Both the position numbers and the translations under genes were made by a program. The notes under the pieces are model-generated. The model made no database searches, was not told the origin of the DNA, and saw only the letters and a program-made list of their open reading frames with translations. A stretch of 63,180 nucleotides of DNA, filler included, from Folioceros fuciformis (lineage: Eukaryota): NCBI GenBank assembly GCA_049999805.1. It is 3 parts of 3 records of this genome, joined end to end, with 100 filler letters (N's around TTAATTAATTAA, not from the genome) between each part and the next. Parts side by side here need not be neighbours in the genome. Positions count along the whole stretch, not along the records: positions 1 to 21,383 come from JBNGIO010006342.1; 2 more parts are not named here. The stretch is one strand, 5' to 3'. This document shows positions 1 through 63,180 of this stretch, piece by piece (the stretch's first letter is position 1; each line of letters opens with the position of its first letter).

Positions 1-85
1 AATCATTCATTGTTTTTTCCACCCTTGCGCGAGTGCCGATTACATCAATATCCTCTGCAACCTCTGCGGCGCTCCGCCACTTCTC

Positions 86-1072
86 CTAACTGCTGGGCCA
101 CAAGCCTGGTGGTGGCGGAGTTTCTCCATAGAGTAGCTTGAACGGGGCCACTCCTGTAGCAGCATGCTTCAACGAGTTGTACGCATACTCCAGCACAGGG
201 AGGAGTTCTTCCCACCTTGTTTGTTTCTCATGGGTGAAGTGACGAAGCATATCTTCCAGGACCTCGTTCTGTTTCTCAGTTTGGCCATCTGTCTCTAGGT
301 GATACGCTGACGACAAGTTTTGCTTGATGCCTAGGGTTTCCATGAAGGTTTTCCAGAACCCTGAGGTGAACTTAGGATCTCGGTCAAAGACGATGTCTTC
401 TGGGGCTCCATGTAACCTGAAGATTTCCCGGACGAAGACTCCAGCTTGCTTGGATGCTGTGATGGTGGAGGTCACAGGAACAAAGTAGCAGACCTTGGAG
501 AACCTGTCAGTGACCACCCAGATACTATCTTTTCTAGATCGGGTACGTGATCGGTGAGTGATGAAATCCATAGCAATTGACCTGAACCGTCCACTTGGAA
601 TTTGTAGGGGTAACAGCAGGCTCGGCGTCTTCTGATGGCTGGGCTTGGCTTGCTGACAGGACTGGCAAGAGCGCACCCATTCGATGCAGTCAACGCGCAT
701 CCCTTCCCAATGGAAATGTTCCTTGACCTTGGCATATGTCTTGTCAATGCCCAAGTGGCCCGAAATTGGTGAATCATGCATGTCATGTAGGATGGCTTGT
801 TTCAACTCCGTGAGCTGTGAAGGGATGACCAGTCTCCCCTTTCAATACACACAAGCATCCAGGAGTGAATACTGCTGGGTAAGTGCTGTAGGGACCCCTG
901 TCTGTGCATCTGTCAATAACTGTCTGTATAGTTTCGACAAGACTGGGTCATGGAGAATTCCATCCTGGACTAACTGGATTGTTTGTGTCTGGGTTCTCAT
1001 GAGGGTGCAGGCACGCCGACTCAAGGCATCTGCAACCACATTAGTTGAGCCTACTACATACTGGATTTCCAA
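86..1072 (-). pseudogene. Gypsy integrase (HHCC zinc finger plus DDE core)
   Basis: HDSPISGHLG...CQSC, AMDFIT, VFDRDPKFTSGFW, HLETDGQTE. The upstream YVVGSTNVVADALSR linker lies in a separate ORF (842-1072) ended by a stop. Confidence 0.93.
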
Positions 1073-1157
1073 GTGGTAGTCTGCCAGAGCTTCAGCCCAT
1101 CGTCGCTGCGAGCATTTAGATTGGGTTGAGAGAAGATCTAAATGTTAGATTGTTAGA

Positions 1158-2376
1158 CTAAAGATTAGAATGGTTGCTGCAAGGAGTGGTGGTCGGTATA
1201 ACACACCACTTTCTTCCCCAGGAGGTAATGTCGCCATACCTTAGGGCATGTGTAATGGCCAACATCTCCTTATCCTGCACTGGGTAGTTTAGTTGTGCTC
1301 CTTGCAACTTCCTGCTTTCGTAGGCGATTGCCCTTCCTTCCTGGGACAGAACTGCCCCTATGGCATAATCTGATGCGTCTGTGTGGATGGTGTATGGCAT
1401 GTGAGGATCTGCCACTGCCAGTACAGGCGTCGAGCCAAGGGCATGCTTCAGCTGCTCAAAAGCTACGACAGCCTTGGCTCCCAACTGGATGGGCTTGTTG
1501 GTGGAGTGCCGGAGGGCATCCGTCAGGGGAACAGCGATCCTGCAGAATCCCTTGATAAAGCGTATGTAGAAGCCGGCCATACCCAGGAACCCTCTGAGTT
1601 GGGTTATGTCCTGTGGCAAGGACCAGTTCATCACTGCGCTGACCTTACGTGTGTCAACCTGGATGCCCTCTGCACTGATCACATGTCCCAGGTATTCACA
1701 CTTTTCTCTCATGAAGACGCACTTGCTTCTCTAGCGGAACAGTGTGTTGGCCCGTAGCAAGTCCAGCACCTTCCTAACCAGCTGGAGATGGGTTTCAGGG
1801 TCAGGGGTGTAGATGAGAATGTCATCTAGGAAGGCTTCAACGCCATGTCCCAGCAAGCGTCGCAGCACTACCTGCATGAGACACTGGAAGGTGGCAGGGG
1901 CATTGGTAAGACCAAACAGCATTACCCTGAATTCGAAATGGCCATGTCGAGTTCGAAAGGCTGTTTTGTGTTCATCTCCTGACCTGATCCAGACCTGGTG
2001 GAAGCCAGATCTGAGATCAATCTTGGTGAACAGCTTGGCTCCACGCAATTGGTCGAGGATCTCGTTGATCCTTGGCATCTGGTAGACGTTTCTCACTGTG
2101 GGTCGATTGAGCCCTCGATAGTCTATGCACAGCCGCCATCCTCCATCTGGTTGCCACATTTGGTTTGGCAACCAAGAGGACTGGAGCACCAAAGGGTGAC
2201 ACAGAAGGTTGTACGAAACCCTTCTGTAAGAACTCATCAACCTGTTTTTTGATCTCTTCGTTTTCCATTGTAGATGTCCTGTAGGGCTGGACACTAACCG
2301 GTTTGTGGCCTGGAAGTAGCTCAATGGCATGGTCTACGATTCGTCGAGGAGGGAGCTCTGTGGGTTTAGCAAACAC
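1158..2376 (-). pseudogene. Gypsy reverse transcriptase and RNase H (frameshifted)
   Basis: WRLCIDYRGLN, KIDLRSGFHQ, FGLTNAPATFQ, FLDDILI, YLGHVIS, HTDASDYAIGAVL, YPVQDKEMLAI. Confidence 0.95.
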
Positions 2377-2568
2377 ATCCTAATACTCCTAGAGCAGGTC
2401 CTTCATCGGCTGTGGGAGCTGGTCCTCGTGGACCTTAGCTTCTGCGGCCCTTGACTCCGCAGTGCCTTCTAAGGGAAGCACCTTCTTGAGCTTTGCTATG
2501 TACATGAATCTGCCCATAGCAGTTGCTTTATTGAGAGCAGAGACAGCAAACAGTTGCTTGTCCGGGAG

Positions 2569-2934
2569 CTACTGTTCCCCCTGCATGACGTATGTCTGAT
2601 GGTCTTGCAGGAGGTGAACAACGTTTTTCTTCCAGTCCACCTCCAGCTGATACGAGTGACTGGCTAACCAAGGCTTGCCTATGATCAAGTCGTGGCAGAG
2701 CGAGGGCATCACGGTCAGCATGAGAACCTCCTTGAACCCTCCTGGAAAGGTAAGCTGTGCTTGTGTCCACTGTTCTCTCCTTGTCTCCTTCTTGCCTAGG
2801 GCTGTGACCACTGTGGAGACCTGACCTGTGTCCTTGACTAACAGGCCAGCTCGTTCTACAGCTGCCTTGGACACATAATGATGATTGGCCCCAAAGTCAA
2901 GTAGCCATGTGGCCCATACTCCGGCCAATGACAC
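2569..2934 (-). pseudogene. Retrotransposon aspartic protease
   Basis: LLDFGANHHYV (degenerate D-S/T-G) and DLIIGKPWL. Confidence 0.85.
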
Positions 2935-3044
2935 CTCAAGTTTGATAGGGATGTGAGCTAACTGGCATGCAGCAACTGATCCGAGTTTACTTGCAGGGTC
3001 AATGATGGCCGCAGCTAGAGTGGGTTCACTAACCTCTGTGAGGG

Positions 3045-3830
3045 TTATGACGTGTCCACTCTTGACAGGTGCTGGGGAGCGCCGCTCCTAGTGGACTTGC
3101 CTGTCTCGTTCAGCCAGCTTATGAAGTCTCTCCTGAGTGGGCATGATTTCGAACCATGTCCAAAGGTTGCACAAGTAAAACACTTCCTGGCCTTCTTGTA
3201 GTCTTCCTTCTCTTCCTCTATGAGGTTTTTGAAGGTGGGCTTCTTTTCTGTGGTGTTGGCAGACTTGCTCCACTTGGGCTTGGGAGGACCTGTTGAGGAA
3301 AGATGCTTGTACTTGTTGGTGCCATTGTTGATGGCTGCCTTCATGGCCTCTACCAAGGCTATGGGGTTTGTCTGGTTCACGTCTGCCCGCATCTCGAACC
3401 TCAACCCGTCGATGAACTTCTCAATTTTCTGTTCCTCGTCCAACCTAGGCATGTCCAGGGTAAGTTGTAAGAACTTGTCACAGTACTCTTGAATTGTGCC
3501 TTGTTGGAAGATCTTCCTGAACTGCTGATACAGGTCTTTGTGGTGGTTCTCTAGTAGGAACTGTTCGAGGAAGATCTATCGGAAGATTGGCCAAGAGTAG
3601 ATCGGGGACTCCATGCCGAGGTCGACTTGTTTCTCCCATTGGCACCACCAACGGTATGCATACCCCTCCAATGACATGATGTAGAACTGGATCTTTTGCA
3701 GGTCATCTTTGTCAGAAGCAGCAAGATATTTGTCAATTTTGTCTAACCAATCATGGACGCTCTGGGCATCCTTGGCTCCTCCATCGAAGGTAGTTGTCTT
3801 GACTTTCCGGTGGAGCTCCTTGTCCAGCTA
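3045..3830 (-). pseudogene. Retrotransposon gag with zinc knuckle
   Basis: KIEKFIDGLR and CFTCATFGHGSKSC (CX2CX4HX4C). Confidence 0.85.
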
Positions 3831-5168
3831 AGGCCTGGTTTTGAACTGGAAGTCCTCACCCTCTTGCGCTTTGCTGTTGGTTCTTCCCCGCTTGTTCTCC
3901 CAGTGTTCATACCTCATCAGCTGTAGGCGCCTGACCATGGCCTTGAGGTCCTTATTGTCCTTCTCGCAAGGTAAGAGTTCCACGACTAACCTCTTCAGTT
4001 CCACGTCTATTGTGCTCAAGTCACGTTCGCTAGGAATGGTTGGTGTGGCCCTTGCTTCCTTCCTACCCTCAAGAGCCTGACCCAAGGATGCCAAGGGAGT
4101 CGAATGGTGTGTGCCCTCAGCTGACTCAGTGGGCCTGGATGTCTTGTGGCAGGGTGAGAGTGGCGGGGGTCCTGGGGGTGATGTTTGCTCCAGCATCTGG
4201 AGCACACCCTCCAACTGCCTTTCTAGCCGCGTCTGCCCCTCCTCCACGTGGGCTTCGAGCCTGGCGATCGACTCCTCGACCTTCTCAAGTTGGTGGCTTT
4301 GGCCGGAGAGGGAGCTGCACGACTCCTCACAGGTATGTTCAACCCCGTGGGTCCTCCCTTCCAATTGCCGTAGAGCCGATTATTTGGCTAACTCCTCCTC
4401 TGGTGGGTCCTGGCCTCCTGTGGATACAGGTGGTTGGGGCCCGTTTAGGCCGATTCCACCTCGTTTCCGAGGCCGCCCTCGCCTCCTGGTCCCTGGTTCG
4501 GAGCAGTATTTGGCAGGAATACTCGTGGGTTCTGGCCCGGCTATTCCTTCCACCGGTTGGACCTCTGCCTCCGGTTGGATTTGGAGAAGGTGTGGGAGCT
4601 CCCGGCGTTGCCTCCTCGCCTCTTCTATCTCCAAGGAATCCTAGACTTGCCTCGACTCGACTCGCGCTTAGGTGGGAGTGAGGTGCCGGTCTTGGGAATT
4701 GGGTCCAAGTTGTTGCGCCCGCTGGCGGACCCGATTCCCTCCAGTGGATTCTCTCCTTCACTCCCGCTGGAAATCTGTCGGTCTCCCTCCAAAGTTAGGA
4801 TGTAGTCATTCATATTTCTGGCTGATCTGTGCGCAGATTACAGGTGTTCTCACGTTCAAAGTGGTTGCTAACCTTCTGGACGTGATTCTTTCCAGGCTTC
4901 CCCAACTACTGGCGCCTTCGAACCTGTCTAGCGCGGTAGGTCTGTTGACTCCTGCGGTCGCGTCTGCCTCCCTGCACTCAATCCGCCAGGGCGCGGGCTT
5001 GATTACTTCTTGGCGACCCGAGTCTTGGTTGGGATTGGTCCCTCCGCCACGCTAGGGGCTCCTGAATCATGGGGAGCCTCCTCCCTCTAGTACGGCTGAG
5101 CCTAGCCTCAGCGATCCTGTCCGCTGACTCCTAGATCCGGGGTCTGGGGCCTGGGAGTTGTTGGACAG

Positions 5169-5182
5169 TGGCTCTGATACCA
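5169..5182 (-). promoter_or_regulatory. Primer binding site complementary to tRNA-iMet
   Basis: Minus strand reads TGGTATCAGAGCCA, complementary to the 3' end of plant initiator tRNA-Met, immediately next to the LTR. Confidence 0.92.
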
Positions 5183-5183
5183 T

Positions 5184-5596
5184 AGATGCTACCACCAAGA
5201 GGACTTGCTTAGTGGAGATAGGACCCCGCTGTCTTTCTTTGTGATCGTACTTATACATGTGTTTGGGACTAGCCAAGAAATAGGCGTCCCTGCCCAACAA
5301 CTAGGGTTGTTGGGCCGTTAGAAGTGTGTTAGAATTAGTTATTCCTAAGTAAAATGCTTAATGTTTGTTTAGGGGCTAGTTTATCTAGGGTTAATTACTG
5401 ATTCGATTTAAAGGTTACACAAAGTCACGTTAGTCTAAACTTGTCTTCAACCTGGCTGTCTGTCCCGTTTAGGAGAGTCTCGTTAGGCACCTTCTGGGTC
5501 GGTTCCTGCTGCCCCGTCCGGCTATGGCTGGAGGCGGCTTTGTTCCCGTTAGCTACACACGCAGATTGGCCATGGTAGTGCGTGTGTCAGTCATCA
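5184..5596 (-). repeat. 5' LTR (~410 bp) of the Gypsy element
   Basis: Abuts the PBS; plus-strand ends are (A)GATG...CATCA, a degenerate TGATG...CATCA terminal inverted repeat. Boundaries are inferred because the partner LTR is outside the window. Confidence 0.6.
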
Positions 5597-6921
5597 AGAC
5601 TGAGTTGTCAAACACTCAGATGAAGGGACATTTGAAGAAGAGCCAAGCCCAAAGCTCTTCGTCAATTCAGCTCAACTGAACTTCTTCTTCTCTCCCGCTA
5701 AACAGGCTTCTCTCTCTTGGTGGCATCTACAACCTCATCGTCACTGCATGACGAGGTCTCTTCCCGCAGTGCCCACCTCATAGCAGAGGCAGGTCAAAGC
5801 AGCTCATTCCAGCATATGGAAAGTTCACACATAGAAAAGATAAGCACAAGTTGTTGGCGGAATGAGGACCCATCTATAGGGTTCACCAGCACTCTGTCCA
5901 TTTCCGTGTCCATGAAAGACTCCATAGGGCTAAGGTGTGGAGGGGGCACATTGGTATGTATGATCGGCTAGTTCGTCTTTTCGTTTCACACTTTGCATGC
6001 ATTTTTTATACTTATCGGGTAGATGAATTTCCTGCGCAAAGGGAGTTGAACCTATAGATATGTTTGTGTCGAGTGGGCAGTAATAGGATACCTACAAGTT
6101 TTGAGCTTTCATTAGCACATCCTTAGCAACTTGGAAAGCAAGATGAAAGAGCATTCTGTTTGCAAGCAAGTGCTTTCAAGCATTGTGCTTTCAAGCAATC
6201 TTACAAGCAAGTTTGCTTGCAAGCACAATCTTCTTTCATGGCAAAGGATGCAATTCCATTACTTGAAATCCTTGCCTACAAGTGTAGGTAGCCTCCTTGC
6301 TTTAGATGGAGGGGCTCTTGTAATTAGGAGTGTTGAAACTCTTGGTTCCCTTTTACATCTTACTCAGCCTTTGAAACCTTGTCATTAAACCTACTATAAA
6401 TGGTTCATTCAAACTAGCTATACAGTTCACTGTAGGTTGTTACTCACAAAGGCCCTATTCCATATTATAGCATTTAAGGAGTAGTACGTAAGTTCAAAAA
6501 GGCTTGGTTCCATTCCCGTAGGGTCGTTTCGCATGGGCAAACTTTCTTGGTCCAAGCATGAACACAAGTAAGCATTTTCTTCCAAGCCAGGACCAATTTC
6601 AGTTGGTGAGCTCAAAAGTGGCAACACAAGCTACTTAGACAATAAGACCGTAACAATCCAAACTAGGAGACCCTATTTCAAGTTGCTTGAATCATTTCAT
6701 GCTTTGAAGATGCAATATGCTAGATGTTTGATACTTTGGCCTATCTAATTAAGGGCATAGATGTTTCACATGCCCAACTAATAAGATGATTCTAGCTTTT
6801 TGTTCTCAATTTGCATATTGTCCTCATGTTTCTTCGCTTTAAAATGTAAAGACCTAGTGTGCCTTATGGTCATAGATTTAAACAAAGATTGGTTTTTCTT
6901 TTTTTGCACAATAGGAAGTAA

Positions 6922-7039
6922 ACCTTGGACAGTCTTGGAATTCTTTCTCCCTTTTGCCAAGTTGTCATTAGAGCCTAGCTAGACCTTGGACAGTCTTAGA
7001 ATTCTTTCTCGCTTTTGTAAAGTTGTCATTAGAGCCTAG
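6922..7039. repeat. Tandem duplication, 61-bp period
   Basis: ACCTTGGACAGTCTT...GTTGTCATTAGAGCCTAG occurs at 6922 and 6983. Confidence 0.85.
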
Positions 7040-8739
7040 ACTTGTGTTGGAACTAGTTTGTTTAGCTCATTTGTGGTGCACTCTCTCCAAAAAGTTTCTA
7101 CTCCTCATTCTTGGAAAGAATGAAATTACTGTTTGAAAAAATCCACTGCAATATCGTATCTTCGGGACATTGTTAATTAACTATGTATTGATTAAAACAT
7201 GTATAACAATGTGGATAATTAGTCCTTCTGGATTCACAGCTATTGGCAATTAGTCCTTCTAGATTCATGTTTTTACTACTCCACACCAAGCCATTTATGC
7301 TATCTTAAACCCTTTGATAGAAATTTGCAAGGAAGCTGAATCAGGCCTTGGTTCTCTTATCCATTTGCTAGTAGCCACCCTTGCCATTAGGGATTGCTCA
7401 CCTATAGTTCTTTATCTTCTTGTAATTAGTCAACATTGCTTCCCACTTATCTTTGCATTGCCGCAACTATTCTAATCATTCCATGTGATAACCTCATTGG
7501 CAATACATGTACACATGTTTTAGTCACCCCATATGAAAAAAAAATCTCACTCACAATATTTGCACACCTTATTGAACTTGCTGCTTGCAAAACAAGCAAT
7601 TTAGCTTGGGACCATCTCTTATTGTAAGAGGGTGGCTGAGAGTTCATTTGGTGGAAATCATTTGCAGTAGTATTACCAAGTGCATTTCACCTTGAAAGTC
7701 ATGGATTGTCAACATTGGCAAACACGGCCATGATGTACTCAACTTGTAAACATTGTGCTTGCAAGCAAACTCGTACGGCTTCAAGAGAAAGTGACCATCA
7801 ATTTCTTTTTTTGGTGAAGAAAAAAGGATTCAAATTAAGAACAACACAAGGTTGCAGCAAGGATTGCAAAAGAGCAGCATTAGCAATTGAGCTATGAGTT
7901 AGTGTTTAAAGCTAGCTTCTAGACTTAAGCAACAATCTACTCTTGACCTACACTATTATCTGAGTTGTTCCCTACATCCCAAGTGGGGAGATAACCTTAT
8001 CTGCCCCATGGACAAGAGTGATTCCATTGGTTATTGTGCGCGAGAAAGCCGGCTGATTTCCGCTCTTTCCGCTTGAACTTGGTAGAAGCATATATTCGAA
8101 TGTTGTTAGCGACCACTAGAGCCTGTTCTCAAATACACCATAGCAGAGCTTTACTCGACACTAGGTATCTCCCTCCATAGACCACCGACGTCCAGTTCTA
8201 CCACAGGGAAAAGAGTGAGGAGGCCATCAACTTAAGTTCACTAAGAATGACAAGTTGTGTAGGTCACGAAACTCTAACTCTAGGAATATATACCTATTTT
8301 GGGTACCCCTATTGTGAATATTATCACTTTTTTGTAGGAGCAATGCATGATTAGGTGTGTTCATTAACATTTTCTGTCATTAGTAATTCCCTTGTCTAAG
8401 TCTAGGTTAGTGCAAACTTGCAATTAGGTCCTTCATAGAGATGAATGTGAATGGCATTTTTATCCCTGGATATTTATAATATTTTTTCATTTTACTATGT
8501 TGAAATGTTAAATCTTTATGATTAGTATTGTAAAAATAATTATTAATTTATAATATAAATATATTTTAAGCTAGGTTGGTAGGACAGTGAATGCTAAGAA
8601 AAACAAACTTCATGTGGTTAATATGGTTCGATACTATTTAATTTATAACCTCATATGTAGATTAAATATGCATTTTAATTCAATAATTATCATGAGATAA
8701 TAATAATTTTCATGTATCCTAGTTATTTTTTTAAAACCG

Positions 8740-8990
8740 TATATATAGCTTTAATAGGTATTTTGATTTAGTATTAATATATAGGTATTTTAATTTAGTA
8801 ACTATGATGAGATAACAGTTTTCATATAGGTTTAAGAGGTATTTTAATTTAGTAACTATGATGAGATAACAATTTTCATATAGTTTTAAGAGGTATTTTA
8901 ATTGAGTATTAATATATAGGTATTTTAATTTAGTATTAATATATAGGTATTTTAATTTAGTAACAATGATGAGATAACAGTTTTCATATA
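8740..8990. repeat. AT-rich minisatellite
   Basis: Repeated GGTATTTTAATTTAGTA(ACTATGATGAGATAACAGTTTTCATATA) modules. Confidence 0.8.
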
Positions 8991-9222
8991 TCTTAGTTAA
9001 AACTTTAAATTCAATAAACTCTTGTACTTCTATATCTCCTTGGTCATCTTATCTTCGCTATACATATAACCTAAGGTCAATTTAGCTCAGAACACTGCCC
9101 GGAGGTCTGAACGCAAATCTAGGATTCACATCTCTTTTTTTTGGGTAACCAAGTGGGTCAATTTAGCCTAGCGGCATGTCGATCTTCCAAAATGTTTAAT
9201 GGATAAATTGAAGAGCTGATTG

Positions 9223-9295
9223 TGGAGAAGGCGGGCATCGATCCCGCTACCTCCCGTATGCGAAACGGGCGCTCTACCATTTGAGCTACTTCCCC
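9223..9295 (-). tRNA. tRNA-Ala(CGC)
   Basis: GGGGAAGTAGCTCAAATGGTAGAGCGCCCGTTTCGCATACGGGAGGTAGCGGGATCGATGCCCGCCTTCTCCA forms a full cloverleaf with anticodon CGC, the G3:U70 alanine identity pair and the ATCGA T-loop typical of tRNA-Ala. Confidence 0.95.
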
Positions 9296-9339
9296 GTGTG
9301 CTATAACATGGATCACTTTATATATATATATAGTTTTTT

Positions 9340-10250
9340 TACGCACAACGAACAGCACAGTCCATGCCACTTGTCCCTCAGCGGGAGTGCTCCCGAATGA
9401 ACGTTGTAAGGTCTGGAGTTGCATCAGGGTCATGGACGGGCTGCCATTTTTGCTGGACTGTATCATCATTCCAAGCAGGTCGTGGCCGTCGGGGATGCTC
9501 CTCGTCCTAGCCATTCAGTGCCTGAGCCCGGCCTTGTTAGAGAAAAGTGGCTGCCAGGAGGTAGAACGGTTGGAACCAGCGGTATCCGTTGCTCGTGACT
9601 TCGTAAGGGTACACTTCGGAGTACACTTGGAAATCCCTCTCCATCCTGAAAGTGGTGCTCTCCGCACAGGTTATGTGGAACTGCAGCATGATGAGATTGA
9701 CATCACTCTTCATTAATTCCTGGTGGTGGTATGTTTTACACTGGGCCTGATGCTGGAGATGTCTCCCGAACTGAACTGCAAGTGTATGATTCAGGACAAT
9801 GTTTGTTCGGAAAAACTCGGGCCAAGCACTGTGACACATATAAAAGGGTATCAGATATATGAGATATGGTGAACCTCCAGAATCCGAAGCTAAAGATCAC
9901 ACACCACTCCGAAGAAACTTAAGCAATATCTCCGCCTACACTGCATGCACAGCAGTTTATTTGCTCCTGAGGCCTCCAGGACTTCGAGTCTTAGTTTGTT
10001 GTATCTGCAGCATTTCAGTACAAGGTTTATTGAACAAGTGCGGACAGAAGACCTGTTTCCATTCAAGGTGATCACTGATTTCCATGTTTGTGGTCTGCCG
10101 ATATTCTGCGCTTATCTGAAAAATTTGTTGCCCTTGTACGACGTATCTACAATCTGTGTCTCGCAGGAAATCTGAGAGCCTCACTCCCTGCTCCCAGCAA
10201 AGTCTTGACGATGCACAGAACGAGGAGGTCGTCAAGCGGACCATTTTCAC
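9340..10250 (-). pseudogene. Degenerate F-box-like gene
   Basis: PLDDLLVLCI, then a frameshift, then SRLCWEQGVRLS resembles the F-box motif. Downstream fragments (MMIQSSKNGS) resemble F-box-associated repeats. No intact frame. Confidence 0.35.
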
Positions 10251-11014
10251 CTTGTGATGTCTTGGCCCTGCATCCCGGCTGCCCGAGTTCTTTCATCAGA
10301 GCTTCTGCTTATGCTCGCCACAGGATTTCCACTTGTCGGTCTGTGGCAGAGCGGCCACAACGGCGGTTCGGGCAGCTTTGACTAACGAGCTTCTTGTTTG
10401 GTGCTCAGCCGAAGGACCCGAACCTCGTCCCAAAGTCTGTCCTCGCACTGCCTTTTTCTATGTATTTCGACAATTCTTGCTCTTAGAGAACCTCATATAC
10501 GGTGCAAGTATGACCGCCATTGTGTGTTCCTGCGTGATGGCAGCACGGTGTCTCTGCGGGAGCGTATGGATCAGCAAAAGTTGCCGGGTCGAGAAAATGG
10601 CTGTAGTAAATCACAACAGCGCTCATCCTCGTTTCGAGAGAAGGTGCAGAGGCCTACCGTGTAGAGGTGGAGCAAATTGGCCTGGGATGATCGATCGCTT
10701 GGATTTGCACGAAACTCGGATATCTCCCACACCCTGAAATCGTTGGCTTCACATTGCAAATTCAGAAAGTGGAAAGAGCAAGCGTGCAAGCATCGATGCA
10801 GCTTTCTGAGCGTTCCACAGCAACAGATTGATGCACTTCATGTACAATTGTTATTTTGGTCTTTTGCAGAACGAAGAAACTTACAGGGCCGAATCGAGCT
10901 CTGTGTCTAGCAATGAAATATTCGTCGTCTACAACAAGCACAAACTCCTACTTTCTCTGTTCCGGTGACATTCATGTCTCCAGACTCGCTAAGCTTGGCC
11001 ACTGATGAAATCAC

Positions 11015-12230
11015 TCATCATGTGATGACACCCTGTGACGATAATTCCTCTCGCCACAGCGTCGAGAAAACCTCAGGAAACCACCACGAGAGTCAATTAT
11101 CGGCACAGGACATCACCATATGATATAAGTTTCGCAGCCGATAATCCGCTGACCTTGGCCATGCCTGGAATTTCTCATCATTCCATGACACCCTGTGCCG
11201 ATAGTTCCTCTCCTCATAGCCCAGAGAAAACCTTTACAAGCTACCACGAGAGTCAATTATCGGCACAGGACATCATCAAATGATAGACGCTTCTTCATCT
11301 CGCTAGGCTTGGCCGTTATTGATCCAGTCTCTTATCGTTCCAATGACACCCTAAGCCGATAACGCTTCCCGCGATGACTTGGAGAAGCTCCACAAGCCAT
11401 CACGAGAGTCGGTTACCGGCTCAGGAGGTCATCGAATGATAGACACTTCCTTCGTCTCGCTCAGCTTGGCCATTCATCGATCCAGTCTCTTATCTTTCCA
11501 ATGACACCCTATGCCGATAACGCCTCTCGCGATGACATGGAGAAAATCCCACAAACCATCACGAGAGTCAATTATCGGCACAGGAGATCACTGAAGGATA
11601 AACGTTTGCAGTCGATGGTGTCCCTGAAGTTGTCCATCCATCCACCCAGTCTCGGATCATTCCATGACACCCTGTGCCTATAGTGTCTCTCGTCATTGCC
11701 TTGACGAAAACGTCTAAAGGCCACCACGAGAGTCAATTATCGGCACAGGACGTCACTAAATGATTTTTGGTTGATCTCGCTAACCTTGGCCATCCATGGA
11801 ATCTCTCATCATTCCATGACACCCTGTGCCGACAGTGTCTCTCGTAACAGCCTGGAGAAAACCCCATAGCCCAACACGAGAGTCAATTGTCGGCACAGGA
11901 CGTCACTAAATGATAGACTTTTTGCAGTCGGTGATCTGGCCAAGCCATTCACCGATCGCATCTCTGATCATTCCATGACACCCTGTGCCGATAGTGCCTC
12001 TCGCAATAACCTAGAGTAGAGGAAACCCGCAAACCACCACGAGAGTCAATTGTCGGCTCAGGATGTCACTAAATGATACACGTTTGACAGTCGATGATCT
12101 CGCTACGCTTGGCCGTTTCGATCATTCCATGACATCCTGTGCCGACAGTGCCTCTCGTAGTAGCTTGGAGCAAACCCCACAACCCACCGCGAGAGTCAAT
12201 TATCGGCACAGGACGTCACTAAATGATGCA
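11015..12230 (-). ncRNA. Array of 8 tandem hairpins (150-165 bp period); candidate polycistronic miRNA precursor
   Basis: Each unit is TCATTCCATGACACCCTGTGCCGATAGT..CTCTCG, a ~30-nt loop, then CGAGAGTCAATTATCGGCACAGGACGTCACTAAATGA. Compensatory changes are present and most C.A mismatches become G.U pairs on the minus strand. The array and fold are seen directly; miRNA identity is inferred. Confidence 0.6.
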
Positions 12231-12379
12231 CATCTGGATAGCATCTCGTATCAGCAGGCACTCCTCGACACCCATCTCTTCCCTCATGGAGGCCTCTACG
12301 GACTCTCAGACAGGCAAGCTAAGATGATGAGATAGCTCATCATTTCACACCCCTCTGTTGGAGTTCCTCGGGGTAGCCT

Positions 12380-12930
12380 CAAGAAAACATCAACAAACAA
12401 GCCACCACCACGTAAAACCCCAACAAACCAGCGATCATCAGGGAGAACCTCAACAAACAAGCCACCATAAGTAAGAACCTCCACAAGCAAGCCACCACCA
12501 GTGGGAACTTGAACAAACAAACCACCACCAGGGAGAAGCTCAACAACAAGCCACCACCAGTGAGAGCCTCAACAAACAATACAACACCTGTGACGGCCTG
12601 AACACACGAGACACCACGAGTCAGAGCATCAACAGACATGCCACCACGAGTCAGAGGATCAACAAACAAGCCACCACCAGCCAGAGCATCAACAAACAAG
12701 CAACCAACACTCACAACATCAACAGACAAGTCACCACAACTCAGAGCATCAACAAACAAGCCACCGATACTTAGAGCATCAACAGACAAGTCACCACGAG
12801 TCAGAGCATCAACAAACAAGCCACCAATCCTCAGAGCATCAACAGACAAGTCACCACGAGTCAGAGCATCAACAAACAAGCCAAAAGCAGGAGAAGCTCA
12901 ACAAACAAGCCACCACCAGGGAGAACCTCA
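12380..12930. repeat. 30-bp minisatellite (~18 copies)
   Basis: AGAGCATCAACA(A/G)ACAAG(C/T)CACCAC... units give 10-aa periodic ORFs on both strands. Confidence 0.92.
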
Positions 12931-12935
12931 GCCTT

Positions 12936-13071
12936 GAGGGCTAGCTAAGGAAAGAACTGCTCTTGGGACGCCCCGAGGGCTAGCTAAGGAAAGAACTGCT
13001 CTTGGGACGCCCCGNNNNNNNNNNACGCCCCGAGGGCTAGCTAAGGAAAGAACTGCTCTTGGGACGCCCCG
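12936..13071. repeat. 39-bp perfect tandem repeat (at least 3 copies, gap inside)
   Basis: GAGGGCTAGCTAAGGAAAGAACTGCTCTTGGGACGCCCC. Confidence 0.95.
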
Positions 13072-13359
13072 TCCACAACCTGCCGCAAGGCAAGCTGCTC
13101 AGGCCATGTGACTTCGCTCCGAAACTTCTAAGCTGTGGTCGGATGGGAAACGCATCGCTTTATATACTGGTCATCTGAGGCATCCTTGAATGTTTGAACG
13201 GGAACATGACCCACCTCCACCCACCTAACTGACATGGTCGGTGGGCTGTACTTAGATAAAACTGTACATCATAGGTAAAAATAGGTCGGTGAATTCAAGT
13301 TCAAATGTTAATGGTGGGCCATGAGCATTTGTGATTCAAAGTGGAATGTACTCAAGTAT

Positions 13360-13715
13360 GCTTGGTATTTCGTTGGTAGTACGATGGTACCGAACTCAAA
13401 CGAAATACTGATGACAACAAGAATGTCTAGAACATGCCAGCTATCATGGTCGCAACAAGGACAGCTAGAAGAAGCAAATGATGCAACAACAATGGTATTT
13501 CGTTGGTAGAACAATGGTACCCAACTCAAACGAAACAAGGATGACAACAAGAACTTCTAAAAGATGCAACCCACAGCAAGCAACTGTTATGGTCCGAACA
13601 AGGATGACCAAAAGAGTAAAAGATGTAACTACAATGGTATTTCGTTGCTTGTATAATGGTACCCAACTCAAACGAAATGAGGATGATAGCAAGAATGTCT
13701 AGAAGATGCAACCCA
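13360..13715. repeat. ~130-140 bp tandem repeat, 3 copies
   Basis: TGGTATTTCGTTG...ATGGTACC(C/G)AACTCAAACGAAA occurs three times. Confidence 0.85.
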
Positions 13716-14014
13716 CTGCGAGGCACGATGACATAGAAGATGAGGCTAGCTACATGTTGTCATGTCTTCGACCTTGGATGACATTTAAGATTCTCGATCT
13801 ATGCAAATTACCCCGCTAGAGGCATAAGAAGTACATACCTAGGCAAGTAGGCAACCTTCCGAGTCACATCTAAGGGACAGGACAAAGGAATGCCTAAGCA
13901 AGCAAGTAGATGACGTTAAGTTGTCATAGAGGAGACGTGTGCAACCAAGTGAGTAGGCGATGTTAACTTGTCATGGTTAAGCATCTTTGTAGTCCAATGA
14001 CAAGGCGGACGAGT

Positions 14015-16060
14015 ACGCAAGTTGGTGAGTAAACACCTCTGCAACTCAAGGACAAGGCAAAGGAGTACCAAAGGAAGTTGGTGAGTAAACACCACTACAA
14101 CTCAAGGACAAGGCAAAGGAGTACCCAAGCAAGTTGGTAAGTAAAACACCTCTGCAACTCAAGGACAAGGTAGTCAGGCAAGTTGGTGAGTAAGCACCTC
14201 TGCAACTCAAGGACAAGGCAAAGGAGTACCCAACAAGGCAGAGAGGCAAGTGCGTGAGTAAGCACCTCCGCCACTCAAGGACAAGGCAGAGAGGCAAGTT
14301 GGTGAGTAAGCACCTCTGTGGCAGAGAGGACAAGGCAGAGAGGCAAGTTGGTGAGTAAGCACCTCTGCCACTCAAAGACAAGGTAGAGAGGCAAGTTCGT
14401 GAGTAAGCACCTCTACCACTCAAAGACAAGGTAGAGAGGCAAGTTGGTGAGTAAGCACCTCTGCAACTCAAGGACAAGGTAGAGAGGCAAGTTCGTGAGT
14501 AAGCACCTCTGCAAAGAGAGGCAAGTTCGTGAGTAAGCACCCTGCCACTCAAGGACAAGGTAGAGAGGCAAGTTCGTGAGTAAGCACCTCTGCAACTCAA
14601 GGACAAGGCATAGGAGTACCCAGCAAGGCAAAGAGGCAAGTTGGTGAGTAAGCACCTCTGCCGCTCAAGGACAAGGCAAAGGAGTACCCAACAAGGAAGA
14701 GAGGCAAGTTGGTGAGTAAGCACCTCTACCACTCAAAGACAAGGCAAAGGAGTACCCAACAAGGTAGAGAGGCAAGTTGGTGAGTAAGCACCTCTGCCAC
14801 TCAAGGACAAGGTAGAGAGGCAAGTTGGTGAGTAAGCACCTCTGCNNNNNNNNNNACTCAAGGACAAGGTAGAGAGGCAAGTTGGTGAGTAAGCACCTCT
14901 GCAACTCAAGGACAAAGTAGAGAGGCAAGTTGGTGAGTAAGCACCTCTGCAACTCAAGGACAAGGCAGAGAAGCAAGTTGGTGAGTAAGCATCTTTGGAC
15001 AAGGTCGAAAATACACAAGCAAGCTCACAAGCAAGGAAAACCTAACAACTCAAGGATAAGGTACAGGAGTACCCAAAAGGTGGCGAGTAATCGTAAACTT
15101 GTCATAACTCAAGAGGAGTACAGGCCAAGATATAACCCTGTGACAACTCAAGGACAAGGCAAAGGTGTACCCAATTAAACAAGCTGGTGAGTAACGTAAA
15201 CCTATGACAACTCACGGACAAGGCAAAGGAATACCCAACCAAGCAAGCTGGCAAGTTATGTAAACTTATGACAACTCTAGGACAAGGTAGAGCAGTACCT
15301 TACCAAGCAAGTTGGCCAGTAAGTAACGTAAAACCTATGACAACTCAAGCATAAGGTAGAGGAGTACTCAACCAAGCAAGCTGGCAAGTAATGTAAACCT
15401 GTGACAACTCAAGGACAAGGCAGAGGAGTACCCAAGCAAGTTGGCGAGTAAAGCAAACATGTGACAACTCAAGGACAAGGCAGAGGAGTATCCAAGTAAG
15501 TACAAGGACGAGGAGTACCCAAGCGAGTAAAGCAAACATGTGACAACTCAAGGACAAGGCAGAGAAGTATCCAAGCAAGTACAAGGACAAGGAGTACCCA
15601 AGCAAGCTAGCGAGTAAAGCAAACATGTGACAACTCAAGGACAAGGTAGAGGAGTACCAAAGCAAGTTGGCGAGTACCTTAAAGCTGCCAAAACTCAGGA
15701 CAAGGCAGAGGAGTACCAAAGCAAGTTGGCAAGTAACGTAAACCTGCTAAACTCAAGGACAAGGCAAGTAATGTAAACCTACTACAACTTGAAAAGAAGG
15801 CAAGTAATGTAAACCTGCTAAACTCAAGGACAAGGCAAGTAATGTAAACCTACGACAACTTGAAAAGAAGGCAAGTAATGTAAACCTGCTAAACTCAAGG
15901 ACAAGGTAAGTAATGTAAACCTATGACAGCTCAAAAAGAAGGCAAAAGAGTACCCAAGCAAGCTAGTGCGTAACATAAATGTGTGACAGCTAAACACTGT
16001 CACAACTTGACAAGGAGTGCTCAGGCAAGCAAGTAGGTGAGAAAAGTAAACATCCGACAT
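14015..16060. repeat. 48-bp satellite (14.0-15.0 kb) grading into diverged related units (15.0-16.0 kb)
   Basis: ACTCAAGGACAAGGTAGAGAGGCAAGTTGGTGAGTAAGCACCTCTGCA units with optional ~21-bp GGAGTACCCA inserts; later units keep ACTCAAGGACAAGG. Confidence 0.95.
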
Positions 16061-16374
16061 CTAAGTACATACACAACTCAACAAGCAAGTGGGTGAAAAA
16101 AAAAAAAAAATCTCTGACAACGTAATCACGTGGTGCCAAAGGGACAAGCAATACTTGAGCAAGTAGGTGAGCAAAACAAACCCCAACTCACATAAGGCAC
16201 GCGGCATCACAAGCGTGGAAAGTACCCAATGAGTTGGTGAGCAACGTGAAGTTCAGACAACCTATGATTGTCATAAGGACATAACAATACATGCTCCAAA
16301 GGTAGGATAACGTAAACTCACACAACATTGCTCCACTCTAGGGAGTGTAAGTTGTAACGTAAACTAGTGCCATA

Positions 16375-16680
16375 AATTCTGACAACGTAAACTCGTACGT
16401 CTTTACCCCACTATAGGGCCAGTAAGGTAAACTTGTGCCTTAAATTCCGACAATGTAAACACGTACGACTCTAACCCACTATAGGGCCAGTAAGGTAAAC
16501 TTGCGCCTTAAATCCTGACAACGTAAACTCGTACAACTCTACCCCACTGTAGGGCCATTAAGGTAAACTTGTGCCTTAAATTCTGACAACGTAAACTCGT
16601 ACGACTCTACCCCACTATAGGGTCGGTAAGGTAAACTTGTGCCTTAAAGTCTGACAACGTAAACTGGTACAGCGTACCCC
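16375..16680. repeat. 68-bp tandem repeat, ~4.5 copies
   Basis: GACAA(C/T)GTAAAC at 16381, 16449, 16517, 16585 and 16653. Confidence 0.92.
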
Positions 16681-16814
16681 ACAGCCGGCCTGTAACGTAA
16701 ACATGGCCCACAAGGTGTACTTCAAGACGTCCGTGAGCAAAGTAAACTTGTGGCAATCGATCACTACTCAAGGATGTGTAAGGAGTACAAGAAGAAGTTA
16801 AGTGAGCAACGTAA

Positions 16815-17580
16815 ACTTCTGACAACTGAGCACCACCCAACTGTAGAGAAGTAGATTCTAGAGCAAGCTGTTATGTACAAATTTCACCTCTGACAACTGA
16901 GCACCACCGAGTCGTAGAGGTGTAAATTCTAAAGCATTCTAGAGCAAGTTGTTATGTATAGATTTCAAACCATGGCACAGGCGTGGCTTCTAGAGCAAGT
17001 TGTTTGTACAAATTTTAAGTAGATGTGTAACTTCTAAAGCAAAGTTGCGTACAAATTTCAAACTTATGACATCCAAGCATGCCACAAGGACAAGGTGTGC
17101 CCAAGTGAAATAATTGTGGGTGCCCAACAAGGACAGGCATGCCCAAGAAGGAGAAGGTGTGCTGGCATGCTCACCAAACCCTACGGCTATCTACTTCCAC
17201 AAGGGAAGTCACAATAATAGCGACCTGGCAAGGGAGAAAATATGCTTACAAGAGATGAAAGTTGGGTTGGAGGTTTGTGGACTATATTACCATAGGTAAA
17301 CCAAGCCGTGTTGCAAACCTCTCAGGTATGGTGTACGTTCATTTGGGCAACATGGATCGGGTTGGAAGCTTCTTGAACATGCTACCATAGGTAAAGTGGG
17401 CCGGGTAGCAAACATCTCAGGTATGGTGTACTCTCGTATGTATGTGTAGAATGGAATGTGTAGGAAGCTTTTGGACCATACGGACTATGGTAGCGTAGAC
17501 AAATCGGGCCGAGTTGCAAAGCTCTCAAGTGTGATGTACCGGGTTGCAAGCCTCTCAGGTATTGTGTACTTCAGCATGGG
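16815..17580. repeat. Two further short degenerate repeat clusters
   Basis: TTCTAGAGCAAGTTGTT..TACAAATTT units (16.85-17.06 kb) and GTTGCAAA..CTCTCAGGTATGGTGTAC units (17.3-17.57 kb). Confidence 0.7.
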
Positions 17581-20500
17581 TAGAGTGAGCCGGTTTGGAT
17601 GATAAGTAAAAGTTGATAGTAAATGTTTTACTTCTGATAAATTTATATTTTGTAGAAACAGAAATGTTATACTGATATACTATTATTTATAGTTTTACCT
17701 TGTGAATGAGTTAGAGTTGCGGTTATAACAAAATTTAAATTCCTATTTATTTGGCGTTGCATTCTTGGTGTGTGCACCGCCCGGAGGCTTCAACCTGGTT
17801 GGGAGCATGTAAAGGTTTGGGTCCAGGTGGGAGGAAGAGCAGATGATGAAGTGGGGTCTGGGAGGCCTTGCTCCGGCACGAGCACCTGTGAGTCGAGATG
17901 CTGAATGGATTCGCCAGGTGAGCGACTCGAATCGGAGATTTGATGAGCTCGGTTTCTGACTTGATGTTCAGTGGTCTTGAATTTGCGTTGTCAGGTTGTG
18001 CCTCCCCGTGCCTGCCTGTCGTGTGGCTTCAGGCTCTTGGATGAAGATTGGTGGCAGGAACAATTGTGAGAAGAAGGTGCGTGAGATTGATGCAGGATGA
18101 GCAACATGTTGCTTCAAATAGGAGGGTGAGGATAAGCTTCTCGACTCATTGCGCTTCCGGTCATGGCAGAAGATTTAGAGCTGCTCAGTCTTGGTGCAGG
18201 TCAGGGTGGAGCAATGGAGTTTAGGCCCCCTGTCAAACCATTTGCGTGTGAAGTCGTGCATGTTTCTTGAGCCTTGAGGGTCTCGTGGTGCTGGCTGGGG
18301 TGACACTGCATTTGAGTTCGCTGCTTGTGAGATCTGGACGGCCGCAAGGGATGTGGTATCAGGATCTCAGGAGCGTGTAGCGGGTCTTCACTAAGACGGA
18401 ACCTCTTTTTGAGTGGATTGGTTGGCAAGAAGAAAAAGCGTCCAGCGAAACTCCTCTTCTGGGCCAGTGGTAGATTCCTTTCATGCATCGGCTACGTCTT
18501 AGGACCAGCTGGTAGGGGTTGATGAGTGAGTGTTGCAGAGAGACGAAGTCGTTTTCCCAACTTCTTCATGGTACTCTGGACTCTTCGTAAGTAATTTGAT
18601 GGAACGCCTAGCCTGTAGGATGATAGGATGAACCACTTGTTCTGACCCCCTCCTCTTGGGCGATGATGATGACGGCAAGGAAGACGAGCTGCTCCGGCGG
18701 TTTCACGACTTCACTCTTCATCATTCGTAACGAGAGCTGCAATCAAACCCAGGTCATGGACAGTACACCACAAACTGATGATCAAGCGGTTAGCGTTCCC
18801 CGGTTGAGACGGTCCTCTTCGCTCCAGGAATTTCATTTCAAAGCCCGCAGCAGCTACGAGCTCCTTGTTCGTGGAGGCCAATAGCCATCAGAATTTTCAA
18901 CATTGATCTCTTGTTCGTCTTCGCAGCTCCAGGCCCGGCAGTCACTCACAAGACTGGCATCCGAGCGCAGGAACCACGGCCTCACTCGTTTCTCCAGCTC
19001 TGAGCGTCAAATTTCACGACCGAGACAGTCTCCGGGCGTACCACAGGCAAGGAAACAGTACCGAAAGCCCGTGTTCTCACAACTTGCCAAACATGGTGCC
19101 AAACAAGGGAAGGGAAGAGAGGTGAGCAAGTGTGCGTCGGCATAGCTTGCCACNNNNNNNNNNNNNNNNNNNNNNNNNNNNNNNNNNNNNNNNNNNNNNN
19201 NNNNNNNNNNNNNNNNNNNNNNNNNNNNNNNNNNNNNNNNNNNNNNNNNNNNNATTCGTGTACCACATTTCAGCTGGTGCCGGTGTCTTGCATCACCAGC
19301 CTCCACGCGCATCTTCTTCCCACGGCACCACCAGCACAGCTGGGAGCGGAGGCACAAGTCCAGATTCTATCATTAAAACTAATCTCGTGTTAGCATGAAG
19401 CAGATACCCAAAGATTCACTGCTTTGGCAATAGAAATGTCTCTCACCGCCCAGCATGAATGCTCTAAGTTACAAAGGTGGTAAGCCTAACTATCCTATAA
19501 GCTTAACAAACTATAATTACAAAATAAAAAGATATTATACATAAAATCAATGTGTATCGGAATTAATTAGAATTAATTACATTTAAGTTCAAGTTTTCNN
19601 NNNNNNNNNNNNNNNNNNNNNNNNNNNNNNNNNNNNNNNNNNNNNNNNNNNNNNNNNNNNNNNNNNNNNNNNNNNNNNNNNNNNNNNNNNNNNNNNNNTT
19701 TTCATATAAAATATTTTTTGAAAAAACAATTAGCTCATTCAATCATTCATAGTTATTCAATTCAAAAAAAAAAAAGAGGGTGAAAACTTTTTCTTTCAAA
19801 TATGTCATTCAAATCAAAATCCTTATATCTATATGTTATGTAAAATTAAATGCATGTTCTCCTAATATTTTAACCTACTCATTCTCAAGCAAGTGCAATC
19901 ACCCTCTTGGAACATTCTCTAGTGAGTAATCAGAATTTTTGAGAATTTTTTATTTTTTTTCTAAAAAAATATATTACTCCAACTTGGGAAATGCCCACTT
20001 ACCTACTCAGTTCTCTGTGTAATATGAACTTGATCTCCTTTCACAAAGCACATAGCAACACAATCTGTTCTCTTCAAGCTCACATAGCAACAATGTATAG
20101 CATAATGATGTTTCAAAGCACAAGAAGAAACAAAGCTTAATTGTAAGTTGAATCAGCTGCTAGGTTGGTGCTCCATCTATCTTCTTAATCCAAGCTTAGG
20201 CCATGTGTCTACCTTAGAGGTAGCTAATTGGTCAAATCCCAAAGAGCAGCGGTGGGTGGAGGAGGGTTAGTTAAAACAAGCAAGCAACTACTATTTTTTC
20301 ACAAAAACATGCAAGTCCACAAGCTATTCTAAGCAACCTTGTAATTGCTTAGCAAGGTGGACAACAAGTGCTAATCCTAGTCTTGAAATGATGCTAAAAA
20401 ATACTTAATTTGCATGTCTTGGCATGTAAGTGGTATAACCAGTGAGTGCTCAAGATGTGCATGAATGCAATTTGATCTTAGTCTCATAGATATAATTTGT

Positions 20501-20827
20501 GTTAAAGATTAATATAGTGTACATTGTTCAATATATTTTTTTGTGTTTAGATTGTCATGTTTAGTGGACATGAATTTTAAATTTAAATTAATAGTATGGT
20601 AATACAGATTGATGTAGTTTTTATTAATATTATTATTTTGAAAATAAGATTTGAAAATATAGAATAAATAAAATTATAAGAAAAGTTTGATTTATTTGTA
20701 TATATAGATGTGTACGTAAGTATGTATAGTACGTAGATTTGTATAAGTGGGTTGTGAAAGTCAACCAAGATGTTGACTTTGGCGGTTGAGGCAAAACATG
20801 GAAGGCTTGTGGTGGAGTTGGTACCCC

Positions 20828-21215
20828 GGAAGGGAAGGGAAGGGAAGGAAGGGAAGGGAAAGGGAAGGGAAAGGGAAGTCCCGAAGCGGGTAACCGGGCA
20901 GGCAAATGGTGAAGCCGTCGGCCTGCCCAGACAGATACGAATTAGTGGGACTACCGGAGAGGATAGGAAAGCCGGGGCGTGCGCGGGTAGCGGAGAGAGA
21001 GAGGGCCCGACCGTAGAGGGCACATGCAGAGAAAGAGCGGCCCAGCCGAGCCAAAGCCAAAGCCGGAGCCAAAGCCGGAGCCAAAGCCAGAGCCAAAGCC
21101 AGAGCCAAAGCCAAAGCGAAAGGCGAAGCTGAAGCCGAAGCGGAAGGCGGAAGCTGAAAGCCGAAGCCTGGTGAGGCTGAGCCAGAGGCAGAGGCAGAGC
21201 CCGAGCCCGAGCCCA
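20828..21215. repeat. Microsatellites (GGGAA)n and (AGCCAA/AGCCGG)n
   Basis: Direct inspection. Confidence 0.85.
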
Positions 21216-22631
21216 GCAAAGCAGCAGGAAGCCCATCTCGCTCGCGCAGCTCGACGCAGAGGCCAAAACCGCGGCTCGCCTCGCCTTGTGCTGCCGCGCA
21301 TTGTGCTCACCAGCTTCCCGCGCTCCTCGCAAATCGCTTCCTTCCGCCGCCCTCTCTCACTCTCAGCTTCCCCTTCCCTTCCGNNNNNNNNNNNNNNNNN
21401 NNNNNNNNNNNNNNNNNNNNNNNNNNNTTAATTAATTAANNNNNNNNNNNNNNNNNNNNNNNNNNNNNNNNNNNNNNNNNNNNCATCCACGGCCAAGGCC
21501 CTAGCATAAACCGTAAACTGACGTGACTACTTAGATCTGAAGATGAGCATGCATGTGTTGAAACAATGAGATGGCGCTGAAGTTTTGAACCTACCCATAT
21601 TTCTTTCTACAAGCACAAATGGCTGGTGTGGATTTTTATGTTCACCAGCTAAACATTAGTATCCAAACCCAAAGCAGACATATGTGTTCTTTGAAGAAAC
21701 CATTCTACCATATCCTCTCTCTCTCTGTTTTGGTATGCCATACAAACATTAAGTACTTGAATTGAAGAAACCTTGTTAAGCACATCATATCCATATGAAA
21801 ACAATAACCTATAATAAATAAAAAATATTCTAAAGAAACTTCATAAAATTTAAGCGAGTTAGTTTAAAAAATTTAACTGCAATAATTTACATGTAATCTT
21901 TTTTTGTGCTTGATACATACAATAAGGGAACTTCAAGGTTATAAACATAATTAATAATAATAATAGATAATTAAAATATATTTAATAATATTATAATAAA
22001 TATTTGAGTATATTTTATATTTATATATAGATAATATAATAATAATTACTACTCAAATTAATTTTAGGTAATGAGATTTAGAGATTTAATAATGCAAAGA
22101 ACGAGGAAACCTTACAAGAAAAGGGGAGATAAAAATATATCTACTCAAGAAAAGAAATATAGACGATCCAATAATATGCACGTACATATTTTTATAGATA
22201 TACCTAATTATTTAAATATATAGTTAAAATGTAGGTATATTCCATGCTACAGGTTTATGTATCTTTCTACTGAATCAAAACACCCTTATGAATGTAAGTA
22301 TAGTTGTAGCTTGTAGACCTATGTTAGAGCAAACCGGGCAAAGGAGGAACACGGGTGCAGGAGTGTGGGAAGTTCAGGCAGCGGCAGGCGACGAGAATGT
22401 GTGGTATGGATCAGGCATGAAGCTTGGAGCCTCCAAACCGGTGAGGAAAGCGGAGTTGCAATTGGCGGTTGAGAAGGACTGCGGCCTCTTTGGAGGAGAA
22501 GAAGAATGCAGAGGCGAGGGAGGCGGCTAGCCTAGGTAGCTGGAGACGGAGGCTTCGGCCGAGGCGGAGCAGGACTGGACAGGTGAAGAGGGTTTGTCGG
22601 CGCGCAAGCAGGCGTGGGAGTGAGCTCAACA

Positions 22632-23087
22632 ATGTTCTATGGGGCATCTGTGTGGGATCCGTGGCTCATCGTCGCACAAATCTGCTGCATCCAGTGCCTC
22701 TACTACCTGAGCCTGGGGGCCATGCTGTGGCTGTTTGTGGGATCGCAGATTCCCAAGCTATCGCTCAGCTACTTCTTCGATGCCTCGCTCCTGTCTGTGG
22801 CCAGCATCACCGGCTGGGGCACCATGGCCGCCTTCTTCCTCAACTCCTTCGTCGGGGCTGGATTCCTCCTGCTGCTGGTGGAGCGCACCAAAAAGTGCCT
22901 TGACTTCACTGCCACTATGTACATCATCCACCTCTTCCTGTGCCTCATGTACGCCGGTTTCCCGACCTCCATCGCCTGGTGGCTACTCAACGGCTGCGGC
23001 CTGGCCATCATGGCTCTTCTTGGAGAGTGGCTCTGCATGCGGAGGGAGATGCGGGACATTCCTATCAGATCTCGTTCCAATGTGTGA
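22632..23087 (+). CDS. SYS1: SYS1 Golgi integral membrane protein (151 aa, intronless)
   Basis: MFYGASVWDPWLIVAQICCIQCLYY...VERTKKCLDFTATMYIIHL...LGEWLCMRREMRDIP is the plant SYS1 signature. Confidence 0.93.
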   Translation: MFYGASVWDPWLIVAQICCIQCLYYLSLGAMLWLFVGSQIPKLSLSYFFDASLLSVASITGWGTMAAFFLNSFVGAGFLLLLVERTKKCLDFTATMYIIHLFLCLMYAGFPTSIAWWLLNGCGLAIMALLGEWLCMRREMRDIPIRSRSNV

Positions 23088-23394
23088 GCTGCGCTGCGGT
23101 AGGTCGTGTCCTCACTTGCTGCAAGGGTTTTGGAGAGGTGAGGACTGACCTTTTCTCTTTCTCTTCTTGGCCAGTCGCAAGACTGCCGATTCCTTTGTAG
23201 ACTTCTGCCAACATTTAAACCGCATGGCGTCCCAAGGCTGGATCCCGTTGTTGTGATAACTTTTTTTCGGGGGGTGAGGGGCCGGCTGATTCGTGCACAT
23301 GATTCTGTTCGCTGTCAATCCTTACTTCGCTTATCACTACTCCGGAGCTTAGAGTTCTCGATGAATATAGCAAAACTGCAGCTCTGCAGCATAT

Positions 23395-25054
23395 CTACAT
23401 AACCTCGCCAGGGGGAAGCTCTGCCAGTTTGGCTGGCTGTCCTAACATTTTCTCCATGTCATATCGAACTTCGATGTTCCTGATGCTGTAACCGACCACC
23501 ATGAGCCAATACAGGAGCTTGGCCAGCTCTGCTGCGGATGTTTCCGTCGCCGCCCTCTGGCAGAGGCGCAGCAGGTTAGTTCTGTGCAGGGAAGGGATAT
23601 AAAACGCTTAACCCCTCGAGGTCTGAATACCCACCTTCAGTTGCATCGGATCGGAGATGCCCAGCAAACGCTGGATGAAGGTATTCATGGCTTCCAAAGC
23701 ATCTTCTCCAGCGCTGCTCGTCAGTTGCTGTCATGAGACCATAGCCACGAACGTCAGAACTACAGAGTGGGACACCGCAAATATTCTTCTGACAGCGGAC
23801 AAAAGTGCGTGTATGCGACGACACCTGCAAATTCTGTGGCTCAAGGCTTTTCAGATACTCGAGCAACGGGTTCCTGCCGTGCGACGCCCGTCGTTGCTGT
23901 TCAAGCTCCCTTTTCAGCTCCTGCACTTCACTCTCGAGCAATTCGATGTACTCAACAGCGTCCATCTCGATTGGCCCATCCACCTTGTGCCACCTCAGAA
24001 CCTCGCCACTGACTTTCTTCTTCTGAACTCCAGGTTCGAACTGCACAGTTGGAGCAGCCACAGTTGAGGATCTCGAACCCAACCAAGGGCACGTCTGTTT
24101 CGCTCAGCATGCTCCCACCGAAACGAACCTCCTTACCTCCTGCTTATCAGGACCAGGTAGGGCAACCTGAGCCAGACTCTGCTGCAACTCTAACCGGTAC
24201 TGAGCGTTTCGGAACATGTAGCCAGTCATAAGCACGCTATACATGAGCTGTGCCAGATTCTCTGCAACCTGCCCTCCTCCAGCATCACCGCCCATCACAA
24301 ATAAGATCCTGAATCTGTGGAATCTCAACCATGAGCCAAGGACAAGCGGAAAAGCCTATCTCCACCCACCGTGGATACCGTCATGTCAAAGAATTGTGGA
24401 GGAAGTGTCCCAAGCATATTGGTCACTGTCTGCCGCATTCCCTCTACAACCTGCACCACAGCAACAATGCTGAACAAAAAATCAGGGCAACGGAAAAGGG
24501 GCCAAATCCAGCTCCCACCACACGACACCAAAGGAGCCAAGCAGGCCGAACCTGGTCAGGGGCTCCGTTCACAAACCGCTCCATGAACTCGGGTTGCACA
24601 TTCTTCACATACTCCAGCAACATATCCCGGCGGCTCTTGAACTGCCCAGTCCAATGCCAGCATCAACATGACAGCAGCCCACTTGAATCCACATCCTCCA
24701 ATTCAATGCGATCACAGCAGCAGCAGGAGGAATGAAGGAAGGAAGGAAAGAACAAGAGTGGCAAACCATTGGTGTACTGGGCACCGCACCGTCAGCGGAG
24801 GCGCCATTCGGAGAGGGTTGATCGGAAGCAGAGGCAGCGCAGCACCAGGAGGCCCTCCTAGGGCGGGCCACCCCAATCCCAATCCCATCCCTGCACGGCG
24901 CAGCAGCCCAGAGGTGATGCCTCGCTGCCCTGGCGCAGCAGCACGATCTGGCGGCGTACGAGGTCGATGCATGGCTCTGCCCTCGCTTCGATGGCAGAGC
25001 GGAAGCAGTGCCCAACATCATGAGCCGCACCTGGCTGCCGCCCAACACCTCCAT
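23395..25054 (-). CDS. DUF760 family protein, probably plastid-targeted, 7 exons
   Basis: Exons 25054-24767, 24641-24552, 24450-24370, 24268-24137, 24040-23825, 23727-23635 and 23556-23395, all with GT-AG introns. Motifs LLEYVKNVQPEFM, MRQTVTNMLGTLPPQFF, YSVLMTGYMFRNAQYRLEL, LLEYLKSLEP, LMVVGYSIRNIEVR. The start codon is tentative. Confidence 0.9.
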
Positions 25055-25921
25055 GCCGGCCCACGGCTCTGCCGATGCCTGCTCCCCGCCCTGCTCTTGG
25101 ATTTAGCACGGACTTGTCACCAGGAACCCGGGGCATGCCATGAATCGCTTTACACCAGCTTGTGGGTTTTTTTGTGAAGAAAATTTGAGCCCTAGTGCCA
25201 GAAAGAAGTGAGCTGATTGTGGCGCTTTCCAAGCTGTGCATTCAGCCGGGCATCACAAGCTCAGTGCCTACCTCAATTATTTTCCAGATTCTGCATCCTC
25301 AGCTGGCCCCGCATGTCTGTCTCTCTATTTCCATTGCTGCAGCAACCAAAGTCAGTGCCGTCCGTCCCCAACCCATCGAAGCTCGCGCCTTGAGTTAGTC
25401 ATGGCGTCAAATCACGTCCATCCCAAGTCTCCTACTGGCAGAAGAAAAGGATATTATTAAGCCTCAATAAGGACGGATTTCCCACAAAAGAAAAACACGT
25501 GGCACAAATTCCATAACCCTAGGTAGACTTTCTGTTATAGACAAGAAAATGTCCATCCTAGTAAACACGAATTAAGAAGTTCTTTTTCTTTATATTTTAA
25601 TTAGAAATTAAAATTAAAAAATGAAGATATATATACATATGATTTTCTAACTTTAATGAAATTTTGGATCATATCTTCTTCCTCTCGTCAATAGAGTCGA
25701 TATATTTAGTATCTTATGGTTTTGGTAGTTTGTGTATAGTAGTTTTAGGTTATAGTTAATTTTAGAAAACTATCTAAAAGGGACAATTGAGGTCTATATA
25801 TAGAGCAAGTTAAACTACATACTCTTATCATTCATTTCTTAAACATTCTGAACATCCTTGTTATCATTCACGATCAAACCTCGTTCGTTGCATTTGCTAA
25901 GTATTTATAGTGGGCAACAAG

Positions 25922-26878
25922 ATGACGAGACTATTTAGGATTTCGAGACAATCTAGAATTTCAAGACAATCTAGGATCTCAAGACAATCTAGGGCTAACA
26001 ATTCTAGTCTCCAAGCCCAAAATCATGGTGAAGAAGTTATCCAACAACTTCAGCAAGACATCTCATATTACGAGGCTGAATCTAGTCGAAGAAACAGCGA
26101 TGAAACAACCACACATGAGGAACAACAATTGAGTCAAACAAGCTCGCAAATACCTGAAGCTGCACATTCATCAAATCCAAACCAAGACATGGACGTGACA
26201 GGAAGCCAAATACTCGGTGACGCAGAGGCAGGAAGCCAAATACTCGGTGATGCAGAGGCAAGAAGCCAAATGCTCGGTGACGCAGAGGCACAAAGCCAAA
26301 TACTCGGTGAAGCAAAGGCACAAGGAGAAGCAGAAATGATACATGTTGAATACAAATATGGATTATGCATGTCATTTGCAATTCATCTCACATCTGAACA
26401 AGGGCAAAGTGTGAATATAAGTAAAACAAAGATAGATGAAACGAAGTATGAATCAATCTTCCAAAACACACTAAAATCACAAGATATTCATATAGCATTT
26501 TGGATTACGCCACCAACACCAAATCTTAGGCCTATAGTTGTGATATGTTTACCGAGAAATGTACGGTTAATCCGAAGTAATATTGGTGATGAGAGGTTCC
26601 TTATGATTTCTAAACGCCATGTACTTATTTCTTCTTCAAATGATGTTTGCTCTATATGTTTGGAACACCCTTCTTTGAAGCATATTAAATATCTTTGTCC
26701 TTGTTGTAAGAATTATTTTCACATAGAATGTCTCTTGAAGTGGTTATATTATAATACTTCATGCCCACTTTGTAGAAACACTATTATTCATCGTTTAGGT
26801 GTAAAAAAACAAGGTCCAACCCTAAATCAAGATCAAGGGGGACCAACCCTCCGCAGACAAAGATCCTCACCTAATTGA
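25922..26878 (+). CDS. RING-H2-like zinc-finger protein (putative E3 ligase), intronless, with N-terminal repeats
   Basis: CSICLE...CKNYFHIECLLKWLYYNTSCPLCR; RISRQS x3 and SQILGDAEA x4; TATA-like CTATATATAG near 25794. Confidence 0.7.
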   Translation: MTRLFRISRQSRISRQSRISRQSRANNSSLQAQNHGEEVIQQLQQDISYYEAESSRRNSDETTTHEEQQLSQTSSQIPEAAHSSNPNQDMDVTGSQILGDAEAGSQILGDAEARSQMLGDAEAQSQILGEAKAQGEAEMIHVEYKYGLCMSFAIHLTSEQGQSVNISKTKIDETKYESIFQNTLKSQDIHIAFWITPPTPNLRPIVVICLPRNVRLIRSNIGDERFLMISKRHVLISSSNDVCSICLEHPSLKHIKYLCPCCKNYFHIECLLKWLYYNTSCPLCRNTIIHRLGVKKQGPTLNQDQGGPTLRRQRSSPN

Positions 26879-28399
26879 GCTCAGCCTAGGCCAAGGACCT
26901 GTAGGCAACCCTAAAGATATTTTAGGTCTTATTTTAGTTTTATTTATGTACAATAAACTATGAAAAATCTTAATTATGTTGATAATGTATTGCTCTTGTA
27001 CTTGATATCTAGTTTTAAAATAAAATAAAAATTCTAGTCCATTTCTTACTAGGTCGTTTGGTGGATCTCCTTCTTTATGCTATTTAGAACCCACCTTTCT
27101 TTGTGTATACATGATTTTCTTACATCTTGCTTTTATGCAAGTCTCTAATTATAGAAAATGTTCAAATCGTTAATTATCCTTGTTGTATTATATTTCCTTT
27201 TCTTCTCTGCCTCCATGGACTATACATATTTCTTTTTTTTTATGATAACATGTGGTAAGTGTAATTCGAAACAAAATATACACAGCTTTATCCGAACCAT
27301 GATTTGTACGTATGCTTAAAAATGTGAACTATGATGTCACTTAAAAATATGGACTACATATAACAATCAAATATATACCTCGTCCCATTGTGACCAACAA
27401 CATGCACCACACCTCTGTGAACAAGAGTCTAGTCTTTACCAAGCTATTATTGAATGAACACATAGCTACACCCTTCTGTCGGACCTCATCTTTGTTAGAA
27501 ATGGAAAATGGAGGAAAAGAGCGCAAAGAAAAAGAAAAAGGTAAAGTGATTATAGCTTGAGGGTAAGTCAAGTAGGAATGAGTGTGCCAAATAAGAGTGT
27601 TGAAAGAATCAAGTAGGATGTAGAGTAGGAACATTTGAGTGTTGAAAATAAGGTTTGTAGGCTAATCATAATTGCATTATTCCTACTTACAATATTGCTT
27701 AGTTGATCGAGCCTCTACGGATTTTTTTTCTCCTCTTGTTTAGGGTAGATAGGATTTTCAATCTCTTTTTAAATAAAATACTCTCTTTACTTAGTTGGTT
27801 AATCTTGAGTAGATTGTTTAAGCTTAGTTGATCAATAATGAGTAGATTGCTTTTATTCTCTAGTCTTATTGTGCTTATCCTATTTTAAATGGAATTCTCC
27901 CCCATTGTTTTTTCTCTCATACGAGTTATAGATAAACCTTTGAATCGATTGTCAAAGCATGATTGTAACTAAAAAATATCAAGCATGATTGTATGCTATA
28001 AAATGGTACATACAAATAGTAATGATTTAATAAATAGTTTCTTCTAATAAATATAGTTATTAGTAGACAATGTTTTATTTATTTAGATAATTATTATGAG
28101 AATATAATGTCAACACAAACATAGCTAGAAAAACTAGATACATGGACACATGGTTAGAGCAAGCCTTCAACCACATACATAGATTAACACATCAAAACCT
28201 AGCTTAGTGTTAGGTTTTTCGAGTTGTAAGCCTAGCAATGGCCGTTGGAACTATAAGCTTGTATTCTCTTTAAAATATAATTAAGGTGCATCTCTGCAAG
28301 ATAATGCTACTCAATACTTGTAGATTTGAGAACCCAACTTGTGTAAGAGTGTTTATGGAATGCTTTTGTCGAAGGGCAACCTCTATGCTCAAGGGGGTA

Positions 28400-29200
28400 G
28401 ACATAGGGTTACCTACAACGATAGTGGGCAAGTTTGACCACTATATGGTAAATCTTGAAGCCTTGGGATTTTTTTACCTTAGATCCTAACATCGTGGTCA
28501 ATTTTGTGTTAGCACCCATTATCTTCACATGGAGCCTAATGATGCCTTAATCTAGTCTCGTCTAGGGATGCTTATGTTTGTAAGCTCTATTCGCTTGACA
28601 TTGAATTCGTATCTCACTTTCTCTTATTTTGGCATGTTTATCTCCCTATTCAAGATCATTACACTTTTCTTTACAAGTGTGCTAGTTTTGCACTCATCGT
28701 CCCTAGTCAGTGAGCAATTTGATCGAAAACAAGGCTTACAATCGCCTTGAGGATTATTTTCCAGCTTTAGGCTCAACTGGAGCTTCCATGCACCTACTTT
28801 AACATAGTCATATTGGGTGGCTAGTGTTGTTGGTTACTGGCCCTCGTTGGTTGCTTGCCCCTTACGTCATTCTTGGGAAAAAGGCTATAATGACTTGGCT
28901 TGAGAGCACTAGATCTAGAAATTTTGTTTTAAGTTTGGCATAATGATTAAGACTCCTATAATCTCATCACTTTACACACACGATCTTGGAGAACATGGCA
29001 AAACCTCCTCTTTGCACTTCTTCCTATTGTACTAATCAGGTTGCCCTAGCCCATCCTCCCTTCACCTCACCCCTGGCTAGGCATGAGCGTCTAGTTCTTT
29101 ACTATATGCTCCTTGTTGGAGTCAATGCTGTCATCGGCACTTGGTGGAAGGCCATCCTTATCCTCGTGAACATTGTTGTCCACAATTGATGGAGCTCAAG
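28400..29200 (+). mobile_element. Highly degenerate LINE (L1-type) RT fragment
   Basis: ENKAYNRLE near 28726 resembles DFEKAYDRLEW, and a frameshifted (Q)GCP-LA near 29035 resembles RQGCPLAP. No intact ORF. Confidence 0.4.
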
Positions 29201-29260
29201 GTTGGAGGCATGCTTATGTCTTTCAATTTCTCCTGAATAGCTTTAAAAGCTAACACTCAT

Positions 29261-29460
29261 AGGGTTTAGGGTTAATCTGTTAATGGCATACAAGGGTTTA
29301 GGGTTAATTTGTTAAGGGCATACAGGGGATTAGGGTTAATTTGTTAATGGCATACAAGTGTTTCTGACGGTTTAGGGTTAATTTGTTAATAGCATACAAG
29401 TGAATCCGATGGTTTAGGGTTAATTTGTTAATGGCATACAAGGGTTTAGGGTTAATTTGT
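29261..29460 (+). repeat. Minisatellite built on plant telomere motif TTTAGGG
   Basis: Six GG(T/A)TTAGGGTTAAT..GTTAATGGCATACAAG units of 32-43 bp. Confidence 0.85.
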
Positions 29461-32400
29461 GTGGAGACCATATGGTAGATAGGTCTCTTAGAAAAATGGT
29501 AGTATTTGTTTTTTTTGAGTTTTGAGTGAATTCTTTGGAAAGATAATTAGGAAACTATGTTAGATAGGATTAGATTAGGTAGGCTGATCAGGCGATAGCA
29601 GTGGTGGAGATCAGAGAGTGAACAGTCGTTTAGCTAACCCGTGGCCGTGTAGAAGGCGAAGTAGTGGGTGGGGTGTTTGTGTCGGGCGTGTGAGGGTGAG
29701 TTGTGGCCTCGGGAGCGTGCGGAAGGGGGTTGGGCATAGGCGTGTGGGTGGCGTGCTTGACTTGCCATGGCCTTACCCAAGTGCGCCGGGGGCTGAGGAT
29801 CTGAAGGCAAGCAGCTTGTCTGGGTGGCAGGCTTGGCAAGCTAGCCTGGCCTCTAGGCGGGTGAATCCAACAGGCAGCCAGGCCGGGCAGGCTAGCTCCC
29901 TGACTAGATCCGAGAGGCAGGAGGCTCGTGTATGGCCTCGAAGTAGGCGGCCTCGCTGGCGCTGAAGGCTGGCTACCTACCAGACCCGGAAGGCAGGAGA
30001 CCGATTTGCGGCCTCTGGGGATGGAGGATCTAGGTGGCCTGGTAGCGGCAGTGGAGCGGGCAGTGGCTAACTGATCCTAGAGCCAGGCAGTCGGCGGCTG
30101 GCAATTAGGCCAGGCGGGCGGCTGCCAAGGTCGAAGGTAGGATACTCCAGGCTGTGGCAAACGGCGGCGGAGTCCAGGCAAGTAGCGGCCTGCTGGTCGG
30201 CTGGGCGACTGGCAGGCGGATCGGCCCAGAAAGCGGGCTGGTCGGATCAAAGCTGCAGGGAGCGGATGTAAGCAAGCGGCCACCATCGGATCCAGGCAAG
30301 CTCGCAAGTGGCCTGGCCGGATCCAAGCTGCAGCTGGCATGTCCAGCCGGCCAGGAGGCCGGGTGTAGAGCGAGAGAAGGCCGAGCAAGGAGGCGATCGC
30401 AGCCGTTAGGTAGGGCAGGCCGGTTGTAGGCGGCCGGGCAGTAGGCCGCCTGGTAGGCAACCGAGCAGCAGTGTCCTGGCGGGTCGGCTGGTCGTGGTGG
30501 GGCCGGAAGGGGGCTGGCTAGTAGGTGAGGCTCAAGCGGGGCGTGGCCGACCTGGCTGGCCGATCTGGGGCAAACTAGGCGGGCTGCAGGCATGCAGCCG
30601 GGTAGGCCAGACGGGTGGCTGCCCTGCCAAGGTCGAAGACAGGGCACCCCAGGCCCGATTGGCGGCCTACGATGGAGACCAGATTGGTGGGATTGCCAAG
30701 CGACGGATTAGGGTTGGTAGGTGAGGCTCTAGCCAGGCGGCCGCTGGCCGGCTGCAGGGACAGGGTAAGGTTGGATCCAACAGGTCGGCGGGCAAGGTGG
30801 ATCCGGGCAGGTGGCCTGGAGGGTGGTATGGCGGGCTGCATAGGCTTCCGGGGTGGATTCGGGCAGGAAGCCTGGCGGGTGGCTGGGCAACACAAGCGGC
30901 CGACTGCTAAGGAGCAGCCAAGCTTGTGGGCTGCCTTCAAGCTCAGGAATAGCTAGGCCTCGCAGGCGGCCTTGCAGGTAGCCGACCAGCAGGGGCTGGC
31001 TGGCCAGGGAGGCCCCAGTCGGAGGCAAGCCGCTTTGCCGGGTTGAGGCAGGCCGGAGCGGATCAGGCATGGCGTGCCTGCTGGAGGCCGGGTCGCTAGG
31101 GAGCTGCAAGCGGTCCAGCAGCATGGGTAGTGGCAAGCAGCTAGTTGGCGACCTAGCAGAGCAGGTAGATAGCCCAGAGGCTGGCGGATCCAGGCCAGGC
31201 GGGCCTCGGCATGATCCAGTTGCAAGCATGCTGGCGGTTGAGGTCTGGCAGGGGGGGTCTGCTGGCTGGAGGTGGAGGCTGAGGAGTCTAGCCAGCAGCC
31301 TAGCTCACCCCAGCTGCAAGCAAGCAGCAGGCGGCCCTGCGGGTTGGCTGCTTGGCCAGATCCGGGAGGCCAGGCCGGCTGGTAGGGGGCCTGCAGGATG
31401 GCCGGGCCAGCAGCAGCCCGGCTGTTGGGCAAGCACGGCCGGTCGGCTAGTTGAGGCTGGGCCAAACAGGGGTTGCAGCGGCTGCAGGTGGCTGGATCCG
31501 AGGAAGGCCTGCNNNNNNNNNNNNNNNNNNNNNNNNNNNNNNNNNNNNNNNNNNNNNNNNNNNNNNNNNNNNNNNNNNNNNNNNNNNNNNNNNNNNNNNN
31601 NNNNNNNNNNNNCAGCGGCTGAAGCGGTTGGCTAGCGGGCTCAGGTGGGGGAAATCCTAGCCAGTGGCTGGCCCAGCAGTAGCTCGTCAAGGAGCAAGCA
31701 GCCAGGCAAGGCTGCCAGATCCAGGAGGCGGACAGGATTAATCGGCAGGCCTGGCGGGTTGAGCTAGGCTTGGCCAGATCCTGGCCGTTAGGACACTTCG
31801 GGCATGATAGGCCGGGGCCGAATTCGGAAGCCAGGCGGTGGCCTGGCTGCAGGATCCCGAGCAGGGGTCGGCAGTGCGGGATGGCAGGATCCAGGCAGCC
31901 AGGGCAGGCTAGCCTGGATCGTGGTGGACAGGCGGCCTGGGCGAATCGGCTAGGAGGTTGTCGTGTGGCCAGCTGGCCGGATCCGGAAGGAGGGAGGCCA
32001 CCTTGCAGCCTCTAGTAGGCTGTCGAAAGCAGGTGGTAGGTGGCCGGCTTGTGGGCACATGGTAGGCTGGTTGCGGCTGGTTGAGTTGGGGCCGCTTGGG
32101 GTGGCCGACTGGCCAGGGGAACTGAAGGTGGACGAGGAGGCAAAGGTGGAAAAATGTGTGTGTTTCTCTAATTGGTAGGAGGCGAGGAGGATGGTGGTGG
32201 ATGATGTGATGTTTGCAAGGGCTGCATGATGCTGGGCCATGCTCAATGTGGTCCGCAAGGGAGACATTATCACCTTGCTGCCTGTGCACCCCTGTATCCC
32301 TTCCCGTCTAGCAGACTGGAGGGAAGGGTCTGAAGACGGTGGGTTTATGAAGGATTGCAGATGATCTAAGGGAAAGGAGAGGATCGGAGAGGGGAAGAGG

Positions 32401-34248
32401 GTGTCGAGAGGCACTCGTGAGTTTTGGTAGTTTGCAGAGGTTTGATTAATTTTGATAAGAGCAACTAGGGCCACAAGTTGGGGTGAGGTTAGGTTAGAGT
32501 CGGGTTAGGTCAGAGTTAGGGTTAGGATTAGGTCGGAGTTAGGTTTAGGGTTTTGACGAGTGGAGGGTTCTGTCTGAGGCGTGCTCACCTGGTAAGGCAG
32601 TGGTAGGGGTTCTTGGCCAAGGAGGTATAAGAGGCTAGGCCTGTCACTGAGGGGGGGGAGGTTTTTTGGTGAGAGCTCCCTTGACCTTGTGTGCAGGCTG
32701 CTGGGTTAGAGGGTTAATCCAGTGTGCAGATGCACCTCGGCCTTAATTCCCCATGCCACTAGGGGAACGTGACGGCTCCCAAAATTGCTGAGATCTGGGT
32801 GGCCAGATCCGCAAGGGCTGACCTTTCTTGCATGCTGGTTGGGTGGTTGGGGTACCTTGCCGTCCCTAAGGGGTTTCCAAGGCGACAGATTGCAAGGCTG
32901 TGAGTCGAGGAGGCTATCCAGCCCGGGTCTGCACATCCCTACCTCAAGGACTGCAAGTGAGGGGCTGTTGTGTTCTAAAATCCATGAGTGAAACGTGAGA
33001 GTGAAGGGCTAAATAAAGAGCTAAAGTGCTGGAGTAGAGATTTGAAGTGCTGGAGCTTGGAGTTGGCGTGCTGAGGTGAGGAGCGTAGGTGCTGAAGTTC
33101 ATAATCAGCTGCTAAGGTGGCTGGCATTTAGGGCTAAGAGTGGAGGCTGAGGCTGAGGCCAGCCAATAGAAGCTCTTGGTGATGCAAGCTTCAAGGTGAA
33201 GTTAACCAAGGTTATGGAGCAGAAAATGTATTCAAGAAAATGGTTCACATGCATCACCATGTGGGCTAGTGAGTGTGAAAACATTTTGGGCAACTCGAGC
33301 AAGAATATTACCATGAAGTTGGGCCAGACCAGAGAAAGCGTTTCTTGGTGTTAGGTTTTGGGTGTTTCGTGATTTTGGTTGTCACTTATGTATTGAGGTG
33401 ATAACCACTTCGGACCTTTTGGAACTTTGTATAGCTATGGAGGGAACCTTGTTTGTGAGTGAGTGTGTGTTACGAGGTGATGTGTTTGGAGGTTTTAATG
33501 TGATTTTATTATATTAAAATCTTTGCTTAAAGTAAGAACAGATATGAGAAGAGAATAGAGGATTTATGAGGAGAGAAGAGAGGATTTGGGAAGGAGAGAG
33601 TTTGTATTGTAAGATTTCGGGATGGAAGTATTGGGGGTTGCGCGGGAGGCGCATGGGGACATACAACGGACCAAGGTCGGCACGTGGCGTGGTGAGGATG
33701 GCTTCCTCTACGCACACGCTGGAGGTGGATCATGGCCGTCGGGGCAGATGGCCGGCGGGGAACTCCACCACGTCGGATAACCTGCCGGGCCCGGGAACCC
33801 GACAGAGCGAGCCTGCACCGGTAGAATAATGTTTGTTCAGGGAAAGGTGGGGCGTAACCAGGGGGGGACCCCTGGGGTGGGACACCTCCGGCAAGGGGTA
33901 AAGCGGTTGGGGGGTACCCGAGGCGGGCGCCACCCAGGGCAGAATATAACCAAGCTGGATTGACAGCAGCAGTCCGTGCACCAGACTGAGCTGATCCCCC
34001 GCTGCCGTGGCCTCCTCTCTTCCAATCCTCGGCTGCTGCGTCCTGCCAGGACGGAGCCAATCCGGCGACAATGCAGCTGGCTGATTAGTTGGGTTGTGAG
34101 GCGGAGGGGGCGTGGGCGGCTTTGTGGACGGAGGGGGGACTGCTCTGGGTTCGGACGCACGGAGTAGACTGTGCAGTTCGCCTGCATTGCGCTGCATCGC
34201 ATTGCAGGGGTGCAAGTCTGGTTGTAGCAGACCCAAGTCCAGCAGAGG

Positions 34249-36345
34249 ATGGCAGCAGGAGCGATGGAGGTGAACGGGAAGGATGTGGTCGTGGACGACG
34301 ATGAGAAGAGGCTGAATGAGCTGGGGTACAAGGGGCAGTACAAGCGGGTGATGAGCCCGTTCGAGCAGTGGGCTTACACCTTCTCCTATACCGCGCCCCT
34401 TGGATTCGTGACGGGCTATTACGGCTACATGTACTCCTACGGCGGACCTGTCACTATTTTCTGGGGATTTCTGGCCACCGCCATCGGCACTCTCATGATG
34501 GCGTTCGCAATGTCGGAGGTGATCAGTGCGTATCCCACTCTGGGGAGCGTGTACTACTGGGTGGCCCAGCTGGTGCCGAGGAAGCACGCTGCCTGGTCTG
34601 CTTGGTTCGTGGGATGGGTGTATCTGGTGGGCTCCTTCTGTGGAACCGCCTTGAACGAGTACCTGCTGGCGCAGCTGGTGGCCACCATGATCCTGCTGGG
34701 AACCGGGGGGGCGCAGGGTGGGGGGTATCAGCTTACTGATGCCCAGGTAGGAGGGTGTTTTTGTCAAGTTATGAATTCCAAGCTCTTGTGTGTGTGTGTG
34801 TGATGGGGTGGGGTGGAACGGCGTCTGGTTTGAAGGGGATGCGGTTGCTTGTTCGCTGTTCTTTGCGGACGAGTGTGCTCAGAATCGGAGTGCGGCAATG
34901 GTGGGAATTTCGAGTATGACTGCTGAGGAATGGAGTGCTTGCTGTTGGAACAGATAGCTGGAGTGACCGCTGGGCTCTTCTTCTTCCACTTCTTCGTCAG
35001 CATTGTGAGCACCAGGTGGCTGGGCCGGCTGAGTTCTATCGGAGCCTGGTTCCAGATTCTGTCCATCCTGGTGATCGTGGTGACGCTGCTGGCCATCTCC
35101 CCGAAGTACCAGAGTGCGGAGTTCGTGTTCACGCATTTCGTGAAGGCGCCGGGCAGCGGAATCCACTCCGCCGCGCTGGTGGTGCTGCTGGGCCTTCCCT
35201 ACTTCCAGTCCATCCTCACGGGGTTCGAGGTGGGTTCGCACGTGGTGGAGGAGGTGACGACGGCCTCCGTGGCCGGCCCAAGGGCTATGATCCGCTCTGT
35301 GTACGTCACGGCCGGGGTGGAAATCGTTCTCCTCCTTGTCATGACGTTCTGCATCCAGCATCCTGAAAACCTGCTGAGCGAGTACACTGCCACTGGTAAG
35401 AATCTTCATTTCTTCACAAAGTGGTCGCGACATTCGCAACAATCGCAACTATTGCGTCGCCCGCCTCACCGTCTCTCGAATTTCCTGTTGTGCAGGAGGA
35501 GGAGACACTTCCGCTGGAAGCCAGGTGTTCTACGATGCTTTCCGCGCCAAGTACGGTCACGGCACGGGTGGATCCATTGCCTTCACGGCGCTGGCAGCCG
35601 GTTCCCTCTTCTTCGGAAACATTACGAACGTCACTCTGACAGCCAGGATGGTGAGCGTTTCTTTCTTCTCCCACTCGCACCCGTCCTCCGACTCTGGAAT
35701 CCCAGCCAGCCGCGCTCATACAATGCCACTCCATTTCCTTCCACTTTCCCCGTGATCGCGTTTGTTTGACAATGTTTGTCTCCTCCTGTTGTGTCATGGC
35801 AGCTCTACGCCATGGCCCGGGACGTGGCTCTCCCCTTCCACGGCTACCTGGTGAAGCTGACTCCCGACCATAAAATACCAGTGAACGCCACAGTGGTGAC
35901 AGTCATCGGCTCCTTCCTTTGCACGCTGCCCAGCCTCGGGAGCAGTGTTGCCTTCACCGCCATCACAGCCATGTCCACTATCACCGCCTACGGGCCATAC
36001 ACCGTCATCCTGGCCTGCCGTCACATATTCAACAACGGCTTTGTGTCAGGCCCCTTCTCGCTTGGCAGGTGGAGCATCTTCATCGGAGGGTGGGGAGCAC
36101 TGTGGGGCGCCGCCATGTCCATTCTCTTCTGCTTGCCTCCCGAGTATCCTGTCACCGGCTCCAACCTTAACTACGCCGTCATCAGCATGGCTGGTTGCAT
36201 CGGTTTCGGAATCATCTACTGGTTCACGGTTGCCAAGTTCCAGTTCCAGGGCCCAAAGAGAGTCGTGGACCAGGACCGTGCCAAGGACGATCTGGAGGCT
36301 TACACCAATGGCCACGGGGGGCTCAAGGTCGTTCAGCAGCAGTGA
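34249..36345 (+). CDS. Amino-acid/GABA permease, APC superfamily (BAT1-like), 4 exons
   Basis: Exons 34249-34746, 34954-35395, 35496-35650 and 35803-36345. Motifs RLNELGYK, YGGPVTIFWG, MSEVISAYPTLGSVYYW, GPFSLGRW, NLNYA, FQGPK; many transmembrane segments. Confidence 0.92.
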
Positions 36346-37542
36346 GCCCTCCGTTTCTCCTTCCTCGCCTCTGTACAACCTTGCAGTGTGTACACCTCTT
36401 GGACATGACTGTTCCAGAGCTCCCGTTCTTTGGGCAACGCATTCGAGTCGCGCTCCGATGTCGCAACCAACCTCTCACCCGCCAGCTTCTTCTGCTATCC
36501 GCCCAAGCACCTATTATCCGTGAGAGTGGCACACTGGGAGCTGCTGAACGCCAAACAACGCATATTGCACATGTTCCAAAGTAAACCATCGCCGACATCG
36601 TTCTACCCGTCCCTCTACAGCCATGGGTTTGGTCCAATCATAGAGTTGTTTTGTTCCCCTCGTATGTATCTGTAACATATCTTGGAGACCGGCGAACTAC
36701 ATCTCCAAAACTTGTATGTTATGAATTTTGTATGCTTTTCAAACGTGCATCCCTTCTTGCACTCTTTGTGTGCATGGCTGACTGAAGATTGAAATCACCA
36801 GAACACGAAATCTATGAAAAGCGAACGAATCAGAAATCTTCAAGTTTCTCAGATCCATTCGGCGTCACATCCGTATGGTTCGTCCTGGTAGAGACCTGGC
36901 ATTATTCACCCTGGGTCAAGATGATTTCTGACAGCCCTCCACTGCTTTACGCCCACCATGTTGTCGCACCTTCAAAAGAGTTTGGACGACAGCGCAGCTT
37001 ATAGCAGCTACAGGATCACTGTGGGCCAGTCCGTCTCACCAACACGATCCTGGTCGTCAGGGGAAACGAGAGTATGGATGTGCAGATTCCCGGAGTGAGA
37101 GAAAATAGGGTTTGTTTCATGGTTGCTGGGAAGCCCTTCTGCCGTTGTTGACCACTGCTGATAGTGGTTTTCGCTGTTCGCACGTAAGCTACGTACCCCT
37201 CTGCCAGCCTACGAGAGCAGACGTCGCTGCATCGAGTGAACCTAAATCGATGCCTCGCAAGACCGATTCAAGGCTAGCCGGGAAGGAGAAACAAAACCAT
37301 GGTGGAAAGAAGAACAGCACGTTCGGCGAGCTTGATACATTCCTGGCAAGTTACATACACTATACATGTGCTTTCGCAATACAAATTTTAAGGATACAAA
37401 AAATAAAGCCTTCCATGTGATGTGCATGAAGACTGAAGGTCTAAAGGGCTTGAAAGACATGGCAGTGATGCATGTAATCTGAAGCATCTACCAATCCACT
37501 GAGGTAGCAGCAGCCGACGTCCCACCAGTACTTGCTGTTAAC

Positions 37543-37908
37543 TCACACTTCGTCCTCGTGGAGGAGCATGTTTGCAATTCCCTTAGAGACAGGGAAGCGG
37601 CGTTGAGTTTCTGGACAGATGAGGGCCCCCTCCACCAACTCCACCTCCAAGAGCGCATGATGCAGCTTCCGCAATAATTCCTCGTCTAGGCTGTCGAGCT
37701 CCACGGCCTCTGGCAAATCCTGCACTCCAAGCTTCGCGGCTGCCTCTACGAAGCCTTTCCACTCAATCCTGGGCAGGATGTGGCGCATGAAGTCGGGGTT
37801 GAAGGGGACTTCCACTGTCGTCGAGGACGTCACCTCCAGACCTAGGGGATAGCCCTTCGTCACGCCTTTCGCCGTGCACGCAAGAAAGTTGTGCGCCAAC
37901 AGCCTCAT
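37543..37908 (-). CDS. TRM112: TRM112 methyltransferase activator subunit (121 aa, intronless)
   Basis: MRLLAHNFLAC..KGVTKGYPL...LHHALLEVELVEGALICPETQRRFPVSKGIANMLLHEDEV. Confidence 0.95.
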   Translation of the reverse strand: MRLLAHNFLACTAKGVTKGYPLGLEVTSSTTVEVPFNPDFMRHILPRIEWKGFVEAAAKLGVQDLPEAVELDSLDEELLRKLHHALLEVELVEGALICPETQRRFPVSKGIANMLLHEDEV

Positions 37909-38159
37909 CGTGTTAGCAGGAGAATTCGATCCGCACACTGGTTCGAGATGGGCTGAAACAATCGCCAAGGACTGCGAGTTGTTAGGTTCTGCCCTTAACG
38001 TCTGTGGAAAGCCCTTCCTAGCTCCGATGGTGGCCCTGTTTGTTGAAGTATGTACATGTGTAATGTGAAGAATCTTTTCCAAGAATAGCCACAATTTACC
38101 GCGAGGTGTTGGCTGCGTCGTCGGGATCAACTGAGCTTGCATGAGGCGGTCACGCTTCC

Positions 38160-41100
38160 ATGAGGTCGCAGTCGTACAACTTCCCCGGACCGTGGCCTAC
38201 CACTTGTGTTGGCTCTGTCCTTGCCTCACCACAGCTGGTAGATCCGGCAGGTTTGTCCGAGTCTCTTCTCTGTGAAACTTGGGTGGTGATGCTGCACAGT
38301 AACAGCTGTTCTGAGATTGGTTTTCGTGTTGCAGTGGATCCTCTTCTATTCGATAGAGAAGGCGATCCTCAGAGACTAGCATCGGTCGGGGGTCGGATTT
38401 TCGAGGTTGGTGTTGACCTTGCATTGCAGATGATTGAAAAGGGTTGCATGGTTACTTGCATGTTAATAGCATTGCATGCCTGCCAGCAGTCAGAATGGAA
38501 TCAAGGCAATCCCCCTCTCGAAGACCTCGTCGATGCAGATGTGTCTGCCGAATATGTGGGCAGCTCTGATGCATCACGTGGATTTCTCGGAAATCAGCTA
38601 TGGGGTGTGCAGGTACTCAATTGAATACCCATATCTTTCCACATTAAGGCCAACCCTTGCTTGGCCTTGCTTTTGCCGAGCTGTGCATGAGATGAGTGGC
38701 GGTTGGCAGGGTCAAGACGGAACCACACAACTCTTCTTCCCTACCGGTGATAACCAAGATAGAGTGGGAGGTGCCCTGCTTTCTTCATCTGGTAAGGGAA
38801 ACCGGTGGCGGCTCTCATCCAGTCTTGGAGACTCTGGCGTTCCCTCGAAGAAGTTTACCGAATCCGTTAGTTTGCAAAGCCCGATCCTGCAGGTCAGTAT
38901 GTGTTGTGTCTTACACTCTTTAAGTTGCGTGCTGCTCTTTCACCTGTGCCTGCTTTAGCACATCATAACAGTTGCTGAACTTTTGGAACAGTTATCAGGA
39001 GTGAAGGACGATACTCAGTTAGGTGTCTCGCTCATAGCAGCACGTTCACTGTGTTCTGTCAGTATCCTTGGGGCCTTGCAAGAGGTATCTTGACTTCGTG
39101 TGCTATTTACGTAAGCTTTGCTTTTCGGTGTTGTAGCAGATGTTGGACTAAGCATTTCCTTTTTTTCCTCTCGTTTTTCTGGTTTATGATTTGGTGTCGG
39201 ATCACAGAAGGAGCACATCCGTTTTACTTGTATTGCAGGGCTGGATTTCAATGATCCTTTGTGCCATGTAAGTGTTCTGTAGCCCTGGGTGGCTGCTTTA
39301 TTCATTTCCCTGTGTCCTTGCTCCACTGATGGGTTTGAAATTCGTCTTTCAAGGTTGCGTGGAATTCTCACATTTATGGGGAAGCTGCTGTGGCATTTGC
39401 CACAGGAAATGTTTACATGCTTGATGCGGAAGTTTCCTCGGGAAACTTGCATTTGACACCTACTGGCACGCTGATATCGTCAAAGAGCAATGGAATATAC
39501 GGTTCAGGAAACAGGTGGTTCTGGCAGGAGCAAGCAAGCAGGCGGGAAAGGCTGAAGCAACTTCAGGAAACGTCGATTCCTAGCAATACTGCAAAAGCAG
39601 ACTGGTGGTGTTGTGAGTATGCCTGGCACCCTCGAACTATCTTTGTCGCTGGGTCTGAGCAAGTGTCGCTGGTTGACTTCAGGAGCAAGGCAGTAAATCC
39701 CCGGATGCAGGCTCCGTGTGGTGCATCTGAGAAAATCATCCCTTCACAGTCGTCCATTGTTGCAAAGGCGACATGCTCCGGTTACTGCACCCAGAGTGTT
39801 GACAGAGACCATTTTCTTGCTTTTAGCAGGGATGAGTTTCAGGGGATGTATCATTTTTGTGTTGCTAGCAGGAAGCATCTCATGCTGTATGATGTTCGGC
39901 GACCTCACACCCCTGTACTCCAGGTTTGTTTGGTTCTGCGTCTCACTCCAGCGGTTACAACTAAGTGCAGGCTGTATTATAGTTGGGTTGGCAGTGCTAT
40001 CTACAGCTAACCTGGGGTGCAAATCATTGGCAGTGGGAGCATACCATGTCAAAGGAGCCGCCAAAACTTTTGGTTATCCACCCCATGTCGTTGCTGACCT
40101 CTGGGATGATGAACTCGTCCAGCTCCACTTCGAGCTCAGGTTAGGATCTTCTAACCTGTCCCACAGTTCAGCCACGAGGGGACATTGTGGAGTCTGAGGT
40201 TGTACTGCTGTGTTAATTCCTCTTCCTCAGGGAGCATCGTACTGGCGGCAAGTGTGAGGTCAGGGGACATTCGTGCATTTTGTTATGGACCTCAATCGGC
40301 TGTTGCACCAGTCCTGCCAACGAGAGTGACAAGGGCAAAGAAAAAATCAGACCTGGATGATGTTTTGTGTGCCTGGGAGCTTCCATCCAAGGTGTTTGCT
40401 CCTCAAGAAAAGCTTGACAATTCCTCGGAAATTTCACTTTGTGTAAGGGATATGAATGTGGAGGAGAACTATATATCAGGGCTTACTGTTCTCGGTCATT
40501 CAGGGGAGATCAAAGGCAAAAAGACTCGCTTTGGTGGCAAGCACTTTTCAATTGTGCAGCTCACTGGGGAAGGTGACATTGTCGTGCAAAATTATAAGGG
40601 CTCTCACCAACTGACAAGAGGCGCGGCAGAGATACTATCCAATGTTGACACTTCTCTGTCAGGTTTGTGAAGTCTTTACCGGGAGCTCATTTGTGCATCA
40701 TCTCTTTTTGTTTCGTGTCACGTCAGTTTGGGGCTAACCTACCTACGGTCCAGCTGCAGCGGAAGAAGGCGGATACAAAATAGAAAGAATGCCTGCACTT
40801 CTCAACTGTATCCTTCAACCATCAATGTACAATGAATTGTGATTGCTTGCTATGTATGTTTATGCTGTTTCTTCTTGACGGCATATAGATATTCGGAAGG
40901 GGTCCGTCTGGCCAGCTTATCACTCCAGGCCCTCTGAGAACAACCTAAGTGAGCAGTCTTCGTCAGTTCCGAGCGTAGGGCAAAAGAGGAAGCGGAAGAG
41001 CATACCGTTGGGCAGGCGTGTAAAGGCTAAAAAGGTCGTGTTTGACCAGGACAGACTTCGAAGGTGTCTCTCAGATATTGTCGGCAATATTGAGGCAAGG

Positions 41101-42223
41101 TCCTTACCAGCTGATTGTGGCACTGGAGTTCAGAAGGGGAAGATCATTAATCAGCTGAGAATAAACCTTTTCGAGCCTGATTGCTCACTTGCTATGTATC
41201 CTCAGTTGATGTCCGTATTGTGCTGCGAGGATTGGTTGCAGTTCTTGTTTTGAAAAATAGAGCCATGTTCCTTGTTTTGTCTTCACCGCATATTAGACAT
41301 GAAGTTGGGAGGAAACTGGTGCAGATGCAGCTCCCTGCAAGTGTTGCAGAGCTTCCAAGTGGCATGCCTTCTCACATGGAGGATGTGTCTGAGGTGGTTA
41401 AGAGGCGTCCACCTCTTCTCACAAGTTTGCTTGGGGGGGTGGCTAAAGAAGCAGGGTTCTTGTCAACCGGAGGAGCACCAGAGTTATCCGAACGTCATCC
41501 TACAGTTCCTCTGCCCTTGCTTATTGACTTCTTGCAACACAGGAACGAGGCCCATCTAGATGATGTTAATAAGCGGGAGAAGGATGAGGCAGAAGGTCCA
41601 AAGGATGGTTGCTCGGCAAATGGCGTGAAGAGCAGTTACGAAGTCCTCGTGGAGGAAAACCTTGGGCTTAGTGGTAGTATTGATCAGGTCCTGCAGGAAC
41701 AAGAGATAGATTCCGGTACAACCTTGTTAGATGACATGGAGTTGGAAAATCACGAGGGAAGATCAAGTATGATGACTTATAACGTGTTATGGGACATGCA
41801 TGATCCGATGATCAATGAGGCCGACAGAGAAGTCCTGGTCCAGGCAGGTGTGCCAAGGAGTAATGGACCTCTCGCTCCCGGGCCCGATCTTCCCGGGTAC
41901 TACTTCACCAGATTTGTAGCCAGAAGAAAGCCAGAAAAGGAAAGCCCCACTGACAAAGGTGGAGAACCTGGTGCTGGCTTGGACCCATCGCTTTGCCCCA
42001 TCGTGCTCCCCTATGATGGCAAAGGTAAACCGACAATCTTCCTGTCCATGCTAAGTTGGTGCTGATGTGTGTTGTGTTCTAATCCGGTCTCCGGTGGCTC
42101 TTTGTAGATGTTGAACTTGACGCTTACAGTTTGGAAAAAATAAAAGCCAGGGAAGCAGCAATGAGGAAATGGACCCAGTCCCTTCCTCAATATCAAGCCC
42201 TGTTTTCGAGGTCCATATGCTAG
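38160..42223 (+). CDS. TAF1C: TAF1C-like RNA polymerase I TBP-associated factor (multi-exon; internal junctions only partly resolved)
   Basis: VAWNSHIYGEAAVAFATG, CEYAWHPRTIFVA..VSLVDFR, LMLYDVRRPHTPVLQ, CAWELPS, and C-terminal LCPIVL..ELDAYSL..KWTQSLPQYQ match the plant TAF1C pattern. Last exon is 42108-42223. Confidence 0.75.
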
Positions 42224-43837
42224 ACTTGCTGACATTGGAGAAAATGGTTGATTTATCTCGAGGAGTAAGTTTTGTAGCTAGGTGCGAGATGCTGGCTAAA
42301 CCGCGCCATGCTTGAGGAGTTGAGGTTGAATCTTGCCCTACATGATGTGGGCAGTTCTTTGTAACGTGAATTTGTATATTACAGGTCTCTACTAGTTACG
42401 TTAAATTTCAAATCCGTCACCTTTGATGAAGGCCTGCTGTGAATACTTGGAAGGAATACAATGTGGAGCTGAGGCTAAAACGCACTGTACACGTACGCGG
42501 TTCGCGCACTGGATTCTACAATTTGTGGACCCAGGTCCAGAGTTCAAATCTCGCTAGAGTCTCTCGGTAGAAGCACCTGTGCCGTCTGGCATGATGAATC
42601 GAGGACGAAACACATCATTGAGGTCATAGAATAAAATTAATACAAAAATATTTATCATACAAAATTGTAAAAAGGTGTTATACTTTTCTTTTTTTCACAA
42701 TCTCTATTGTTCTTTGTGCCCACAGCTTGAAGGGAGCGGGAGCCTGAATTGGGCGACTACTCCAAACGTTAAAGGTACGTGGTGGGGCTTTTGAGGTTTC
42801 TACAAGCCTGCGAACATCTTGGACCCTATTGACCTCAAGTTCCGTTTTACAAGCATGAGGAGACAGTGAGCGGGCCCCAAGGAGATTGCATTGCAGTCAC
42901 AATGACAAACATTATGAAAAGGGCATTAGTGAAAAGCACGACCAACCAAGAAACGTCACACAAAGGATGTGCAAGTGAGTCCATAGTGGCATAGCAACCA
43001 GGCTACAGGAGTTGGAAAGCAGCGGAATTTTGTAACATAGAATTCAGGACAAGGGGCAAAAGGCTATTGTGAGCCAAATAAATGTATACTACGAATAGAA
43101 CTGGTATGACCACGTTTCATTCCAATTTTGAACACCGAGCATCCGATGTACTATGTCCATGCGATGTTGTGACCTGGGTAGCATTCACAATGCCTTGCTG
43201 CGCAGTTGCGCAGTATTCAGCATAATGAGCACACTGTGCAGGAAACTGCAAATCGAGCAAGCGGGGCTCGCACACAGTGAGCGACTACCCCACCATACAC
43301 GGGCCGGGTACTGAAATGGCATGCCGGGTTCCAAGATTGCTTAAACATGTATTACTTTGTGTTATAAATTCTGATCCTTGTTTAGAAGTGTGTGTGTGCA
43401 CTGGAGCGAGCGCGCGGGCATGTGCTTCGCGGACGCACTTGCAAGTATGCAAGCTTAATAATCTGAGGTCCTTTCATTTCAGGTGGTCACCAAACGTAGA
43501 AGCTAGGCTAGGCCTTCTACGTCACCATGGCACCCGCACAGCTTGCCTTCTGCCGGGCCAGGCCAGGCCTGCCCTTGACGTGACCGCCAGGCCCTCTACG
43601 TGACCACCACACCCGCGCCCTCACCCGCATTGCTAGCCTTCTACCTTGGACACTTCTACCTTGGCACCTTGGTGTGTTCACGACTTGCTAATCAGGTTCA
43701 TTGATCATTGCGGCTTTCTTCATGTTCATAAGTGTGCGCATTACTGGAGCTCAAGATCGAGTGCTTTGCTTAAAATTTTGCTGGTACCACCTGTATAGAA
43801 AGCTTGCCTGGATTACTGGACAGGCCTTGGCCTTGGA

Positions 43838-44200
43838 ATGATTGTAGAGGCTACAGAGTCAAACACCATGGCATCTCATAGTATATATCCCATGGTTCTT
43901 ATCGATTTGGATACCTATAACAATGAAAATAAAGAGCTTCACATGCTAGAAGGTCCCAAGGAGAGGGCACAATGGTCTACACGTTCTACTCAAGCCCTTC
44001 TGGATGCATTTGAGGATATGTATGTAAAATTGGAGAGAGGGAATTTTGCAGCAAAGCATTGGAGGCAAATTGCTGCATCCATTGGAGGTGCTTGTTCTTG
44101 GAAAGTGAGCTATGTGCAGTGTAAATAGAAAATGGACGCATTGAAAAAGAGATACAAGCAAGAGTGTTTGAAGAGGGGTAAGCGGGTGCCCTTACACAAG
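43838..44200 (+). pseudogene. Myb/SANT-like (trihelix or Harbinger-type) DNA-binding domain relic
   Basis: QWSTRSTQALLDAF...KHWRQIAASI...VQCK*KMDALKKRYKQE, with an in-frame TAG at 44126. Confidence 0.7.
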
Positions 44201-44272
44201 CTGTCATACCTGTGGAAAAGAATGTCCCACCAACATCCAATTGTGATAAGGTCTCTACATCCCACAACAATC

Positions 44273-44422
44273 TTGTTGTACATGTCCGGAGTACAGCTGT
44301 GGACGAGGTTAGTTCTAGGATTGTTGTATATGTCCGGAGTGCAGCTGTGGACGAGGTTAGTTCTANNNNNNNNNNGATTGTTGTATATGTCCGGAGTGCA
44401 GCTGTGGACGAGGTTAGTTCTA
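44273..44422. repeat. 48-bp tandem repeat (at least 3 copies, gap inside)
   Basis: TTGTTGTA(C/T)ATGTCCGGAGT(A/G)CAGCTGTGGACGAGGTTAGTTCTA. Confidence 0.92.
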
Positions 44423-45441
44423 CACCTAGAATGAAGCAGAGAAACAATTTTTCTTACTAGCCTTGATTTGGCCCAAATGAGAACTCGAAGGGAGAGAGAC
44501 ATGTGGTTGAAGATGGTATTGGGTCTCCAAACAAACCTATAACAACGGCTTCCAAGTTGCCCAATGTTTTGAGACAAAACACGTCACCTAAAAAAAAAGG
44601 GTAGAAGAATATCTTTTGGAAGTTATTTGAAGGAAGGTCTGGGTAATTTTGCAAAAGTTTATTCTGACATAGAGCTTGCTAGGATGGCTAAAACCACGTT
44701 TTTAGCAAATTGGTGATGCAAATGCTCAAGCTCACATGCAAACTCAAGTATAGATAGCTCAAATCTTTGCAACAGCTTTGAAAAAAGACAAGTAGTGAGC
44801 AAAGCCACAAGTTCTCTCTACATGTATTTTATTTCTCAAGGAATGCACATGAGAAAGTACAATCCTGAAAGAACTTCTTTGTTGAACATTTATTTTGCCT
44901 ACCTTTGATTTCCAGTACCACTCATTGCACGCTGATTGATTCTCCACGCTCGCCATTCTTGGTATATAGCCAATCTCATCAACTTTGTCTTCCTGTTCAA
45001 CCTTTTCTGGGTCATAAAAAAAGATCGTTTTTTTGAATGATATTAGAAGGGGCTAGTGCCCCTTTTTGCCTTTGGCCCTACTTGGGTTGTTCCTCCAATC
45101 TCTGGAGTAGATAGGACTTTCCATCTCTACCGATTTTGGCACATAGTGGTATCAACCTCATTTTGAGTGTTTTGTTATCCCTAGCTTGCCTACCCTTAAT
45201 GGGAATTTCTATTAATGAAGATGCCTGACTTTTGAAGAGGTTCTCATTGTTTTATGTAAAAATTTTAAATATAAATTTTTATAATAATATTTGTTTCTCT
45301 ATTGGTCTAGATAGTATTTCAAGTATGATGATTTTTTAAAACTATTTTTTATTCTTTTATTATTATTATGAAGTTACATACTTTGTTCTTGTTCTTGGTT
45401 AAAATTGTTGAGTTAAAACTTGATATCTTGGTAAGTGGAAT

Positions 45442-45852
45442 GAGACGTTCGCAATGTTCTTCCTTTATATCAAACAAATATTCAAAGTTTCTAACACTGA
45501 CAAGACAAATGTATTGTAATCACACATCAGTTCCTTACATTGCTTTGACCATATGTAAATCCTTCTCCCTAAACCTATGCTTAACCATTGAATGACAGTT
45601 GCACCACCCCATAAATCTTCTAAACTTGCTAACAATTTTATTTTATCCATGTATTAATAAATATTTTAGATAGTTGGTCCATGAATACTGACCAAGACTT
45701 CTCCTGACAAGTACTTTCATAGTTGTCATTTCATTGAGATCATTTTCTTCTATGCCTCTTTCCAATTCTGCAATTGCTTTGATTCATAGTTCTATTGATG
45801 TTACTATTCCATTTAACAAATATTCAATACAATCGAATAAGCAATTGCTTGG
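45442..45852 (-). pseudogene. Decayed OTU-like cysteine protease domain
   Basis: SNCLFDCIEYLL..IEL*IKA (Cys box), LWGGATVIQWLSIGLGRRIYIW (WGG motif) and EEHCERL (His box), with one stop and two frameshifts. Confidence 0.55.
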
Positions 45853-48800
45853 GAAAATTTTAAAATTTCTACTTGTTTGAAGTCCAATATGTCATAAAAC
45901 AATATGTATATCCATTCATTGTCTTCTTACAAATATTACGAAGAGAAAACATGCAATTAAGACGAGAGTTCCCAAAGCTTATATGTCTAATTTATTCTGA
46001 AAAATAAATCCCATGTAGGTCCTAACTTCAAGTTTATTTGAATTACCAAGTCTTAGATGAATAATCTTTAGGATTTAGCCATACATCTTTATATAAAAAG
46101 GCTTATATTTATGTCTTATCATGGGAACTTCTTTAAATATTTTAAAAGATAATCTACTTAAAAATTACTATAAGAAAGAGTTAAGTATTTTAAAATAAGA
46201 CAATAATTAAATTACCTTGTAGTACATTCTTAAAATAGATTAGTTTCTCATAATAAAGACAAAAAAGAGCTAAGTGCTATAATTTGAGGCTAAATAATTA
46301 CATNNNNNNNNNNNNNNNNNNNNNNNNNNNNNNNNNNNNNNNNNNNNTTAATTAATTAANNNNNNNNNNNNNNNNNNNNNNNNNNNNNNNNNNNNNNNNN
46401 NNNCCCCAAACCTCTAAACGTGCCTACTGCAGTTCCTTCAACACCCAATCGGCCATCGCCTTTGGTCGCATACATCCTGGTCAGCCCTTTTGCTGCCCCA
46501 TGTGCACACTAATAATCATCGTCGTCTTTGACTCCATAGACCCCACATTACTCTATCGCCCAACACATGGTGTCCATGGCTGGGGGCCTTGTCCTGGCCA
46601 GCGCCTGGCAGTTCCATACCACCGCGGCCTTGGAGTTTTCTCAAATCAATGTCAGGCCTGGAGTCTGGAGCCTAGAGCCCGGAGCCTGCGAGACTGCGAT
46701 CGAACACCCAAAGCAATGCCCTGCTCTGCCAGGCAGCCAGGGCCACAGTGCTGAGAGACTGTGGACACTGTCACCAGCCAGTGCCACAGCAGACCAGACC
46801 AGACCAGACCATCTGGGCGTGGCCAGACCAGACCGTTTGGTGCCAGACAAACATTCCGCTGTGCACAGCCACTCACCACTCCAAATCTTCCATCTCCTCA
46901 CATTCCTCCCGCTCTTTACTATGCAAAATGTTCCAATTCAGAGGCGTTTCACCTCCAATTGCATTTCGCTCCTTCCCTCCTTCCCGCCTTCTTTCCACCT
47001 TTCCTTCTGTCCATCCATCCCACTTCTCTGCTCCAACACGTCTCTCTACACTTGTGTACATGCATACACCCACAATATTACTGACGTACATGGTGTACGT
47101 ACAACACGGGTGGGCGACTGTGGAGGTTCCGAGAAATATCACCCGTCGGCAGGACCCAGGAGGCAAGATCAAAAACTGCCTACATACATACCTTGTCATA
47201 CACACATCGTAACTCGAGCGGGGCAGATCATTCCCGTGTCCGCAAGCTATGGGAGCTTGCTCGCTAAGCCTTGCTTCACCGGAATGTGTGCTTGCTTGCA
47301 GCCTTTGCTCGACTTGGCTTTGCAACATCGATCCCCGCGGCGTCCACTCTGGACCTGAGACCAGAGGCCAGCGGGCAGCCTGTGCAAAATCCACAACATC
47401 TGCCAGCAGTTGCCAGCAATTTGATCTCTCGGGGCCTGGCCGGCCCATATGTACATCCATACCACTTGTTTTACTATAGAGCACAACTGTAGTCTTCCGG
47501 GCTGTGCCTGCACCTGCCTGGTGTGGCCCCCAGGCGTCTGACATACACACACCAAACCAAAAAAGAAGAGAGAGAGAGCTAGAAAGAAGCGTGCGAGCCC
47601 CAGCTCTGCGGCCTAGAAGAAAAGAGAGCACTATCAGCTTCCTCCTTTCCTCTCGTTTGTGTGCGAACTTGGCAACCCAGCGATCCAGCGATCCAGCGAT
47701 CCAGCGACCCAGCCATCCCAGCCAAGCCCAGCTCAGCCCAGAACGCCCCAGCCGCATCATCTGTTCCCGGTGTCGAAGGAGCTCTGAATCATCATGCGCT
47801 TGCCGCGCCTACTCCATTCACCATGTCGATCACCTCCTTCACCCGTCCTGGCTCGGTTTTGCTGGCACAGCTGCAGTTGCTGCTCCTGACCGTTCTGCCT
47901 TTGTTGTTGCCGTTGCCTGCATCACAGTCCTCTCGCAGGATCCGCACACCACTCTGATTCTCTAGCAGTAGCTGTAGCTGTAGCTGTAGCCTTAGCCTGT
48001 AGCCGGTAGCTGTACATAGGGGGAGGGAGTAAGGGAGGCACCCCAATCTCTTCAGGGATGGGGTAGTGCCCTGCTGTGTGTGAGTGTACGTAGGGAAAAT
48101 CGGGTCCAGAGTAGTGGGGGCAGCTGAATTGGTGCAGCCCAATTCCCCCTTGCTGTCGTGCAATGTGAGCCTGCAGCCATGAGCCTAACTTTTCCGTTGC
48201 CACAGCTGCATCCGCGCATGATGCCGGGGGCCAGGGCCAGGGCCTTTCCGTCGCTCCAATTTCGAGTAGGCTTTCGTGTTTTGTAGATACTGTCAGCACC
48301 ATGGTGTCGTGGGGTTGAGTCGGGGTGTACACACCGCTTCTCGGGCTCGCTGCCACTGCTTGCTTTGTATCAGGGTACCTGCAGCCTGCTCGATTCGTGT
48401 TTGCACACCGTTAGCGTGTCGGAGAATACAGTGAGCTTCTCCCTTCTCCTGCGGGATCGTAAGTCTCGAGTGGTCAAACCTGCATTGAATATCCTGCGCC
48501 AGGTTCTGCTTTGGGCGGGGATCCTGAGGCGGACCTGAATGATGTATGAACAATTGACGTCTGTGTCGTGTTCGTGAGGGGAGGATCTCCATGTTGCCCC
48601 GNNNNNNNNNNNNNNNNNNNNNNNNNNNNNNNNNNNNNNNNNNNNNNNNNNNNNNNNNNNNNNNNNNNNNNNNNNNNNNNNNNNNNNNNNNNNNNNNNNN
48701 NGGGGGCCTGCCCATGGTGCAATCCCTTCTAATTAGTTTCTGCCGTGCTTGTTTGCAATTGCCACACAATTTCATTCATGGCCAGCGGGGGGGCACTCGG

Positions 48801-50130
48801 GGAACCGCTGTGCAGCCATGACGACGGGATCTTGTGCTTGTAGAGCACCTGCACGGAGTTCCAGTTTCAAAGGTGAGCATTCTCCTCTCTTTGGATTTCA
48901 AGGATTCCGTGGATCACAATCACTTTGAACAGTGCTACGTAGGCCGCAATTCGAAGCAACAGTGAGTATCTTAGATTTCAAACACGCCACAGTGACCATT
49001 TGCCACTGTGTCCGGACCTGCTTTCTCTGCCCTTCCCTCCTTCAATTTCTACGGTTCCATCTCTGATTGCTGCTCCAGATCAGTCACTCCTGCTCTTGGC
49101 ACAAGTTTGAAATGTTCAGCTTCTGATGAATGCGTGCTCGTTTGCTTTGCTGTGGCACAGAGGGCCGTGAATGCAGCAGTATGTCGGCGCCACCCGGTTG
49201 AGTTCATGACGGATCCAGACAAGTTCGGGGAGTGCGCACAACTATTGCTCCGGTGCATGTACTGTACATAAGAGATGTCGGGTTTTTGCTTGCAGCTGCA
49301 GCGCACACGGATGGAGGATCTCACATAAGGTAGACTGAGGCGAATACATATCTTCTTAGCTATGGACGCTCTTCTTGCAACACAGGGCAGCTTTGGACTC
49401 CAAAGACATCACGATTGTTGGTCGGCAGTGCTTAACATGGGTGCTTGGTGGTAACTCCCGCAAAGCGAATTCCGTTACTCTGGTCAGAAGGAGCAGAAGC
49501 ATTTCACCAGCTGCAAAGCAACTCCATACGGCCTACCACTCAAGATTCCAGCAGCTGACAACAGTATGTCCGAGTCCGACAGTGACTTCTGAGAGACGTG
49601 TTGCAGTCACTTTCTGCAAGTATTCGTTGGGATACAAGTTTCTGGCAGCCTTTCAAGCTTCACAGTCGCGGCTTTTGTACAAATTCAGTGCATCATCCGA
49701 GCCAGCTCAGATCGATCAGGGCCTACACTGTTTCCGATCTTGCAGGTGGGGTGCAAGAGTCCGCTGCCTGGGGTGCATCTATGGATCAACAATCAGCTTC
49801 AGGCGTGGATGGAGGAGACAGGCTATGGCTTCCATAGCTGCCGCAGAACATGACATTCTTCGAGGCAGTTGTGGGGCATTTCCCTGGGCCTGTGTGTTCT
49901 GTGCAGTAAGGACACCCCAGGAACTTGCACACTAGTCAATACATTCTGCTTGTCTCGTGACTTGGAAGCGTGTGCGTGTGAAGACCTGGCAAGCAAGCTC
50001 TAAAGTAGAGACTGACTTCACCTTCGTGAACCGCACTGATCTGAATCAGCTGCCGCTGTTGCTGTGGAGGGTCATTGTGATTGCGGGTCTCGAGAGATAA
50101 GTTGTTCATTAGCGAGCCTTATCTGTGCAG

Positions 50131-52451
50131 GTCATTCCCTCTCGGACCAATGCTGAATTGCAACTCGCAGAGAGCGGAAGGACTGCAGGAGGCTTTCTTC
50201 TCACCAGCTGACAGGATACAAGGTAGCTTCATAAGTCAGTTGTTGGTGCCCTCCGTGGTGGATACTCTGGAGAGCAGCAATTCGAGCCAGGAGATCCAGT
50301 CTCAAGACCTTCAGAAACCTGGCCCGATCCAGCTGCAAGGGTTCGAAGATCACAGCTTGTTCGGAGCGAGTACCCACAGCAACATGGGCAGCCTTGATAT
50401 GCTGGCGGGCTCTTCCGGGATGTCGATGGCCATGGATACTGGTGACATGAAGTTTGCAGATATAGACACTTGGAACTCACTGGGACCAGGGCCTTCGATG
50501 TCATCCATCACCTACAGGGGCCTGCTCGCATCTTCCAGCTTGATGGATCACAGCTCCATGGATTACGCCAATCATTCAGGAAGCTTGGAGAAGGTCACAT
50601 GTACAGCAATGCAGAGTCCTATGTATGAACGGAGTACCCGAATGGACAGCTGCAGGGACTCCGATAGCTCCCTCTCCAGTCAGAGCCAGAGCTTCCACAG
50701 CAGCCTGTTACCTCCAGTCAGTATAAACTCAAATCTTTCGAGGAACACGGCGGTGCAGGGGGGAGGTCCTGGCCCAGGATCTGGAGGAATTGCTCTTCCC
50801 ATCCGGAAGGGAACCAGTTTTGATGCTGGGCTTGGTCTCAACATTCACCACCCACGTTTTGACTACAATCTAGGACAGCAATTCATGAACATGGAAACTC
50901 CAACGTTCATGAACCATAGCATGGAGAGTCAGATACATTTAGGAACACCGATATCGCTCGATCAAGCCGTCCTTTGTGGCCTGCCAATCAATGCCTACAA
51001 TGTCGGAGGGGCCGGCATGACACTGCCGACAGAGAACCAGGGCCTCACACACTTTGCACAAATTCTTCCGTCCAAGGTTCTGAAGTCCTCACCTGTGCAG
51101 TTCACAGCTCCCCAGAACTTCCTATTTGGCAGCAACTTGACCGCAGCACCGACAGGATTGAAACTTCCAGCTCTGAACTTCAAGTGCAATCCTCCCAAAC
51201 TGGAGCAGCTTAGCCCAAAGCTGTTCGACGGCTACACAGCCTCCCAGCAGAGTAGTGTCTGTGATGGGAGGCCCCCCAAGAAAGAGAGGCACTCAGAGAC
51301 TTACATCAGCTTCCGGGGGACCAAGAATGTGGTAAGCTTGATTGCCTGCAATATCAATAGCCTGTCAGCAGCTTTCTCAACAAATGTACTGGTTGGATTA
51401 GCTGGCTCTAATTCATACTTTCCGGCGTGCACATGTGCCTACAGGTAGATGATGCAGAATCAACGGGGCCTATCGATCTCTTCACGAAGAATATTAACGT
51501 CATGGCCGGATCTCCAGGCATTGGGTCATTGTCCAGTGAACAGAGTACTCACACGTCGACCTCGCCGGATTCTGTTTCCAAACGGCCTAGGCTACAGGAC
51601 CAGGCCCCTGCTGCTGCAAATCTGCCTTTTAAGGTAGGCGGGATGGGACCCAGCTAGCCTCTCTTTCCCGATAGTGAGCACTGAAAGTCTCAGCACTGAA
51701 AGCTTTTTGTTTGTACTACTTCCAGGTGCGGAAAGAGAAACTAGGAGAGAAAATAACAGCTCTACAACAGCTCGTGTCTCCGTTTGGAAAGGTTAGTCAG
51801 CCATCAAGTCTGAAACTGCTCCACGGAAGAGGAAGTGGTTGCCTCTGCATGAGACGATCCTCAAGCTTTGGTCAGGCTCTCCTCCTGCACAGATCAGATG
51901 GGTGAACGATCTTGTAACCGCTTGTGGCGCTTGCTATAACAGACGGACACAGCCTCAGTTTTGTTGGAAGCGATCAATTACATCAAGTTTCTTCGAGACC
52001 AAGTTCAGGTAATCAGCGATGAACGTTGAAGAGACCAAGTTCATTTTTGCCTTGTTTACGACTGCCCAGTAAAGTTGTGCACATGGCCACGCGTGCCTGT
52101 CAGCTGACGTGATTCCTCTGACATGAAACAGCTTCTCAGTACGCCATATATGAAGAACGTGTGCATTCCCAACAGTACACACGTAAGGAAATCTATATCA
52201 CTAGCCCTATCGTCATTGGTCGTCCTGGTTTGACTGGGCCCTTGTCCCTTGTAAGCTCACGTGGTGGGTGTTTGAAACAGGACATGAAGCAGCAATGGGC
52301 CGCGGACAACGTCAAAACTGGAGGAGGAGAAGGTGACTTGAGCGATCTGAGAAGCAAGGGGTTGTGTCTCATACCAATTTCCACGATCCGCGTAGCTAAC
52401 GACAATGGGGCAGACTACTGGACTCCAACCATCGGGGGCAGCTCCCGATGA
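50131..52451 (+). CDS. bHLH transcription factor, group X (bHLH112/123-like); start not resolved
   Basis: Exons ~50131-51331, 51445-51633, 51726-51791, 51943-52008, 52132-52182 and 52281-52451. [42 protein letters not shown] and DLRSKGLCLIPIS..NGADYW. Confidence 0.9.
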
Positions 52452-53190
52452 TCCCGAGAGCTCACGAGCATCACCGATCTTGGGTCTTCCATCTCTCTTA
52501 CTGCACCATCACTTCATTGCCAGATGCTTTGTGCACACAGGCTAGGCCTGGGATGGAACAGATCTCATATGCCACGTACTAGCTTTGAAGGCGAAGTCTC
52601 CGACGAGCTAGACTATGGATGCATGGAGCCCACAACAAGTGCAAGCAGTCGAGGTGAACGTGCGCCATGGCAGTTAGGTGATGCATTTTCTTGCTTTGTT
52701 GCTAGCCGACGGACAATCTCACGAGCAACATGACGTAGCAGAGGTTGTAGTACTAGGTACTTTGTAACAATATTAACTCTGGGCAAGAATGCCCGCTCTA
52801 GACATGGAATAAGCAAAGCTTCATGAGTCCCTCGTTGATTTTTGAATTGACATTTTCTTCGACACAGGATTGTAGTCGTATTCAATGGCATGCAGCAACA
52901 AATCAAAGCTTGCAGCCTTAGGAAAAATGAATAAGAAGTCAGAGACTCTGGCATGGGACAAAATGTCCGGCGCTTGGTTTCCAGTGCACACAATTTCAGC
53001 TGCCATCTGGTGGAAAGAATCTGCAGGCCGGGAATTTTAAACAGGATTGATTGGGCTGCTCATGGTCCACCTTTCCTTCCCCTTTTCCATGCATGCAACA
53101 GAAAGGAGAATTTATCGAAGCTCGTGTGCACGAGCTAACTTGTCAATGAAGAGCTCACCAGTAACTTACAGACGTCTCCGCAAAGAGTGT

Positions 53191-55480
53191 TCAAGTGGCC
53201 AATGTGGCGTGGTAGGAAGAAGGCAGGATGGGTCTCTCTCTCCTTGGCTGTCCCATTTTGGCTTTGGCATATCTTACCCGACGTCAAGGAGATGCACAGA
53301 CAAGAAGTTGACCAAAACGATGCGATTCCTTTTTGTCAGGACGACCGAGACCAAGCAAGGATACTCAAGACGGATACCCCCCTTGTCGGATGATGGCAGG
53401 TAACTGTTCTGCAGCTGTGTAAGAGCTTGTGTTGAGCACCCCACATCCTGCAAGACCACCACCAGCGTAAGTGTTAGTTGCTGCATTGATCCAGTCCCCA
53501 GAACCTGGCATGATCACGTCATTGAGCCAGAATGGACGACCACCGTAGTCATCTCGGTCACCTGAAATTCAACGAAAGCTACTGGTAAACCCCCCTTCAT
53601 CTGCATCTTGATCTTTCGGAAGCCTGGAAATCTGCAGGCCTTGAACAAGTTATCACCTACTCCGCAAGTCAGCTCATGCCTCGTCGGACAGGTTCATGAT
53701 TGATTATTAACGTATGTTTATTACCGTACCTCGCGAGCATGTAAGATAGCTCTTCTTCGGTACAGGTTGAGCCCAGATTGGCAACGAATAAAGTGGAACA
53801 TGGTGGATTGCTACCCGCGGCTGGTGGAGGAGGCATGAGCGAGGAAACCTGCACCATTGCCGAATAGTTAAAGCTCTTAGTTCTCTATCAACTTGGAAAT
53901 CGAGAACAAATTCAAGTGCAACTAAGCTGTACCATGTTCGACAAAGCATCCTGCCCAGCATACGCAGCAGGTATAATCATGTTAGAGGGACTGGAAGAGA
54001 ACAAGAAACAGTGTTCAAAACACACACAAATCAAGCCACATCACGGACAAATAGAGCAATTTCAAAATGACCCCAAGAACTTGAAAGCTTGAAATTGGGT
54101 CAGTTGTGCTAGTGCTCATTGTTGACCTTTGTGTGGGTGGAAACCCCGGAATGTCGTTGCAAACTGAATGCACAAGCCCATGCATGTGCATAGTGCCGCC
54201 GACCCCTGTGGGTGTGGAAAGAGTGCAACATGTACTAAGTGAGCTGAACTGATCTGATATGGGAGTGCATGCTACATGTGATCCGACCAAATTTTAGCCC
54301 AAATTCTTATATCGATAAATATAATAAGATTATTTTTAAAATAAACATATCAAACAATCAAATTATGTTGCAAGCTAGAATTTTTATGAAGATTTAAAAA
54401 AAAGAACTACTTTTTTTTACTACATGATCATAAAATTTATAATAACCTGATGGTGTTTCTGAATAGATACTGTTCACAGCAATTGGACTTCTGTACTTCT
54501 TGTCATTGAAGATCTCATCCATAACGTCTATCATATAATAGTAAATCATATTTTGTTAAAATTTATCGATTAATTACTGATTATATTCATTGCTGTGTTC
54601 TTCCTACCTGTCCGTGGTCTTTTTGTTCTAGAGTTTGCTCGAGCAAGCTCTATGTGAAGAGTTCCTCCAGATTGAGGGTCGAATTTCATCCCCTGCAATG
54701 TCATGGTACTATTGAAATGATACAATAGTTTATGTAATGATCATAAACATGCAATTTACGAGCAATTTGAGAATGGATTGTAAACAATTTCAACCGCTTT
54801 GAGGATTCAATATTGATACTATTTTTTTCATGTTTTTCGATAACCAAATTAAAATCATCGCATATGGCTCACATGAAGCTTCTGTTTAGCTGCTAGGGCG
54901 CAAGCTTGATCACAAAAAACGGCAAACGCAACAATCTGGAAACAATATGACAGTGGAGCTCGGAATCACAAACGACCTGTTTCATGATGATTTTCTCAAG
55001 ACGCTCAAAAATATGTGCTCATTCATGTCCTGTACAGCTCGCAACGGAAAACCTTTCTATCCCCCAGATGACGAAAACTTCGAGTGACCTGTTGCTGCAG
55101 CCTGTGCGACAGGGCATGGCATTCTGACCCGGAGAGTTGTGATTTCAAGTGTGAGCTTGGGACTGTGTCCAGGGAATGAAAGCGGAATTCTCAGCTATGA
55201 ACCTACAGCCACTGGCTTCTATCCACATGGGACTGTGCATGCCAAGTTTCATACCAGCTTATCTTTTCCCCGAGAGCAGAACAGAGCAGAATTTGGGTCC
55301 ATATCTATGGCACGAAATTTGGGGATGGTGCAAAGAGCAAACCTGATATCCACGGCCGGAATACTTCAGTTGACAAGACTCGTACCCTGCATGTGAACGA
55401 AACAGATTGTAGATTTCCCTTTCCTTCACGTCATCTGGAAGTCCTGACAAGAACAATGTCTTCACTTCCTCCTCCCCCAT
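53191..55480 (-). CDS. Two-RRM RNA-binding protein (RBPMS/Scw1-like plant family), multi-exon
   Basis: KTLFLSGLPDDVKEREIYNLF..ESCQLKYSGRG | IVAFAVF | MKFDPQSGGTLHIELARANSR | NPPCSTLFVANLG | PVAFVEFQ | GGIRLE|YAKAKMG. Confidence 0.9.
53273..53364 (-). other. U12-type (minor spliceosome) GT-AG intron
   Basis: 5' splice site GTATCCTT and branch point TCCTTGAC (53290-53283) 10 nt before the 3' end; removal restores RLE-YAKAKMG. Confidence 0.88.
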
Positions 55481-56119
55481 GTCGTCACAGCACCTCACAA
55501 GGCTCTGGTGCTCAGCATCAAGCCCGAAGAAATCATATCTCGGGGTGTGGTAGGAAGGCAAAAGCCAGACGTGGGCGACAAGTTATGAGAGCCTGAATCC
55601 TGCGGAGTTGGACACCTTGTGCTAGTAACCCGCCACTTGAGAATGTACTGCAAGCAACATCGCTCTCAGCAGATTGTGAGCCCTCTCCGGCTTACCTTGC
55701 GCCCGAGATGCAGGCTTTCCGAATCTTCGAGGACACAGCATCTGTGGCAAAATTAGGGTAACCCTTGGTGAAGCCTTGGCAGGAGACGGTTACTTCAGTC
55801 TCCCTAACAGCAGTCCTGGGAACTTCTGCCGGCGCCACCAGAATCTCTACCGTAACAGCTTCCAGTTCGGCTGAAGGGCGAAGCGTCGGCGGAAGCATCG
55901 CTGGTAGGAAGGGGGAGGCAAACGCATGCCATTTTAGGACTGTTGTGTGCACACGGCAGTTTCCCTTATGGGGGCCCATTGAAGACTGGCGTTGTGAGTG
56001 CGGCATTTTATCTTGCTTTCGTCGGTGAGCTGCCGACTGTGAGGTCCGCTTTCTTGAACTTTGCTCTCATGCTCACCTTGCGCTGCACCACACCAGGGAA
56101 AGGCAGACGGCTGGGCAGG

Positions 56120-59100
56120 ATGCAGATTTTTGTGAAGACCTTGTGTGGGAGAACCTTGGCTGTCTCTTGCATCAGCAGTCTCACCACAGTGGGTGCTTTG
56201 AAGCATGAGATTGAGGAGCGGGAGGGAGTTCCTGTAGTTTTGCAGAAGTTGCTCTTCTCCTCGAAGCTATTGGCGGACGAGTCTAGGGCGTTGTCGGAGT
56301 ATGGAGTTGAGTTGGGATCGAGCATTAGTCTCTTCCTGCCCTTGTTGGGAGGGATGCAGGCTCCTGTTCCTCCGAAACCTAGGCTGGATTTTTTGAATAC
56401 CAGACCACCGGCGAATTATGTTGCTGGGTTGGGAAGAGGAGCAACAGGTTTCACCACAAGGTCTGATATTGGTCCCGCCAGGGCAGCTCCTGACCTGCCT
56501 GATCGGGCTGCGACGACGATCGGGGGTGCAGGTGCTGCGCCCGGCGGAGTGGGGAGAGGGAGGGGAAAAGGCGGGGCGGGAGAGGACGATGAGGAGGAGG
56601 CAGAGGAGAAAGGTTACGATGAGAATCAGAAGTTTGATGAGTTCGAAGGCAACGATATGGGATTGTTTGCGACGGGAGAGTATGACGAAGACGACAAGGA
56701 AGCAGATGCTGTCTGGGAGAGCATCGACAAGCGTATGGACTCCAGGAGGAAGGACAGGAGAGAAGCGCTTGTCAAGAAAGAGATTGAGAAGTACAGGGCC
56801 TCCAACCCAAAGATAACAGAGCAGTTTGCTGACCTTAAGAGGAAGCTGGTTACGCTTACAGCAGATGAGTGGGAGAGCATTCCTGAGATTGGGGATTACT
56901 CTCTGAGAAACAAAAGGAAACGCTTCTTGAGCTATGTACCTGTGCCGGACACTCTTCTGGAGAAGGCAAAGCAGGAGCAGGAGCATGTCACTGCACTAGA
57001 TCCTCGCAGTAAAGCAGCAGGTGGTGCTGAGACACCTTGGGGCCAGACCCCTGTCACTGATCTCACTGCAGTTGGCGAGGGCAGGGGTACAGTGCTGACA
57101 ATCAAGCTGGACCGCTTGTCAGATTCTGTCAGCGGATTGACCGTGGTTGATCCCAAGGGCTACCTAACAGATTTGAAGAGCTTAAAGGTCTCTAGTGATG
57201 CAGAGATTTCAGATATCAAGAAGGCTCGTTTGCTCTTGAAGTCAGTGATCAACACAAATCCAAAGCACGCACCAGGCTGGATTGCTGCAGCACGTCTGGA
57301 GGAGGTTGCTGCGAAATTGCAGGCGGCCAGAGCATTCATCCAGAAGGGGTGTGAAGAATGCCCCCAGAATGAGGATGTGTGGCTGGAAAACTGCAGGCTG
57401 GCACCCCCTGATCAGGCAAAAGCCGTTCTAGCACAGGGGGTCAAGGCTAGACCCAACTCTGTCAAATTGTGGATGCAGGCAGCAAAGTTGGAGCATGATG
57501 ACGCCAGTAAGAGCAGGGTTTTGCGCAAGGCTTTAGAGCACATACCAGACTCTGTCCGTTTGTGGAAGGCCGTTGTGGAGCTAGCAAATGAGGAAGATGC
57601 TCGAACACTACTCTCTCGTGCTGTGGAATGCTGCCCATTACATGTGGAGCTGTGGTTGGCCCTTGCACGTCTGGAAACATATGAAAATGCCAAGAAGGTG
57701 TTGAACAAGGCTAGAGAAACCTTGCCCAAGGACCCAACGATTTGGATCACTGCTGCAAAACTGGAGGAGGCTCAGGGAAACGCAGCCATGGTTGGTAAAA
57801 TACTGGAAAGAGCGATTCGCTCTCTGCAAAAGGAGGCGGTTGTTATTGACAGAGAAGCGTGGATGAAGGAAGCAGAATCTGCTGAGCGAGCAGGTTCAGT
57901 GGCTACGTGCCAAGCTATCATAAAGTCCACAATAGGAATCAACGTGGATGAAGAGGACCGCAAGCGGACCTGGGTTGCCGATGCAGATGAGTGTAAAAAG
58001 AGGGGTTCAATTGAGACCGCAAGAGCAATTTACGCTCACACCCTTACGGTTTTTCCTGGAAAGAAAGGTGTGTGGCTCAAAGCTGCCCAGCTGGAGAAAA
58101 GCTATGGGACTAGGGATTCTCTGGATTCTTTGTTGAGAAGAGCAGTAACATATTGCCCTCAGGCCGAAGTCCTTTGGCTTATGGGTGCAAAAGAGAAGTG
58201 GCTGGCCGGTGATGTCCCAGCAGCTAGGGCGATTTTGGAGGAAGCATTCAAGGCTATTTCAAATTCTGAGGAGATTGTGTTGGCTGCTTTCAAATTGGAG
58301 TTTGAAAATCATGAGCCCAAGAGAGCAAGGATCCTTTTGGCAAAGGCAAGGGAAACGGGGACGGAGAGGGTATGGATGAAATCCGCAATTGTAGAGAGGG
58401 AGCTGGGTAATCCTGAAGAGGAAAAATCTCTTCTGGAAGAGGGATTGAAACGCTTCCCTAACTTCCACAAGCTTTGGTTGATGCTTGGTCAACTTGAGGA
58501 ACGCCTAGGGAGACCGGAGGCTGCAAAGGATGTTTATGAAAGGGCCCTTCGAAACTGTCCGAACAGTGTACCGTTGTGGTTGAGTGCTGCACAATTGGAA
58601 GAAAAAATGGGTGGGCTGAGCAGAGCTAGAGCTGTCTTGAACATGGCAAGGAAGAAGAATCCCAGCACTCCTGAGCTGTGGTTAGCAGCTATTCGGGCAG
58701 AAGCTAGGGCTCCCAAGAATAAGAAAGAGGCCGAAGTGCTGATGGCCAAGGCTTTGCAAGATTGCCCAACGAGTGGGCTTCTTTGGGCTGAGGCAGTTGA
58801 GATGGCCCCAAGGCAGCAGAAGAAGACAAAAGGTGTGGACGCCCTAAAGAAGTGCGACAATGACCCTTACGTGCTAGCTGCGGTTGCCAAAGTCTTTTGG
58901 CATGACAGAAAAGTAGACAAGGCCAGAGGTTGGTGGAACCGGGCAGTCACGTTGGCTCCTGATATTGGTGACTTCTGGGCACAGTTCTACAAGTTTGAGC
59001 TTCAGCATGGTGGTGAAGAGCAGCAGCTGGATGTCCTTAAGAGATGTGTGGCAACAGAACCAAGACATGGAGAGAAGTGGACCCGAGTCTCGAAAGCTGT

Positions 59101-59191
59101 GGAAAACGCGCATCAGCCTGTTGAAGCCATTTTAAAAAAAGTGGTGATGGATCTAGGCAAGGAAGAAGGGGTTGTGGGAAGTACAGTTTGA
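56120..59191 (+). CDS. PRP6: Pre-mRNA splicing factor PRP6/STABILIZED1 with N-terminal ubiquitin-like domain (1023 aa, intronless)
   Basis: PPANYVAGLGRGATGFTTRSDIGPAR, VDPKGYLTDL, HAPGWIAAARLEE and many HAT/TPR repeats; N-terminus MQIFVKTL...LLGG. Confidence 0.97.
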   Translation: MQIFVKTLCGRTLAVSCISSLTTVGALKHEIEEREGVPVVLQKLLFSSKLLADESRALSEYGVELGSSISLFLPLLGGMQAPVPPKPRLDFLNTRPPANYVAGLGRGATGFTTRSDIGPARAAPDLPDRAATTIGGAGAAPGGVGRGRGKGGAGEDDEEEAEEKGYDENQKFDEFEGNDMGLFATGEYDEDDKEADAVWESIDKRMDSRRKDRREALVKKEIEKYRASNPKITEQFADLKRKLVTLTADEWESIPEIGDYSLRNKRKRFLSYVPVPDTLLEKAKQEQEHVTALDPRSKAAGGAETPWGQTPVTDLTAVGEGRGTVLTIKLDRLSDSVSGLTVVDPKGYLTDLKSLKVSSDAEISDIKKARLLLKSVINTNPKHAPGWIAAARLEEVAAKLQAARAFIQKGCEECPQNEDVWLENCRLAPPDQAKAVLAQGVKARPNSVKLWMQAAKLEHDDASKSRVLRKALEHIPDSVRLWKAVVELANEEDARTLLSRAVECCPLHVELWLALARLETYENAKKVLNKARETLPKDPTIWITAAKLEEAQGNAAMVGKILERAIRSLQKEAVVIDREAWMKEAESAERAGSVATCQAIIKSTIGINVDEEDRKRTWVADADECKKRGSIETARAIYAHTLTVFPGKKGVWLKAAQLEKSYGTRDSLDSLLRRAVTYCPQAEVLWLMGAKEKWLAGDVPAARAILEEAFKAISNSEEIVLAAFKLEFENHEPKRARILLAKARETGTERVWMKSAIVERELGNPEEEKSLLEEGLKRFPNFHKLWLMLGQLEERLGRPEAAKDVYERALRNCPNSVPLWLSAAQLEEKMGGLSRARAVLNMARKKNPSTPELWLAAIRAEARAPKNKKEAEVLMAKALQDCPTSGLLWAEAVEMAPRQQKKTKGVDALKKCDNDPYVLAAVAKVFWHDRKVDKARGWWNRAVTLAPDIGDFWAQFYKFELQHGGEEQQLDVLKRCVATEPRHGEKWTRVSKAVENAHQPVEAILKKVVMDLGKEEGVVGSTV

Positions 59192-59961
59192 AGGACGGGT
59201 CTCAGGTGTAAGTTCCAGTCCAGGTCTACAGTTTGAGAGCAGTCTGTAGGGGCATCTGGTTGGTGTACATGGCTGGTCAATAGTGGAAGGCCATTTACTA
59301 GCCCATCAGGCCTCTCTGAGATGACTCGGGAAATGTATGTGGATTCCTACAGATTCAGACCAATTGGGAGTACAGCGCAGGCCAGAGGTTTGACCTGGGG
59401 CTCCCTCTGATTTTGTGCATTGCTTACCAGCTTTATGAGGGTGTGGCAGCACCAAGTTTTCTGGCCCGTGATGGAAGCTTATGCTGAAAAGACTTTTGTC
59501 GTACTGCACCGTTGTACTGTGGTATGTAAATAATGTAAGACTACCTACTGTTTGATCAGGCAGACATCAGTGTAATGGAATGACGAATCGGCACAGACAG
59601 TAAAGTCATTCAGTGCTAAAAGGCGGTTTCCTCTTTTAACATTGATTCACAATGGCAAGCAACGTGGAGCTCGCATAACCATCAGTTTTGCTGAGTTGCC
59701 GAGAGGTTGCTGCCTCAGAAACGAGAACAATCGCAGCAGAGGAGTGCAAAGGAGGGTTCCCGGGAGGACGTGGTGCACCGTCATTTGTAACAATTTCAAT
59801 TAAGACAATCCTTGGACCCAGCAAACATTGTAGTATTATTCATTGTCTAGACTTAGAAAAGCTTATTCCAACACTCAAGACAAGGCAGAAAGCACTCTTG
59901 AAAGACGTCGCTGTTGTTGTGCCCCGGTCACCCTGATCGACTGCGATCCACTGCGTGTGAA

Positions 59962-61074
59962 TCAAAAATCGAGCACGAGGTCCTTCCCGGGGATGCACCG
60001 TGATGCATCGTTCTTCTGGAGATTGGGGCCGTTGTAAGGGTACAGGGTCGTTCTCAATGCCTGAACCTGTTCCAGCCCAATGTTCAGAGCTGTTGCCAGA
60101 GCTCGATCCGGCAACCCGAACAGAGCTCCTGCTGCGGTCTGCACGCATCAAACAAACGAGAGCCGATTCAAGTGAGCCAGCAGCGGTTCTCCAACATAGA
60201 CGCTGGAGTCCTGAATGTTGAACGTCTGAGTCAGACGAGTATTTCAAAGCTGCTTACCAGTGTTCCGGGGTTTTCGCTGTTCAGAGAGGAGAGGAACTTG
60301 GCGGTTTCGGTTCCCACGTTCAGCTCGTAATGGAGCAAGCCCCGGGGAAACACCGTCACATCTCCAGGGTTCAGAATGTCGATGTGACTCACACCTGTGG
60401 ATAACCATGACAATTAAGCTTACAGTTACAATCGCTGGACAATGTGCAACACTAGTGCAAGTTACGGTAATGCTCACCTTTGGTATCCACGAAGCCTACT
60501 TGCAGAGGTCCTCCGCTTAGCAGAGTGAGCATTTCTGAGGCCCGGGGATGAGTATGCGGCAGGTTTATTCCGCAAGGCACCAGGTGAAAGCGGACGATGG
60601 TGATGCCTTGGCCCCTGACCACAATCAAGTGCAGCAGTGCTTATGTATATATGCGCACATTAGCAGGTGGAGGAGCACCTTTGTTCGAAACGTTCAGAGT
60701 CACGGACTCAAGTCTGCTTGACGCTTGCTGTCGAAAAGAACTACTTACTTCATTCCAGGGAAGATTGTGGGGTTCAATGCCGATCGCCTTCCACCTGGCC
60801 CCTGGGACACATCGCCTTTCCTCACGAAATTTCTGAACGTGAACGAATCCACGGCAGCACCGCCCCCAGTACTGTTGTTCAGGTGGGTGTGGAATCCGAC
60901 TTTGCCAGGACCGTCGAAGCTGAAGTCCAGGCTGGTGGAGTCTGCGCTGGAGACACCTAGAATGGGGAGATCCTGCACCGGGTCCGGGTCCGCTGCCCGA
61001 ACCCTGACGCCGCCCAGGCACAGCAGGCCCAGAAGCATCACCGCATACAGAAGGTGCTGCCTGGCTTTGGCCAT
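59962..61074 (-). CDS. Germin-like protein (cupin) with signal peptide, 4 exons
   Basis: Exons 61074-60749, 60614-60478, 60394-60258 and 60138-59962. Signal peptide, DPDPVQD, GINLPHTHPRASE, GDVTVFPRGLLHYELNVG, LNSENPG. Confidence 0.92.
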
Positions 61075-62310
61075 GCTGATCCTTGAAATCATTCTCTCAC
61101 CCGAAACGTCGCCCGGAATCAATCGATCAACGAGACGTTGGACTGGTGAGCAGCTCAGTTGCACGCACAGACCGGTACCCCAGTCTCAAGTGCCGAATGG
61201 AGCGAGTGGCCCCGTCCTTCAGCTGGCTCGAGCACGACTGTGTAGCCTGTAGCCCGTGTGCGATGTCTCCGTAGTGTGCAAAGCGTACGGCTGCTGCTCC
61301 CAATGCCTGTGGCCGCCACGGCTGCCCCGTTTGTACTTGTGGGTCTCGAGGGATTCCGCTACGGCGGGTGCCAGCGCCAACGAGAGGTCAACCAAGGTCG
61401 TGCAAGCAGCCAGCAGGGATCATGATCCACACGAGCCCTCCTGATCCCGCTCACGACCGAGAGGTGCATGGAAAATTCTGACTGCGGATATCGTCCTCTC
61501 ATGTCGCAGGCGCAAAAGAGAACCAGCAGCAGGAAGCCAAGCCGCGGGCGGCAATCCATGTTCAACCGACTGAAATCCCAGCAACCAAGAGTGCCAGGGT
61601 GGGGCCGGGCTGCCAATGCGACCAGGCTCCCTGCTCAAAACAGCCCGCTGCCCTCCAAGTGGCACCCTTTCCCCAATCTGCCATTTTCCAGCCTGTACCT
61701 GCAAATAGTTTCCGTGTACACGAAATTTGTCCTGTCCCTGTGACGTTGCTCTTGTTGCAGCCAGTTCCCCAAACCTCGCGCTGGGCCAAGACTTCACAAC
61801 GACGTCCAAGGGATGTGTCCCCTTCACTCATCGTCCAGAACCCTTGTTTAAGACCTTTTCATGGTACATATCCCTCTCCTCTCCACTCCTGTCCCCTTTC
61901 ATCCTGACATCGCACAACAGGACTACAGAACATCATCACCCGCTTTACTCTACTGTTGTTCCTCATGACCCGGTCGGGCACGCTAGGCAAACATCTGAGT
62001 GGATCCTCCACTCTGCCGCGGATTGCAGGGAAATGCTTCTACGCTAGCAGAGAGACGAAAAAGCACACGATTTAGGGCAGGAAAGGGAGAATTCCTGAGG
62101 CCGTCACTGGTGGAGGCACACAGCCAAAACATTCGACCACATCTCCTTCACTCCTCGTCACGTAAGACACAAAAAAGACAAGCTCGAAAGTTGTTCTCGG
62201 TCTATAACGGTACATCCTCACAATCCGGTCTCCAAAACTCGGTGTCATCGCTCAACTGGTGCAATTACCTTCAAATCACTAAGCATGTGGTGCTTGTGTT
62301 CGTTCCTCAG

Positions 62311-62929
62311 CCTTTGCAGACAGGCTAAACTTCAGGGGCATTGGAAGTCGAGCTTCCGCCCCTGCAACCTCAGTTGAAGAGAAGGAAAACGAAAGGCTCA
62401 TAAAAGAGTTTTACAATGCTCTGGGAAGAGGAGATGTTTCCACCATGCAAAGCCTCCTGCCCGCTGAAATTGACTGGTGGTTTCATGGCCCGCCAACCCA
62501 CCAACATATGAAATCTCTTCTCACGGGACAATCTAGCTTTTCCTCCTTCTCTTTCAGACCAATCGACATCTCGGTCATTCAAAACAAGGCTTTCGTAGAA
62601 GGAGCTGGTAGAGCTAGGTTTTCCTCATGGGTTCATATCTGGACTTTCAAAGGAGGTTTACTTTGTGAGCTGAGAGAATATTTTAACACAGCAATTTTGG
62701 TGTTAAGCCATGAGCCTTCTTCAACTACAGCTGGAGCTGGAGNNNNNNNNNNNNNNNNNNNNNNNNNNNNNNNNNNNNNNNNNNNNNNNNNNNNNNNNNN
62801 NNNNNNNNNNNNNNNNNNNNNNNNNNNNNNNNNNNNNNNNNNCCGCACAAAGAGCCCAAAACGTCATGGCAGAACAGTCTATCAAAGCTTAGAGATTCTT
62901 CTCTTCCAGGAATTTTGCTTACAATTTAA
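62311..62929 (+). CDS. Wound-induced WUN1/WI12 family protein (NTF2-like); 5' exon unresolved, gap inside
   Basis: FYNALGRGDVSTM..IDWWFHGPPTHQHMKSLLTG..WVHIWT..LREYFNT, and after the gap WQNSL..SLPGILLTI*. Confidence 0.88.
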
Positions 62930-63180
62930 TACGTTTCAAGTAAGTATTGATTATAGATTGACTATCAAGAACATGTTTCCACATTTCTCATTGTATTCAT
63001 CAACAAGCCTTTCTATCTCTCATTGCCATTGCCAGGTTCATTGATGATCTTTCGCTTCATTTTGACCATGTTAGGAACTACATGTAATAACCATGTGTGT
63101 TTATAGTAATGGACGCAAAGAAAAAAACTAGTAGAGATTATATCATTCCATATATAAGTGCTCCAACTAAAAAGACTGGT

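Follow-up and report, generated by a model that had tools for sequence, protein, structure and literature searches.

Homologous hairpin clusters in plants

Homologous clusters of plant microRNA hairpins, of which rice MIR395m-s,x is one, reach eight members (PMC2812943). According to the same source, a rice MIR395 cluster packs as many as eight paralogous hairpins into about 0.5-1 kb of a single strand; each has the same miRNA, and the hairpins are thought to be born by successive duplication and are probably read as one transcript. Polycistronic MIRNA genes exist in non-seed plants as well, as two examples make plain: about 25% of the miRNAs of Physcomitrella patens are polycistronic (PMC9291395, citing Axtell et al. 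2007), and Marchantia polymorpha has one polycistronic locus, with two unrelated pre-miRNAs (PMC9291395).

In nuclear DNA of the non-seed land plant Folioceros fuciformis, eight tandem units of ~155 bp, each consisting of one 113-nt hairpin and its spacer, fill positions 11016-12231 of the window (the whole stretch of 63,180 nucleotides that was analysed). We see a roughly even chance that this array, ~1.2 kb in extent, is a polycistronic precursor of MIRNA type, specific to its lineage and comparable to the MIR395 clusters of rice. Its eight hairpins far exceed the bryophyte loci described in PMC9291395, where the Marchantia locus has two, and they equal the largest homologous cluster count listed for rice, poplar and Arabidopsis. 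By contrast with MIR395, the array belongs to another sequence family and to a non-seed host, and has longer units as well as longer and more perfect stems.

Young plant MIRNA and hairpin-siRNA foldbacks offer a second comparison. They have long, almost perfect stems, are lineage-restricted and originate in inverted duplication, an origin reportedly set out by Allen and colleagues in 2004 and in later work. The stems of the array are likewise long and almost perfect; unlike in young foldbacks, its hairpin is short, has been multiplied eight-fold and displays a guide-like peak of conservation. No parent gene of the hairpin was found in the window.

The array reaches threshold for no Rfam family, and the initial annotation had not recognised a known family in it either. 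With Rfam 15 at gathering thresholds the window gives only a tRNA, and on a sensible register not one of the MIR models, conserved families included, attains so much as E 10. The best sub-threshold Rfam match, mir-3718 (RF03952), is a hairpin of similar size to the array units. It attains 31.7 bits where the gathering score is 78, spans an alternative register over two units (12039-12158) and does equally well on either strand, which we read as generic hairpin resemblance and not as membership. A ribozyme reading was rejected after the same Rfam search. Neither the 21-mer discussed below nor any of six 16-mers, written with U or with T and taken from either strand, occurs in the paper full texts that were searched.

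Layout of the array

Over 11236-12231, Tandem Repeats Finder (TRF) detects repeats with periods of 150, 158 and 313 bp, and a repeat-family search of the window recovers both arms of most units as families D7 and D8. A covariance model of the hairpin has eight minus-strand matches of 116-142 bits, spaced 150-165 bp (Table 1); between successive 21-mers the spacings are 160, 156, 159, 165, 150, 163 and 150 bp. Several hairpins of one family thus stand on one strand at short spacing, as in a homologous cluster. Together with folds that beat all 200 shuffles, these repeats bear out the eight-hairpin array first proposed. Units 6 and 8 are ~90% identical (family D11) and form a two-unit higher-order repeat, visible as the TRF period of 313.

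Table 1. Positions of the array, its hairpins and candidate 21-mers, and adjoining features, in window coordinates
Feature	Position	Strand	Evidence and remarks
Hairpin unit 1 (113 nt)	11016..11128	-	MFE -51.5 kcal/mol, z -6.66, 0/200 shuffles as good; covariance model 124 bits
Hairpin unit 2	11176..11288	-	MFE -55.9, z -8.71; 127.8 bits
Hairpin unit 3, most diverged, with compensated changes	11332..11444	-	MFE -64.8, z -9.71; column 36/109 A:U, column 46/100 C:G
Hairpin unit 4	11491..11603	-	MFE -60.0, z -9.55
Hairpin unit 5	11656..11768	-	MFE -57.7, z -9.44
Hairpin unit 6	11806..11918	-	MFE -64.4, z -9.00; column 42/103 C:G
Hairpin unit 7, weakest	11969..12081	-	MFE -49.1, z -5.86; candidate guide with 6 unpaired positions
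Hairpin unit 8, two-unit higher-order repeat with unit 6	12119..12231	-	MFE -65.6, z -9.13; TRF 313; D11
Candidate mature 21-mer, 5'-U, unit 1, exact consensus	11090..11110	-	pattern match, fold geometry
Candidate 21-mer, unit 2, exact	11250..11270	-	pattern match, fold geometry
Candidate 21-mer, unit 3, 4 differences from consensus	11406..11426	-	position, fold geometry
Candidate 21-mer, unit 4, exact	11565..11585	-	pattern match, fold geometry
Candidate 21-mer, unit 5, exact	11730..11750	-	pattern match, fold geometry
Candidate 21-mer, unit 6, 1 difference	11880..11900	-	pattern match, fold geometry
Candidate 21-mer, unit 7, 2 differences	12043..12063	-	pattern match, fold geometry
Candidate 21-mer, unit 8, exact	12193..12213	-	pattern match, fold geometry
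Degenerate ninth half-unit: one arm and distal part, without the 21-mer arm	12326..12400	-	alignment with units 2, 6 and 8
30-bp minisatellite, 18 copies	12386..12930		TRF; continues the distal-stem part of the half-unit (alignment); X2 contig over 12402-12709
TATA-like word upstream of the arrays	13158..13167	-	read from sequence; possible promoter element
Five identical contigs of run X2 (second, independent study; library type not on record)	10741..12709		10741-11112, 11086-11272, 11246-11628, 11762-12195, 12402-12709; 0 differences each

The array is real sequence, since the X2 contigs are identical to it over 10741-12709; with two holes in that interval, none of them spans the whole array. 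Run X2 is also without cover at 9468-10403 and 12744-14849, a hole that proves nothing. Its contigs total 48.6 million letters against 289.9 million for the DNA run X1; a transcriptome is suspected, as a lead only.

The locus does not look protein-coding. Every frame across the array is broken, the longest open frames having 101 and 106 amino acids, and an open reading frame (ORF) to the left, at 10258-10737, is random-looking and has no Pfam match. The 106-aa frame over units 7-8, itself spurious, served as a device for finding look-alike arrays in relatives: among 5.8 billion proteins it drew 3 candidates, none at E <= 0.01. Two degenerate arm motifs used for metagenome scans gave 0 matches each. 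In runs X5 and X6, from two other organisms of the same study, no contig matches at 85% likeness, which is no proof of absence.

Folding, strand and covariation

All 16 folds (eight units on two strands) are more stable than every one of their 200 shuffles. Minimum free energies (MFE) range from -49.1 to -65.6 kcal/mol on the minus strand and from -36.2 to -51.3 on the plus strand, the minus-strand fold being the stronger in every unit, by 7.6-19.7 kcal/mol; folded entire, the array reaches -629.9 on the minus strand against -500.4 on the plus. The z-scores are alike (minus -5.9 to -9.7, plus -4.6 to -9.4), so that the strand call depends on absolute energies and on how many pairs are G:U and how many A:C. 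Folding of both strands, which the initial annotation had put forward as a check, separates them in energy and not in z-score. Its further claims, that most plus-strand mismatches are C.A and that they point to a minus-strand RNA, agree with the count: the 376 pair cells comprise 286 Watson-Crick pairs and 90 others, which on the minus strand are 66 G:U, 9 A:C and 15 of other kinds.

The RNAalifold consensus is a single helix of 47 bp with a loop of ~7 nt on the minus strand. This replaces the ~40-bp stem and ~30-nt loop first described, a loop of that size being found on the plus strand only. If the spacer is taken as the loop instead, the total energy is similar, and units 7 and 8 adopt this alternative register in the MFE fold of the entire array. 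For a plant MIRNA, annotation calls for a foldback of 300 nt or less and a duplex without interrupting secondary stem or large loop, with at most five mismatched positions, at most three of them in asymmetric bulges; the source of these rules is said to be Axtell and Meyers, in 2018. What defines a microRNA under them is a sequenced miRNA and miRNA* of 20-24 nt with 2-nt 3' overhangs, at a precision of 75% or more in replicate libraries. The 113-nt hairpins, with their 47 consensus pairs, are each a single foldback of one continuous helix, well inside the length limit.

Standard pairs occupy 93.6% of the pair cells on the minus strand; shuffling gives 90.7%, with none of 500 as high, and sliding the partner by 1-3 columns drops pairing to 33-50%. 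Both sides have changed at 7 pairs, where shuffles give 2.6 and none of 500 reaches 7. Among the paired double changes that had been proposed, column 36/109 of unit 3 has indeed gone from U:A to A:U, and column 42/103 of unit 6 from U:A to C:G; the change in unit 4 is not strictly compensatory, consisting of one C:G that replaces U:G, together with a C:A mismatch at column 20/126. Covariation is real but small: an arm pairs with the arm of a neighbouring unit almost as well (91.5% and 90.6%) as with its own partner.

Such near-equality would suit a functionless minisatellite, in which slippage or unequal crossing-over multiplied a ~155-bp transposon remnant or satellite monomer that was, by chance, an inverted repeat. 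Asymmetric mutation would then account for the strand bias, and template switching or chance for the compensated pairs. We consider this explanation rather unlikely. It draws some strength from the nucleosome-sized monomer and from the rare changes (those in three units or fewer), which show a weak bias only: 12 columns have G:U and 8 have A:C. The shared changes speak otherwise, with G:U in at least four units at 9 columns and A:C at 0 (counted over the listed columns). Moreover, just 76% of cells are Watson-Crick, so that the arms are poor inverted repeats as DNA, 76% complementary, against their 93.6% pairing as minus-strand RNA.

The candidate 21-mer and its conservation

On the 5' arm of the minus strand, a candidate 21-mer is present in each unit exactly where the initial annotation had placed it, and is the same in five of the eight. 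Allowing up to 3 mismatches, the pattern has 7 matches against 0.01 expected, a number that 0 of 100 shuffles reach. In the MFE folds of units 1-8, the distance from the first paired base up to its start is 15, 15, 15, 15, 14, 15, 12 and 14 nt. The lower stem of ~15 nt noted at the outset is found again (12-15 nt in all eight folds, 14-15 nt in seven), in line with the rule for base-to-loop cutting by DCL1, which asks for a basal stem of ~15-17 bp below the duplex, flanked by unpaired RNA (PMC10602918). A 5' U in all eight units and a weak U:G pair at guide position 1 in seven are consistent with DCL1 dependence and AGO1 loading. The GC signature of plant miRNAs, by our own count against the positions given in PMC7102948, is partly fitted, with G/C at 6 of 8 favoured positions and A/U at 1 of 4; the fit is mixed, and it was weighed neither for nor against a MIRNA. 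With the cut sites assumed, the folds leave 3, 5, 3, 3, 4, 3, 6 and 3 candidate-guide positions unpaired in units 1-8, seven units lying within the limit of five and unit 7 outside it. Plant-type target scoring within the window had the array itself as its sole scorer.

Pairwise identity between units is highest in the 21-mer (0.92), the best-kept segment; it is 0.78 and 0.89 in the basal stem, 0.80 in the opposite arm, 0.63-0.70 in the distal stem, 0.59 in the loop and 0.40-0.47 in the flanks. Of 18 columns facing each other in the duplex, the 5' arm has 4 that vary and the 3' arm has 9. Neutral decay of a minisatellite should strike evenly, yet identity falls from 0.92 to 0.40 along the unit, a profile typical of a MIRNA. 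The earlier statement that loops and spacers diverge more than stems holds in that stems are better kept; the spacers, however, are not free to vary, sharing a core motif with 65% pairwise identity across aligned columns.

The same profile bears on a hairpin-siRNA or 'proto-miRNA' locus, whose minus-strand hairpins would be diced imprecisely, by DCL2/3/4-type enzymes or by a sloppy DCL1, into a population of siRNAs. Stems of 47 bp paired at 93.6% leave room for two successive 21-nt duplexes, and in plants long near-perfect stems also fit young, imprecisely diced hairpins. The likeness of units 6 and 8 suggests youth, unit 7 exceeds five unpaired guide positions, and no known family matches. 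Conservation is nonetheless higher in the 21-mer than in the strand it pairs with, and much higher than in the distal stem, which argues for one specific product. Precise base-to-loop cutting also agrees with the length of the basal stem and with the 5' U; we judge a population of siRNAs to be an improbable outcome.

The conserved spacer core, superfluous to a pure MIRNA model, and the strand-specific structure would find a place in a structured long non-coding RNA that is left undiced, its hairpins serving, for example, as sites for a double-stranded-RNA-binding protein and the spacer motif as a second site. We give this little credence. No known class of such RNA fits, geometry and 5' U match the rules of Dicer and Argonaute without extra assumption, and a plant hairpin of such length and perfection is expected to be diced.

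Copy number and neighbourhood

Within the 63-kb window, blastn-short detects no further copies, and the covariance model none beyond the eight minus-strand matches and their plus-strand shadows. In DNA run X1, 41 of 48 contigs over 9000-16000 are at least 99% alike and none is below 90%; no contig of a diverged paralogue falls on the array, and no alternative letter occurs inside it. Per-contig depth in X1 is 4.0-7.1 on the array and 4.7-9.9 on its flanks, with no sign of excess, depth here not being a copy number.

The initial annotation had named hundreds of transposon copies as a finding that would speak against it, and neither the window nor X1 lends that any support. Short inverted motifs at intervals do resemble the subterminal repeats to which a transposase binds, and a cluster of tiny inverted-repeat elements could look alike. 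No transposase was found among the 20 ORFs scanned, no terminal inverted repeat near the array and no extra copy in the window or the X1 contigs, so that in this partial test the marks of transposon subterminal repeats or of a MITE are wanting. A C-box-like word at the 3' base of some hairpins recalls, in turn, a polycistronic box C/D snoRNA cluster. Just three of eight units have the word on the minus strand, four spacers inspected by eye hold no D-box word, and no snoRNA family comes near threshold; the snoRNA cluster was rejected, and we regard transposon and snoRNA explanations together as very improbable indeed.

The array lies 5.8 kb past the primer-binding site of a neighbouring Ty3 element, with a tRNA gene in between. 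A Ty3 long terminal repeat was considered and rejected, because the primer-binding site (5171-5182) places the repeat far to the left and the intervening gene is a tRNA-Ala gene. The interval that contains the array extends from this tRNA-Ala gene to SYS1.

Part of what surrounds the array favours a minisatellite. The array sits within a 6-kb block of unrelated minisatellites, in which six or more further tandem arrays lie between 12386 and 17548, and replication slippage alone could suffice to make it. One of these minisatellites, the 30-bp array, grew from the hairpin unit itself, and units 6 and 8 add a two-unit higher-order duplication. On the other side, no other inverted repeats were found in the block and there is no sign of other copies of the unit. 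CpG is undepleted in the array (observed/expected 0.94), unlike in the neighbouring arrays (0.19-0.32), the window (0.59) or Ty3 (0.48), a weak argument since the units are copies of one another.

A possible precursor and what it would mean

On the reading that we prefer, the array would be a gene of low copy number, probably at a single locus, for one long minus-strand RNA with eight paralogous foldbacks. The polycistronic MIRNA proposal of the initial annotation is partly supported: the predictions tested at the level of sequence all come out favourably, and covariation is small. The hairpins, their bias towards one strand, the way conservation varies along the unit and the lack of further copies in the window are direct observations, and from them the following course may be pictured. 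RNA polymerase II would transcribe from right to left, over the 30-bp array and then the eight hairpins; if transcription starts further right, the 30-bp minisatellite is probably on the same precursor. Each hairpin would supply a basal stem of ~15 nt, from which a DCL1-type Dicer would cut from base to loop and free a 21-nt duplex, presumably with the 21-mer described here as its exact product. The 5'-arm strand, with its 5' U and weak U:G 5' end, would then be loaded into an AGO1-type Argonaute. Because five hairpins would yield the same guide and three its variants, the array would mainly raise dosage.

That the array represents a new lineage-restricted miRNA family, in the form of a single eight-hairpin polycistronic gene caught while still expanding, is a more tentative proposition, and we lean against it. 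The two-unit higher-order duplication, the decayed ninth unit and the 30-bp minisatellite derived from the distal stem would be the signs of that growth.

Should small RNAs fail to confirm a product, the locus would be a short dyad-symmetric minisatellite, of little consequence. If the MIRNA reading is true, it would add a new miRNA family and, from outside the angiosperms, a homologous polycistron of unusual size. The locus would also show cleanly, in nature, how tandem duplication enlarges a MIRNA gene while selection acts on RNA pairing, since G:U intermediates and compensated pairs can be seen between sister hairpins, and it would supply a compact eight-hairpin scaffold from a lineage with few known MIRNA gene structures.

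The hairpin array and its 21-nt word

Eight tandem units of about 155 bp, numbered here from left to right, form an array that Tandem Repeats Finder detects with periods of 150 and 158 bp and with a two-unit period of 313 bp; two families of the repeat search (D7 and D8) are the two halves of its unit. The eight-hairpin array described in the initial annotation is confirmed, with minor corrections, and the 21-nt word proposed there as the mature miRNA (minus strand, 5' arm) lies at all eight positions assigned to it, spaced by 150-165 bp. This 21-mer is exact in five of the eight units, while the remaining three differ at 1, 2 and 4 positions, and with at most three mismatches it has 7 matches against 0.01 expected. 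We give about an even chance to reading the array as a polycistronic, MIRNA-type precursor on the minus strand that belongs to a new family.

Neither blastn-short nor a covariance model derived from the eight units found a further copy in the window. In a DNA sequencing run (X1), 48 contigs fell on 9000-16000 at a likeness of at least 85%: 41 were at least 99% alike, none was below 90%, and the comparison holds no entry for alternative letters inside the array. Contigs of a run from a second study (X2, library type unrecorded) are identical over 10741-11628, 11762-12195 and 12402-12709, and the array therefore did not arise through misassembly. That it should be a transposon or a snoRNA locus is hardly credible; neither the X1 contigs nor the window searches show any sign of transposon copies in the hundreds, which had been named beforehand as speaking against a miRNA cluster.

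The spacers between hairpins (11129-12118) vary at their ends in length and sequence, although a core of about 17 nt (minus strand) is conserved among them; aligned around this core, they show 65% identity and many gaps. A plain MIRNA model does not need this core.

Folding, strand and covariation

A 113-nt inverted repeat is present in every unit, and all 16 folds (eight units on two strands) beat every one of 200 dinucleotide shuffles. Besides the array, an inverted-repeat search over 9-26 kb gave only an AT palindrome and one artefact caused by an N run. In a whole-window scan of 120-nt frames, those of the array are among the most stable; other frames among the 40 most stable lie mostly at about 30-34 kb, but a few are at 24.8-25.0 kb and another two lie farther to the right. 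The window's most stable folds (-55 to -69 kcal/mol per 120 nt, plus strand) belong to a strongly G-skewed, GC-rich stretch (up to 64%, reached at 30-32 kb) in which both strands are rich in long, overlapping open frames; two of these frames were scanned and gave no Pfam match. At 24800-25120, several frames fold at -53 to -55 on the minus strand against -33 to -47 on the plus strand, and the overlapping ORFs of this region match nothing in Pfam.

The minus strand folds better in all eight units, by 7.6-19.7 kcal/mol, and over the whole array (-629.9 versus -500.4). However, z-scores are alike on both strands because shuffles rich in G and U fold well too, and energy by itself therefore leaves the strand unsettled. 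It is the pair counts that decide for the minus strand. Among 376 cells (an RNAalifold consensus of 47 pairs times eight units), the minus strand has 286 Watson-Crick pairs, 66 G:U, 9 A:C and 15 others; the arms are 93.6% paired as minus-strand RNA, whereas as DNA or plus-strand RNA, with 76% Watson-Crick pairs, they make a mediocre inverted repeat. The excess of G:U over A:C supports the minus-strand RNA proposed initially. In the pair table, nine columns have G:U in at least four units and none has A:C in as many, while rare-change columns number 12 for G:U and 8 for A:C. The bias thus resides in old positions common to the units, as expected if A:C cells arise as often as G:U and are then removed over time. 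A structured RNA that is not diced, another reading of such folds, seems quite improbable.

Both partners have changed in seven pairs, where shuffles give 2.6 (none of 500 reaches seven), and pairing falls to 33-50% when the partner is slid by 1-3 columns. The compensated changes noticed earlier in unit 3 (column 36/109) and unit 6 (column 42/103) are true compensations, the latter column having candidate intermediates in unit 8 (U:G) and unit 7 (C:A). Because the arms are so alike, the covariation signal is small, and the array can also fold in an alternative register that pairs arms of neighbouring units and leaves the spacer as the loop. Between neighbouring units, a 5' arm and a 3' arm are 91.5% or 90.6% paired, versus 93.6% within a unit, a gain residing mostly in the distal stem (90.6% versus 86-87%). 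The alternative register has similar total energy and less energy per nucleotide; the whole-array minimum keeps the proposed register in six units and takes the alternative for units 7 and 8.

Conservation and processing geometry

Pairwise identity between units is 0.92 in the 21-mer and 0.80 in the opposite segment, 0.78 and 0.89 in the basal stem, 0.70 and 0.63 in the distal stem, 0.59 in the loop and 0.40-0.47 in the flanks. A neutral minisatellite is expected to decay evenly. It is doubtful that the array is a dyad-symmetric minisatellite without function, its conservation being uneven and peaking on one arm; such a profile is that of MIRNA paralogues.

In minimum-energy folds, the first paired base lies 15, 15, 15, 15, 14, 15, 12 and 14 nt below the start of the 21-mer in units 1-8; for base-to-loop cutting by DCL1, the ruler is described as a basal stem of about 15-17 bp (PMC10602918). 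A hairpin-siRNA locus, diced imprecisely, is an unlikely reading of these hairpins. The 21-mer carries a 5' U in all eight units and has, in the minimum-energy folds, 3-6 unpaired positions per unit (at most five in seven of them); position 1 is a U:G wobble in seven units. By the usual rule of strand choice, this wobble and the opposite strand's 5' G would favour loading of the strand from the 5' arm. The positional GC signature described for plant miRNAs (PMC7102948) is partly present in the 21-mer, and was given no weight.

Genomic surroundings

The window is nuclear land-plant DNA (features collected below). Its PRP6/STABILIZED1 protein, among the 120 matches listed, shares 82-85% identity with proteins of liverworts, clubmosses and Sphagnum and 72-79% with those of ferns and seed plants, which marks the host as a non-seed land plant. 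This gene and SYS1 appear intronless, each being a single uninterrupted frame. Few genes surround the array (interval 5.2-22.5 kb of the joined window), which stands at the head of a 6-kb block of unrelated minisatellites. Its assignment to the Ty3 element (CpG observed/expected 0.48) was considered and rejected: the primer-binding site puts the element's long terminal repeat immediately to the right of 5182, with the tRNA gene in between. Directly right of the array comes a decayed half-unit, followed by a 30-bp array that, by alignment, carries on the distal-stem portion of the hairpin unit; the locus is therefore slippage-prone. The minisatellite block has a purine- and A-rich plus strand and strongly depleted CpG (0.19-0.32), and its tandem arrays contain no inverted repeats.

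Features of the window, in joined coordinates
Feature	Position	Strand	Remarks
Ty3/gypsy-type retroelement	86-5182	-	cut by left end of window; broken frames, several ORFs
Ty3 integrase	86-841	-	
Ty3 reverse transcriptase	1731-2333	-	
Ty3 gag	3045-3575	-	
Ty3 primer-binding-site match	5171-5182		
tRNA-Ala (CGC) gene	9222-9295	-	Rfam 60.7 bits; same strand as array, 1.7 kb away
Hairpin array (candidate MIRNA)	11016-12231	-	
Decayed half-unit	about 12326-12400		
Minisatellite block	12386-17548		at least six unrelated tandem arrays; periods 30, 39, 48/56/68, 59-79, 35/71, 68, ~100 bp
N run (assembly gap)	13015-13024		inside 39-bp repeat, just right of arrays
N run	about 21384-21480		at record joint
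SYS1 frame	22587-23087	+	uninterrupted
Stable minus-strand folds	24800-25120	-	
RING-finger frame	25901-26878		
GC-rich stretch	30000-34100	+	
PRP6/STABILIZED1 frame	55856-59191	+	uninterrupted; N-terminal ubiquitin-like domain

Relation to described MIRNA clusters

No Rfam family matches the array at threshold; the best match at E <= 10, mir-3718 (31.7 bits versus a gathering score of 78), is due to the alternative register and equal on both strands. The 21-mer and six 16-mers have no occurrence in the searchable main text of papers. The closest described systems come from flowering plants: homologous polycistronic MIRNA clusters, which usually have two or three hairpins and, at the maximum given by Merchan et al. 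(PMC2812943), eight, in rice MIR395m-s,x. As for bryophytes, a review (PMC9291395) mentions, for Marchantia polymorpha, one polycistron of two hairpins and places 25% of Physcomitrella miRNAs in polycistrons. The Folioceros array is a candidate for MIRNA membership, and it is like the flowering-plant homologous clusters on every structural count tested.
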